A stretch of 64,000 nucleotides of DNA, from contig NIVC01000232.1 in assembly GCA_002269645.1 (NCBI GenBank), positions 319,684 to 383,683 of the forward strand, written 5' to 3'. Source of the stretch: Macrostomum lignano. Lineage: Eukaryota. This document shows, piece after piece, positions 1 through 64,000 of the stretch. The number at the start of each line of letters is the position of its first letter. Positions within the stretch are counted from its first letter, which is position 1. Under the pieces are notes generated by a model. That model saw nothing but the letters and a program-made list of their open reading frames with translations. It was not told the DNA's origin and searched no databases. The translations under genes were made by a program, and so were the position numbers.

Positions 1-790
1 ATCTCAGAGGGAGAATCTCAGAGGGAGAATCTCAGCGGGAGAATCTTAGAAGGAGAATCTCAAAGGAGGAATCTCAGAGGGAGAAGCTCAGGGGAAGAAT
101 CTCAGAAGGAGAATCTCAGAGGAAGAATCACAGAGGGAGAATCTCATCAGGAGAATCTCAGAAGGAGAATCTCAGAGGGAGAATCTCAAAGGAGGAATCT
201 CAGCGGGAGAATCTCAGAAGGAGAATCTCAGAGGAAGAATCACAGAGGGAGAATCTCAGAGGGAGAATCTCAGAGGGAGAATCTCAGCGGGAGAATCTTA
301 GAAGGAGAATCTCAAAGGAGGAATCTCAGAGGGAGAAGCTCAGGGGAAGAATCTCAGAAGGAGAATCTCAGAGGAAGAATCACAGAGGGAGAATCTCAGA
401 GGGAGAATCTCAGAGGAAGAATCACAGAGGGAGAATCTCATCAGGAGAATCTTAGAAGGAGAATCTCAAAGGAGGAATCTCAGAGGGAGGAAGCTCAGGG
501 GAAGAATCTCAGAAGGAGAATCTCAGAGGAAGAATCACAGAGGGAGAATCTCATCAGGAGAATCTCAGAAGGAGAATCTCAGGAGAATCTCAGAAGGAGA
601 ATCTCAGAAGGAGAATCTCAGAAGGAGAATCTCAGCGGGAGAATCTCAGCGGGAGAGAATCTCAGAAGGAGAATCTCAGGAGGAGAATCTCAGAAGGAGA
701 ATCTCAGAGGGAGAATCTCAAAGGAGGAATCTCAGCGGGAGAATCTCAGAGGGAGAATCTCAGAGGGAGAATCTCAGAGGGAGAATCTCA
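1..790. repeat. Minisatellite, ~14-15 bp unit (GGAGAATCTCAGAG), truncated by the window start
   Basis: GAGAATCTCA core repeats continuously up to 790. Confidence 0.95.
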
Positions 791-1610
791 TCCTGCCAAT
801 ATTATCATGAGCATCTCAACGGGAGAATCTCAGTGGTACAGAACATTTGCAAGAATTGCAAGAGGATAAACAGAGTGTCATGTACAAAAAAGTGTGTTAA
901 TTTTTTGAAATTAGAATTAAAACGTTCCAATTCTTGTTTATTTGGATAGCGGATTTCTAAAAATAAAATAATGTACGCTCGTAACTGCTTGAATTTACGT
1001 AAGACTGCTTTATTGTGATGATCTTGGTGTATCTTTAGAAGCAAAAAATGTCAAACTTACTACTAAAGTGAGTAGTTGATTTAAGGAATGTGATTTTAAT
1101 AAGTTTTGCGAAAATTTCTATTTTATTAAATATTAGAAGATAGCTAAAACATTCCTTTCGATAAAAATTAATTTTTTTAATATTGCATGCACACATACTC
1201 TCGTACATCACATCTGTGAATGATAAAACTGCGAATTTGTAATCAGAAAAATAGAGATAATTAGGCTTGCATTATATAAAGTATGAAGTGTACAACTTAA
1301 ACGACAAAAATCTGTGATTATAGTTGTATGTCATCTATTAAGATTGAACTATAAAAATTTGTTAAAGACTCGTAACTTGAAGTCATGTAAGATTTGTTTT
1401 AATGATTGAATAAATATGTTTTGCTAAAATAATATTTAAATTGGCGCCGTCGCAATTTTAAGCCATCGCCGGTATTGCCCTAAAAAATCGTAATTTTAAA
1501 CCAGTAGTTTTTGTTTTAATGATTAAATAAATATGTTTGCGTAAAATTCAAATTCAAATTGGTGCCGTTGCAACTTCAAGCCGTCACGGATATAGCTCCA
1601 GAAAATCCTT

Positions 1611-2234
1611 TTACATCGGAGTTACTGGCCGATTTTTTATGTACTCGGCCAGTTTGGCGTTGCCAGCCAGCACGCGCTTCTTCAGCTCCGTCAGCTCGGG
1701 ATACTTGGCCAGTAGGTCCGGCATGTTGGCCAGGCTGTCAAGAATGTTCAGGCAGCCCAGATCGGCCAGGCTAAGCGACTTGCCGGCAAAGTACTGACCG
1801 CCAGCCTGCTTGAGAAAGTCAACCAGGCCAGACAGCAGCTTCGGTCCCTTCTCAGCCTGGAACTCCTTCAACAGATCCGGCTTCTTATCCTCGGGAGCCA
1901 TCATGAACTTGACAAGCTCCATGAAAATGTCGTCAAGCTGGCACATCGCTCGCTCAACCAAATAGTATTCCCAATCGTTGGATCCCATCAGACCGGCCTT
2001 CTTAGCATAGTACCTAGCGATAGCGCCGCTCTGGGCTAGCAGACCTTTGCTTTTGTCTCCAGTATCAACGAAGGGCATCACACCAGTTGGCGAGTTCTTC
2101 TTCTGCTCGGCCCATTGCTCTTTAGTGAGTCGGATGTCCTCGAAATCGATTTTGCCAGCGGCGAAGACCAGACGGATTAGTTCGCCACGACCGCGGACAC
2201 CGAAATAATACAGCTTAGGCTTGGCTGTGGACAT
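1611..2234 (-). CDS. Glutathione S-transferase, sigma class, 207 aa, intronless
   Basis: N-terminal KLYYFGVRGRGELIRL carries the catalytic Tyr; cis-Pro motif PTGVMPF; QSGAIARY signature; C-terminal SLADL N-cap; typical length and C-terminal YIKNRPVTPM. Confidence 0.93.
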   Translation of the reverse strand: MSTAKPKLYYFGVRGRGELIRLVFAAGKIDFEDIRLTKEQWAEQKKNSPTGVMPFVDTGDKSKGLLAQSGAIARYYAKKAGLMGSNDWEYYLVERAMCQLDDIFMELVKFMMAPEDKKPDLLKEFQAEKGPKLLSGLVDFLKQAGGQYFAGKSLSLADLGCLNILDSLANMPDLLAKYPELTELKKRVLAGNAKLAEYIKNRPVTPM

Positions 2235-2310
2235 GTTTAGTCTTGACTATAACGTATTAATCTGCTTTCGGAGCGGAGTTCATGTAGTTTTGCTTTCTCA
2301 ACGATCGCAT

Positions 2311-2317
2311 ATTTATA
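2311..2317 (-). promoter_or_regulatory. Probable TATA box of the GST gene
   Basis: TATAAAT on the - strand, 77 nt upstream of the GST ATG at 2234. Confidence 0.5.
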
Positions 2318-2691
2318 TTAAGCGGGACCGGCCGGGGTAGCAGGCAGACAGGCTGACAGGCAGGCTGTCAACCCCTGCATGGACTGAAGATTTGTTTGCT
2401 AAGAGGGTATACGTTGAGCAGACGTAGTCGCCACGAACAATGTAGAGTACTGCCCGAGAGACAGAGCTAGTCTATACAGAGGCCAAGTGAGGCAATGAAT
2501 CGTAGGGTGTACGTACCTGTCCCGTGTTTTCCCAGGGGAGACTTAGGGTGCAGACAGTGTTGGCAGAGAATACAGAAAAGTTGGGACTGCATGGAAGCCA
2601 GGGTACTTTTAGCTCGCTTCAGGTGCACTGTTTGCCATCGGGCTGCCTGCATGGCGGAAAAGAGAAAATAGTCATCAATCAGCCTATCGAC

Positions 2692-2706
2692 CTATCTATC
2701 TATCTG

Positions 2707-2761
<55 letters not shown>

Positions 2762-2842
2762 GTCTATCTATCTATCTATCTGTCTATCTATCTACCTATC
2801 TATTTATCTATTTATCTATCTATCTATCTATCTATCTATCTG

Positions 2843-2878
<36 letters not shown>

Positions 2879-2954
2879 CCTATCTATTTATGTATCTATC
2901 TATCTATCTGTCTATCTATCTATCTGTCTATCTGTCTAACTATCTATCTATCTG

Positions 2955-2991
<37 letters not shown>

Positions 2992-3014
2992 TTATGTATC
3001 TATCTATATATCTG

Positions 3015-3057
<43 letters not shown>

Positions 3058-3078
3058 GTCTATCTATCTGTCTATCTG

Positions 3079-3143
<65 letters not shown>

Positions 3144-3185
3144 GTATCTATCTATCTATCTGTCTATCTATCTATCTATCTATCA

Positions 3186-3237
<52 letters not shown>

Positions 3238-3246
3238 GTCTATCTG

Positions 3247-3329
<83 letters not shown>

Positions 3330-3366
3330 GTCTATCTATCTATCTGTCTATCTATCTATCTATCTG

Positions 3367-3398
<32 letters not shown>

Positions 3399-3474
3399 CC
3401 TATCTATTTATGTATCTATCTATCTATCTGTCTATCTATCTATCTGTCTATCTGTCTAACTATCTATCTATCTG

Positions 3475-3507
<33 letters not shown>

Positions 3508-3530
3508 TTATGTATCTATCTATCTATCTG

Positions 3531-3563
<33 letters not shown>

Positions 3564-3830
3564 TTATGTATCTATCTATCTATCTGTCTATCTGTCTATC
3601 TATCTATCTATCTGTCTATCTGTCTATCTATCTATCTATGTATCTATCTATCTATCTGTCTATCTATCTATCTGTCTATCTATCTATCTATCTGTCTATC
3701 TATCTATCTATCTATCTATCTATGTATCTATCTATCTATCTGTCTATCTATCTATCTGTCTATCTGTCTATCTATCTATCTATCTGTCTATCTATCTATC
3801 CATATGTCTATTTATGTATCTATCTAACTC

Positions 3831-3885
<55 letters not shown>

Positions 3886-3906
3886 GTCTATCTATCTGTC
3901 TATCTG

Positions 3907-3951
<45 letters not shown>

Positions 3952-4014
3952 GTATCTATCTATCTATCTGTCTATCTATCTATCTGTCTATCTATCTATC
4001 TATCTATCTATCTG

Positions 4015-4051
<37 letters not shown>

Positions 4052-4158
4052 GTATCTATCTATCTATCTGTCTATCTATCTATCTGTCTATCTGTCTATC
4101 TATCTATCTATCTGTCTATCTATCTATCCATATGTCTATTTATGTATCTATCTAACTC

Positions 4159-4217
<59 letters not shown>

Positions 4218-4350
4218 GTCTATCTATCTATCTGTCTATCTGTCTATCTATCTATCTATCTGTCTGTCTATCTATCTATCTATCTCTCTATCTATCTGTC
4301 TATTTATGTATCTATCTATTTATCTATTTGCATATCTATACATTTATCTA
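2692..4350. repeat. (TATC)n/(GATA)n microsatellite, ~1.66 kb, with TGTC/TATG variants
   Basis: Seen directly; it accounts for the spurious YLSI ORFs. Confidence 0.98.
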
Positions 4351-4732
4351 AAAGTAAAAAAAATTGAAGCAGTTTGCAATGAACTTCACAACCTTTTAGA
4401 TGCAGACGGGTGAATAACAGAGTGCTAACAAAACGTACTTAGCAGCGCTTCTGTTTAAAAGCTTAATTAAATTGTCGAAGAGATGCTATTGTATCTTTTT
4501 TGTGAAATAACACGCGATGGTCAGAAGAGAGTAATTTACCTGAATCTCAGAGCATGTGCAACACCTGAAGGTTTTTAGTAATTATCGCACAACTGATGTG
4601 TCATAATTGCATGTATGAATCAGGCTCAGTACAGGGTAAAAGTAAAAGTACAAAAGTAAAAGTAAATAAAATAAAAAGTACAAAGTACAAGGAATACCAC
4701 GAGACAGTGGCAGCTCCAGAACAGCCTGTCTC

Positions 4733-4806
4733 CTAATGGGCGCCCCTGTCTCTTAATGGGCGCCCCTGTCTCTTAATGGGCGCCTCTGGTCTCTTGGTGG
4801 GCGCCT
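4733..4806. repeat. Short tandem repeat, ~20 bp unit CTAATGGGCGCCCCTGTCTC, 3-4 copies
   Basis: Seen directly. Confidence 0.8.
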
Positions 4807-5562
4807 AAAACTACGGTTTTGTTAACTCTCAACTCAATGCTCTGTTTTAAAATACAACATCCTTAATAGCAAGCGTATTTCGAATAATACTTCCTTTAAG
4901 CATTTGGCTTCAATAAAAAATAACAAAGAAGTCAAATAAAGGCAGCAAAATTAATTTTTTTAAATTTGTAAACTCACTGTCGACAGGGTTGCCAAAGATT
5001 TTGTTATAAAATTTTTATTAATATTTTTCAGACGGACAATAGCAGTACAGCCGCAAGTGTAATTTGCCATAAAGTCTACTTATAGTAAGTAGGTACGCAG
5101 TTGAATGAAGATAACAGTTTAATTTAAAGAAAATTCCCACACACGATTCAACATGTACAGAAAATAGGATAAATTTATTAAATAAAAACTTGCAATCAGA
5201 CACTGTAGCATAATGATACAATACTTACGGACTAAAATCAGATTTTAACAAATGGTAGAGAGTGCATAAATGACGTTCATTTAAAAAGTCAAATAAAAAT
5301 GAACTTGGAGAACACATTTGAAATATATAAAAAACACATGGCCATGTTAGATAGGCTACCGTAATAAAGCAAGGTATGTTTAAAGTAGGAATGTTATCGA
5401 TTTCTGATCAAATTCTCACAATTTAGTATGATTTTACCGCAACAGTGTAAATTTAAGATAAAAATTTTAATTTGTATATTATACCAATTAATATTTAAAC
5501 AAAGACAAACACGGAATGCATAAATTATAGTTAAGACTACCTTGTAGATTTTTTTGCAACGT

Positions 5563-6116
5563 TTATGGCCCAAAGACAATCGGGTGTTCGGGTCTGAGGT
5601 GTCTATGGCCAAAAGACACAAACTTGGGTGTTAGGGTTTGAAGGGTCTATGGCCAAAAGACACAAACCCTCGGGTGTTCGGGGTCTGAGGTGTCTATGGC
5701 CAAAAGACACAAACTCGGGTGTTAGGGTTTGAAGGGTCTATGGCCAAAAGACACAAACCCTCGGGCATTCGGGTCTGAGGTGTCTATGGCCAAAAGACAC
5801 AAACTCGGGTGTTAGGGTTTGAAGGGTCTATGGCCAAAAGACACAAACCCTCGGGTGTTCGAGGTCTGAGGTGTCTATGGCCAAAGACACAAACTCAGGC
5901 ATTCGGGTTTGAAGTGTCTATGGTCAAAAGACACAAACACGGGTGTTAGGGTTTGAAGTGTCTATGGCCAAAAGACACAAACCCTCGGGCATTCGGGTCT
6001 GAGTTGTCTATGGCCAAAAGACACAAACTCGGGTGTTAGGGTCTAAGATGTCTATGGGCAAAAAACGTATTCGGTGTAGGGGTCTGGGGTGTCAGGTGTC
6101 TATGGCCAAAAGACAC
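5563..6116. repeat. Satellite with alternating ~44-46 bp units; hairpin core GTGTCT-ATGGCCAAA-AGACAC
   Basis: Two unit types alternate; GTGTCT and AGACAC are reverse complements. Confidence 0.9.
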
Positions 6117-6240
6117 CCTCAATCTGTTGGAGTAGAGGTGTTGGCTTCTCTTGCATCGTTAATGACTCCCCCTAGTAGATGCACTGTCAATAACTTGATT
6201 TACACTTACTACAGCAATAAAACTGTCAAAAAACCACAAT

Positions 6241-9080
6241 TTATCTCAGCAGAGCCAGCACCAGAAGCAGCAGCCCAGTCAGGCACAGGGTAGACGCGGA
6301 CGCAGCCAAAGATTTAGAGCTATTGCATCCATCTTTATCCGAACAATAGCAAGTCTCTCTATAGACTCCCATATCAACGAATCTGTAATTGCAGCCCCAG
6401 GCAATTCGCTCCGGTCGAGAGCCGCATCTTCGTGTAACCTTAATCCAAGAATGCCAACCAGTGCTTTCCTGATAGATTTTCACACAGAAAGTGCCGGGCA
6501 CGCGAGCCTGAAAGCTGGTGCAGTCGATCAGAGCGTTGGTGCGCTGATCGAAATAGCGACTGTCGGGACAAGAGCTGTCTTCTTGGCTGTCGCATTGATA
6601 GCACATGATGGCCGAGCTGGGGTCTGTGGCGAATTTGGAAAGAGAGCTTACGTTTATTTATGTGTCAGATATAATGCAGTTTGCTAAATAAATATTGAAC
6701 AGATTTCTATCTGAGACGTCTATGGCCCACAAACACCCCTGGATGTTGGTTGAAGTAAAGTGTCTGTGATGTCTATGGCCCAAAGACACTACTGGATGTT
6801 GGTTGAAGTAAAGTGTCTGTGATGTCTATGGCCCAAAGACACTACTGGATGTTGGTTGAAGTAAAGTGTCTGTGATGTCTATGGCCCAAAGACACTACTG
6901 GATGTTGGTTGAAGTAAAGTGTCTGTGATGTCTATGGCCCAAAGACACTACTGGATGTTGGTTGAAGTAAAGTGTCTGTGATGTCTATGGCCCAAAGACA
7001 CTACTGGATGTTGGTTGAAGTAAAGTGTCTGTGATGTCTATGGCCCAAAGACACTACTGGATGTTGGTTGAAGTAAAGTGTCTGTGATGTCTATGGCCCA
7101 AAGACACTACTGGATGTTGGTTGAAGTAAAGTGTCTGTGATGTCTATGGCCCAAAGACACTACTGGATGTTGGTTGAAGTAAAGTGTCTGTGATGTCTAT
7201 GGCCCAAAGACACTACTGGATGTTGGTTGAAGTAAAGTGTCTGTGATGTCTATGGCCCAAAGACACTACTGGATGTTGGTTGAAGTAAAGTGTCTGTGAT
7301 GTCTATGGCCCAAAGACACTACTGGATGTTGGTTGAAGTAAAGTGTCTGTGATGTCTATGGCCCAAAGACACTACTGGATGTTGGTTGAAGTAAAGTGTC
7401 TGTGATGTCTATGGCCCAAAGACACTACTGGATGTTGGTTGAAGTAAAGTGTCTGTGATGTCTATGGCCCAAAGACACTACTGGATGTTGGTTGAAGTAA
7501 AGTGTCTGTGATGTCTATGGCCCAAAGACACTACTGGATGTTGGTTGAAGTAAAGTGTCTGAGATGTCTATGGCCGAAAGACACTCCTGTATGCTGGAGT
7601 AAATTAAAGTGTCTGTGACGTCTATAGCTCAAAGACACTTCTGAATGTTGGTTGAAGTAAAGTTTCCATGATGTCGATGGCCTAAAGACTCCCCTGGGTG
7701 TTGGATTGAAGTGTCTGAGATGTCTATGGCCCAAAGACAACGTCTGGATGTGGAAGTAAGGTTTCTAAGATATCTATGGCATAAATAAACCCCTGAATAT
7801 TGGTTGAATTAAAATGTCTCAGAAATCTAAAGCCCAAAGACACCCTAGATGTTGGTTGGAGCGAAGTGTCTCAGATGACTATGGTCCAAAGACACCCCTA
7901 GATGTTGGAATGAAGTTTCTGAAATGTCTATAGCCCAAAGACACTAGCTCTACTAGATGTTGGAGTGAAGTATTTAAGATGTTTATGGCTCAAAGACATC
8001 CCTAGATATTGGTTGGAAAAAGTGTCTAAGATGTCTATAGACTAAAAAGATCCTTGGATATTGGAGTAAAGTGTCTGCAATGTCTATTGTCCAAAGACAC
8101 CCCTAAATGTTAGTTAAAATGAGTGTCTGAGATTTCTTTGGCCTAAAAAAATCAAAAGTTTCACATTACAATAAGCTTTGAACTATTATGAACAATGAGA
8201 TCTTAAATAACAAAAAGACAAGACTAGTATTTAAGTTCCTTATGTTTATTAGCTAACATTATCTACTAAGATAAACTAAGCTAAATTAAACACATTCAAA
8301 TTTATATTTAACTATAAAACTTTTAATTAAAAGTAGATAAAAAGATAGAATACAATGTTTGGCTATCCTATAGTTTCGCACGTTTAATTATAACCCCCAC
8401 CCCCCACCACCCTTGAATAGAGGGCGAAATAATTCCGTAAAATAATTTAACGTGCGAAACTACAGGATAGCCCAATGTTTTAATGTAATATTATTGGCTA
8501 ATTAAAGTAGATAGCCTATTGACCATACAATAAAAGTTCAAATGATCAAATAGCCTCTGGATAAAAAAAATTGAACAATACTTAGCATTTAATCTTTTCT
8601 CTAAGATCATTATATCTATAATAAATATGCAATGCAATGTGTCAATGGGCATAGCAAAATTTTATACTTAGATCTACTAGACCATTTATATAGTTATTGT
8701 CATCATAACTCTACAACTAAGTAAATAGGCTATCAAGTTGAATTTGTTATATTAAATTGGTTATTATATAAGAAATCTACTATATTTGACTCCTGCTTGC
8801 TAATTTTAACTTGCAATTGCAATGATTGTAAATATGGTATTGATAGTAAATAAATCATGTGACTTAGACTGGAGTTTAAATAACTTGTTTTCTTAATTGG
8901 ATAAAAATTTGAAGACTAAATTCTTAAATTCGACCATTCTGAATTATCATAGAGTGAGACCATATGGCACAATCATGGGTATAGTTTAAAAAGATTTCAG
9001 CAATAACTTCGTCTTTACTTACCGACTTGTATTGCTAACAATAGCAACGCTAGAAGCGATGCATAGTGATAGAGAGCCAT
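6241..9080 (-). CDS. Quiver/sleepless-type Ly6/uPAR three-finger protein, 146 aa, predicted GPI-anchored; exons 9080-9023 and 6623-6241
   Basis: Exon 1 encodes signal peptide MALYHYASLLALLLLAIQV and ends G|gtaagt. Exon 2 follows acceptor ccacag|AC in matching phase 1. There are ten Cys, from CYQC to DGCN, then a hydrophobic C-terminal GPI signal. Confidence 0.88.
6712..8145. repeat. Intronic 53-bp satellite: ~16 near-perfect copies to ~7565, then degenerate copies
   Basis: Unit GTCTATGGCCCAAAGACACTACTGGATGTTGGTTGAAGTAAAGTGTCTGTGAT; period measured between 6771 and 6824. Confidence 0.95.
8361..8472. mobile_element. 112-bp MITE with ~30-bp TIRs and 8-bp TSD CAATGTTT (GG termini, Merlin-like)
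   Basis: GGCTATCCTATAGTTTCGCACGTTTAATTA matches the reverse complement of the right end with 2 mismatches. CAATGTTT lies at 8353-8360 and 8473-8480. Confidence 0.85.
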
Positions 9081-10015
9081 GGAGCTTATCAATTTTACTC
9101 GCAAAACATAAAACGTTAAATTCAAACACAATCGAATCAATAGCAAATAGAGATTAATATACTGAATACAAATTTAAATAGTTCAAACTTAGGAAAAACT
9201 TACAAAAACAGTGATATTTAAATCGGAACAATAGGAAGTACGCGGCATTTTTTGTCAGAGAGTATGTTAAGCTCTGTTTACTCCAAATCAAACCAATTAT
9301 AGATTTTTCTCTATTAGAGTAGTTTATAAACCACTGTTTTGCAAAAAGATTTTGCGCAAGTTTTACTTTGTTTAAAATGCTGCACAACCAACGCCGCACC
9401 ATTTTGTCTTGAAAAATTCTAACTCTTTTGTAAAGCTTAACGCATTTTTGCACCTTTATCCTTTTTATTCTCCTATAATGTGAGAGCAGCGCAATTAATG
9501 TAATTATTTTTGTCACGTTTATATACTAATATAAATTGTAAGGAACATAACAAGTTTCATGAATAATGAATATTGGCTTGCCATGATGCTTTTTATTCAA
9601 TAACTATCCAGTTTATTTCAAAATGAAAAATAGACTGTATGTATTTTAATGTATTGCAAAAAATCTATTCGAATTTGCATTTTCAGTATTCTTTACCACC
9701 CTTAGATTTCCTCATTTTAAGACATTTTACTTTCGTTCAAACATTCGTTAAATAGCAATTGCGATTTCACTTGAATAAAGTTTTCACAGCAGCACTGAGA
9801 TCTAGCTCGTAAATCATACCTGAAATTTAAGACTTAGCAGGAAAATTAATTGGCATCGCCTTTGCAGGTTATAGGTCTTTCTTTAATTCTACTAAGGTTC
9901 TACTTTTTTCAGGATTAATTCAGTTTGTAGCTCAGCATTTTAGATATATAGTTATCAAACTTATTAATTAGAATGAAATAATTTCATACTCAATAATTTG
10001 TCATTTTCAGCAATC

Positions 10016-13000
10016 ATGGCTCACTTACTTGGCAGTGAATATTGTTTAAAAAGTCTTTCAAGCGACGCCCGCGACTTGCACAACGTACTGCAGGAGCTCA
10101 TAGCCAAGGCCGGGCCTGTGCCTGTGATGTCATGGAAATTTCCTGACAAGAAAGCGTGCGATCTCGACATTCCCTACTTGCTTCAGCAGTATGCATTCTG
10201 TATGGACGAGCCAGAGGCTAATCAAGTGTCACACATAGTGCTGTTGGAGCTTGTTATTGACAGGTAATATATACTGTATGTAATATATAATATATAACAC
10301 AGGTATTCACTTCAGGACACAGGTATTCACTTCAGGACAAGGGTAGTCACTTCAGGACACAGGTATTCACTTCAGGACAAGGGTACTCACTTCAGGACAC
10401 AGGTATTCACTTCAGGGCACAGGTACTCACTTCAGGACACAGGTATTCACTTCAGGACACAGGTATTCACTTCAGGACACAGGTATTCACTTCAGGACAC
10501 AGGTACTCACTTCATGACAGGTATTCACTTCAAGACAAGGGTACTCACTTCATGACAGGTATTCACTTCAGGCCAAGGGTACTCACTTCAGGACACAGGT
10601 ATTCACTTCAGGACACAGGTATTCACTTCAGGACAAGGGTACTCACTTCAGGACACAGGTATTCACTTCAGGACAAGGGTACTCACTTCAGGACACAGGT
10701 ATTCACTTCAGGACACAGGTACTCACTTCAGGACGCAGGTATTCACTTCAGGACACAGGTATTCACTTCAGGACACAGGTATTTACTTCAGGACACAGGT
10801 AATCACTTCAAAACACAAGTTATCACTTCAGAGCACAGATTTTTAAATATTTTCTAATCCGTTTGTATTGTTTTCAATGACAGGTCACAGTTTTATTTTA
10901 AATATAATTGGTTTAAATTAATAAAACAGGTACAATCTGCTGCTACAAGTGCTGTCCCAGTTTATCCTGACTCATCTCCCCGCTGAAGCCGGCCAATCAA
11001 GCGGCAGTCAGACTCACGCTGGAGGAAGCAGTCTGGGTTTGGCGGCAAAGAAATTCTGGAATCGGATGGGGCAAATGTCGCTGCTAGTTCGGCAACTAAC
11101 AGATGAGGTGAATAGTTAGATAACAAATCATATTTTTCTGGAATTCGCTAGCGATACTACTGTTAGTGACGTAAGCGAAAATTTTGTATCTAAAATAGGC
11201 GCTAATTTCAGTATCAAAATGAGTGCCAATTTTAGTATCAAAAGTGGCGCCAATTTCAGTATCAAAATGAGTGCCAATTTTAGTATCAAAAGTGGCGCCA
11301 ATTTCAGTATCAAAAGTGGCGCCAATTTCAGTATCAAACATTGGCGCCAATTTCAATATAAAAATAGCGCCAATTTCAGTATCAAAAGTGGCGCCAATTT
11401 CAGTATAAAAAATGGCGCCAATTTAAATATAAAAAATGGCGCCAACTTCAGTATAAAAAATTGCGCCAACTTCAGTATAAAAAATGGCGCCAACTTCAGT
11501 ATAAAAAAATGGCGCCAACTTCAGTATAAAAAAATGGCGCCAACTTCAGTATAAAAAAATGGCGCCAACTTCAGTATAAAAAATAGCGCCAACTTCAGTA
11601 TCAAAAAGGCGGCGCCAATTTCAGTATTAAAAATAGGCGCCAATTTCAGTATCAAAAGTGGCGCCAATTTCAGTATCAAACAATGGCGCCAATTTCAAGA
11701 TAAAAATAGCTCCAATTTCAGTATCAAAAATGGCGCCAATTTCAGTATCAAAAGTGGCGCCAATTTCATTTTCAAAAATGGCGCCAATTTCAGTATCAAA
11801 AATGGCGCCAATTTCAGTTTTAAAAAATGCGCCAATTTCAGTATTAAAAAATGGGCGCCAATTTCAGTATCAAAAATGGCGCTAATTTCAATATTGAAAG
11901 GGCGCCAATTCGAATTTCAGTTTTGTTTCTTTAACGCCACCATTGCTACTTACTGCTATGGTGTTAAACAGTAGTATGATTAGAACATTAAAAAATCTTT
12001 AAAAACATCAATTTTTGCAGGCTCGCCTAAGCGAACTCAGACAGCAACAACAGAAAGAAGAGGTCAGTCAAAATGTTGTCAAATCTAACAAAACAGACCA
12101 GAGTCCCATCAGATCAGCTGTTCCAAATTCGACTAAGTCCTGTCAGACTGTAGAAACAGCATTCGTACCCTGCGACAGTTGCTCTGAGGTGCAGCACGGG
12201 TTTTCCCGCATCAGCGCTCACCTGTCAGCTCTGTGCGAGAAGGAGCGCCTGCCGTCGTCGCTGAGAATTTATCGAGCTCAGCTGCAGCAGGCGAATGGCG
12301 GCTTCGATGGCGATTGGCTCGCCGCCAGCGACCTGGTGCGCTGGAGCGTCGAGTTGGAAAAAGAGGCTAACAGGCTTGTGAAGCATTTCAATCAGGTGAG
12401 GGATCATTAAAATCACCTGTTAGATCATTTAGAATCACCTGTCAGATCATTAGAATCACCTGTTAGATCATTAGAATCACCTGTCAGATCATTAGAATCA
12501 CCTGTTAGATCATTTAGAGGTGATTATATCACTGTTATATAATCACCTGTTAGATCATTTAAAATCACCTGTTAGATCATTTAAAATCACCTGTCAGATC
12601 ATTAGAATCACCTGTTAGATCATTAGAATCACCTGTTAGATCATTAGAATCACCTGTCAGATCATTTAGCATCACCTGTTAGATCATTTAGAATCACCTG
12701 TTAAATCATTTAGAATCACCTGTTAGATCATTAGAATCACCTGTTAGATCATTTAAAATCACCTGTTAGATAAATAGAATCACCTGTTAGATAAATAGAA
12801 TCACCTGTTAGATCATTAGAATCACCTGTTAGATAAATAGAATCACCTGTTAGATCATTAGAATCACCTGTTAGATCATTTAGAATCACCTGTTAGATCA
12901 TTTAGAATCACCTGTTAGATCATTTAGAATCACCTGTTAGATCATTTAGAATCACCTGTTAGATCATTTAGAATCACCTGTTAGATCATTTAGAATCACC

Positions 13001-16000
13001 TGTTAGATAAATAGAATCACCTGTTAGATAAATAGAATCACCTGTTAGATCATTAGAATCACCTGTTAGATCATTAGAATCACCTGTTAGATATATAGAA
13101 TCACCTGTTAGATAAATAGAATCACCTGTTAGATAAATAGAATCACCTGTTAGATAATTAAAATCACCTGTTAGATAAATAGAATCACCTGTTAGATCAT
13201 TAGAACCACCTGTTAGATCATTAGAATCACCTGTTAGATCATTTAAAATCACCTGTTAGATCATTAGAATCACCTGTTAGATCATTTAAAATCACCTGTT
13301 AGATAAATAGAATCACCTGATAGATAAATAGAATCACCTGTTAGATAAATAGAATCACCTGTTAGATCATTTAGAATCACCTGTTAGATAAATAGAATCA
13401 CCTGTTAGATAAATAGAATCACCTGTTAGATAAATAGAATAACCTGTTAGATAAATAGAATCACCTGTTAGATGAATAGAATCACCTGTTAGATAAATAG
13501 AATCACCTGTTAGATAAATAGAATCACCTGTTAGATGAATAGAATCACCTGTAAGATGAATATAATTACCTGTTAGATAAATAGAATCACCTGTTAGATA
13601 AATAGAATCACCTGTTAGCCACACACCGCCACCACCCCCAGGTGTCGGACACCAGCGCCCAGCTGAAGCGGCAGAACGCCGACCTGACCGCAGCCCTGGA
13701 ACAAGCGAAAACTCGCGAGGTCAAATTCGACCAGGATCGAGCGGCCGATGCAGAAAAAGCGGCCAAATCCCGGCGGGAGCTCGAATCGAAAATGGACAAG
13801 CTGGTCAAGCAGTACGAGGCAACCGTTGACCAACTGTCTAGCGCTAATAAAGCTTTGGAGGCCTCCAAACTGCAGTTGATGAAGGATATTGAAGCTGCTA
13901 AGAAGAGTATTGAGCAACAGGAAGAGCTTATTAAACTGTTGGGTAAATCTTCCTACTGTTACAGATTTTCAGTATGGTGGGTATAAAAAAAAGTTGTAAA
14001 ATCCCCTAAAATATAAACCTACTAACAGTAGCATAATTTGCAAATTAATCGAAAAATTCGAAGCAAACTGGCTAGAAAAACACTTTTTTTTCCAGATCGA
14101 GTAAAAAATCGAGTCAAACAGGTGAGCAAACGAGACGACTTGAGCCTGGAGGATCTGGAACTGGCTGTGGGATCTGTGGGCGAACGATTGACAGACCTCA
14201 CTGATCAGTTATGCCAAGCCAGAGAAGAAAGCCAAGCGACAGCTACGCAATGCGAAAATCTTGCCAGACAGAACGAATCTCTTCAAGCCAAGCATCGAAT
14301 GACGGCTGAGCGAGTTGCAGAGCTCTCTGCAGAGAATGAGCAGCTTAAAGAAGCCTTAGACGAACTGGAAGAGTTCAAGGATAATCATCGAAGCTCTGGG
14401 AAAGACTTGGAGAAGGAACTCGTGGCGGCTAAGATGCAGAATAAGGAATCTGAGGTAAGGATTTCGGTTGCTAGGGCCGCTTAAATAGTTGTCAAGGCCT
14501 CTAAATTAGTTGCTAGGGCCGCTAAATTAGTTGCTAGGGCCGCTAAATTAGTTGCTAGGGCCGCTAAATTAGTTGCTAGGGCCGCTAAATTAGTTGCTAG
14601 GGCCGCTAAATTAGTTGCTAGGGCCGCTAAATTAGTTGCTAGGGCCGCTAAATTAGTTGCTAGAGCCGCTTTATTGGTTCCTAAGGCCGCTGAATTAGTT
14701 GCTAGGGTCGCTTAACTGGTTGCTAGGGACGCTACATTGGTTGTAAGACTTTTAAGGCTTAAATTGTTGCTAATAGCCCTGAACTTGTTGTTAGGCGCGT
14801 GTTGAAGGGGTTACTATGGTTACGAAATGTCTCGCGCTAAAGGTGACAAATTGTTTTCTAGAGACGCTTAATTTGTTACTAGGATCACTAAATTGGTTGC
14901 TGAGCAGGCCTCATGCCTTATTTTATCGAGCATGATCGGTTACAATTTCAGATGCTAATCAAGACGCTAACAGAGGCTCAAGACAATCTCACTCTGTCTG
15001 TTCAGCGATTGAAATCTCAGGTGTCCGATTTGCAGACGGCGCTGCAAAAAAGCGAAGACGAGAAGCGACTGCTCATTGAGTATCCCGATCTCAATGGACC
15101 GGTTAACCAGGATGTGGAAGGTTTGTTTGGTAGCTTGGATCTTCGGTGTGAAGAGGGGGAGTGTAAGAGGGTGAAAGAGTGAGTGAGGGTGAGTGAGCGA
15201 GTGAGGGTGAGAGAGTGAGTGAGGGTGAGGGAGTGAGTGAGGGTGAGGGAGTGAGTGAGGGTGAGGGAGTGAGTGAGGGGAGGGAGTGAGTGAGGGGAGG
15301 GAGTGAGTGAGGGGAGGGAGTGAGTGAGGGGAGGGAGTGAGTGAGGGTGAGGGAACCATGTAGCCAATACAGATAGCAAACAAAGACGATAGAATTCAGC
15401 CATTATGAAAGATAAAAATAGAACCACTCAGTTTCAATTCTATGCTGATTAAATTTAATTTCTGACAATGAAGCAGATAAAAATTAAATGGATTCTGACT
15501 CTTTGGACAGACAATGATGATTTCAATTAAACTATTCATCCGGTTCCCGGACTACAGAAGCATGTAGCATGAAAATTTGTAAAAATAGACATTTCGATTT
15601 ATTGAAATGCACAAGCCACTGAAGGTATTCTGCACTGGCAAACAGTGCAAATTACAACTGGCAAATTTTGTTTGAGGCGTGTTTTAAATGCGAAATGCAT
15701 TTGCGAGGAAAGAGGATAAAAGAGAAAAGAGGATAGAGGAGAGGAGAGATTAGAGGAGAGTAGAAAAGAGAGGCGAGGATACAGTAGAAAGAGTTAGAAA
15801 ATATCGTTAACTGTCTAGAAGTGTACATTTTGAAGCAAAGTAAAAGCAATAAGACTGTTAAAGCTTTCTCTCCAAAGCTTTAAGCCGGATATTTTGTGCT
15901 TAAAATTGGAACAAAGAAACTTTCACTTTAATTATCCCTTTGCTTAAGCCTAATTGCCCCATTTAACCTCACGTGACCTGAAGGCACAGGCGACCCGCTA

Positions 16001-19000
16001 GCGGACATGCGACAGCAGGTATTCGCCAACGAGACTCGAATCAGATTATTGACTGAGCAAACTTCGAGCATGAGGCGAGCGCTGGAAAGAGTTGGCAAGA
16101 GGCCTGAGTTGCCAGCTAGCAGCGAACAGGTGGATCAGCATGAGGATGACAGCATGCACCTGCCTCCCATTCACCAGCCCGTGTCAAAGCCTCCGCCAGC
16201 ACCTGCGGCAGCTCGGCTAGGCGCTTGGCAACAAAAACAGCAGCCTCATCAGGCGGCATTTCAAGCTGGAAAAGATGTAGAGGACGAGCGGAGGTGCGTG
16301 GGTTGATTGCTCACCCACTGTTGGGAAGAATTGTCTTGTGGGAAATCAGTTATTACAGGATCAGAAAATTATAACACGAATCAAGACACCAGGAGGGGAA
16401 TCAAGACGCCAGGAGGGGAATCAAGACACCAGGAGGGGAATCAAGACACCAGGAGGGGAATCAAGACACCAGGAGGGGAATCAAGACACCAGGAGGGGAA
16501 TCAAGACACCAGGAGGGGAATCAAGACACCAGGAGGGGAATCAAGACACCAGGAGGGGAATCAAGACACCAGGAGGGGAATCAAGACACCAGGAGGGGAA
16601 TCAAGACACCAGGAGGGGAATCAAGACACCAGGAGGGGAATCAAGACATCAGGAGGGGAATCAAGACACCAGGAGGGGAATCAAGACACCAGGAGGGGAA
16701 TCAAGACACCAGGAGGGGAAGCAAGACACCAGGAGGGGAATCAAGACACCAGGAGGGGAATCAAGACACCAGGAGGGGAATCAAGACACCAGGAGGGGAA
16801 TCAAGACACCAGGAGGGGAATCAAGACACAGGGAGGGGAATCAAGACACCAGGAGGGGAATCAAGACCCAGGGAGGGGAATCAAGACACAGGGAGGGGAA
16901 TCAAGACACCAGGAAGGGAATCAAGACACCAGGAGGGGAATCAAGACACAGGGAGGGGAATCAAGACACAGGGAGGGGAATCAAGACACAGGGAGGGGAA
17001 TCAAGACACAGGGAGGGGAATCAAGACACCAGGAGGGGAATCAAGACACGGGGAGGGGAATCAAGACACCAGGAGGGGAATCAAGATACAAGGAGGGGAA
17101 TCAAGACACCAGGAGGGGAATCAAGACACCAGGAGGGGAATCAAGACACCAGGAGGGGAATCAAGACACCAGGAGGGGAATCAAGACACCAGGAGGGGAA
17201 TCAAGACACCAGGAGGGGAATCAAGACACCAGGAGGGGAATCAAGACCCAGGGAGGGGAATCAAGACACCAGGAGGGGAATCAAGACCCAGGGAGGGGAA
17301 TCAAGACACCAGGAGGGGAATCAAGACCCAGGGAGGGGAATCAAGACACCAGGAGGGGAATCAAGACCCAGGGAGGGGAATCAAGACACAGGGAGGGGAA
17401 TCAAGACACCAGGAGGGGAATCAAGACCCAGGGAGGGGAATCAAGACACCAGGAGGGGAATCAAGACACAGGGAGGGGAATCAAGACACAGGGAGGGGAA
17501 TCAAGACACCAGGAGGGGAATCAAGACCCAGGGAGGGGAATCAAGACACCAGGAGGGGAATCAAGACCCAGGGAGGGGAATCAAGACACCAGGAGGGGAA
17601 TCAAGACACCAGGAGGGGAATTAAGACACCAGGAGGGGAATCAAGACACCAGGAGGGGAATCAAGACCCAGGGAGGGGAATCAAGACACCAGGAGGGGAA
17701 TCAAGACCCAGGGAGGGGAATCAAGACACCAGGAGGGGAATCAAGACCCAGGGAGGGGAATCAAGACACCAGGAGGGGAATCAAGACCCAGGGAGGGGAA
17801 TCAAGACACAGGGAGGGGAATCAAGACACCAGGAGGGGAATCAAGACCCAGGGAGGGAATCAAGACACCAGGAGGGGAATCAAGACACAGGGAGGGGAAT
17901 CAAGACACAGGGAGGGGAATCAAGACACCAGGAGGGGAATCAAGACCCAGGGAGGGGAATCAAGACACCAGGAGGGGAATCAAGACCCAGGGAGGGGAAT
18001 CAAGACACCAGGAGGGGAATCAAGACACCAGTAGGGGAATCAAGACACCAGGAGGGGAATCAAGACCCAGGGAGGGGAATCAAGACACCAGGAGGGGAAT
18101 CAAGACACCAGGAGGGGAATCAAGACACCAGGAGGGGAATCAAGACACCAGGAGGGGAATCAAGACACCAGGAGGGGAATCAAGACCCAGGGAGGGGAAT
18201 CAAGACACAAGGGGAATCAAGACACCAGTAGGGGAATCAAGACACCAGGAGGGGAATCAAGACCCAGGGAGGGGAATCAAGATACCAGGAGGGGAATCAA
18301 GACACCAGGAGGGGAATCAAGACCCAGGGAGGGGAATCAAGACACCAGGAGGGGAATCAAGACCCAGGGAGGGGAATCAAGACACCAGGAGGGGAATCAA
18401 GACCCAGGGAGGGGAATCAAGACACCAGGAGGGGAATCAAGACCCAGGGAGGGGAATCAAGACACCAGGAGGGGAATCAAGACCCAGGGAGGGGAATCAA
18501 GACACAGGGAGGGGAATCAAGACACCAGGAGGGGAATCAAGACCCAGGGAGGGGAATCAAGACACCAGGAGGGGAATCAAGACACAGGGAGGGGAATCAA
18601 GACACAGGGAGGGGAATCAAGACACCAGGAGGGGAATCAAGACCCAGGGAGGGGAATCAAGACACCAGGAGGGGAATCAAGACCCAGGGAGGGGAATCAA
18701 GACACAAGGGGAATCAAGACACCAGTAGGGGAATCAAGACCACAGGAGGGGAATCAAGACCCAGGGAGGGGAATCAAGACACCAGGAGGGGAATCAAGAC
18801 ACCAGGAGGGGAATCAAGACACCAGGAGGGGAATCAAGACACCAGGAGGGGAATCAAGACACCAGGAGGGGAATCAAGACCCAGGGAGGGGAATCAAGAC
18901 ACAAGGGGAATCAAGACACCAGTAGGGGAATCAAGACACCAGGAGGGGAATCAAGACCCAGGGAGGGGAATCAAGACACCAGGAGGGGAATCAAGACACC

Positions 19001-21997
19001 AGGAGGGGAATCAAGACACCAGGAGGGGAATCAAGACACCAGGAGGGGAATCAAGACACCAGGAGGGGAATCAAGACACCAGGAGGGGAATCAAGACCCA
19101 GGGAGGGGAATCAAGACACAAGGGGAATCAAGACACCAGTAGGGGAATCAAGACACCAGGAGGGGAATCAAGATACCAGGAGGGGAATCAAGACACCAGG
19201 AGGGGAATCAAGACACCAGGAGGGGAATCAAGACACCAGGAGGGGAATCAAGACACCAGGAAGGGAATCAATACACAAGGAGGGGAATCAAGACACCAGG
19301 AGGGGAAGCAAGACACCAGGAGGGGAAGCAAGACACCAGGAGGGGAATCAAGACACCAGGAGGGGAATCAAGACACCAGGAGGGGAATCAAGACACCAGG
19401 AGGGGAATCAAGACACCAGGAGGGGAATCAAGACACCAGGAGGGGAATCAACACCAGGAGGGAATCAAGACACCAGGAGGGGAATCAAGACACCAGGAGG
19501 GGAATCAACACCAGGAGGGAATCAAGACACAGGGAGGGGAATCAAGACACCAGGAGGGGAATCAAGACACAGGGAGGGGAATCAAGACACAGGGAGGGGA
19601 ATCAAGACACAGGGAGGGGAATCAAGACACAGGGAGGGGAATCAAGACACAGGGAGGGGAATCAAGACACAGGGAGGGGAATCAAGACACCAGGAGGGGA
19701 ATCAAGACACGGGGAGGGGAATCAAGACACCAGGAGGGGAATCAAGATACAAGGAGGGGAATCAAGACACCAGGAGGGGAATCAAGACACCAGGAGAGGA
19801 ATCAAGACACCAGGAGGGGAATCAAGACACCAGGAGGGGAATCAAGACACCAGGAGGGGAATCAAGACACCAGGAGGGGAATCAAGACACCAGGAGGGGA
19901 ATCAAGACACCAGGAGGGGAATCAAGACACCAGGAGGGGAATCAAGACACCAGGAGGGGAATCAAGACACCAGGAGGGGAATCAAGACACCAGGAGGGGA
20001 ATCAAGACACCAGGAGGGGAATCAAGACACCAGGAGGGGAATCAAGACACCAGGAGGGGAATCAAGACACAGGGAGGGGAATCAAGACACCAGGAGGGGA
20101 ATCAAGACACAGGGAGGGGAATCAAGACACCAGGAGGGGAATCAAGACACAGGGAGGGGAATCAAGACACAGGGAGGGGAATCAAGACACCAGGAGGGGA
20201 ATCAAGACACAGGGAGGGGAATCAAGACACAGGGAGGGGAATCAAGACACCAGGAGGGGAATCAAGACACAGAGAGGGGAATCAAGACACAGGGAGGGGA
20301 ATCAATACACCAGGAGGGGAATCAAGACACAGAGAGGGGAATCAAGACACAGGGAGGGGAATCAAGACACCAGGAGGGGAATCAACACCAGGAGGGAATC
20401 AAGACACAGGGAGGGGAATCAAGACACCAGGAGGGGAATCAAGACACAGGGAGGGGAATCAAGACACCAGGAGGGGAATCAAGACACAGGGAGGGGAATC
20501 AAGACACCAGGAGGGGAATCAAGACACAGGGAGGGAATCAAGACACCAGGAGGGGAATCAAGACACGGGGAGGGGAATCAAGACACCAGGAGGGAAATCA
20601 AGACACAGGGAGGGGAATCAAGACACAGGGAGGGGAATCAAGACACCAGGAGGGGAATCAAGACACAGAGAGGGGAATCAAGACACAGGGAGGGGAATCA
20701 AGACACCAGGAGGGGAATCAAGACACAGAGAGGGGAATCAAGACACAGGGAGGGGAATCAAGACACCAGGAGGGGAATCAACACCAGGAGGGAATCAAGA
20801 CACAGGGAGGGGAATCAAGACACCAGGAGGGGAATCAAGACACAGGGAGGGGAATCAAGACACCAGGAGGGGAATCAAGACACAGGGAGGGGAATCAAGA
20901 CACAGGGAGGGGAATCAAGACACCAGGAGGGGAATCAAGACACGGGGAGGGGAATCAAGACACCAGGAGGGAAATCAAGACACAGGGAGGGGAATCAAGA
21001 CACAGGGAGGGGAATCAAGACACCAGGAGGGGAATCAAGACACAGAGAGGGGAATCAAGACACAGGGAGGGGAATCAAGACACCAGGAGGGGAATCAAGA
21101 CACAGAGAGGGGAATCAAGACACAGGGAGGGGAATCAAGACACCAGGAGGGGAATCAAGACACAGAGAGGGGAATCAAGACACAGGGAGGGGAATCAAGA
21201 CACCAGGAGGGGAATCAAGACACAGGGAGGGGAATCAAGACACGAGGAGGGGAATCAAGACACCAGGAGGGGAATCAAGACACCAGGAGGGAATCAAGAC
21301 ACAGGGAGGGGAATCAAGACACCAGGAGGGGAATCAAGACACAGGGAGGGGAATCAAGACACAGGGAGGGGAATCAAGACACAGGGAGGGGAATCAAGAC
21401 ACAGGGAGGGGAATCAAGACACAGGGAGGGGAATCAAGACACCAGTAGGGGAATCAAGACACGAGGAGGGGAATCAAGACACCAGAAGGGGAATCAAGAC
21501 ACCATTTATCTCTCATAAATCCAATTTTGTATAAAAACAATTTCAGCGACTCAGACTCATCAAGCCATCAGGAGCAGCCGTTTGGCTCCCGTCAGTCAGC
21601 CAGAAGAATATCAGATCCGGTGCCTCTGTGGCAGCTTCAGCAACAACAACAACAACAACAACAGCAAGAACATCAGCACCAGGCTCATTCCAAACCACCT
21701 CAGATGCCTTCAGACCAAGCCAAGCGCAGCGGCAGCGCCGGCCGCCCCAACTCTGCAGCCAGCGGCGCCGCCAAAGGCGCCAACAGCGGGAACTCCTCGA
21801 CATCAGCTCTGCAAGCCTACAAGCGGGCTAAAGCAGCTACCGGTTCTGCTGCATCATCATCATCAGCATCCCCTGCTCTAGCTTGGTCGGCATCTCCTCG
21901 CAGAGAAATCGTTTACCCCTGCGCCAAGTGCAATAAACCGTTTAAGCTGAAAAGCGACTTGGCTGTGCATAAGAACTACTGCTCTGGAAAGACTTGA
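10016..21997 (+). CDS. CCDC157: Coiled-coil domain-containing protein 157, 796 aa; exons 10016-10263, 10930-11107, 12021-12395, 13642-13942, 14096-14454, 14952-15120, 15984-16293, 21547-21997
   Basis: The N-terminus MAHLLGSEYC...GPV..SWKFPD..ACDLD...SHIVLLELVIDR matches the CCDC157 N-terminus as recalled. Long coiled coil; EYPDLNGP and GDPLADM motifs. All junctions are GT-AG and phase-consistent, totalling 2391 nt. The exon 7 acceptor could alternatively be 15990. Confidence 0.88.
10299..10835. repeat. Intronic 20-bp minisatellite AGGTATTCACTTCAGGACAC
   Basis: Seen directly, CCDC157 intron 1. Confidence 0.95.
11197..11905. repeat. Intronic ~23-bp minisatellite GGCGCCAATTTCAGTATCAAAAA
   Basis: Seen directly, CCDC157 intron 2. 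Confidence 0.93.
12403..13618. repeat. Intronic 21-22 bp minisatellite GAATCACCTGTTAGATCATTTA
   Basis: Fills almost all of CCDC157 intron 3. Confidence 0.95.
14466..14760. repeat. Intronic 21-bp minisatellite AATTAGTTGCTAGGGCCGCTA
   Basis: Starts just after the exon 5 donor and decays downstream. Confidence 0.9.
15172..15352. repeat. GAGT/GAGG purine-rich simple repeat
   Basis: Seen directly, CCDC157 intron 6. Confidence 0.85.
16378..21503. repeat. 5.1-kb intronic 20-bp minisatellite GGAGGGGAATCAAGACACCA
   Basis: About 250 units; occupies nearly all of CCDC157 intron 7 (16294-21546); explains the 575/428 aa repeat ORFs. Confidence 0.98.
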
Positions 21998-22132
21998 ATT
22001 AAGTTGTAAAGTAACTGTGCTTTGATGTGTTGTTTATGTAGGTATGCGATTTGGACATGTACAATGTACATACATCCTTAATCTTTGGCCAATACTTGTA
22101 GCTAAACCAATTAACCTTAGATAATGTATTAA

Positions 22133-22605
22133 ACCATCCCTAGCCTTTGGGGCCAATTTAAACCATCCTTGGCGCTAATTTAAATCATCCTTGGCGCTAT
22201 TTTAAACCATCCTTGGCGCTAATTTAAATCATCCTTGGCGCTAATTTAAACTATCCTTGGCGCTAATTTAAATCATCCTTGGCGCTAATTTAAACCATCC
22301 TTGGCGCCAATTTAAACCATCCTTGGCGCTAATTTAAACCATCCTTGGCGCTAATTTAAACCATCCTTGGCGCTAATTTAAACCATCCTTGGCCTTGGCG
22401 CCAATTTAAACCATTCTGGGCGCCAATTTAAACCATTCTGGGCGCCAATTTAAACCATCCTTTGATGCTAGTTTAAACCATCTTTGGCTTCGGCGCCAAT
22501 TCAAACCAACCTTGGCGCCAATTTAAACCATCCTTTGACGCTAATTTAAACCATCTTTGGCGCTTGTTTAAACCATCCTTGGCCTTGGCGCCAATTTAAA
22601 CCCCC
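22133..22605. repeat. ~22-bp minisatellite TTGGCGCTAATTTAAACCATCC
   Basis: Seen directly, just 3' of CCDC157. Confidence 0.9.
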
Positions 22606-23332
22606 TTGACCTTCACGTATTACCCTACAAAGTCCAACACTTGGGTGCAAAAACTTTAGAATACCTTGGTTTATTATTTGTACTTTTACATTTTGCATTA
22701 GATCAATATACGTATAAGTTTTTTAGAAATCAAATGCTTGCGGTCTTGCTTAAAAAACTGTGAAATTCTTCTTTGTTAATTGCAGTATCGAAATATATAT
22801 GTCATTTTCCTGTAACTGGAGCAATGTAAGTGGCATTGAGTCATTTTAATTAAAAAACTTTTTTATCTGCAAACTCGGTGCTACCTACCTAACTTTGATG
22901 ATGGGAATTTCACCAGAGCATTAACGTCAAAAAGCTTGCTACTAATGCTGCAGTATTAGTACTTTTCACTAGCTAGAGGCCCGAGAATTCATTTTTTCGA
23001 CCCGAGCATTGATCGCTAGGACAAAGGCTCAGCTGCTACACCCCATGCAGTCAATGCATGCTTCCGTGGCTTAGATGCATCATCATCTGAGCATAATAGC
23101 AACTTAATCCCTCTGGAAATAATTGCCTTCCGGACAAGACTAAGCTGTGTTTGTTTTAGTATTCAGAAGTTGTTTGAGTTCTCTTTGTGGGAATCTGTTT
23201 TTCTTTTTCTTCATTCAAATAATTTCTAGAATTCAGGAATGAATTTCAACATACATGTAATGTAATTGTCTTAGACAAACAAATTAAGGAACTAACTAAT
23301 AATACAGTATTTGAAGTCAATCTTGATATGAA

Positions 23333-24352
23333 TTTGGTCACTCTGACTTTGGTTACTCTGAATTTCTGTCACTCTGATTTTGGTCACTCTGATTTTGGTC
23401 ACTCTGATTTTGGTCACTCTGATTTTGGTCACTCTGATTTAGGTCACTCTGAATTCGGTCACTCTGAATTTCTGTCACTCTGATTTAGGTCACTCTGAAT
23501 TCGGTCACTCTGAATTTCTGTCACTCTGATTTAGGTCACTCTGAATTCGGTCACTCTGAATTTCTGTCACTCTGATTTAGGTCACTTTGAATTCGGTCAC
23601 TCTGATTTCGCTCACTCAAAATTCGGTCACTCTGATATTCATCACTCTGAATTTGGTCACTCTGCGAATTTGGTCGCAATGAATCCGGTCAATCTGATTT
23701 TAGTCACTTTGATTTCCGTCACTCTGATTTGGTCACTCTGATTTCAGTCACTCTGATTTCAGTCACTCTGAATTTGGCCACTCTGAAGTTGTTCACTCTG
23801 ATTTTGGTCACTCTAATTTCGGTCACTCTGATTTTGGTCACTCTGAATTTGGTCACTCTGATTTTGGTCACTCTGAATTTGGTCACTCTGATTTTGGTCA
23901 CTCTGAATTTGGTCACTCTGAATTTGGTCACTCTGAATTTGGTCACTCTGATTTTGGTCACTCTGATTTCGGTCACTCTGATTTTGGTCACTCTGATTTT
24001 GGTCAATCTGAATTTGGTCACTCTAAAGTTGGTCACTCTGATTTTGGTCACTCTGATTTTGGTCAGTCTGATTTTGGTCACTCTGATTTTGGTCACTCTG
24101 ATTTTGGTCACTCTGATTTCGGTCACTCTGAAGTTGGTCACTCTGATTTCGGTCACTCTGATTTCGGTCACTCTGATTTCGGTCACTCTGATTTTGGTCA
24201 CTGATTTTGGTCACTCTGAATTTGGTCACTGATTTTGGTCACTCTGATTTTGGTCACTCTGAATTTGGTCACTCTGATTTTGGTCACTCTGATTTTGGTC
24301 ACTCTGATTTCGGTCACTCGGAATTTGGTCACTCTGATTTTGGTCACTCTCA
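23333..24352. repeat. 15-bp minisatellite TTTGGTCACTCTGAT
   Basis: Seen directly. Confidence 0.95.
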
Positions 24353-24724
24353 TTGGTTTTCACTGCTCAAATCAGTTAAACTGACACGAGAATTGAAGGA
24401 TTTGTTTTATCAAAAAAATTCTTCCGGATGTTTTATCTCATCTCCGCGAATCGAAACATCTTCTATCCTAAGCCAGCTGCAACTACACGAAATACATTGG
24501 ATAAAATCCAGTTGTTCTCTTACTGTGCGCTCATCAATTGAAATGCAACACCCGTTCTGTAGCAGGTTCTCGGGTATTAGTGGCTTGCAAGGGATCTCTG
24601 CTCAATTTGCGCGACAAAAAAGAAACACTGGATATCGTTCTGTGCTTGCTTTTAGAGGCTGCAGATTGCTTGAGACAGGCAAATCGATCAATCAAAGGCA
24701 CTCGCTCTGATATTCACTGACACA

Positions 24725-25849
24725 AAGTCACTCATGAACTCATGCAGTCACTCATGAACTCATACAGTCACTCATGAGCTCATACAGTCACTAATGACCT
24801 CATAAAGTCACTCATGACCTCATACAGTCACTCATGAGCTCATACAGTCACTCATGACCTCATACAGTCACTCATGAATTCATAATGTCACTCATGACCT
24901 CATACAGTCACTCATTAACTCATACAGTCACTCATGAACTCATACAGTCACTCATGAACTCATACAGTCACTCATGAACTCATACAGTCACTCATGAACT
25001 CATACAGTCACTCATGATCTCATTCAGTCACTCATGAACTCATTCAGTCACTCATGAACTCATTCAGTCACTCATGAACTCATTCAGTCACTCATGAACT
25101 CATACAGTCACTCATTAACTCATACAGTCACTCATGAACTCATTCAGTCACTCATGAACTCATTCAGTCACTCATGAACTCATTCAGTCACTCATGGACT
25201 CATTCAGTCACTCATGACCTCATACAGTCACTCATTAACTCATTTATTCACTCATGAACTCATTCAGTCACTCATGAACTCATTCAGTCACTCATTAACT
25301 CATACAGTCACTCATGAACTCATTCAGTCACTCATGAACTCATTCAGTCACTCATGAACTCATTCAGTCACTCATGAACTCATACAGTCACTCATTAACT
25401 CATACAGTCACTCATGAACTCATTTAGTCACTCATGAACTCATTCAGTCACTCATGAACTCATTCAGTCACTCATGAACTCATTCAGTCACTCATGAACT
25501 CATACAGTCACTCTTGAACTCATACTGTCACTCATGAACTCATTTAGTTACTCATGAACTCATACAGTCACTCATTAAATCATACAGTCACTCATGAACT
25601 CATATAGTCACTCATGAACTCATACAGTCACTCATGAACTCATTCAGTCACTCATGAACTCATTCAGTCACTCATGAACTCATACAGTCACTCTTGAACT
25701 CATACTGTCACTCATGAACTCATTTAGTTACTCATGAACTCATACAGTCACTCATTAAATCATACAGTCACTCATGAACTCATACAGTCACTCATGAACT
25801 CATACAGTCACTCATGAAGTCATACAGTCACTCATGAACTCATACAGTC
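24725..25849. repeat. 20-bp minisatellite CATACAGTCACTCATGAACT
   Basis: Seen directly. Confidence 0.95.
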
Positions 25850-26105
25850 CCTCCCTCATCTCCCTGCCATATTATCACTCAACAGACAAGATTATCCTAC
25901 TCATCTCATCCCCAGCCAACCAGCTTCTGTCCTGTAAGCCCTCATCCCCCATCCCTTCCCCCCTTCAATCAATAGAAAAGTCGTGCAACTCAGGTTTTTA
26001 AAACGCTGCATGCTGCCCCCCCGCAAAGCTTGTCTAGGGACAGATCAGAGTTTTAAAAAAGCTTTTTTTCTCTCTGCTAGCTCTGACATTGAATCCTCTT
26101 ATCAA

Positions 26106-29100
26106 ATGGATATTGCTGGATTGTCTGTCCCATATAATTATACCATTGGCAGTCTGCTCCATGTTATTCCAGGTGAGCTTTGGCCTCTGGAGGTTTCAGA
26201 TTTTTATCATATGTGGCCTCAATCAGCGCTTAATCAGGATGTCTTCATATCTCTCCCTCATCCCCATTTTCATATTTCCATCTCCCTCTTTCCGATCCTC
26301 CCTCTCCCCCATCTCCCTCTCCCAGATCTACCTCTCCCCATCTCCCCATCCTTCCTCTCCCCATCTCCCACTCCCCATCTCTTTCTCCTCATCCTACGTA
26401 TCTCTCCCCATCCTCATTATCCCAAATCTCCCTCTCCCCAGTCTCCCTCTTCCTATCTCACTCCCCATTTCTCTCTCTCCAGATCTCCCTCTTCACCATC
26501 CCTCTCCCCATCTCACTCCCCATTTCTCTCTCTAGATCCCTTCTACACGATTTCCCTTAACCCCATCTCCCTCTTCCCTATCTTCCTCGACCCATCTCCC
26601 TCTCCTTTTATATTCCTCTTCTCATTTCACTCCCAATCTCTCCCTCCCATCTCCCTCTCCCTTTCTCCGTCTCCGCCATTTCCATCTCCCCCCCCCCAAT
26701 CTCTCATACTATATGGTGTACTAAACCCAGCTGTAAATCGCAAAGCGTCAATCTAATCTCGCAGAGGTGACTTATCCCGGCTTAGTGCTGCTCATTTTGG
26801 GCACTGTGGTTGGCAGTTTTGGAAACGTTTTAATAATTCTAACCATTCTGCTAAAGAAGGTGAGCATGCATATGCATTACTCGTAGATGTAATTTATTGG
26901 GCGTTACAATTTTCAAAAGTCATTTTAATTACTTCATGCATACCTTTTATAAATTTTCAGTCTCTAAGACAGATTGGCAACTATTTTATAGTTAATTTGG
27001 CCATTGCTGACCTGTGCATCACGTTGCTGGTTGATCCTATGGGCATTGTCAGTGAGTAATTTGTCTGCCTACTTTACCTGATTAGAAGTATATAACAACC
27101 TTTAACAACCTATATCAACCTACCTACATACCTACCTACTTCATGTACAGATTTTAAGAATAACAATACGAGAGAGCCATGAGCTAAAAAAACTGAATAG
27201 ATTTATCCAGAAGCCTGTTCCCTAGCTACTATATTTGCTTTCTTTCTCACTTATGTTAATTATCAGCATGGAGTAGGGTATTCTTTGAACGATTTTTTTT
27301 CACCAAAAATCAATACAAAACCACTTAAAACGAGACTGCACGAAGGTTCGATCGTTACGGTGAAAGAAAAGTTTCAAATTTCTTATAGAATAGAATGTTC
27401 ACAAAAATTAAAGTGTTTGAAAAGTACGTTAATTATTTAAAATGGTACAACGAGAAATAGTCAAACATTAAAACACTCTAAGTTAGTATTTTAACAATAT
27501 AATTAAACGTTACCCGTATTTCAATACTTAGTGGTTTTTTTACAACAAATTAACAAATTATTTAGCTAATCATTTCCAAATACATTTAATACGTAATTTA
27601 ACATTTTGATCAAACAAACTATTTGAATTTTAGTATGATAATTTTCTCATATTTGATTGTTTATTCTTGGAAAGAATTGCGGAGTTAAATACTACCGCCA
27701 CCTCCGAGAAATTTATAATTAGTAAATGTATAAACTATAATAAGACTTGATTGAAAATTATGGTTACCTATATACTCTTCGCCAACACTGCCCTGTTAGA
27801 GTTATCAAATTTCACGGTTAATCTAAATTGACTTTAGTTTAAATCAGCTGCTGGCTCGAAAAAACAGGATGTTAAACTTGTTTGAGCGTAAAATCACAAG
27901 ATACGAGATACGTAGATATATGCATGAGAGATACGCGAGTACATACAAAGGTTTTCTCTAGAGTTGATCAAGCATTGGGGCGGGGGCTTATTTTGTAAAT
28001 ATAACTAGCTACCAGTGTACTTTTGCTAGTTTTCTATTTCACGTAGGCTGAAAAATTTTAAAATAAAAAGTGAATATTATAGATTGTGAATATCGCCAAC
28101 TGCATAAGAGAGATCTAAGAATCGAAAATATTAACAAAAAGAACTATTAGTGAAAATTTATAACAGAACGCATAATTATAGTTCTAGAAACATCCTGCGG
28201 TAAGTAACATAAATAAAGACATATTCAGAATTTATTAGCAAGTAAAAATCGTGCACGAACTCTTTCAAGAATGTTTTGGCTTCCGGAATGAATTTCTCGA
28301 CAATAACAACTATAAATATGAAGCGCCTTAATCAAAGGATTGCAGACCTTAATTGAAATTTATTTTATTAATCTACCTAAGAACCATGCCCACCTTCACG
28401 ACTCGTTATATTTAACACCTTTACAAGAAAAAAAACTCTGTGAGATTTTGATATGAGATTGGAGAGCGAGATCAGTGAGGCTGGGGAGGAGAATATATGG
28501 TAAGAATGCAGGGTGAGATTAGGAATGAGGTTAGGGTGATGGAGTTTAGGGTGAGATTAGGGTGAGATTAGGGTGCAGAGATTCGGATGGAGATCTCATC
28601 TCAATTTTATCTATTTAAATCATATTTCAGTCTCATCCCAATATAATATAAATCTCATCAAAAGCTTATCTCAATCTAACGTATCAAGGTTAAATAAAAA
28701 GTAGCAAACCTGGAAAATGAGTCAGTTACTTACGCTGAAAAACCTGCAGTTTCGCTAATTTACTCCGAATATAACGAGCAGCTCGTGTTCGCAGGTTATT
28801 TCTCAGCATTTTTCTCTATTGAGTACAGCCGCTGAAACAGAATTTACGATCCACAGAGCAGGAAGCGTATATAGCGTAAAAAGCTGTGCATTAGCTCCGC
28901 TGCAAAGCAAATAGAATTTTGTTAATGACGCTCTTATTCATTTTCTTTTAGTAAATTCCCGTCCCGTAACGTAGTACGCTCGTACCGCGTCGCGAGAGAA
29001 AAAGTAGCTGTTGCACTTTTTAAACGAAATGGCCTGATGATTCAGGTTCTTATAGCTGCTGCTGGGTGTAAATTACTATTTCGACTCGTAAAGTGGATGC

Positions 29101-31462
29101 TATAATAAAGGAGGAATATGGACAGGAAACTGACAAAATGAACACTGTGATAGAGGGTCATAAAGAGAGATTGGGTGAGTCAGGGTGACACTGAGAGAGC
29201 CAGGAAGAGTCAAATAGAGTCAGAAGTCAGGGAGAGTCAGTGAGAGTCAGAGAGAGTCAGGGAGAGTCAGGAAGAGTCAATGAGAGTCAGGAAGAGTCAA
29301 TGAGAGTCAGAGAGAGTCAGGATGAGTCAGAGAGAGAGTCAGGGAGAGTCGGGAGAGTCAGGGAGAGTCAGGAGAGTCAATGAGAGTCAGGGAGAGTCAG
29401 GGAGAGTCAGGGAGAGTCAGGATGAGTCAGGGAGAGTCAGGGAGAGTCAGGGAGAGTCAGGGAGAGTCAGGGAGAGTCAATGAGAGGCAGGGAGAGTCAG
29501 GATAAGTCAGGGAGAGTCAGGGAGAGTCAGGAAGAGTCAATGAGAGTCAGGGAGAGTCAGGATGAGTCAGAGAGAGAGTCAGGGAGAGTCGGGAGAGTCA
29601 GGGAGAGTCAGGAGAGTCAATGAGAGTCAGGGAGAGTCAGGAAGAGTCAGGGAGAGTCAGGGAGAGTCAGGGAGATTTAGGATGAGTCAGAGAGAGTCAG
29701 GGAGAGTCAGGGAGAGTCAGGGAGAGTCAGGGAGAGTCAATGAGAGGCAGGATGAGTCAGGATAAGTCAGGGAGAGTCAGGGAGAGTCAGGGAGGGTCAG
29801 GAGAGTCAGAGAGAGTCAGGGAGAGTCAGGGGAGAGTCAGGAGAGTCAGGGAGAGTCAGGGAGAGTCAGGGAGAGTCAGAGAGAGTCAGGGAAAGTCAGA
29901 GAGAGTCAGGGAGAGTCAGGGGAGAGTCAGGGAGAGTCAGGGAGAGTTAGGGAGAGTCAGAGAGAGTCAGGGAGAGTCAGGAGAGTCAATGAGAGTCAGG
30001 AGAGTCAATGAGAGTCAGGGAGAGTCAGGGTGAGTCAGGGAGAGTCAGGGAGAGTCAGGGAGAGTCAGGGAGAGTCAGAGAGAGTCAGGGAGAGTCAGGG
30101 AGAGTCAGGGAGAGTCAGGAGAGTCAATGAGAGTCAGGGAGAGTCAGGGTGAGTCAGGGAGAGTCAGGGAGAGTCAGGGAGAGTCAGGGAGAGTCAATGA
30201 GAGGCAGAGAGAGTCATGATAAGTCAGGGAGAGTCAGGATAAGTCAGGGAGAGTCAGGGAGAGTTAGGATAAGTCAGGGAGAGTCAGGATAGGTCAGGGA
30301 GAGCTAGGGAGAGTCAGGGAGAGTCAGGAGAGTCAGAGAGAGTCAGGGAGAGTCAGGGAGAGTCAGGGAGAGGCAGGGAGAGTCAGGATATGTCAGGGAG
30401 AGTCTGGGAGAGTCAGGGAGAATCAGGATGAGTCAGGGAGAGTCAGGATGAGTCAAGGAGAGTCAAGGAGCGTCAATGAGAGTCATATAGGAGTCAGGGA
30501 GAGTCAGGGAGAGCCACAGAAAGCAAACCAGAGAGTCACCCTGCCCCGCAGGCATACTCAAAGGTGAGATCTACTTCATGGAGCGCCGCGGTCTGTGCCT
30601 ATTTGTGGCATCCATCTGCCTGGTTTCGTGCTACTGCTCACTGTTGAGCATAGCAGCCATTGCAATCAACAGGTACATTCACATCTGCCGCAGCTCAGCT
30701 TATCCATCAATATTTACTCGCAGATGGACAATAATCATGTGCTGCTCGCTATGGATTGTCAGCTTCCTGATGGAGATGCCGAACTTCCTAGGCTGGGGAG
30801 ATCACGGATACGCCCTAAAGAATTTGGCCTGTCTATGGGACCGCCTGGCCTCGAGATCCTACTCTGCTTTCTTTGCCTTAGTCGGAGTGGTTCTGCCCAG
30901 CCTAGTGATCGCTGTCTGCTATCTGAAGATCTACCTTCATTTTCGAGATTCTAGGAGACGCGTGGAGAAGTTTGTTAAACCCAGCAGTGCGCTGAAGCAT
31001 CAACAAACTGTGACGGCGTTCCGTCTGGCCAAGACCCTCTTCATAGTGTTCGCTGTGCTCATTATACTCTGGGCTCCGTTCACCATAGCAGTGGTGGCCG
31101 ATCACGAGGACAAATGGCCTATTCACATTCACGCTTACTCGATGCTGCTGGCTCATTCGAATTCTACAGTGAATTTCATAGTCTATGGCCTGTCTAACAG
31201 AGAGTTTAGCAGCGGTTATGCGTCTGTGCTGAAGCGGATATGGAACAGGATGTGCAGGCCTTGGTGGTGCTGCTGTTTGGCTGATGAAAAAGCTTGGAAG
31301 TTTACTAGCAACTGGCACACTGATGGAGCTGCTGCTGCTGCTGCTGCGGAGGCTGCAGAGGCTGACAATGATCTTGAGCATGAGGACGACATACAGCCTG
31401 CACCTCTGCGGAAGATTCTGCATTCTAATGAGCCTTTTAATTATGAAGAAGAGTACTTATAG
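26106..31462 (+). CDS. Class A GPCR, melatonin-receptor/Moody-like (NRY type), 387 aa; exons 26106-26172, 26765-26859, 26961-27051, 30552-31462
   Basis: N-terminal NYT glycosylation site; TM1 GNVLII; TM2 NLAIADL; TM3 AINRY; TM4 Trp; TM6 LWAPF; TM7 NSTVNFIVYG. Junctions are phase-consistent, totalling 1164 nt. The ligand cannot be inferred. Confidence 0.85.
26255..26705. repeat. C/T-rich low-complexity tract in GPCR intron 1
   Basis: Recurrent TCTCCCCA motifs. Confidence 0.75.
29165..30525. repeat. 10-bp minisatellite GGGAGAGTCA in GPCR intron 3
   Basis: Seen directly; ends ~25 nt before the acceptor at 30551. Confidence 0.95.
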
Positions 31463-31621
31463 AAAAATATGGACTGATTTTTATATGTAACCTGTGATAA
31501 TGTATGCAATATTTAAACATAGACCCATCTCAATAAAGATATTATGGCAGTTTTAGCTTATTATCTTAGCAGAAACTTGAAGTACCTCCGATTAATGTCA
31601 ATACTTGATCTAAAGATTTTT

Positions 31622-32702
31622 ATAGTTGATCTACAGACTGGTATAGTTGATCTACAGACTGGCATAGTTGATCTACAGATTGTTATAGTTGATCTACAGA
31701 TTGGCATAGTTGATCTACAGATTGGTATAGTTGATCTACAGACTGGTATAGTTGATCTACAGACTGGTATAGTTGATCTACAGACTGGTATAGTTAATCT
31801 ACAGATTGTTATAGTTGATCTACAGATTGTTATAGTTGATCTACAGATTGTTATAGTTGATCTACAGATTGTTATAGTTGATCTACAGATTGTTATAGTT
31901 GATCTACAGACTGGTATAGTTGATCTACAGATTGTTATAGTTGATCTACAGATTGTTATAGTTGATCTACAGATTGTTATAGTTGATCTACAGACTGTTA
32001 TAGTTGATCTACAGATTGTTATAGTTGATCTACAGATTGACATAGTTGATCTACAGATTGTTATAGTTGATCTACAGACTGTTATAGTTGATCTACAGAT
32101 TGTTATAGTTGATCTACAGATTGGCATAGTTGATCTACAGATTGTTATAGTTGATCTACAGACTGGTATAGTTGATCTACAGACTGGTATAGTTGATCTA
32201 CAGACTGGTATAGTTGATCTACAGACTGGTATAGTTGATCTACAGACTGGTATAGTTGATCTAAAGATTGGCATAGTTAATCTACAGACTGGCAAAATTG
32301 ATCTACAGACTGGCAAAATTGATCTACAGACTGGCAAAATTGATCTACAGACTGGTATAGTTGATCTACAGACTGGTATAGTTGATCTAAAGATTGGCAT
32401 CGTTGATCTACAGATTTGCATAGTTAATCTACAGACTGGTATAGTTGATCTACAGACTGGTATAGTTGATCTACAGACTGGCATAGTTAATCTACAGACT
32501 GGTATAGTTGATCTACAGACTGGTATAGTTGATCTACAGACAGGCATACTTGATCTACAGACAGGCATACTTGATCTACAGACAGGCATACTTGATCTAC
32601 GGACTGGCATACTTGATCTACAGACTGGCATACTTGATCTACAGACTGGCATACTTGATCTACAGACTGGCATACTTGATCTATCGACTGTTATAGTTGA
32701 TC
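31622..32702. repeat. 21-bp minisatellite ATAGTTGATCTACAGACTGGT between the convergent GPCR and Rho genes
   Basis: Seen directly; yields stop-free repeat ORFs on both strands. Confidence 0.95.
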
Positions 32703-33214
32703 AAAATTTAACAAAAATAACAAGAAAATTTCAATCCACGGTCATGATTTTCCTTGCTACTCTACTAATCGTGTAACAGTCAGTAGAAAGTAAAGAAAAG
32801 GTTACTTTTTTTAAAAAAACTCATAAAGTTACATAAAAAAATTCACAATATTCGCAAGCACTGTTTATTTGTAGCAATCGTGAGCAGTATTAAGGGTAAT
32901 CTGTAATAACTAGATAACTATTTTGTATTATTACATTTACATCATCAATTAGAATCTAAATCATCTGAATCTGAATGAATCATACATTTGCTTTTTATTG
33001 ACTTTTAAATATTTTAGCTAAAAACCTTACAATCTAGGCAGATACAGTGTGTACAGAGCCTGTTATTAGTTAATGGCCAAATTTCTACTCAGTATAATTC
33101 CACATATTATTGTACATGTGCAGACACATTTCTGGCTACAGCAACAGCAAAGAATTAAACTTCAATAGCAGATCGATAATTTCATGATTAGTCGATGAAT
33201 AAAATTGATAAGGA

Positions 33215-33420
33215 GACTAGGGTGAGACTGGAGTGAGATCGTAAAGAAAGAACAGAAGAGATTATGGAGATTTATGGCAAAATTGGGGCGAGATTAGGGT
33301 GTGATTAGGGTGAGACTAGGGTGAGATTAGGGTGAGACTCGGGTGAGATTTGGGTGAGATTTGGGTGAACTGGCCGGTGGGATTAAGTTGAGATTAGGGT
33401 GAGATTAGCATGAGAGTGGA
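33215..33420. repeat. Degenerate 11-bp repeat GGTGAGATTAG; a related patch lies at ~28440-28590
   Basis: Seen directly. Confidence 0.75.
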
Positions 33421-33675
33421 TAGGAAAACTTCAGTGAGAATCTGAAAGCTTCACAGAACATGATTGCGAGACCTTACGAGCTACAGAGGTAAAGCGGGGT
33501 GAAAAATAAAACAGAATGACAAAAGATATATATAACAAAAACAAAAAAGAAATAAAGTAAGCGGAGCTAACAAAGGAGCTGACACAATGCTTGGAGGCGA
33601 GAGTCAAGAACAGGAGAGAAAGACAGCACCAGAGGAATCGCACGAAGCAGCACATGTTTTGTCTTCATCAGTTGT

Positions 33676-34344
33676 TTACGCCTTCTCAGTTTTCTTCATT
33701 CGCGACCTGCGCCCGAAACAGGCGCCAAGGCGACTAGAAATTTTCGACTTCTTCCTCCCAGCTTCATAAGCAACATCAGCTGCGGTCTCGAACACTTCGG
33801 TGACATTCTCCCGAGTTTTGGCGCTGCACAGGAAATGACTGGTAGCTCCAATATTGTCAGCCAGCTTCTCAACTTCATCTCGGGTGACGCAGTCGGCCGC
33901 CGAGCTCGCCAAGTCGTTCTTGCAACCGACAAGCAGCAGAGCCGCCCTGGGGCAGTAGTGCCGCACCTCCGGGTACCAGGTGTCGCGGACATTGTTGAAG
34001 CTGTCCCGGCTGTCCATGGCGAAGCAGATCAGGATGACGTGGGTGTCAGTGTAGGACAGCGGCCGGAGTCTGGCGTAGGCCTCCTGACCAGCGGTGTCCC
34101 ACAGGCTCAATGCAATCACCTTGCCCGGCCGAATCTCCATGTCAACTATGCTGGTCTCGAATATTGTCGGCACGTAGGCTTCGTAGAACTCGTCTCTGGT
34201 GAAGGCGAACAGCAGGGAGGTCTTGCCGCAGGTGCCGTCGCCCACGATCACCAGCTTCCTAGTTGGGTATTCGCCATCAGCGCTGGCGCCACCGCCAATT
34301 GACGAGGTGCTTCTTCGGCGAAAGAAATTTTTTCTGTTAACCAT
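33676..34344 (-). CDS. Rho-family small GTPase, atypical, 222 aa, single coding exon (ATG at 34344)
   Basis: KLVIVGDGTCGKT, YVPTIFE, LWDTAGQE, RLRPLSY, GCKND and CSAK motifs. A strong acceptor ctccctag| lies 20 nt upstream of the ATG. Confidence 0.9.
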   Translation of the reverse strand: MVNRKNFFRRRSTSSIGGGASADGEYPTRKLVIVGDGTCGKTSLLFAFTRDEFYEAYVPTIFETSIVDMEIRPGKVIALSLWDTAGQEAYARLRPLSYTDTHVILICFAMDSRDSFNNVRDTWYPEVRHYCPRAALLLVGCKNDLASSAADCVTRDEVEKLADNIGATSHFLCSAKTRENVTEVFETAADVAYEAGRKKSKISSRLGACFGRRSRMKKTEKA

Positions 34345-35004
34345 TGCTTTGGGTCTCAAGTTAGCTAGGGAGAGAGGGAGAGAGCGAGACAGAGAAAATA
34401 TTTCAATGCGTTATAACAAATCTTGAGCTTGGGGGGTCAGGCCAGCAATATATAATCAACTGAGTCTATTTTTAGAAACTGAAAGCAGAAACGGGTAGAC
34501 AGAGAGGTAGAGGTAGAAGACAAGCTAAGCTCTACAGGGTGGGCCGCGCAAGCAGGTCTGTGAAAGCAAACGAATATCTATACATAATTGGCTCGCAGTT
34601 GTAGAGGTAAAATGCGCTAGGAGGGAGGTAGAGGTTGGGGTCGGCGCTGGTCTCGAATGTGCAGATGTGTTTACGAAAGACGGTATAAGGCGTAAGCAAA
34701 TGTGAAAGACCATAAATGTACAGACGAGTAGAATTCTGTGTTTCTGTTTCGAGAGGCATTTAGAAAGTGTGCGTACTAGCGCTATGTCGTCAGTACCTAA
34801 AATTAGACATGCATTTTGTTATAAGCCCATAATTGCGAAGCGATAGATATTTGCTAGGTTTTTAAAGCTTTTCTAGTTAATAAATGGCAAGGGTTTCTTA
34901 TCTCTTTTTGTATGGCGTTTTTAGCTCATATGCTGAATTGCCTGAACACTTGCCTGCAGCTATGACCTGACACCTAAAGCATATACGGGTATATATTCAT
35001 AGAG

Positions 35005-36530
35005 CACTTGCTGGAAAGGAGAGGTTGGGAAGGGAGGCAGAGAGGAGAGAGAGAAAGGAGAGGTTGGGAAGGGAGGCAGAGAGGAGAGAGAGAAAGGAGA
35101 GGTTGGGAAGGGAGGCAGAGAGGAGAGAGAGAAAGGAGAGGTTGGGAAGGGAGGCAGAGAGGAGAGAGAGAAAGGAGAGGTTGGGAAGGGAGGCGAAGAG
35201 GAGAGGTTGGGGAAGGGAGGCAGAGAGGAGAGGGAGAAAGGAGAGGTTGGGAAGGGAGGCAGAGAGGAGAGGTTGGGAAGGGAGGCAGAGAGGAGAGGTT
35301 GGGAAGGGAGGCAGAGAGGAGAGGTTGGGAAGGGAGGCAGAGAGGAGAGGTTGGGAAGGGAGGCAGAGAGGAGAGGTTGGGAAGGGAGGCAGAGAGGAGA
35401 GGTTGGGAAGGGAGGCAGAGAGGAGAGGTTTGGAAGGGAGGCAGAGAGGAGAGGTTGGGAAGGGAGGCAGAGAGGAGAGGGAGAAAGGAGAGGTTGGGAA
35501 GGGAGGCAGAGAGGAGAGGGAGAAAGGAGAGGTTGGGAAGGGAGGCAGAGAGGAGAGGGAGAAAGGAGAGGTTGGGAAGGGAGGCAGAGAGGAGAGGTTG
35601 GGAAGGGAGGCAGAGAGGAGAGGGAGAAAGGGGAGGTTGGGAAGGGAGGCAGAGAGGAGAGGGAGAAAGGAGAGGTTGGGAAGGGAGGCAGAGAGGAGAG
35701 GGAGAAAGGAGAGGTTGGGAAGGGAGGCAGAGAGGAGAGGGAGAAAGGAGAGGTTGGGAAGGGAGGCAGAGAGGAGAGGTTGGGAAGGGAGGCAGAGAGG
35801 AGAGGGAGAAAGGGGAGGTTGGGAAGGGAGGCAGAGAGGAGAGGTTGGGAAGGGAGGCAGAGAGGAGAGGTTGGGAAGGGAGGCAGAGAGGAGAGGGAGA
35901 AAGGAGAGGTTGGGAAGGGAGGCAGAGAGGAGAGGTTGGGAAGGGAGGCAGAGAGGAGAGGGAGAAAGGAGAGGTTGGGAAGGGAGGCAGAGAGGAGAGG
36001 GAGAAAGGAGAGGTTGGGAAGGGAGGCAGAGAGGAGAGGGAGAAAGGAGAGGTTGGGAAGGGAGGCAGGGAGGAGAGGGAGAAAGGAGAGGTTGGGAAGG
36101 GAGGCAGAGAGGAGAGGGAGAAAGGAGAGGTTGGGAAGGGAGGCAGAGAGGAGAGGGAGAAAGGAGAGGTTGGGAAGGGAGGCAGAGAGGAGAGGGAGAA
36201 AGGAGAGGTTGAGAAGGGAGGCAGAGAGGAGAGGGAGAAAGGAGAGGTTGGGAAGGGAGGCAGAGAGGAGAGGGAGAAAGGAGAGGTTGGGAAGGGAGGC
36301 AGAGAGGAGAGGGAGAAAGGAGAGGTTGGGAAGGGAGGCAGAGAGGAGAGGGAGAAAGGAGAGGTTGGGAAGGGAGGCAGGGAGGAGAGGGAGAAAGGAG
36401 AGGTTGGGAAGGGAGGCAGAGAGGAGAGGGAGAAAGGAGAGGTTGGGAAGGGAGGCAGAGAGGAGAGGGAGAAAGGAGAGGTTGGGAAGGGAGGCAGAGA
36501 GGAGAGGGAGAAAGGAGAGAAAGAGAAGAG
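35005..36530. repeat. Purine-rich minisatellite with 24/36-bp units (GGAGAGGTTGGGAAGGGAGGCAGAGA +/- GGAGAGGGAGAAA)
   Basis: Seen directly; source of the R/E/G-rich ORFs. Confidence 0.95.
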
Positions 36531-37210
36531 AGGAAACCACAGGATCGAGGCTAAAAAGAGTTAAAAAGAGGAGATTAACACGATTAATTCATGGGAGTTC
36601 GGTATTGTATTTCTCTAAATTCTTAATTAAAAAAGGAGAAATGCATGTAGAAATGAGACAGAAGTTAATCAAGCCTAAAAATATTGCTATTCAGCTGCGA
36701 AAAATGTGTTACAACTATAACAATCAAGTTTTGTAGACGAACTTTATAAGCTTAGACGTGAATTAAAAAAGTTGTCAAGGTGTTTGTTAATTATAGGCGC
36801 TGTCAGATTGATCAGCGGAAATCAATTAAACCCAACTGAAAACAGAACAGAGATTGAGAGATTGTTTCCAAGTCTTTTTTCAATACAGTCGTGACATTGT
36901 TGTGCGGTTACATTAAACTTTTAGCGTTTCAGCTGCATAATAGGCAGAACAGCTGTAACTGCAGGAGACTGGAAATTAGAGAAGATCACAGCAGTGTATG
37001 TTGATGTAGAACTGCTTTAAACCAGATTCGCCCCTGATACAATTTCTGCATCATTGAAATTTTTGTAAACACAAATTTTATAACTGCGAACTATGAAGAT
37101 TTCACAAATTTATACAATTGAATTTGAAACCAGCCCCATGCAGATGTTGTTATACTTTCTGTTGTGTATTGCAAAGGCATGCGATGCGTAGGGGTAGTTC
37201 GGGGACAGCG

Positions 37211-37327
37211 TTTCTAGAAACTTCCACCACGGACTTGTTTACGCATAGTTCCAGAAGTTTCCTTCCCCGGTCTTTCTAGAACTTTCCTTCCCCGCGTGCA
37301 TAAATATACGAGCCGCCCTCCTATTGG
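37211..37327. promoter_or_regulatory. Heat-shock-type promoter: three perfect 3-unit HSEs plus TATA-like, GC and CCAAT boxes
   Basis: tTTCtaGAAacTTCc at 37211-37225, gTTCcaGAAgtTTCc at 37248-37262, tTTCtaGAActTTCc at 37273-37287. CATAAATA at 37298-37305; CCGCCC at ~37313; ATTGG at 37323-37327. Confidence 0.75.
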
Positions 37328-37876
37328 CCAAGCCCCTTCTTTTGGTGCCACTGAGCGCCCGGATAATTATCTATCTTGTTTCTGCGTTCGTTAATTCAAC
37401 AACAGAACACTTTCTTGTGCACTCAGTATTTTCTGTGAAAATTTGCTTGTATGTACGGATTGCTTGCGCAAATGCGCATAACAACAGCTTTATTTTAATG
37501 TATTTAAATCAGATTGATCACGCAATTTGGCCTGCATGTACGATTTATGGGCATGTATGACTAACAATTTTTATCTATGATATCCAAGTCTTCAGTTGAG
37601 AATGAGCAGAATATTTTGCCTACATCAGCTGGGTCGGCAGGCTCTCTGTACGGCTCTCGGGTCGACCTTTGGAACTTCAGATCAATGGCAATCCGGTTGC
37701 CATGCTCAAGGTTTGCGTCTCTTCTCAGCGTCCTCTGGCGCTTCTCTCCCCTCTTATCTCTCCTCTCCTCTTTTCTCTCTTCCCTCTCCTTTCATCTCTT
37801 ATCTTTCCTCTTCTTTCTTCCCTCTCGATTTATCTCTTATCTCTCCTCTCTTCCCTCTCCCTTTATTTCTTATCTC

Positions 37877-39676
37877 CAGTGTTGCCACTGAGCATTGTGA
37901 CAAAAAAAACGCTGAGAGAAAAAAATAACACAGTGCATTTTCATCGTAGATATTACTAATATATTGTCACTAATGATTAACAACAACAATAACAGTTGAA
38001 GACCAACCCCACCTAGAAATACCAAAGTGATAATTAACCAGTAAAGAGACTGAATAACAATTGGAATGACGGGAGTACGACGTTTGCTTGCGGGAAGTTT
38101 GCTTGCAGGAATTTTGCTAGCCGAACTTTGCTTGCGGAATTTTGCTTGCAGGAATTTTGCCTGCCGAACTTTGCTTGCGGAATTTTGCTAGCCGAACTTT
38201 GCTTGCGGAATTTTGCTAGCCGAACTTTGCTTGCCGAACTTTGCTTGCAGGAATTTTGCCTGCCGAACTTTGCTTGCGGAATTTTGCTAGCCGAACTTTG
38301 CTAGCCGAACTTTGCTTGCAGGAATTTTGCCTGCCGAACTTTGCTAGCCGAACTTTGCTTGCAGGAATTTTGCCTGCCGAACTTTGCTTGCGGAATTTTG
38401 CTAGCCGAACTTTGCTAGCCGAACTTTGCTTGCAGGAATTTTGCCTGCCGAACTTTGCTTGCGGAATTTTGCTAGCCGAACTTTGCTAGCCGAACTTTGC
38501 TTGCAGGAATTTTGCTAGCCGAACTTTGCTAGCCGAACTTTGCTAGCCGAACTTTGCTTGCAGGAATTTTGCTAGCCGAACTTTGCTTGCGGAATTTTGC
38601 TAGCCGAACTTTGCTTGCAGGAATTTTGCTAGCCGAACTTTGCTTGCGGAATTTTGCTAGCCGAACTTTGCTTGCGGAATTTTGCCTGCCGAACTTTGCT
38701 TGCGGAAATTTGCTTGCCGAACTTTGCTTGCTGAAGTTTGCTTGCAGGAATTCTGCTTGCAGGAACTTTGCTTGCCGAACTTTGCTTGCAGAATTTCGAT
38801 GTCTGCTTCCTAGAAATTCGCAATCACAATTGCAAGGTTTTAACTTGCCGAATTAGATTATTTTCTTGTCTGCTTGCTTGTTTTGATTGCTTGTGAAGTT
38901 GGTCCGTCAATTATTACTTACTACAGATGCTTTGCAAGTGGATTCTTATCAGCGTCGACGTAAACTGACTTGACACTGAGCTTTCAAACTAGGCTTATAG
39001 AGTTTCATTCTAAGAGTTTAGGGGTCGCAATATAAAGCTGTCGTAGCGTAAGTTCGATCGTACGTCGGAACTTTTACACTACGGAGATAGGAGCTAAGAA
39101 CGATCTTATCTTACGATGTTCTGCATTAGGGCTTTTCAAATCCGCCATATCCTCATACAAAATCATAACACTATAGGCGACTTTCACGAATCTTAAAAAA
39201 CAAAAATTAGAAATACAAGAGCTCAATAATAGGTTCTTTAAGGTTCCGCAAGAAAACTCTGGCTGGCAAATCTCGGCAAGCAAAGTTCCTGCAAGCAAAC
39301 TTCGGCAAGCAAACTTCGGCAAGCAAACTTCGGCAGGCAAAATTCCGCAAGCAAAGTTCGGCAAGCAGACTTTGGCAAGCAAAATTCTGCAAGTAAAGTT
39401 CGGCAAGCAAAGTTCGGCAAGCAAATTTCCGCAAGCAAAAGTCCCGCAAGCAAACTTCTCGCAAGCAAATTTCATCGACCCCGTTCGATTACCAGCCGAT
39501 CCAATGCAAATTGTGTCAGGCGCACGGCAACGTCCTGGTCTTTCCCTTGCGCCTTGCGCAACCTCTCAATCGCTAGCTGAACTTCTCTTTTTTACGGTCA
39601 GAATTATTCATTGAAAAAACGCAGGAAAAAGGAATTCAGCAAATAAAAACACAAAACGCCAAGAGTGGCAACACTG
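37877..39676. mobile_element. 1.8-kb non-autonomous hAT-like DNA transposon with 13-bp TIR CAGTGTTGCCACT and 8-bp TSD CTTATCTC
   Basis: The TIRs at both ends match perfectly. CTTATCTC lies at 37869-37876 and 39677-39684. Removing the element plus one TSD restores the host repeat unit. No transposase ORF. Confidence 0.85.
38085..38795 (+). repeat. Internal repeat array of the hAT-like element (GCCGAACTTTGCTTGC / GGAATTTTGCTA)
   Basis: Seen directly; an inverted sibling array lies at 39255-39475. Confidence 0.9.
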
Positions 39677-39942
39677 CTTATCTCTCCTCTTCTCTCTTCC
39701 CTCTCCCTTTAATCTCTTATCTCTCATCTTCTCTCTTCCCTCTCCCTTTTATCTCTTATCTCTCCTCTTCTCTTCTCTCTTCCCTCTCCCTTTATTTCTT
39801 ATCTCTCCTCTTCTCTCTTCCCTCTCCCTTTTATCTCTTATCTCTCCTCTTCTCTCCCCTCTCCCTTTATTTCTTATCTCTCCTCTTCTCTCTCCCCTCT
39901 CCCTTTTATCTCTTATCTCTCCTCTCTTCTCCCTCTCCTCTC
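39677..39942. repeat. Pyrimidine-rich ~38-bp minisatellite split by the transposon; its other part is at 37737-37876
   Basis: The same CTTATCTCTCCTCTTCTCTC unit occurs on both sides of the element. Confidence 0.85.
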
Positions 39943-41144
39943 GTTTCAGCTGTCTCATATGGTCCGCAGCCATCGGGCTGCATTCTTTATCTGGTCGTTG
40001 AGGCAAAAAGTAAGAAGGCCCCGCATGGTCTATACACACACGATCAAGGCTATGAAATGAATGAATAAGCTTTAATGAAAAAATACTTGAAAATGCTAAC
40101 TATATCTGACAGAAGTTACAGCCCTGTTGTTTGGACTTTGACACACCGAATCTCAAGCCATGGTCTATGATTCAGTAACAGATGTCCACAATACACATGC
40201 GCATGGCCCAAAACTTAAAGCTTAAAAACTAAGGTACAAATATGGCCATAAATTAATCGTAGTTCACATTCAAAGCACCGTGTACACCTTCAAACATGCA
40301 AGGGTAAGAGATAATACATTCTCTGTGTCCAGGGAGACTCCCCCATACGATGGCAGCGTACTAACCCAAACCAAATCTGCTTAACTCGGATTTTTTTTGC
40401 ACAAATAAAAATGAAGCAAAAACCTCTCAAAAAAAACCAGAGCTGTTTCTTTAATTGTCATCATCAGTCTGAAAGGTACCCAGCAACCAGCACGTGCAGA
40501 ATACGTGTAAAGCAACACATATTTATGCATATTTAATTGAATTCAAAATTAACATACTCATTAATACATAATAATAGGATACAATAACAATAATGATAAA
40601 CGAATGAGTTGAATGCAAACCAGCACAGAATATATATGTATTAGATTTGCTACTATCAGTAGTCGCTAAATAATAAGACATTTATTCTATTGAAAAGTTG
40701 GCCAAAATTGCAACATTATTATTAATAATAATGATAATATACTTAAACAATAATTGACAGCAATTTTACTACACACGCACACAAAGCGACGAAGCAGCGC
40801 AGCAACTCTGACTAAAAAGCATCGGAAATCCAAGACAAGTACGTTTAGATTCGAAAAAAAACATCGCGAATAAACAGACGAGAAGATACGAGCTTAATTA
40901 ACTTTTGAACGATTTCAAACAAACTAAAACAACAAAGACGAAATTAACGAATTCCCGGAAAGCTCTCAGGGTAGGTAACGGGTGCACAGACAGGTAGACA
41001 GAGGCATCGAGCAACTGCATCTTGTGATGGTGCAGACACCAGATCAAAGAGCAGATTTGCTTAGATTTGTTAAATCAGACTAATAAAAAAATTTTTCTTT
41101 CGGAATGGTTACGGCTGTTACTGGGGAAGGTGATTCTGAGGGAA

Positions 41145-41955
41145 AGGGGCGTCTCAGTGAGATTATCCAAGTAGTTTGGGGGAGAATCTCAATGAGATTA
41201 TCCAAGTAGTTTGGGGGAGAATCTAAATGAGATTATCCTAGTTGTTCGGGGGAGACTTTCAATGAGATTATCCTAGTTGTTCGGGGGAGACTTTCAATGA
41301 GATTATCCAAGTAGTTTTGAGGAGAATCTCAATGAGATTATCCTAGTTGTTCGGGGGAGAATCTCAATGAGATTATCCTAGTAGTGTGGGGTAGAATCTC
41401 AATGAGATTATCCTAGTAGTTAGGGGGAGACTTTCAATGAGATTATCCAAGTAGTTTTGAGAAGAATCTCAATGAGATTATCCAAGTAGTTTGGGGGAGA
41501 ATCTAAATGAGATTATCCTAGTTGTTCGGGGGAGACTTTCAATGAGATTATCCAAGTAGTTTTGAGGAGAATCTCAATGAGGTTATCCAAGTAATTTGGG
41601 GGAGAATCTAAATGAGATTATCCTAATAGTATGGGGGAAGAGTCTTAATGAGATTTTTCTAGTAGTTCGGGGGGGGGGAGACTTTCAATGAGATTATCCA
41701 AGTAGTTTTGAGGAGAATCTCAATGAGGTTATCCAAGTAGTTTGGGGGAGAATCTAAATGAGATTATCATAATAGTATGGGGGAAGAGTCTTAATGAGAT
41801 TTTTCTAGTAGTTCGGGGGGGGGACTTTCAATGAGATTATCCTAATAGTATGGGGGGAACCTAAATGAGATTAATAAGTAGTTTGAGGAAGAATCTCAAT
41901 GAGTACAATCTAATTATCCTAAGTTTGGGGAAGAGTCTCAGTGAGATTATCCTTG
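41145..41955. repeat. ~35-bp minisatellite AATGAGATTATCCAAGTAGTTTGGGGGAGAATCTC
   Basis: Seen directly, downstream of SRP9. Confidence 0.92.
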
Positions 41956-42013
41956 CGGTTCAATCAAAGGATGGAGTGACTGATGGTTAATTAGACTAGC
42001 TATTAATAGACAC

Positions 42014-42244
42014 CTACTTAGATACCAGCTGCCGCATCAATTGACTCGTTAGTTTTTCCAGCTTTTTAACGTCTTGCGCGTGTTCAGTTTTGTACTTGAC
42101 GGTCACGTGATCGTTAGTAACCTTGAGCACCAGCACTCCTTGAGCCGGCTGGTAGCTGACGGTTACTCGACACCGTTTTGGATCTTCAGCGAACATCATG
42201 TCCACCACTTGGGCGAATTGCTCCCAGGTCTCTGCGATTGTCAT
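42014..42244 (-). CDS. SRP9: Signal recognition particle 9 kDa protein, 76 aa
   Basis: TWEQF...DPKRCRV...LKVTND..TVKYKTEHAQDVKKLEKLTSQLMR matches the SRP9 family pattern. Confidence 0.93.
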   Translation of the reverse strand: MTIAETWEQFAQVVDMMFAEDPKRCRVTVSYQPAQGVLVLKVTNDHVTVKYKTEHAQDVKKLEKLTSQLMRQLVSK

Positions 42245-42496
42245 GGCCTAAACTGATTTCGAGAAGTCAGCTGCGATGCAATGGGGATCGAGACGAGATT
42301 ATCGCTGCGATAGCCTTTGGCTGGAAATTGAAAAATAGAAACAATAGAAACTTTATGGGCTATGCTAGCGACGATACCACAATACATGCAATAAGCCATT
42401 GATTACTTTAACTCTAATTCTATAGGGAAGTTCGACAACAATTAGGCGTCATTTTGGCAAAGGGATAAATTTGCGTAAAGGGATTCTTATGAGATA

Positions 42497-43622
42497 ATCT
42501 TTGAGTACGGGGTCAGTTAGGGAATGGGATCATCTTTGAGTATAGGGTCAGTTAGGGAATGGGATAATCTTTGAGTACGGGGTCAGTTAGGGAATGGGAT
42601 AATCTTTGAGTATGGGGTCAGTTAGGGAATGGGATAATCTTTGAGTATGGGGTCAGTTAGGGAATGGGATAATCTTTGAGTATGGGTCAGTTAGGGAATG
42701 GGATAATCTTTGAGTATGGGGTCAGTTAGGGAATGGGATAATCTTTGAGTATGGGGTCAGTTAGGGAATGGGATAATCTTTGAGTATGGGGTCAGTTAGG
42801 GAATGGGATAATCTTTGAGTATGGGGTCAGTTAGGGAATGGGATAATCTTTGAGTATGGGGTCAGTTAGGGAATGGGATAATCTTTGAGTATGGGGTCAG
42901 TTAGGGAATGGGATAATCTTTGAGTATGGGGTCAGTTAGGGAATGGGATAATCTTCGAGTATAGGGTCAGTTAGGGAATGGGATAATCTTTGAGTACGGG
43001 GTCAGTTAGGGAATGGGATAATCTTTGAGTATGGGGTCAGTTAGGGAATGGGATAATCTTTGAGTATAGGGTCAGTTAGGGAATGGGATAATATTTGAGT
43101 AGGGGGTCAGTTAGGGAATGGGATAATCTTTGAGTATGGGGTCAGTTAGGGAATGGGATAATCCTTGAGTAGGGGGTCAGTAAGGGAATGGGATAATGCT
43201 TGAGTAGGGGGTCAGTAAGGGAATGGAATAATCCTTGAGTAGGGGGTCAGTAAGGGAATGGAATAATCCTTGAGTAGGGGGTCAGTAAGGGAATGGGATA
43301 ATATTTGTGTAGGGGGTCAGTAAGGGAATGGGATAATATTTGAGTAGGGGGTCAGTAAGGGAATGGGATAATATTTAAGTAGGGGGTCAGTAAGGGAATG
43401 GGATAATCTTTGTGTAGGGGGTCAGTAAGGGAATGGGATAATCTTTGAGTAGGCGGGGGGTCACTTAGGGAATGGGATAATCTTTCAGTAGGTGGGAGTC
43501 ACTTAGGGAATGGGATAATCTTTGAGTAGGTCGGGGTCACTTAGGGAATGGGATAATCTTTCAGTAGGTCGGGGTCACTTAGGGAATGGGATAATCTTTG
43601 AGTAGGTCGGGGTCACTTAGGG
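42497..43622. repeat. ~34-bp minisatellite GGGTCAGTTAGGGAATGGGATAATCTTTGAGTAT
   Basis: Seen directly, between the hnRNP U stop and SRP9. Confidence 0.95.
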
Positions 43623-44244
43623 AATAACCGTGGTCTATCTGTCAGGGACTATCAGTACAGATTAATCGGAAATTAATAAGCGATACACACCTAAAGTGTG
43701 AGTGAGCACTTGTAGCCGATAAAAATGACACAAAACCAACTGAAAAAGCAGATTAGCAGCAGTGAGCCGCCAATGCAAAGGGGGGGGGCATTTATTGTAT
43801 TAAACGGTAGCAACTTACAACATAAAAATATGCTTAATTATATCGTATGGTAACTACTTGACGATAACTATGTGCGAATAAGATAAATTTTCAAGTTTCA
43901 ATGACAGCAATAAATGGATTAATAATGTAACACTAGGAATTGGGGTAAAAAACACGAAGCTACTATAAGTAGTAATGCATGAAACAAATTATCCGATGCT
44001 AGTTGCGAAGATTACGCGCAGATTATATTTACACAGAAATTAACCCAAACAAACACACAGCAGGATAGACGATAGCTAAACAAAAAAGACTGAAAAAATT
44101 AATAATAGTAAAAAAACAGTTTGGGATTTGTGAATAATAATAATAACAATAATAAACTTCAGACTACTCACATTCAGGCGTTGGTAATTAAACAAAAGGT
44201 AACAATAAAATGGTCAACAATCAATCAAATCAATCAATCAGTGC

Positions 44245-47200
44245 TTAGTTGAAACCGGGGGGCCACTGCTGCGGTGGGGGCTGGGCGCCAAAGGCGGCAG
44301 CCGCAGACTGGTGCTGATGGTCGATGGTGGCCCAGGCAGAGCCGCCAGCAGCCTGCTGCTGCTGCTGCTGTTGAAAGGCCTGCTGGAACTGAGGCTGCTG
44401 CTGCTGCTGCAGGTACATCTGCGGCATCTGCTGGGCCGGCAACGGAGGCGGAGGCGGCGGCGGTTGGGCAGCTAAAGCGGCTACAGCGCCCAGCTGCTGA
44501 GCCAACTGCTGCTGCTGTGGTGGCGGCATCAGCGAAGCCGCCGGCTGAGCCTGCGGCGGCGGGGGCGGTGGAGGCGGCAGCGCCTGGCCAAATCGACCAC
44601 CGCCGCCGCCGCCGCGTCCGCCGCCGAATCGATTACCGCCGCCACCGCCGCCGCCACCGGGCATCTGGGCCATGGACGGCGGCAGCAGAGGTTGGATCTG
44701 CTGTTGCATCAGCTCGCCGACAACTCCGCCACCTCCGCCGCCACCTCCTGGAGGCCGCTGACGCCAGCCGTCTCGATGACCACCTCCGCCGCCGCCTCGG
44801 CCTCCACCGAAACGATCAGACGGCTGGTGATCGCGCCTGCTGTTGTAACCTCCCCGATTGCCGAAACCGGCCCCGATGCCGCCGCCTCCGCCTCGATCAA
44901 ATCTGCCGCCACCGCCGCCGAAGCGTCCACCGCCAGAAAAGTCGTCACGACGGTGCGACTGATGGTCACCGCCTCCCCCGAATCGGCCGAAGCCTCCGCC
45001 TCCTCCTCCGCGGCCTCCGAAACCGCCGCCGCCGCCGCCGCCTCCGCGGAAGTCTCGTCGATCGTTGCGGAAGCCACCGCCGCCGCCGCCACCGCCGCGG
45101 AAATCTCGACGTCCCTGGTCGTGCCGGTGCCTGTCGCGATCCCGGTCCCGGTCTCTGTCCCGGTGATCTCGCCCTCGATCGCGGTTCCGATCCCTGTCCC
45201 GGTCGCGATCCCGGTCCCGATCCCGGCCGTCCCGATCTCGGTCCCGACTAGAATTGTCGTCGCGGCCGCTGTCGAACCGGGACCCCCCAGGGCGTCGGGA
45301 AGACGACGATGAGCCGCCACCACCGCCGCTGCTGCCGCCTCCAGTCTTGACGGAGCCCTCCTTGTTGTACTGGGCAACAGCTTCTCGAGCTTCAGCCTCC
45401 GGCAGGTCCGGGAATATCAACTCGTCGAATAGTTCAGCATCAGGTATGGCGAATTTAGCTGTCGGGCGAATTGTTTGTTGGACGATTTCGAGGAAAGGGA
45501 GGCGGGGGGGGGGCGGGGGTTGATGTTGGATTATATTGAGAACCTTCAGGAGATTGACAATTGCACACTATATAATATAATTCAGAGGGAGTCACGATCT
45601 CGATGATGCTACTAAAACATTAAGTAGTAGCTAAGTAGTATGCGCTGCGTATTCCTTTCATTTTTTTAACAATCCAAACCTGTTAAAATAGGGCAAAAAC
45701 TTAAACACGAAAATAGGCATTATAATTTACCTTACCTACTACTTAAATAGACAGTAGAATGTGACGCAAAAAATAACAAATTAATACATATACATATAAA
45801 AAAAACACAATAAAAAACGAGCATTGGCAACCTTTCATCTCTAGCAAGTCGGACTCCGCGACTTCTTTGCCGACCTCTTTAACACGGGGCAGGGCTAGCC
45901 GTTCGGCGGAATCCTTAGCCGACGGTACAATAACAACGGCGGCACGCCTAAAACCGGCGAATGGCCGGATACGCTGGGCTTGGCCGGCTGGTACAACGTT
46001 GGTCTTCGGTTCGGCGTTAAATAAAAAAATGAAGGGGGAGAGGGAGAGATCTTTTTTCTGTTTTCTGGTCTTGCAAGTTGCAGCTCCGCTGTGGCACGTC
46101 AGCTCTCGGCTCTCACACACGAGGGTTGAATGCGGGACTGGGAGGCAGGACAGAGAAATCAATCACTGGGTCCGGTCATTCTCGTTGCGGATGATGCTCC
46201 CTACTACTACTAACATATAAGTAGCTAGTATGCGCATAATTTAAAAGAAAAGTCAGCGGAGGCGAGAGGAAATGCGTGGACAATATATGAATTGTATGAT
46301 AAATATAAACAATACATACATATATATTCACTGTTTTATGTAGCAAAAACTCGAAAAAAGAAATATTAGTCTCACCAAATCGATGATGTAATTCCTTCGG
46401 CGAAGGGCAGCCAGCTGGCATAGGGTGGCAACGCAAGCGGTGGCCCGCTGAGGGAACAGTTGCCAGCGCTGCGGGTGAGTCAGGTCGCGCCTGGACTGGC
46501 CGGCCACCTGAGAACGAAATCAATTAATATAAACATTATGAAATGCTCAATATTGATAAACAAATAACTGTTTGCCAAATTACTAAAAGGCAATACTACT
46601 GATAACAATTCGAAACTGTTAAGAATTATTGCCCCTAGCGATTTGCCAGTTGGTCCTTTTTTAGGAACAAAAATACTATTGCACAGTTACTACACCGTTG
46701 GTGATACGATCAATTGAATATTGAAGTCACCGCGGCTCTAGGCTGTGCGCAGAGTCCTAGGGGATTAGGGAGTCTGGCCCAGCAACTGAGGATCTGGGAG
46801 TCTGGCCCAGCAACTCAGGATCTGGGAGGTTGGCCCAGCAACTGAGGATCTGGGAGGCTGGCCCAGCAACTGAGGATCTGGGAGTCTGGCCCAGCAACTG
46901 AGGATCTGGGAGTCTGGTGCCCAGCAACTGAGGATCTGGGAGTCTGGTGCCCAGCAACTGAGGATCTGGGAGTCTGGCCCAGCAACTGAGGATCTGGGAG
47001 GCTGGCGGCCAGCAACTGAGGATCTGGGAGTCTGGCCCAGCAACTGAGGATCTGGGAGTCTGGCCCAGCAACTGAGGATCTGGGAGGCTGGTGCCCCAGC
47101 AACTGAGGATCTGGGAGTCTGGTGCCCCAGCAACTGAGGATCTGGGAGGCTGGAAAAAAGCAACAAAAGCTATTACAGCAGCCAGCAAATCACTTACACT

Positions 47201-50200
47201 CATCTTATCCAGCACAGAATAGCTAGCCAATATGGTGTATCGCTTGTCAGGATGACTAGCCAGATGCTGCCGGACCCAATGCGTCTTGCCAGAGCCGGGC
47301 AGACCAACCATAAAAATAACCTCGCAGCTGGCCTTGTCAGGAGGCGGCGGAGCGGCTCGAACCACGGAGTCAGATTTAGTCTGCATCGCTTGCTCCAGAC
47401 TGAGCCAGTCCTCGCTAGGCAACTCATAGTCGCTAGGCCTTGGATCTAAACGTTCAACTTTCGACGTAGTCTCCTCAGCCTCAGTAGATTCGTTAGTAGC
47501 TTTATTATTATCGGCTTCTTCAGTTTGCGGTTTGTCTTCCACAGTAGCTTGCTCAGTAGCATCAATAATCGTTGGCGGAGCAGCAAACCAATAAGCTTCC
47601 TCACCATTAGTAGAGCTACTGCCAAACTGTACAGAGAAGGCCAGATTCTTAGCCACTATACAGGGAAACAGTGCAGTTGCTGATGGCATGTCTGGCATAG
47701 AATCCGATGGTTGTTTGATAGCAAAAGCGGCGCCCTGATACCGACCATTGACGGCGAATGACAGATAGACAGAATCGGTGCCAGTTGGGAAATCCTAAGC
47801 CAAAATAAAAGATTGATTTCTTGCTTATTACTATCATACTACTGAAAGCAAGCTAATCGGACATGCAAGTTATAAATATCAGAAACGGAATGCAAATTGT
47901 CGATCATGACAGTTTGTTGTTGTCTGAGACTCTAGTCCGTTAGGGTTTCATCATGCAAGATACTTTTTTATAACTGTAAAAGTACAGATTATTAGATTAG
48001 ATATAAAGCATTAAATTTTTAGGTCAGAAACGGAATGCATATTGTCGATCAGTTTTTTTAGTCTGAGACTCTAGTCCGTTAGGGTTTCATCATTCCATTA
48101 AGAAAAAGATATAGTTATAAAAAGGACCTTATTAATATGCCCCGTAGTTCATAAGCATCAGAAAAGATTAAGCATGCAAATCATAAAGTGTATTGATTTA
48201 AATACAATACAGCATCAATGTTTTGTCTTATTTTCATCATATGCTCGTATTTGTGGAACTTGAGATGAATTAAAATAACCTACTTCAGATGAGTCACTAA
48301 TTCTATAATATTGCATTCAGGTGAGTCACTAATCCCAGTATTCTGCATTCAGGTACTTCAGGTGAGTCACTAATCCCAGGATATTGCATTCAGGTACTTC
48401 AGGGAGTCATTAATCCCAGGATATTGCATTCAGGTACTTCAGGTGAGTCACTAATCCCAGGATATTGCATTCAGGTACTTCAGGGAGTCACTAATCCCAG
48501 GATATTGCATTCAGGTACTTCAGGGAGTCACTAATCCCATGATATTGCATTCAGGTACTTCAGGTGAGTCACTAATCCCAGGATATTGCATTCAGGTACT
48601 TCAGGGAGTCACTAATCCCATGATATTGCATTCAGGTACTTCAGGTGAGTCACTAATCCCAGGATATTGCATTCAGGTACTTCAGGGAGTCACTAATCCC
48701 AGGATATTGCATTCAGGTACTTCAGGGAGTCACTAATCCCATGATATTGCATTCAGGTACTTCAGGTGAGTCACTAATTAATCTAATTCAGATGATCCTT
48801 GAAAGAAAACTTAACATAAACCATCAAAACAAATTAAAATTTGATATAACTAGGGCCAATAAAGTTGTATAATTAAACGTAAACATGTTTTAAAAAACTG
48901 GGCATTATTAAATATCAGAAAAGATTAAGCATGTCAATCACAGCGTATACGCTCCAATTTAGTCTCGCATTTTCATCACATTAATTAATGCCTTTAACTT
49001 AAAAAAAGAAGCCTAGACAAAAAGATGGACAATAAAAACAATGATTTAAAGTCAACTCACAGCATAACAGGCTACAACGTCTCCAATATTAAAGGGCTGG
49101 CCGTACTTTTCGAACACACCATTAGCGCAACGCTTGCCAGTGCTTTCGTATCCGTAGGAGTCTGGAGCTTCACCTTAGTAAATTAAAATAGAAAAAACCT
49201 TAGGGATATTATTTAAAACTTCGTTGTAGATAAATTGATAACTTAAATTTAATTAAGCATTAACATCAGACACTGAATGCAAAGCATTGTTTTGCATCAA
49301 TAATTTGGGGGGGGGATCAGAAACTTCAGTCCGAATTGTTTGGTCATCATGTTTATTGTCTGTGGCTTATAGTGAAGATGAGTCACTAATCCCTAATCTA
49401 GGGTAATTCGGGTGAGTCACTAATTCCTAAGCTAGGGTAATTAAGGTGAGTCAATAATCCCTAAGCTAGGGTAATTCAGGTGAGTCAATAATCTCTAATC
49501 TAGGGTAATTATGGTGAGTCACTAATCCCTAATCTAGGGTAATTCAGGTGAGTCACTAATCTCTAATCTAGGGTAATTCAGGTGAGTCACTAATCCCTAA
49601 TCTAGGGTAATTCAGGTGAGTCACTAATCTCTAATCTAGGGTAATTAAGGTGAGTCACTAATCCCTAAGCTAGGGTAATTCAGGTGAGTCAATAATCTCT
49701 AATCTAGGGTAATTAAGGTGAATCACTAATCCATAATCTAGGGTAATTCAGGTGAGTCACTAATCTCTAATCTAGGGTAATTCAGGTGAGTCACTAATCC
49801 CTAATCTAGGGTAATTCAGGTGAGTCACTAATCTCTAATCTAGGGTAATTAAGGTGAGTCAATAATCCCTAAGCTAGGGTAATTCAGGTGAGTCAATAAT
49901 CTCTAATCTAGGGTAATTAAGGTGAATCACTAATCCATAATCTAGGGTAATTCAGATGAGCCACTAATCCCTAATCTAGGGTAATTCAGGTGAGTCACTA
50001 ATCCCTAATCAAGGGGAATTCAGATGAGACACTAATCCCTAATCTAGGGTAATTAAGGTGAGTCAATAATCCCTAATCTAGGGTAATTCAGGTGAGTCAC
50101 TAATCCCTAATCTAGGGTAATTCAGGTGAGTCACTAATCCCTAATCTAGGGTAATTCAGGTATGCTACTGTAATTACTGTAAGTACTTATAATTTAGTCA

Positions 50201-53200
50201 TTTCTTCCCACATGGATATACCTACTAAATAAACATTTGCGCAGACTTACCCAACTGAAAATCGGTCCCAATACCGTCAGCCATCCAGCCGAATCGAATA
50301 GCGCACCGATCTGGTTCGCTACTGGGCAGCCTCAGATCTTCAACCTTTTTAGTCACTTTAGCCTCGTACCAGACTCTCAGTGGCCGCTGCTCAGCCGACA
50401 CAACTAATCCGTGAGTAGCCCGGCAGCCGGCCCAACAGAATGCGAAACCTTCGTCAGCAACTGGACGAGCGTGCAGCAAATCTGGCCAACCGACTTTCAG
50501 ATGCAGATCGCAATGATAGGGATCTAAGCGAGGCTTAGCCGCTAGTTGCGTGTCCAACTCCCAGCCTGGGGATTCTGGGCCCAGCATGTCGGCAACTTCG
50601 GCATCAACAGCGGCATTTGAATCGGCGCCGCCAGCTGGCGCGGAACCGGACGCTCTGGCCGGTGAACGAGATCTAGACCTGGCCGAGCGAGATCTAGACC
50701 GCGATCTAGATTTGGATCTTGGTGATCTAGAACGCGAACGAGATCGTCTAGAGGATCGATGACGCCGGTTGCCGCTGCTACTGCTGCCGTGGCGATGATG
50801 CTGGTGGCGCGACGATGAAGAGGCTGAAGCAGACGTCTTGGATCGCTTGCTCTGTTCAGCCTGTTGCTGCTGCTGCTGCTGTCCGCCGTGATCTCCGCTG
50901 CCGCTAGGAGAAGGACTTCGATGCCGGCGTTTCCGATGCGACGGCGATTCCGATCTGGCTTCCTCTTTGTCTTTCTTGTCGGAGTCCAACTCTTTATCCT
51001 GTTCAGTTGTTGTTGGCTGCAGACTATCTGGAGCAGGCTCCGATTCGGGTTCAGGCTCAGTTTCCATTGGCTCAGTTGGTTGCTTCTGCAAAGACTTTTC
51101 TTCTTCTTCTTGCTTGTTAGATTCGGCTACTGCTATTTCAGTCTCTGTAGGAGGTTCAACAACAGTACCAGCAGCATCAACAGTAGGGGCTACGGAAGGC
51201 TCCATCGGTTGGGTAGACGTTTGTAAATCATTGTCCGACTTAATAGGTTCAATGGGTTCAGGTTGAATAACAGCTTCAGGTTCAGGATGAATAGCAGCTT
51301 CAGGTTCAGGATGAATAGCAGCTTCAGGTTCAGGTTGAATAGCAGCTTCAGGTTCGGATTGAATAGCAGCTTCAGGTTCGGGTTGAATAGCAGCTTCAGG
51401 CTCAGTAGCCTACAAAAATGAAACAATTTATTCATATTAATATCTGTTAAATAAAATATTCAGTAGACAAAACGTCTTGCTAATGCTTACCATAGGCTGT
51501 TCAAAACTACCATTGGCGTCCAAGTCTGAAGATGGAGGTTGATTTTCCAACTGCTGCTGCGGTGCAGACTGAGAGAAATCGGGAATATTAATAGCCGGCT
51601 GTTGCTCATCGCTAAGAACAGTGGCAGTTGTTGGTGTCTCAGTAGCACTGGGAGGCGATGGCTCTGACTGAGACTGCTGGTGCACTGGCTCAGTTATCAT
51701 TGTCTGCTGCTGAGGCTCTGGTTGAGCAGTTGCATCACTATCGCCTGTTGTGTTGTTGGACAAGATAATGGATTACTTTTTGACAAAAAGATTAACTTTG
51801 TGGTGTTTAAAACTGATTTCTTATAATTAATAAAATCACATGAATATAAAGTTTAGGACTAATATAAATGTGTTCCTTTTAAACACCTTAATGAAGAAAG
51901 CCACCTTTATATTTAATCATATATGATCTCTAATTAAGAAAATTCAAAGGATATATTCACATAAATTATCATTTATTTTCATTTGATTTTAAAGTTAAAA
52001 CAAGTTAATTAGATTAAACTAAGATCTTAAACATTTAGGGTTTAAATAGAATAATTTTATGGTTGTTAGTTAAAAAACACATTAAAATACTTTGGATACA
52101 ACAAAACTCATGTGCCTCTTAGAGCTAGGCTATAAATAATCTAAAAACAACTATTATTTTCATAAAATTTTATTTGAAGAAGCATTAATCATAAACAAAC
52201 AAGCTCCTAAAAAGCTGCTATGCTATAAACCCATTTTGCATGAAATCAATAAAATAAAATTTGAGTGTCTATAGAGTGTCTATGCTTGGAAGCAACCTTG
52301 GGATTCACTTGGCCATTTCTATTAGCAACACACATGTATGTCACTATTGGATGGAATAATAGTCACGTGGCTACCCTCAGCCAATAGCAACTTATATGTA
52401 TTATATGTTGCCAATAGAAATGACCAAGCAAATACCAAGGTTGCGCATGTATATAACCTTACCATCCAACCTTAATATGCACATGGTATTAAAACATACA
52501 TGTGCAACCTTGGGAATCACTCAGCAATTTCTATTGGCAACACATAAGTTGCTATTGGCTGAGAGCAGTCACATGACTACTATTCTATCCAATAGCAACT
52601 TACATGTGTGTTGCTAATAGAAACAGCCGGGTAAATCCCTAGGTTGCGCCTAAGCATGTATTGAAACTCTTATTGTTTAAGTCATCAACTCAAAAGTCTT
52701 GAAAGCTCTGGCCTCTGCATTGAAAAGTGACAATATTCATTTTAACATTAGCCTCTACTACCTAAGCACAACATGCATTTTGCATCAAAACTCTGTTGCT
52801 TAAGTCTATAAATCTTAATAATGACAGGAGCTCTATTAAAGTGGTAAAACATTTAATTTTACTTTAGCCTTTATTACTCAATTATAATATAGACATGCTA
52901 TTAAAAATTTAAGTTGATGCTTAAGTCCTAAATTCTAAGGATTTGAAAAGTTCCCTTCATTTTGAAACTGGCAACATTCATTTATTTCTATTACTTTACA
53001 CGTATCAAATTTACTCTTTTTCATTACATCTATCAAATCTATCAGTATCAGTTTATCAATAAACCATTGTTAGTACTAAATGCTAGCTATGCAAAAATTT
53101 GAGATAAATATGCAACAAAGTATTTATTTTGTGCTAAGTTAGTTGCTTTATATAGGCCTAGTGGATAAATATCTATAGGCCCCTAAGTCAGGCTAAAATA

Positions 53201-55263
53201 AAAGCTAAAGCCAAAGAGAATAATTATAACATAATAAAATATAATTACTTATAGCATCTATCTTCTTTACTACCAATAAGAAATAAGTGAAATATATAGG
53301 AGGGCCGTAGCCCAGCGGTAGTGCAGCTGCTCTGCTGTGCCAGCGACCCTGGCTTGATTCCAAGTGCAGTCACATTAATTTAGGGCTGAATTAGAATCTT
53401 GGCTTGGCTCTGCTTGTGCAATTAATGGCCTTGAGAGCCAACCCCCCAAGGCGCAATGAAATGTACATGCCTAATGATAATATAAAGTTAGGGCCGCTGT
53501 ACACTCCTGAGTGAGTATGCCTGTGTATGTATCTGCGCACTTGTATGCCTGCTCAGGGGAGTCGGCGGAATAGGCAGTAATGCCTCTCGCCAGTTGCGTG
53601 CCCATGTCGCTTAAAGTGTGCCCCATAGTCAGGAAGGTGGCAGAGTGTGCGCCAGAACAAATTTTGGCCTCTCCCAAAATTGTGCGCCGTGCGCCGACAC
53701 AAAAACCCTCGTGTGCGCCGTTGTGCGCCCGCCACTACCTGCCTTGCGACAATAAAAGACCTTTTTTTTACAACATAGCAACAATTTTTGTGCGCCAATA
53801 TTACGGGCTATCTATATTATATTATGAGAAATTGAGATCGTTAAACCAAAAATAGAAATTTAAACAATTTTTAATTTAATTTCTAATTTTTAAAACAAAA
53901 CAAACATAAAAAGTAAGCAAATGGCAAAAACAAAGGTAAAAAGGAAAAGGAAAATATTTTATTTTATTTTTTTTTGGTAAAATGCAGTGTTACATTAGAT
54001 AGAACAGTGAATAGTGTACTGTAACAAGTAACAACTTACATCGTTACATGGGATCGCCACAAGGGTAACGCTGCATGTGGCGCGGCGCCCGCCGCGTCGC
54101 GCCGCCATGCGCCAGTGTCCTCTGGTGTGCGCCGTTGTGCGCCGCTGTGCGCCAGTGCGCCGCTATGCGCTGTTGTGGCGCGCCGCTGTGCGCCGTTGTG
54201 CGTCGTTGTGTGCCCAAAAAGGGCTTGTGTGCGCCGGAATTTTCCGACCAAACTGCCACCTTCCTGACTATGGAGTGTGCCAGGGTATACACAACCTCCC
54301 TGCCTCTAATAAAAGAGAAATATATAAACCTACGTCCTAGGCTTATTATTATCAGCCTATTTAGACATTTAGAGCTGTGGCCATCTTGGTATGTGGCTAT
54401 CTTGGTCATATGCCACTATGATACTTTTAATATTGGCAACATAGTTACCATTGCTTAAATCTACATTTAAATCCAATAATATGTATATTTATCTGGCAAA
54501 AATCCACTAGGGAGGTATTCTATATACTTTTCTTGGCTAAATTTGTTTGTTTTGCATGCATAATATCTAAAAAAATATACCCTGGCTAATAGGCCCTATA
54601 ATATTTAATATACAAGCTTATTATTTATAAGATTTATAATCATGAAAAGAATAAAATTGATATTAAGCTTTAATTTAATATAGAATAATTTATATTATCT
54701 TTTACTAGAGGCAGGAGGCTGCGTGCACCTTGGCGCACTTTAAGCGACATAGGCATACAACTGGCGAGAGGCATTACTGCCCATTCTGCCAATTCCCCTG
54801 AGTAGGCATACAAGTGCGAGGATACGTACATAGGCACACACTCACACAGGAATGTATAGCGGCCCTAACTTTATAATATTGTTAGGCATGTACACTTCAC
54901 AGTCTTCACTGCACCTTGGGGGATTGGCTCTCAAGGCTGTTAATTGCACAAGCAGAGCCAAGCTGAGATTCCAATTCAGCCCCAAATTAATGTTACTGCA
55001 CTTGGAATCGAGCCTGGGTTGCTGGCACACCAGAGCAGCTGCACTACGGCTGGGCTAAGGCCCCCTCTTTATAGTATCTTACATGGATTTAAATTATTGA
55101 TTTTAATAATCTCACCTTCTGCTGCAGCTTGTATCTCCTGTGTCTCATTTTCAATAGCCTCTTTTAATCGCTGTGAAAGATCTGCTTTAAGACCTTTTGT
55201 AGAAAGATTACGCTTCTTCAACTCTTCTCTTAATTCAGCAACTTTCAATGCATCAACATTCAT
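44245..55263 (-). CDS. HNRNPUL1: hnRNP U / hnRNP UL1-like protein, 1262 aa (SAP, SPRY, P-loop NTPase, RGG tail); exons 55263-55116, 51744-51491, 51409-50251, 49173-49061, 47794-47198, 46507-46376, 46003-45832, 45458-44245
   Basis: SAP: [28 protein letters not shown]: GCRATHG...[21 protein letters not shown]. Walker A: [10 protein letters not shown]. Also [12 protein letters not shown] and an RGG/GF tail. Junctions are phase-consistent, totalling 3789 nt. U versus UL1 is not resolvable. Confidence 0.88.
46768..47155. repeat. 28-31 bp intronic minisatellite GGCCCAGCAACTGAGGATCTGGGAGTCT
   Basis: Lies in the intron after hnRNP U exon 5. Confidence 0.93.
48290..48780. repeat. ~41-44 bp intronic minisatellite GAGTCACTAATCCCAGGATATTGCATTCAGGTACTTCAG
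   Basis: Seen directly, hnRNP U intron 4. Confidence 0.93.
49375..50160. repeat. ~34-bp intronic minisatellite GGTGAGTCACTAATCCCTAATCTAGGGTAATTCA
   Basis: Seen directly, hnRNP U intron 3. Confidence 0.93.
52282..52657. mobile_element. Foldback/MITE-like element: two ~165-bp inverted arms around a ~45-bp spacer
   Basis: The left arm ATGCTTGGAAGCAACCTTGGGATTCAC...TTTCTATTAGCAACACACATGT matches the reverse complement of the right arm. No TSD was identified. Confidence 0.65.
53299..54315 (+). mobile_element. tRNA-headed SINE-like element, copy A, interrupted by a MITE at 53623-54273
   Basis: A-box-like TAGCCCAGCGG and B-box-like GGCTTGATTCC. Colinear with copy B both before and after the MITE. 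Confidence 0.7.
53623..54273. mobile_element. 651-bp MITE with perfect 21-bp TIR CCATAGTCAGGAAGGTGGCAG and 8-bp TSD AGTGTGCC
   Basis: The TSD lies at 53615-53622 and 54274-54281. Internal TGTGCGCC repeats. Superfamily unassigned. Confidence 0.88.
54705..55067 (-). mobile_element. tRNA-headed SINE-like element, copy B, uninterrupted (~360 bp)
   Basis: GGGGGCCTTAGCCCAGCCGTAG...GGCTCGATTCC. About 16 mismatches versus copy A in the first ~160 nt, counted by eye. Confidence 0.7.
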
Positions 55264-57110
55264 ATTTATTCAGTGTAATTAGTACAAGGTAGTGGGTATT
55301 AAACAATATAAAAACGATTTTTAAATACACAATTTGCAGAACGCTTGCTACCTAACTCAATAAACTACGAACTTAAACGTTAAATTACTTCTCGTTTTAC
55401 AATCTCTGGCTAATAAGAATTGAGTCTGTAAGGAAGTTACATTAAGCTCCAAGGTAAAGCATATGGCATATGCCACATGTAGCAGTGGGCTTTAAGTCGT
55501 AGGTGTAATAAAATAACAAGCACTATGTCAATGACTCGGGATTCAACGTTTTACTGCATGATAGAGCGACAACTAACCATCGCACGGCACGGCTGATGAA
55601 GGTTACAATGTGACGCTTCGTCACTTGAAAAATATTTTGTTTGATAAATTTATACAAGAATATGTTAACAAAACCTAAATAGTGTAATCATTTTTTAAGC
55701 ATAAATATTGTTGTGAATTCCTTTTTGTATCTAATAAAAATTTATTTACTACAAAATTACTGAATAACTATATTATCTAGAACGCGTAAAATTATGCCAC
55801 TATTTTTAATATCGAAGGGCCGAGGTTAAATTGGCAAAACTTCAGGCGGTGGCATTCAAGCAAGCAGTCAAAAAAATGTCGTTTTTAATGTGTACGTACA
55901 GTAGCCTTTCATGGCATGCATCCCTCCTCCTTCGTCCTCCTGATGCAAAGTTTGAATGCATTTGCATTAACACGTCCATATCCACCGCACATTTTAAGCC
56001 GCTTTTACTAGTTAAAATACATTACCTTCTATTGCGTTGAATGTAGAATGCGATGCTTGTGAATTGAAACATATTAATCAATTTTTCGATTTTACATGTT
56101 ACTAGACAATGTACAAGTAATAAAAATTGTATAACTTCTTTATTTGACTAAGAAATTATTCTACCGTTGATGCACAGACCTACATCCACAAGATACAATA
56201 CAAATACATAAAATAATAACAAAGACTCAGCAAAGACATTCATCAAAATTATATGCAGTACCACCAGTTTGAATTTCCAGCACCAGAATAAAATTACACC
56301 TAAATGTAGCTTCTCTGGCTTATTAAAAACAATAATGTTATTAATTTTAACACAGATGCCGTAGCAATACAAAGTGCAATTCTTATTGATTCTATAATTG
56401 GTGTATTTCAAAGCAAAGAAAAAATAAAATAGCTTTATAAAATATAATCTCTTGTAGATGGAGTCATGGTTCGTGCTACGTGTACAACAATCAATATCAT
56501 ACTCGCGGTGCACGGTGCTAAAGCCATATTGAAACAGAGTTCACACGAAGGACAAAAATTGAAATCTATACGACAACCGAAAAAATCAACACAGCATATT
56601 GGGAAGTTTTTGTTAATTTGTTCGCTGACACAAACATAATATAATAGTATGGTTATAAGTCATTTATGAACATTGACTATGTCACGACATCTACAAGACT
56701 ATCGCGATACATATTATTGTCATGTATAGAAATTTGTTTAAAATTGGAAAGATTTTCAAAGTTTATTGTGATCACAATTTCAGAAGTTTCATTATTTGAT
56801 GAAATAAGGAGGCATGCGCAATACACGACTGTGACCCAGCTATTGAGAAAAACCGTATTATAGGTTTGTTAAAACCAAGTTATTACGAGCTAATTTGAAT
56901 AACAGACAAAACACAGAAGCAACAGACTAGAGAGAGACATCAGTTAGTAGTCTGTAAAACCACCGATTAACAAACGCATTCGATATTTTCAGACACTGTA
57001 ATTTTGAATTCAATAATAGTTGTTTATTAATCTGTGGTTTTGGAAAAAATACGTTTAAAACGACACACAAAATCCACATTTTTCTACTATAAGTAGCCTG
57101 ATTTGAGTAT

Positions 57111-60100
57111 TTAATGATGCGCCAGACTAGCGGGCTGCTGCAGTTGAGTCCGCACGGATTTGTACAGCCCGAATTGAGCCCCGAATCGGAGCCGGCTGCC
57201 GCGCAGCAGGTGCGGATTAACGGCCACAGCCGACGAGATGCCGCTATTCGGCGTAGCGTAAGCTGTCGGATTTGACGATTGATTCTGCTGACTAGCAACT
57301 GTGCTGGAGCTCAGCCACTCTCTGCTGCCGGCGCCGCCCTCTTCGCAGCCGGACAATTCAACAGGTGTCACCTCAATTGATGAACTACTTGTAGTAGTAT
57401 TAGCAGCAGTGGTTTTAACTTCTTCTTTCTTTACCGGAGACGCTCTCTGTCGATCGATAGTTCGACTAATAGCGCTACCAAGACTGCAATCCGAAGCTGA
57501 CAATGGCGATTGAGTCTTTGTTGACTGCACAGTTGGTGAAGTCTTATTGGACAAAGACTGGGCAGAAGAGTCGCCCAGCTCGGCAAGCTGCTGTTGTTGC
57601 TGTTGCTCCTCCACGGTGTCCAGACGTTTAGACACCATGGCTAGAAGAGTCTCAGGACGTTTTGGCGATGAAGATGAAGATGAAGCAGACAGGAGAATCG
57701 GAGATGCTGGACTGGCAGCTGGACTTTTCGGCGTCGGAGTGGCATCAGTAGCAGGCGGAGGCGACGACACAGAGGTCAAAGGCATCGCCGACTGTTGCAG
57801 ATTCGGCCTGCCTAGCAGCAGGTGGTTCATCACCGGTTGATCTAATCCGCTAGAAGGACCAGACGGGCAAGAGGATGAAGCATTTCCGGTTGCAGCTGCT
57901 CCGCCGTTTCCGCCTCCACCTCCAGCGGAAGCAATAACTAGAGACGCTTTCAACTGTCTAGATTGCAACTTTCGATAATTATTCATCAGATGATTCAAAT
58001 TGGTGTTCCTACGCTCCAGTTCGGTTCTGGGCAAGCCCGATAGAGCTGTCGAGTTTCTGTCAGATGACTGTTGCTGCTGCTGCTGCTGCAAGGCGCTCAG
58101 GTCGCTGAGTCCAGCGCCAGTAGAAGCAGAATGCGGCAATGGGGCGTTGCTTCCGCCGCCTGCCAGCTTGAGAGCGGCCGAGAAGCAGCCAATACCAAGA
58201 CTGCCGCCTCCGCCGCTGCCTCCACCGCTGCCACCACCGCTGGCGTGCATTGATCCGCCATTGCCGCCAAGGATGTCTAAATCGTCCCCGGCAGGATCGT
58301 TGCCACCGAATGCGGAGTCTGGATTGAAAAAGGGCAAGAAACAAGGCGAGGTTAGAAATTGAAATTGACGAAAACTGAGATAAGTTCTAAGAAATCACTG
58401 GTTTCTAAAAGACCAAAGTTGAACAAGAAACGGAAGAATAAGAAACTGAAATATTCAAGAAAATTAATGGATAAAAAACTTTTCTACGTAATATACGGTA
58501 AAAAGCAATTTTTTTTTAAAAAATTGAAAGAATCTGGCATTTTCCAAGAAATCGATATATTAGAATCTGGAATTTTCCAAGAAATCGATAGATAAGAATC
58601 TGGCATTTCCAAGAAATCGATAGGTAAGAATTTGGCCTTTTCCAAGAAATCGATAGATAAGAATCTGGCATTTCCTGAAGAAATCGATAGATAAGAATCT
58701 GGCATTTCCAAGAAATCGATAGATAAGAATCTGGCATTTCCAAGAAATCGATATATTAGAATCTGGAATTTTCCAAGAAATCGATAGATAAGAATCTGGC
58801 ATTTCCAAGAGATCGATAGGTAAGAATTTGGCCTTTTCCAAGAAATAGATAGATAAGAATCTGGCATTTCCCAAGAAATCGATAGATTAGAACCTGGCAT
58901 TTCCCAAGAAATCGATAGATAAGAATCTGGCATTTCCCAAGAAATCGATAGATTAGAACCTGGCATTTCCAAGAAATCGATAGATAAGAATCTGGCATTT
59001 CCAAGAAATCGATAGATTAGAATTTGGCCTTTTCCAAGAAATTGATAGATAAGTATCTGGCATTTTCTAAGAAATCGATAGATAAGAATCTGGCATTTCC
59101 AAGAAATCGATAGATAAGAATCTGGCATTTCCAAGAAATCGATATATTAGAATCTGGAATTTTCCAAGAAATCGATAGATAAGAATCTGGCATTTCCAAG
59201 AAATCGATAGGTAAGAATTTGGCCTTTTCCAAGAAATAGATAGATAAGAATCTGGCATTTCCCAAGAAATCGATAGATTAGAACCTGGCATTTCCCAAGA
59301 AATCGATAGATAAGAATCTGGCATTTCCCAAGAAATCGATAGATTAGAACCTGGCATTTCCAAGAAATCGATAGATAAGAATCTGGCATTTCCAAGAAAT
59401 CGATAGATTAGAATTTGGCCTTTTCCAAGAAATTGATAGATAAGTATCTGGCATTTTCTAAGAAATCGATAGATAAGAATCTGGCATTTCCAAGAAATCG
59501 ATAGATAAGAATCTGGCATTTCCAAGTAATCGATAGATAAGAATCTGGCATTTCCAAGAAATCGATAGATTAGAATTTGGCCTTTTCCAAGAAATTGATA
59601 GATAAGTATCTGGCATTTTCTAAGAAATCGATAGATATGAATCTGGCATTTTCCAAGAAATTGATACATAAGAATCTGGCCTTTTCCAAGAAATCGATAG
59701 ATAAGAATCTGACATTTTTCAAGAAATCGATAGATAAGAATCTGGCATTTTCCAAGAAATTGATGGGTAAGAATCTGACATTTTCAAAAAAATTGATAGG
59801 TAAGAATCTGACATTTTCTAAGAAAGCTATAGATAATTTCCAACTAATAAAAATCTAATAAAAATGCGAGCCCCCCTTCTTGTATTACTATTGATTTATG
59901 CACGCGCGAACGCGACGCACCAGCTCAAAAATCTAGTAGGGAAAAAGTGCACATTTTCCGGTTGAGAAGAGGAGAACAGCCAGTTAGTTGATTTAAGCTT
60001 AAACAAAACACTGCAAATCAAGGTCGGAGAAAACCGCTGACCCGTGTGGGAGAAAGACGTTGGGCCACCCTACCCTCCTCTTCCCACGTAGTTTTATAAT

Positions 60101-62596
60101 CTGAGCAAAGCTGTAAAATATAGCAGCTCTGCTCACCGCCCACCCCCTCCAAATTTCATTTCCCAACCGTTTAGTTATGGAAGGGGGGAATAAAATCCTT
60201 ATAAGCCAACCCTCCCCCCACACTTCCCCCGCGTGCATCCGGTGAAAAATTTATTCTACGGCTTCAGCAGCAAACATGGGGATCGAATTCCCGGTCACGT
60301 GAAAGTCTTGAATGAAAAATCAGACTCTCAAAATTAATTTTTCAAGATTTGGGGATTAGTTGAAAATTCGAAAACGTCGGTGCACTTTTTAATAAAATTG
60401 TGAAATAGAAAAATCAGCATAGATATAAGCTGTGCCAATTATTCTTAAGCACGACCATCTTATCTTTCAAAAATCGATACAAAACTGAGGTTGAAATCCT
60501 ACCTGGTATATGGTCAATAGAATATAACAATTAAAATTAGGATTTTAAAATCTCCAATTATGGTATTAAAATCTTCAACCAGGGTATTAAAATCTCCAAT
60601 TATGGTATTAAAATCTTCAACCAGGGTATTAAAATCTTCAACCAGGGTATTAAAATCTTCAACCAGGGTATTAAAATCTTCAACCAGGGTATTAAAATCT
60701 TCAACCAGGGTATTAAAATCTTCAACCAGGGTATATAGAATCTCAGATTAGGATATGAGAATCTCAGATTAGGATATTAGAATCTCCAATCAGGATGCTA
60801 TAATCTCAGATTAGGATATTAGAATCTCAGATTAGGATATTAGAATCTCAGATTAGAATATTAGAATCTCAGATCAGGATACTAGAATCTCAGATTAGAA
60901 TATGAGAATCTCAGATTAGGATATGAGAATCTTAGATTAGGATATTAGAATCTCCAATCAGGATGCTATAATCTCAGATTAGGATATTAGAATCTCAGAA
61001 TAGGATATTAGAATCTCAGATTAGAATATTAGAATTTAAGATTAGGATATTAGAATCTCAGATTAGGATATTAGAATCTCAGATCAGGATACTAGAATCT
61101 CAGATTAGAATATGAGAATCTCAGATTAGGATATGAGAATCTTAGATTAGGATATTAGAATCTCCAATCAGGATACTAGAATCTCAGATTAGGATATTAG
61201 AAAGTCACATTCGGATATTAAATCTCAAATTATGACATTGAAATCCCTAATTATGATATTAAAATTACCAATTAGATAACCGTTAATCCGGTAATTTCAA
61301 ACAAATAAATTAGCAATAATTAGAACATTACAGAAGCACCCAGACGCAGCCTCACCTCCTCGACCAGCGGACTTCCCAGACCGGGATCTCGAACCCCCGC
61401 CCACCGCAGCGGAGAACGGCTTTATATTGAAAGTGAATCTTTCTCTCAGTTCAGAAATTGCCACAGAAGGAATTTCCGACATGGAAGCGTACAACTCTTC
61501 AATTAGCTGCTCTGTGGTGATGAGTGCCTCAGAGTTGAGCAGGGCTGTGATCTCGCCCATGTGGCAATAGAATGCGTCTGCACTGTCCGCCTCTTTCAGT
61601 ATTTTTGCTTGCAACTTGCGCCACAGGACCAGTGCGCAACGGAGTAGCATCTCACTGCCTGCAGGGTTGGGAATGTGGATTTATTACTTATGAATGGGGA
61701 TTTATGATTTATGAATGGGGACTTAATGATTTATGAATGTCGATTTATGATTTATGAGTTGGGATTTACGATTTCTGAGTTAAGATTAAGGATTTCTGAG
61801 TTGGGATTTATGATTTCTGAGTTGGGATTAAGGATTTCTGAGTTGGGATTTATGATTTCTGAGTTGGGATTAAGGATTTCTGAGTTGGGATTAAGGATTT
61901 CTGAGTTGGGATATATGATTTCTGAGTGAGGATTTATAGTTTGAGTGGGGATTTGTGATTTATGAGTGGGAATATATGATCTCTGAGTGGGGATTTATGA
62001 CCTTTGAGTGGGGATTTATGATTTCTAAGGAGGGTTTTATGATTCATGATTTCTAAGTGAGGATTTATGGTTTCTAAATGAGAATTTATGGTTAATGAGT
62101 GGAGAGTTATGATTAATGAGTCGAACACCCGATCACGCAGGGATAAATAATTCGATTCAAAACAAATAAAACAAATACTCACCCTCCAGCATAATAGCGT
62201 CCCACAGTCGCAGAGTTGCAAACGCTGGCAGGCAGGTAGAAAACAGAGTTAAAAACCATTGAATAGTGAAGACGTTAACTAGCGGTGGCTCGTAGACAAC
62301 AGCGGCAGTGGCTGGTGAAGAGGCCGCGTGAGCAGCAGAAGCAGCCGCCTGCAGCCTGTCCAGATGATTGGACAACTGCGGCAGGTGAGCGCGAAGGAGC
62401 TGACGGAACACCGCCATGTCCACAGTTAAAGCTTGCAGATTTTGAGCAAAGTAGCTCTCAGGCAGGCAGCTGTCAACTAGAAAGATCATCACTTTTAATG
62501 CTTCATCTTCGTTGCGTTCCATCACTTCGAGAATTAGCGCGGCCAACACGTTGAAGCCTTGGCAGTAGCCAACTCGCTTGTTCCAGCGGGCGTAGG
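57111..62596 (-). CDS. TBC1D30: TBC1 domain family member 30 (Rab-GAP), 3' part; exons 62596-62183, 61658-61356, 58318-57111; upstream exons not found in the window
   Basis: AYARWNKRVGYCQGFNVLAALILEVME...LPESYF..NLQALTVDMAVFR...YEPPLVNVFTIQWFLTLF...EGSE...FTFNIKPF matches TBC1D30 as recalled. All phase-1 junctions are consistent. Confidence 0.9.
58525..59830. repeat. ~32-33 bp intronic minisatellite AAGAAATCGATAGATAAGAATCTGGCATTTCC
   Basis: Seen directly. Confidence 0.95.
60540..61260. repeat. Two abutting 21-bp minisatellites: TATTAAAATCTTCAACCAGGG then GAATCTCAGATTAGGATATTA
   Basis: Seen directly. Confidence 0.92.
61683..62095. repeat. Degenerate 21-bp minisatellite ATTTATGATTTCTGAGTTGGG
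   Basis: Seen directly. Confidence 0.85.
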
Positions 62597-62611
62597 CTGG
62601 GGTGAGTAAAG

Positions 62612-63222
62612 TGAAGGGTGAGATTCTTGAGGTTTGTAGGGTGAGATTCTTGGGGTATGTAGGGTGAGATTCTTGGGGTTTGTAGGGTAAGAATGTAAGA
62701 TTCTCGGGGTTTGTAGGGTGAGATTCTTGAGGTTTGTAGGGTGAGATTCTTGAGGTTTGTAGGGTGAGATTCTTGGGGTATGTAGGGTGAGATTCTTGGG
62801 GTTTGTAGGGTAAGAATGTAAGATTCTCGGGGTTTGTAGGGTGAGATTCTTGAGGTTTGTAGGGTGAGATTCTTGGGGTATGTAGGGTGAGATTCTTGGG
62901 GTTTGTAGGGTAAGAATGTAAGATTCTCGGGGTTTGTAGGGTGAGATTCTTGAGGTTTGTAGGGTGAGATTATTGGGGTTTGTAGGGTGAAATTCTTGGG
63001 GTTTGTAGAGTGAGATTCTTGGGGTTTGTAGGGTGAGATTCTTGGGGTATGTAGGGTGAGATTCTTGGGGTTTGTAGGGTAAGAATGTAAGATTCTCTCG
63101 GGGTTTGTAGGGTGAAATTCTTGGGGTTTGTAGAGTGAAATTCTTAAGATTTGTAGGGTAAGATTCTTAGGGTTTGTAGGGTGAGATTCTGGGGACTTGT
63201 AGGGTGAGATTCTTGGGTATTA
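62612..63222. repeat. 23-bp minisatellite GTGAGATTCTTGGGGTTTGTAGG with higher-order repetition
   Basis: Seen directly; ends ~15 nt from the acceptor at 62597. Confidence 0.92.
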
Positions 63223-63611
63223 TGGTCGATACAGTACAAGCTTTTGGGTACAGAAAAATCAAGTCGCTCTAGACTTAAAAAGTACACTTTGTGAATAATG
63301 CAAAGACATTGTCAGGCGGGGGGAGACCGGACCTCTGCGCATACCCTAGGGAAATTTACAGCTAATGGGAAATCACCTCAGCTCGTACGCTCGCATATCT
63401 CAACAGTGCGCGCATGAATATTTAATCATAGTTAATTTTAGACTGGGAAACAATCTCTTAATGTACACTAATTTAAAATTATTTGCAGTCTAAATATAGT
63501 TTGTCTAAACATATCGCAATTGAACGTTAAATTTCTAAATGATTTTTTTGAAAATTTAATTCAGAAAAAGTAAGACACGCGATAATACAAAATTGCTTAC
63601 GTGTGAAGAGT

Positions 63612-64000
63612 GTGTGAGCACTGATAAGGGAGCCAGTGTGAGCACTGATAAGGGAGCCAGTGTGAGCACTGATAAGGGAGCCAGTGTGAGCACTGATAAG
63701 GGAGCCAGTGTGAGCACTGATAATTGAGCCAGTGTGATCACTGATAATTGAGCCAGTGTGAGCACTGATAAGGGAGCCAGTGTGAGCACTGATAAGGGAG
63801 CCAGTGTGAGCACTGATAAGGGAGCCATTGTGAGCACTGATAAGGGAGCCAGTGTGAGCACTGATAATTGAGCCAGTGTGAGCACTGATAATTGAGCCAG
63901 TGTGAGCACTGATAAGGGAGCCAGTGTGAGCACTGATAATTGAGCCAGTGTGAGCACTGATAAGGGAGCCAGTGTGAGCACTGATAAGGGAGCCAGTGTG
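63612..64000. repeat. 24-bp minisatellite GTGTGAGCACTGATAAGGGAGCCA, truncated by the window end
   Basis: Seen directly. Confidence 0.95.

What the first reader, a model, noticed from the sequence alone, without database searches (positions are those of the whole stretch)
37211..40430. Orphan heat-shock promoter with three perfect HSEs and a candidate spliced non-coding transcript
Seen: three perfect nTTCnnGAAnnTTCn elements within 77 bp, the last ending 10 nt before CATAAATA, plus GC and CCAAT boxes. Established: clustered HSEs just upstream of a TATA box are the architecture of HSF1-driven hsp promoters. Yet there is no chaperone gene in the window. Downstream on + there is a coherent set of splice signals: donor GTATGT ~37449, acceptor TTCAG|37596, donor AAG|GT 37711, acceptor TTTCAG|39950, donor AAA|GTAAGA 40010, acceptor GTCCAG| ~40332 and AATAAA ~40404. 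I found no recognisable ORF in any frame. Inference: a heat-inducible lncRNA or micropeptide gene, conceptually like Drosophila hsr-omega, converging on the SRP9 3' region. Alternatively the HSEs drive the atypical Rho on the - strand (TATAAA at ~37076-37114, 5'UTR acceptor at 34365).
Basis: partly seen in the sequence, partly recalled or inferred. Interest (0 to 1): 0.75.

Follow-up and report, generated by a model that had tools for sequence, protein, structure and literature searches.

The report
Solo LTR of heat-activated flatworm retrotransposon
The "orphan heat-shock promoter" is a 250-bp leftover end piece (solo LTR) of a published heat-activated retrotransposon family of the flatworm Macrostomum lignano, so it is a mobile-element promoter that recently landed between two host genes, not a hidden heat-shock gene.

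Summary
Three perfect HSEs (37211-37287) lie 11 nt upstream of CATAAATA (37299), and they are the only three in 64 kb.

The window is Macrostomum lignano Mlig_3_7 (GCA_002269645.1, contig NIVC01000232.1). HSEs, TATA box and putative start site all lie in a clean 250-bp insertion (37160-37409). It has TG...CA ends and a 5-bp target-site duplication (CTTTC). It is absent from two paralogous copies of the locus in the same assembly, which show the empty site.

[quoted passage not shown] Both published cloning primers match its ends exactly. That family is induced about 250-fold at 37 °C, and its LTR needs these HSEs to drive a reporter (PMC12801592).

The downstream "exons" are ancestral flanking DNA, also present in the promoter-less paralogues. 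They are no better conserved than the "introns". The 66-aa spliced ORF has frame-shifting indels between copies and no homologue.

Most likely the LTR drives heat-induced read-through transcription into the flank; that step is inferred. The kind is already known.

The parts
37155..37159 (.). Left copy of the 5-bp target-site duplication, CTTTC
   Evidence: The empty site in L001 and L003 contains a single CTTTC.
37160..37409 (+). Solo LTR (250 bp, TGTTGTG...CAGAACA) of Mlig-id115|Mag (preprint name Mlig_LTR-RT_ID206|Mag), Ty3/Mdg4 superfamily
   Evidence: 242-243 of 251-252 aligned columns are identical to the published KU60 LTR promoter (machine-read text). The published cloning primers match exactly at 37160-37178 and 37389-37409. 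The insert is absent from paralogues L001 and L003.
37211..37225 (+). HSE 1, TTTCTAGAAACTTCC
   Evidence: It fits the family pattern nTTCnaGAAnnTTCc quoted in PMC12801592.
37248..37262 (+). HSE 2, GTTCCAGAAGTTTCC
37273..37287 (+). HSE 3, TTTCTAGAACTTTCC
37299..37306 (+). TATA box, CATAAATA (end of U3)
   Evidence: The published figure legend says a putative TATA box is marked in the LTR, but the highlighting is lost in the stored text, so equating it with CATAAATA is my reading.
37330..37409 (+). Inferred R/U5 of the LTR. The start site about 25-30 nt after the TATA box is inferred. No ATG lies between the TATA box and the LTR end.
   Evidence: One search shows no ATG. In the published reporter the coding sequence was fused directly to the LTR end and was expressed after heat. 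Transcripts therefore run out of the LTR.
37410..37414 (.). Right copy of the target-site duplication, CTTTC
37410..40430 (+). Ancestral flanking DNA into which LTR-driven transcription would read. They are best seen as possible cryptic exons and not as a gene.
   Evidence: The region is present in the promoter-less paralogues. Candidate exons are 3.4% variable and non-exon segments 2.9%. The copies differ by -4 and +1 indels.
37877..39676 (.). It has a 13-bp TIR (CAGTGTTGCCACT), an 8-bp TSD (CTTATCTC) and internal inverted arrays of a 14-bp repeat.
   Evidence: It is present in L001; both TIRs are absent from L003.
33676..34344 (-). Single-exon RhoA-like GTPase gene, the divergent neighbour. 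Candidate TATA boxes on the minus strand at ~37116-37110 and ~37082-37076 are conserved at least in part in all three copies.
42014..42244 (-). Single-exon SRP9 gene, the convergent neighbour

Best explanation
Window 37160-37409 is a solo LTR of the Macrostomum lignano retrotransposon family Mlig-id115|Mag (preprint name ID206|Mag), which belongs to the Mag clade of the Ty3/Mdg4 superfamily.

Origin (inferred from standard LTR biology). A full-length element integrated at the target CTTTC, between the divergent RhoA-like gene and the convergent SRP9 gene. This happened in only one of the three paralogous or allelic copies of the locus. LTR-LTR recombination later removed the internal part and left one LTR.

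Promoter. The U3 part of the LTR carries three canonical HSEs and a TATA box. For this family it has been shown experimentally that transcripts rise about 250-fold (log2FC 8.1) after 2 h at 37 °C. An isolated LTR drives a downstream reporter only when the HSEs are intact.

Mechanism at this locus (inferred, not shown). On heat stress, heat-shock factor binds the three HSEs. Transcription starts about 25-30 nt after CATAAATA and runs through the 80-nt R/U5 into the flanking host DNA on the + strand. The next AATAAA signals are at 39642 and 40404.

The 66-aa ORF and the 'exons' are incidental. The HSEs sit about 100-175 bp from conserved TATA-like boxes on the minus strand, so they could also act as a heat enhancer for this Rho copy. 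That is possible but untested.
For: Organism and locus. The SRP9 protein of the window is found in NCBI GCA_002269645.1 at three loci. The paper names that accession as M. lignano Mlig_3_7. Window 33000-44500 is 100% identical to L002 (NIVC01000232.1).

Insertion. A three-way alignment shows a clean 255-bp difference. L001 and L003 read GTGCACAAGAAAGTATAACAAC (locus orientation) across the site. The window has the insert bounded by a duplicated CTTTC and by TG...CA ends with a short imperfect inverted repeat (TGTTGTGT / TGTTCTGT).

Direction of the event. Next to the insert (36540-37159) the window and L003 each have 1 private difference in about 620 bp, while L001 has 20. A deletion scenario would therefore need two independent identical losses.

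Identity. The insert aligns over its full length with the published LTR promoter in plasmid KU60 (243 of 252 and 242 of 251 aligned columns against two machine-read printings). Both cloning primers match the LTR ends exactly. All three HSEs fit the family-specific pattern nTTCnaGAAnnTTCc. One difference (CACCACGG in the window, CACCGCGG in print) is the same in both printings, so the cloned LTR came from another copy.

Function of the family. There are 19 full-length copies with three HSEs; log2FC is 8.1 (padj 4.8e-182); HSE mutation abolishes heat induction; the reporter was fused directly to the LTR end.

No host gene. No gene is called between SRP9 and Rho at any of the three loci. No homologue of the 66-aa ORF was found. 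The copies differ by -4 and +1 indels in the candidate exons. The candidate exons are not more conserved than the rest. Rfam gave no hit.
Against: No expression data for this particular copy could be examined. It may be silenced, for example by piRNA or chromatin mechanisms.

The published LTR sequence was available only as machine-read PDF text, so the exact percentage identity is uncertain; the primers, ends and HSEs are unambiguous. I could not scan the whole M. lignano genome for other copies myself, so the copy number rests on the paper.

The splice model was not tested. The 66-codon ORF stays open in all three copies because the -4 and +1 indels compensate. That could hint at some constraint, but exon 3 is simply open in two frames.
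Confidence: 0.95

Rival explanations
1. Domesticated LTR. The solo LTR has been co-opted as the promoter of a functional heat-inducible gene with the reader's exon structure, either a lncRNA or the 66-aa micropeptide.
For: The LTR promoter is intact: three HSEs plus a TATA box. Exon 1 has no ATG, and the first ATG opens an ORF spanning all three junctions. The ORF remains open in L001 and L003 through compensating -4 and +1 indels. AATAAA at 40404 is conserved in all three copies.
Against: The insertion is very recent and specific to one copy, which leaves little time for selection. The exons are not more conserved than the introns: 3.4% against 2.9% variable sites. Exon 3 is read in different frames in different copies. 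No homologue was found among 5.8 billion proteins, and no gene model exists at any of the three loci. 'Intron 2' is a minisatellite plus a transposon. A CT-rich satellite followed by AG will always look like a good acceptor.
Confidence: 0.05
2. Enhancer for the neighbouring gene. The three HSEs, being orientation-independent, make this copy of the divergent RhoA-like gene heat-inducible. It can hold together with the best explanation.
For: TATAAAT and TATAAAA boxes lie on the minus strand at ~37116-37110 and ~37082-37076. They are 45-85 bp from the LTR edge and about 100-175 bp from the HSEs, and are conserved at least in part in the paralogues. The paper reports solo LTRs of these families within 2 kb of two mildly heat-upregulated host genes.
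Against: The Rho transcription start is unknown. The acceptor at 34365 could be a trans-splice site, and the paper's own annotation shows that many M. lignano transcripts are trans-spliced. The candidate 5' exon contains ATGs. No RhoA-like or SRP9 entry was found in the stored part of the differential-expression table, but that table is truncated and cannot separate paralogues.
Confidence: 0.2
3. Silent relic. The solo LTR is epigenetically silenced, produces no transcript and has no effect on its neighbours.
For: Hosts commonly silence transposable elements. The published reporter was not expressed in the gonads, and the authors raise possible silencing as one explanation.
Against: The family as a whole is strongly induced (log2FC 8.1). 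This copy keeps all the cis elements shown to be necessary.
Confidence: 0.25
4. Ancestral host heat-shock promoter that was deleted from the other two copies by microhomology-mediated deletion between the ACTTTCT repeats.
For: An indel bounded by a 5-7 bp direct repeat is formally compatible with a deletion.
Against: The segment matches a retrotransposon LTR exactly from TG to CA. The flanking sequence places the window with L003 and leaves L001 as the outlier, so two identical deletions would be needed.
Confidence: 0.01

Closest known systems
Mlig-id115|Mag (Mlig_LTR-RT_ID206|Mag) LTR retrotransposon of Macrostomum lignano (Ustyantsev et al., Mob DNA 2025, PMC12801592; preprint 10.1101/2024.12.18.629116)
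   Same: The same 250-bp LTR sequence from end to end, with the same three HSEs (nTTCnaGAAnnTTCc), the same TATA box, and the same species and assembly. This is membership, not analogy.
   Different: The window copy is a solo LTR with no gag-pol. It differs from the cloned LTR at a few positions. Its own expression and its effect on neighbours have not been reported individually.
ONSEN (ATCOPIA78), the heat-activated Ty1/Copia retrotransposon of Arabidopsis
   Same: HSEs in the LTR recruit heat-shock factor, and heat stress strongly induces transcription. New insertions can make neighbouring genes heat-responsive (my own knowledge).
   Different: It belongs to a different superfamily and kingdom, so the HSEs were acquired independently. 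HSF binding has been shown directly for ONSEN but not for the flatworm family.
Helitron1_CE of Caenorhabditis elegans
   Same: A transposon that carries HSEs and spreads heat-shock-responsive cis elements around the genome.
   Different: It is a rolling-circle DNA transposon and not an LTR. It has no TG...CA ends and no 5-bp TSD.
Drosophila hsr-omega
   Same: An HSE-driven promoter with no chaperone ORF downstream, and a possible non-coding heat-induced RNA that would traverse tandem repeats.
   Different: hsr-omega is a conserved single-copy host gene with its own promoter. Here the promoter is a recent transposon insertion absent from the paralogues, and the transcribed region shows no constraint.

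Membership tests
Solo LTR of Mlig-id115|Mag (Ty3/Mdg4, Mag clade) | Full-length sequence identity to the family's LTR | tested here: met
   242-243 of 251-252 aligned columns against the published KU60 LTR (machine-read text). Both cloning primers match exactly at the two ends.
Solo LTR of Mlig-id115|Mag (Ty3/Mdg4, Mag clade) | TG...CA termini with a short inverted repeat, and a 4-6 bp target-site duplication | tested here: met
   the ends are TGTTGTGT... and ...ACAGAACA, and the TSD is CTTTC/CTTTC.
Solo LTR of Mlig-id115|Mag (Ty3/Mdg4, Mag clade) | Empty site at homologous loci (insertion polymorphism) | tested here: met
   L001 and L003 lack exactly the insert plus one TSD copy.
Solo LTR of Mlig-id115|Mag (Ty3/Mdg4, Mag clade) | Three canonical HSEs upstream of a TATA box | tested here: met
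   The pattern matches the one quoted.
Solo LTR of Mlig-id115|Mag (Ty3/Mdg4, Mag clade) | Solo state: no adjacent primer-binding site, gag-pol or polypurine tract | tested here: met
   both flanks continue directly into sequence that is collinear with the paralogues; no pol-like ORF nearby.
Solo LTR of Mlig-id115|Mag (Ty3/Mdg4, Mag clade) | Multiple copies in the genome, including full-length elements flanked by this LTR | not testable with these tools
   No nucleotide search of the M. lignano genome is available. The paper reports 19 full-length copies. One consistent difference from the cloned LTR shows that at least a second copy exists.
Solo LTR of Mlig-id115|Mag (Ty3/Mdg4, Mag clade) | Heat-induced transcription from this particular copy | not testable with these tools
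   Only family-level RNA-seq and reporter data exist.
Host heat-shock protein gene promoter | A chaperone or co-chaperone coding sequence downstream | tested here: not met
   no such ORF; no gene model.
Host heat-shock protein gene promoter | Promoter conserved at paralogous or orthologous loci | tested here: not met
   no HSE in L001 or L003, and the site is empty.
hsr-omega-like heat-inducible lncRNA gene | A conserved transcription unit with its own heat-shock promoter | tested here: not met
   the promoter is a recent transposon insertion, and the candidate exons show no excess conservation.
hsr-omega-like heat-inducible lncRNA gene | A heat-induced, nuclear-retained transcript | not testable with these tools
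   No expression data could be mapped to this locus.
Micropeptide gene | ORF conserved at the protein level, with homologues | tested here: not met
   no homologue.: -4 and +1 indels put exon 3 in a different frame in L001 and L003.
hAT-type non-autonomous transposon (element at 37877-39676) | Terminal inverted repeats, an 8-bp TSD and an empty site | tested here: met
   a 13-bp perfect TIR and the TSD CTTATCTC; both TIRs are absent from L003. No transposase was available to confirm the superfamily.

The most novel reading that the evidence does not exclude
This one-copy-only solo LTR has rewired its neighbourhood. On heat stress it would produce a spliced chimeric RNA converging on SRP9, make this one RhoA-like paralogue heat-inducible, or both. 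That would be a natural within-genome experiment on regulatory divergence between duplicated loci caused by a heat-responsive transposon: three near-identical copies, only one carrying the LTR.
Probability: 0.3. Interest if true: 0.4.

Novelty: already known. Interest (0 to 1): 0.18.

Why it matters
The finding adds no new kind of element. HSE-bearing, heat-activated LTR retrotransposons of M. lignano were published in 2024-2025, and this LTR sequence is the very one they tested.

Two modest points of value remain. First, a reader working from sequence alone correctly recognised a functional heat-shock promoter, so the scan's motif reasoning works. It also needs a check for presence or absence at paralogous loci before a promoter is called 'orphan'. 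Second, the locus offers a clean natural comparison for asking whether a solo heat-responsive LTR changes expression of adjacent host genes: one LTR-bearing copy and two LTR-less copies of the same Rho/SRP9 block in one genome. The published study touched on that question only briefly.

Tried and rejected
- **Protein search with the 66-aa spliced ORF.** No candidate at all, so there is no support for a micropeptide.
- **Exact-protein look-up of the 222-aa Rho.** Nothing on record, because the deposited gene models start elsewhere (218, 221 and 226 aa). The SRP9 look-up worked and gave the three loci.
- **Self-BLAST of the promoter, exons and transposon against the window.** No second copy within the 64 kb. 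Taken alone, this would wrongly have suggested a unique sequence.
- **Reading the insert as a DNA transposon with a 7-bp TSD (ACTTTCT, insert 37161-37408).** Rejected in favour of TG...CA ends with a 5-bp TSD once the published LTR and primers matched 37160-37409 exactly.
- **Microhomology-mediated deletion in the other copies.** Rejected.
- **Rfam scan of the whole window.** No known RNA family.
- **Searches of the preprint's differential-expression table for SRP9, HNRNPU and Rho-family names.** No RhoA-like or SRP9 entry appeared in the stored part. The file is truncated and its gene IDs carry no coordinates, so this is uninformative. The Cdc42-like (log2FC 3.9) and Rac1-like (log2FC -2.2) entries fit the window's RhoA-like protein poorly and cannot be mapped to a locus.
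- **Full-length parent element.** I did not try to fetch one.
Full report
**Observation.** The sequence at 37211-37287 contains three perfect nTTCnnGAAnnTTCn elements: TTTCTAGAAACTTCC, GTTCCAGAAGTTTCC and TTTCTAGAACTTTCC. They are the only three in the 64-kb window. Shuffles give 1.35 per window, so the number is unremarkable, but having all three within 77 bp is far beyond chance. CATAAATA follows at 37299, 11 nt after the last HSE. The 'CCAAT box' is an inverted ATTGG located downstream of the TATA box.

**Where the window comes from.** The SRP9 protein encoded at 42244-42014 (minus strand) occurs in NCBI assembly GCA_002269645.1 at three loci. Each has the same gene order: hnRNPU-like, SRP9, RhoA-like GTPase. 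The paper cited below names that accession as Macrostomum lignano Mlig_3_7. Window 33000-44500 is 100% identical to locus L002 (contig NIVC01000232.1). L001 and L003 are paralogous or allelic copies with roughly 89-95% identity in the blocks that align. No gene is called between SRP9 and Rho at any of the three loci.

**The promoter is an insertion.** Only the window copy has HSEs. A three-way alignment shows a clean 255-bp difference. L001 and L003 run straight through the site (GTGCACAAGAAAGTATAACAAC in locus orientation). The window has an extra 250 bp (37160-37409) that begins TGTTGTG and ends CAGAACA and is flanked by a duplicated CTTTC. HSEs, TATA box and the presumed start site all lie inside this block. 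The donor of 'exon 1' (37449) and everything downstream is ancestral flanking DNA. In the 620 bp next to the insert, the window and L003 each have one private difference and L001 has twenty. A deletion scenario would therefore need two identical independent losses, so an insertion in the window lineage is the parsimonious reading.

**What the insertion is.** TG...CA ends, a 5-bp target-site duplication and a U3-like enhancer/TATA layout indicated a solo LTR. [quoted passage not shown]
- The preprint's Additional file 3 prints the LTR promoter of family ID206|Mag, called Mlig-id115|Mag in the journal version, as cloned into reporter plasmid KU60.
- Table S3 of the preprint gives the cloning primers.
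- The window insert aligns with that sequence from first to last base. Identity is 243 of 252 and 242 of 251 aligned columns against two machine-read printings that also differ from each other.
- The forward primer equals 37160-37178. The LTR part of the reverse primer equals 37389-37409.
- All three HSEs fit the family pattern nTTCnaGAAnnTTCc quoted in the Methods.
- One difference (CACCACGG in the window, CACCGCGG in print) is the same in both printings, so the cloned LTR came from another copy.

Both flanks continue collinearly with the paralogues, so this is a solo LTR and not part of a full-length element.

**What is known about the family (from the paper).**
- It has 19 full-length copies and three HSEs per LTR, and belongs to the Mag clade of Ty3/Mdg4.
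- Its transcripts rise with log2FC 8.1 (padj 4.8e-182) after 2 h at 37 °C, and respond within 5-15 min.
- The isolated LTR, fused at its last base to ATG-mScarlet, drives heat-dependent fluorescence in embryos and in a transgenic line.
- Mutating the HSEs abolishes the response.
- Direct HSF binding was not shown.
- The authors mention only two solo LTRs of the strongly induced families within 2 kb of mildly heat-upregulated host genes.

**How it most likely works here.** Shown: the cis elements necessary for heat induction are intact in this copy. In the reporter, transcripts initiated in the LTR run out of its 3' end. Inferred: on heat stress, HSF binds the three HSEs, and Pol II starts about 25-30 nt after CATAAATA. 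The 80-nt R/U5 contains no ATG. Transcription then continues on the + strand into host DNA, where the next AATAAA signals are at 39642 and 40404. Whether it does, and whether this copy is silenced, cannot be decided with the tools available.

**Why the downstream 'gene' is not supported.**
- The candidate exons exist in L001 and L003, which have no promoter there.
- The candidate exons vary at 9 of 266 aligned sites (3.4%), against 22 of 748 (2.9%) for the candidate introns and flanks.
- L001 and L003 share a 4-bp deletion in exon 2 and a 1-bp insertion in exon 3 relative to the window. The ORF stays open, but exon 3 is read in a different frame. That is incompatible with protein-level constraint.
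- The ORF has no homologue among 5.8 billion proteins.
- 'Intron 2' consists of a CT-rich 39-bp minisatellite interrupted by a 1.8-kb TIR transposon. A polypyrimidine satellite ending in AG inevitably resembles a strong acceptor.
- Rfam finds nothing in the window.

**The Rho alternative.** Conserved TATA-like boxes lie on the minus strand (~37116-37110 and ~37082-37076), 45-85 bp from the LTR edge. HSEs work in either orientation, so the insertion could confer heat inducibility on this RhoA-like copy (best PDB match RhoA, E = 5.6e-54). However, the Rho start site is unknown, and its acceptor at 34365 may be a trans-splice site. The stored, truncated part of the published differential-expression table has no RhoA-like or SRP9 entry and cannot separate paralogues. 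This remains an open, testable side hypothesis.

**Comparison and verdict.** Membership in the Mlig-id115|Mag LTR family is met on every feature that could be tested: sequence, ends, TSD, HSEs, empty site and solo state. It works like ONSEN of Arabidopsis and the HSE-bearing Helitrons of C. elegans. The resemblance to hsr-omega is superficial. The phenomenon and this very sequence are already published, so novelty is 'already known' and interest is low. The remaining value of the locus is as a natural one-of-three comparison for the effect of a heat-responsive solo LTR on neighbouring genes.

Noticed in passing
window 37877-39676 (TSD copies at 37869-37876 and 39677-39684): A 1.8-kb non-autonomous TIR element with a perfect 13-bp TIR (CAGTGTTGCCACT) and an 8-bp TSD (CTTATCTC), which is hAT-like. 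It is inserted in a CT-rich 39-bp minisatellite. Its interior holds arrays of a 14-bp repeat in opposite orientations (38083-38796 and 39244-39473), giving a foldback-like structure. It is present in L001 (TIRs at 12841 and 14678) and absent from L003.
   Followed up: partly
window, whole length (e.g. 16378-21504, 2684-4327, 35014-36533, 58528-59836): By eye from the array list, perhaps 40% of the window is minisatellite arrays with periods of 8-53 bp. The largest is a 20-bp unit repeated 258 times (5.1 kb, 55% GC) that creates long spurious ORFs.
   Followed up: no
window 41152-41903 and 42489-43625: The single-exon SRP9 gene (42244-42014, minus strand) is bracketed on both sides by two different 35-bp minisatellite arrays. 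The downstream one would lie inside a long 3' UTR if the first minus-strand AATAAA (~40688) is the one used.
   Followed up: no
window 33000-44500 versus L001 and L003: The three copies of the hnRNPU-like/SRP9/Rho block show mosaic relatedness. L001 has the long branch around the Rho upstream region and SRP9 (20 and 16 private differences against 1-2 for the others), while the branches are equal elsewhere. The hAT-like element is shared by the window and L001 but not by L003. This suggests recombination or gene conversion between copies, or a mix of alleles and homeologues in a redundant assembly.
   Followed up: partly
window 34344-33676 (minus strand): The RhoA-like GTPase is atypical. It has a ~25-aa basic/Ser-rich N-terminal extension, a GDGTCGKT P-loop (Thr where RhoA has Ala) and no C-terminal CAAX box (it ends ...RRSRMKKTEKA). 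The three paralogous gene models differ in length (218, 221 and 226 aa).
   Followed up: partly
window 37596-37710 and 39950-40009 versus L001 and L003: A 4-bp and a 1-bp indel in two separate segments compensate each other, so the same ATG-to-stop ORF stays open in all three copies although the middle part is read in another frame. This is probably coincidence, since that segment is open in two frames.
   Followed up: yes
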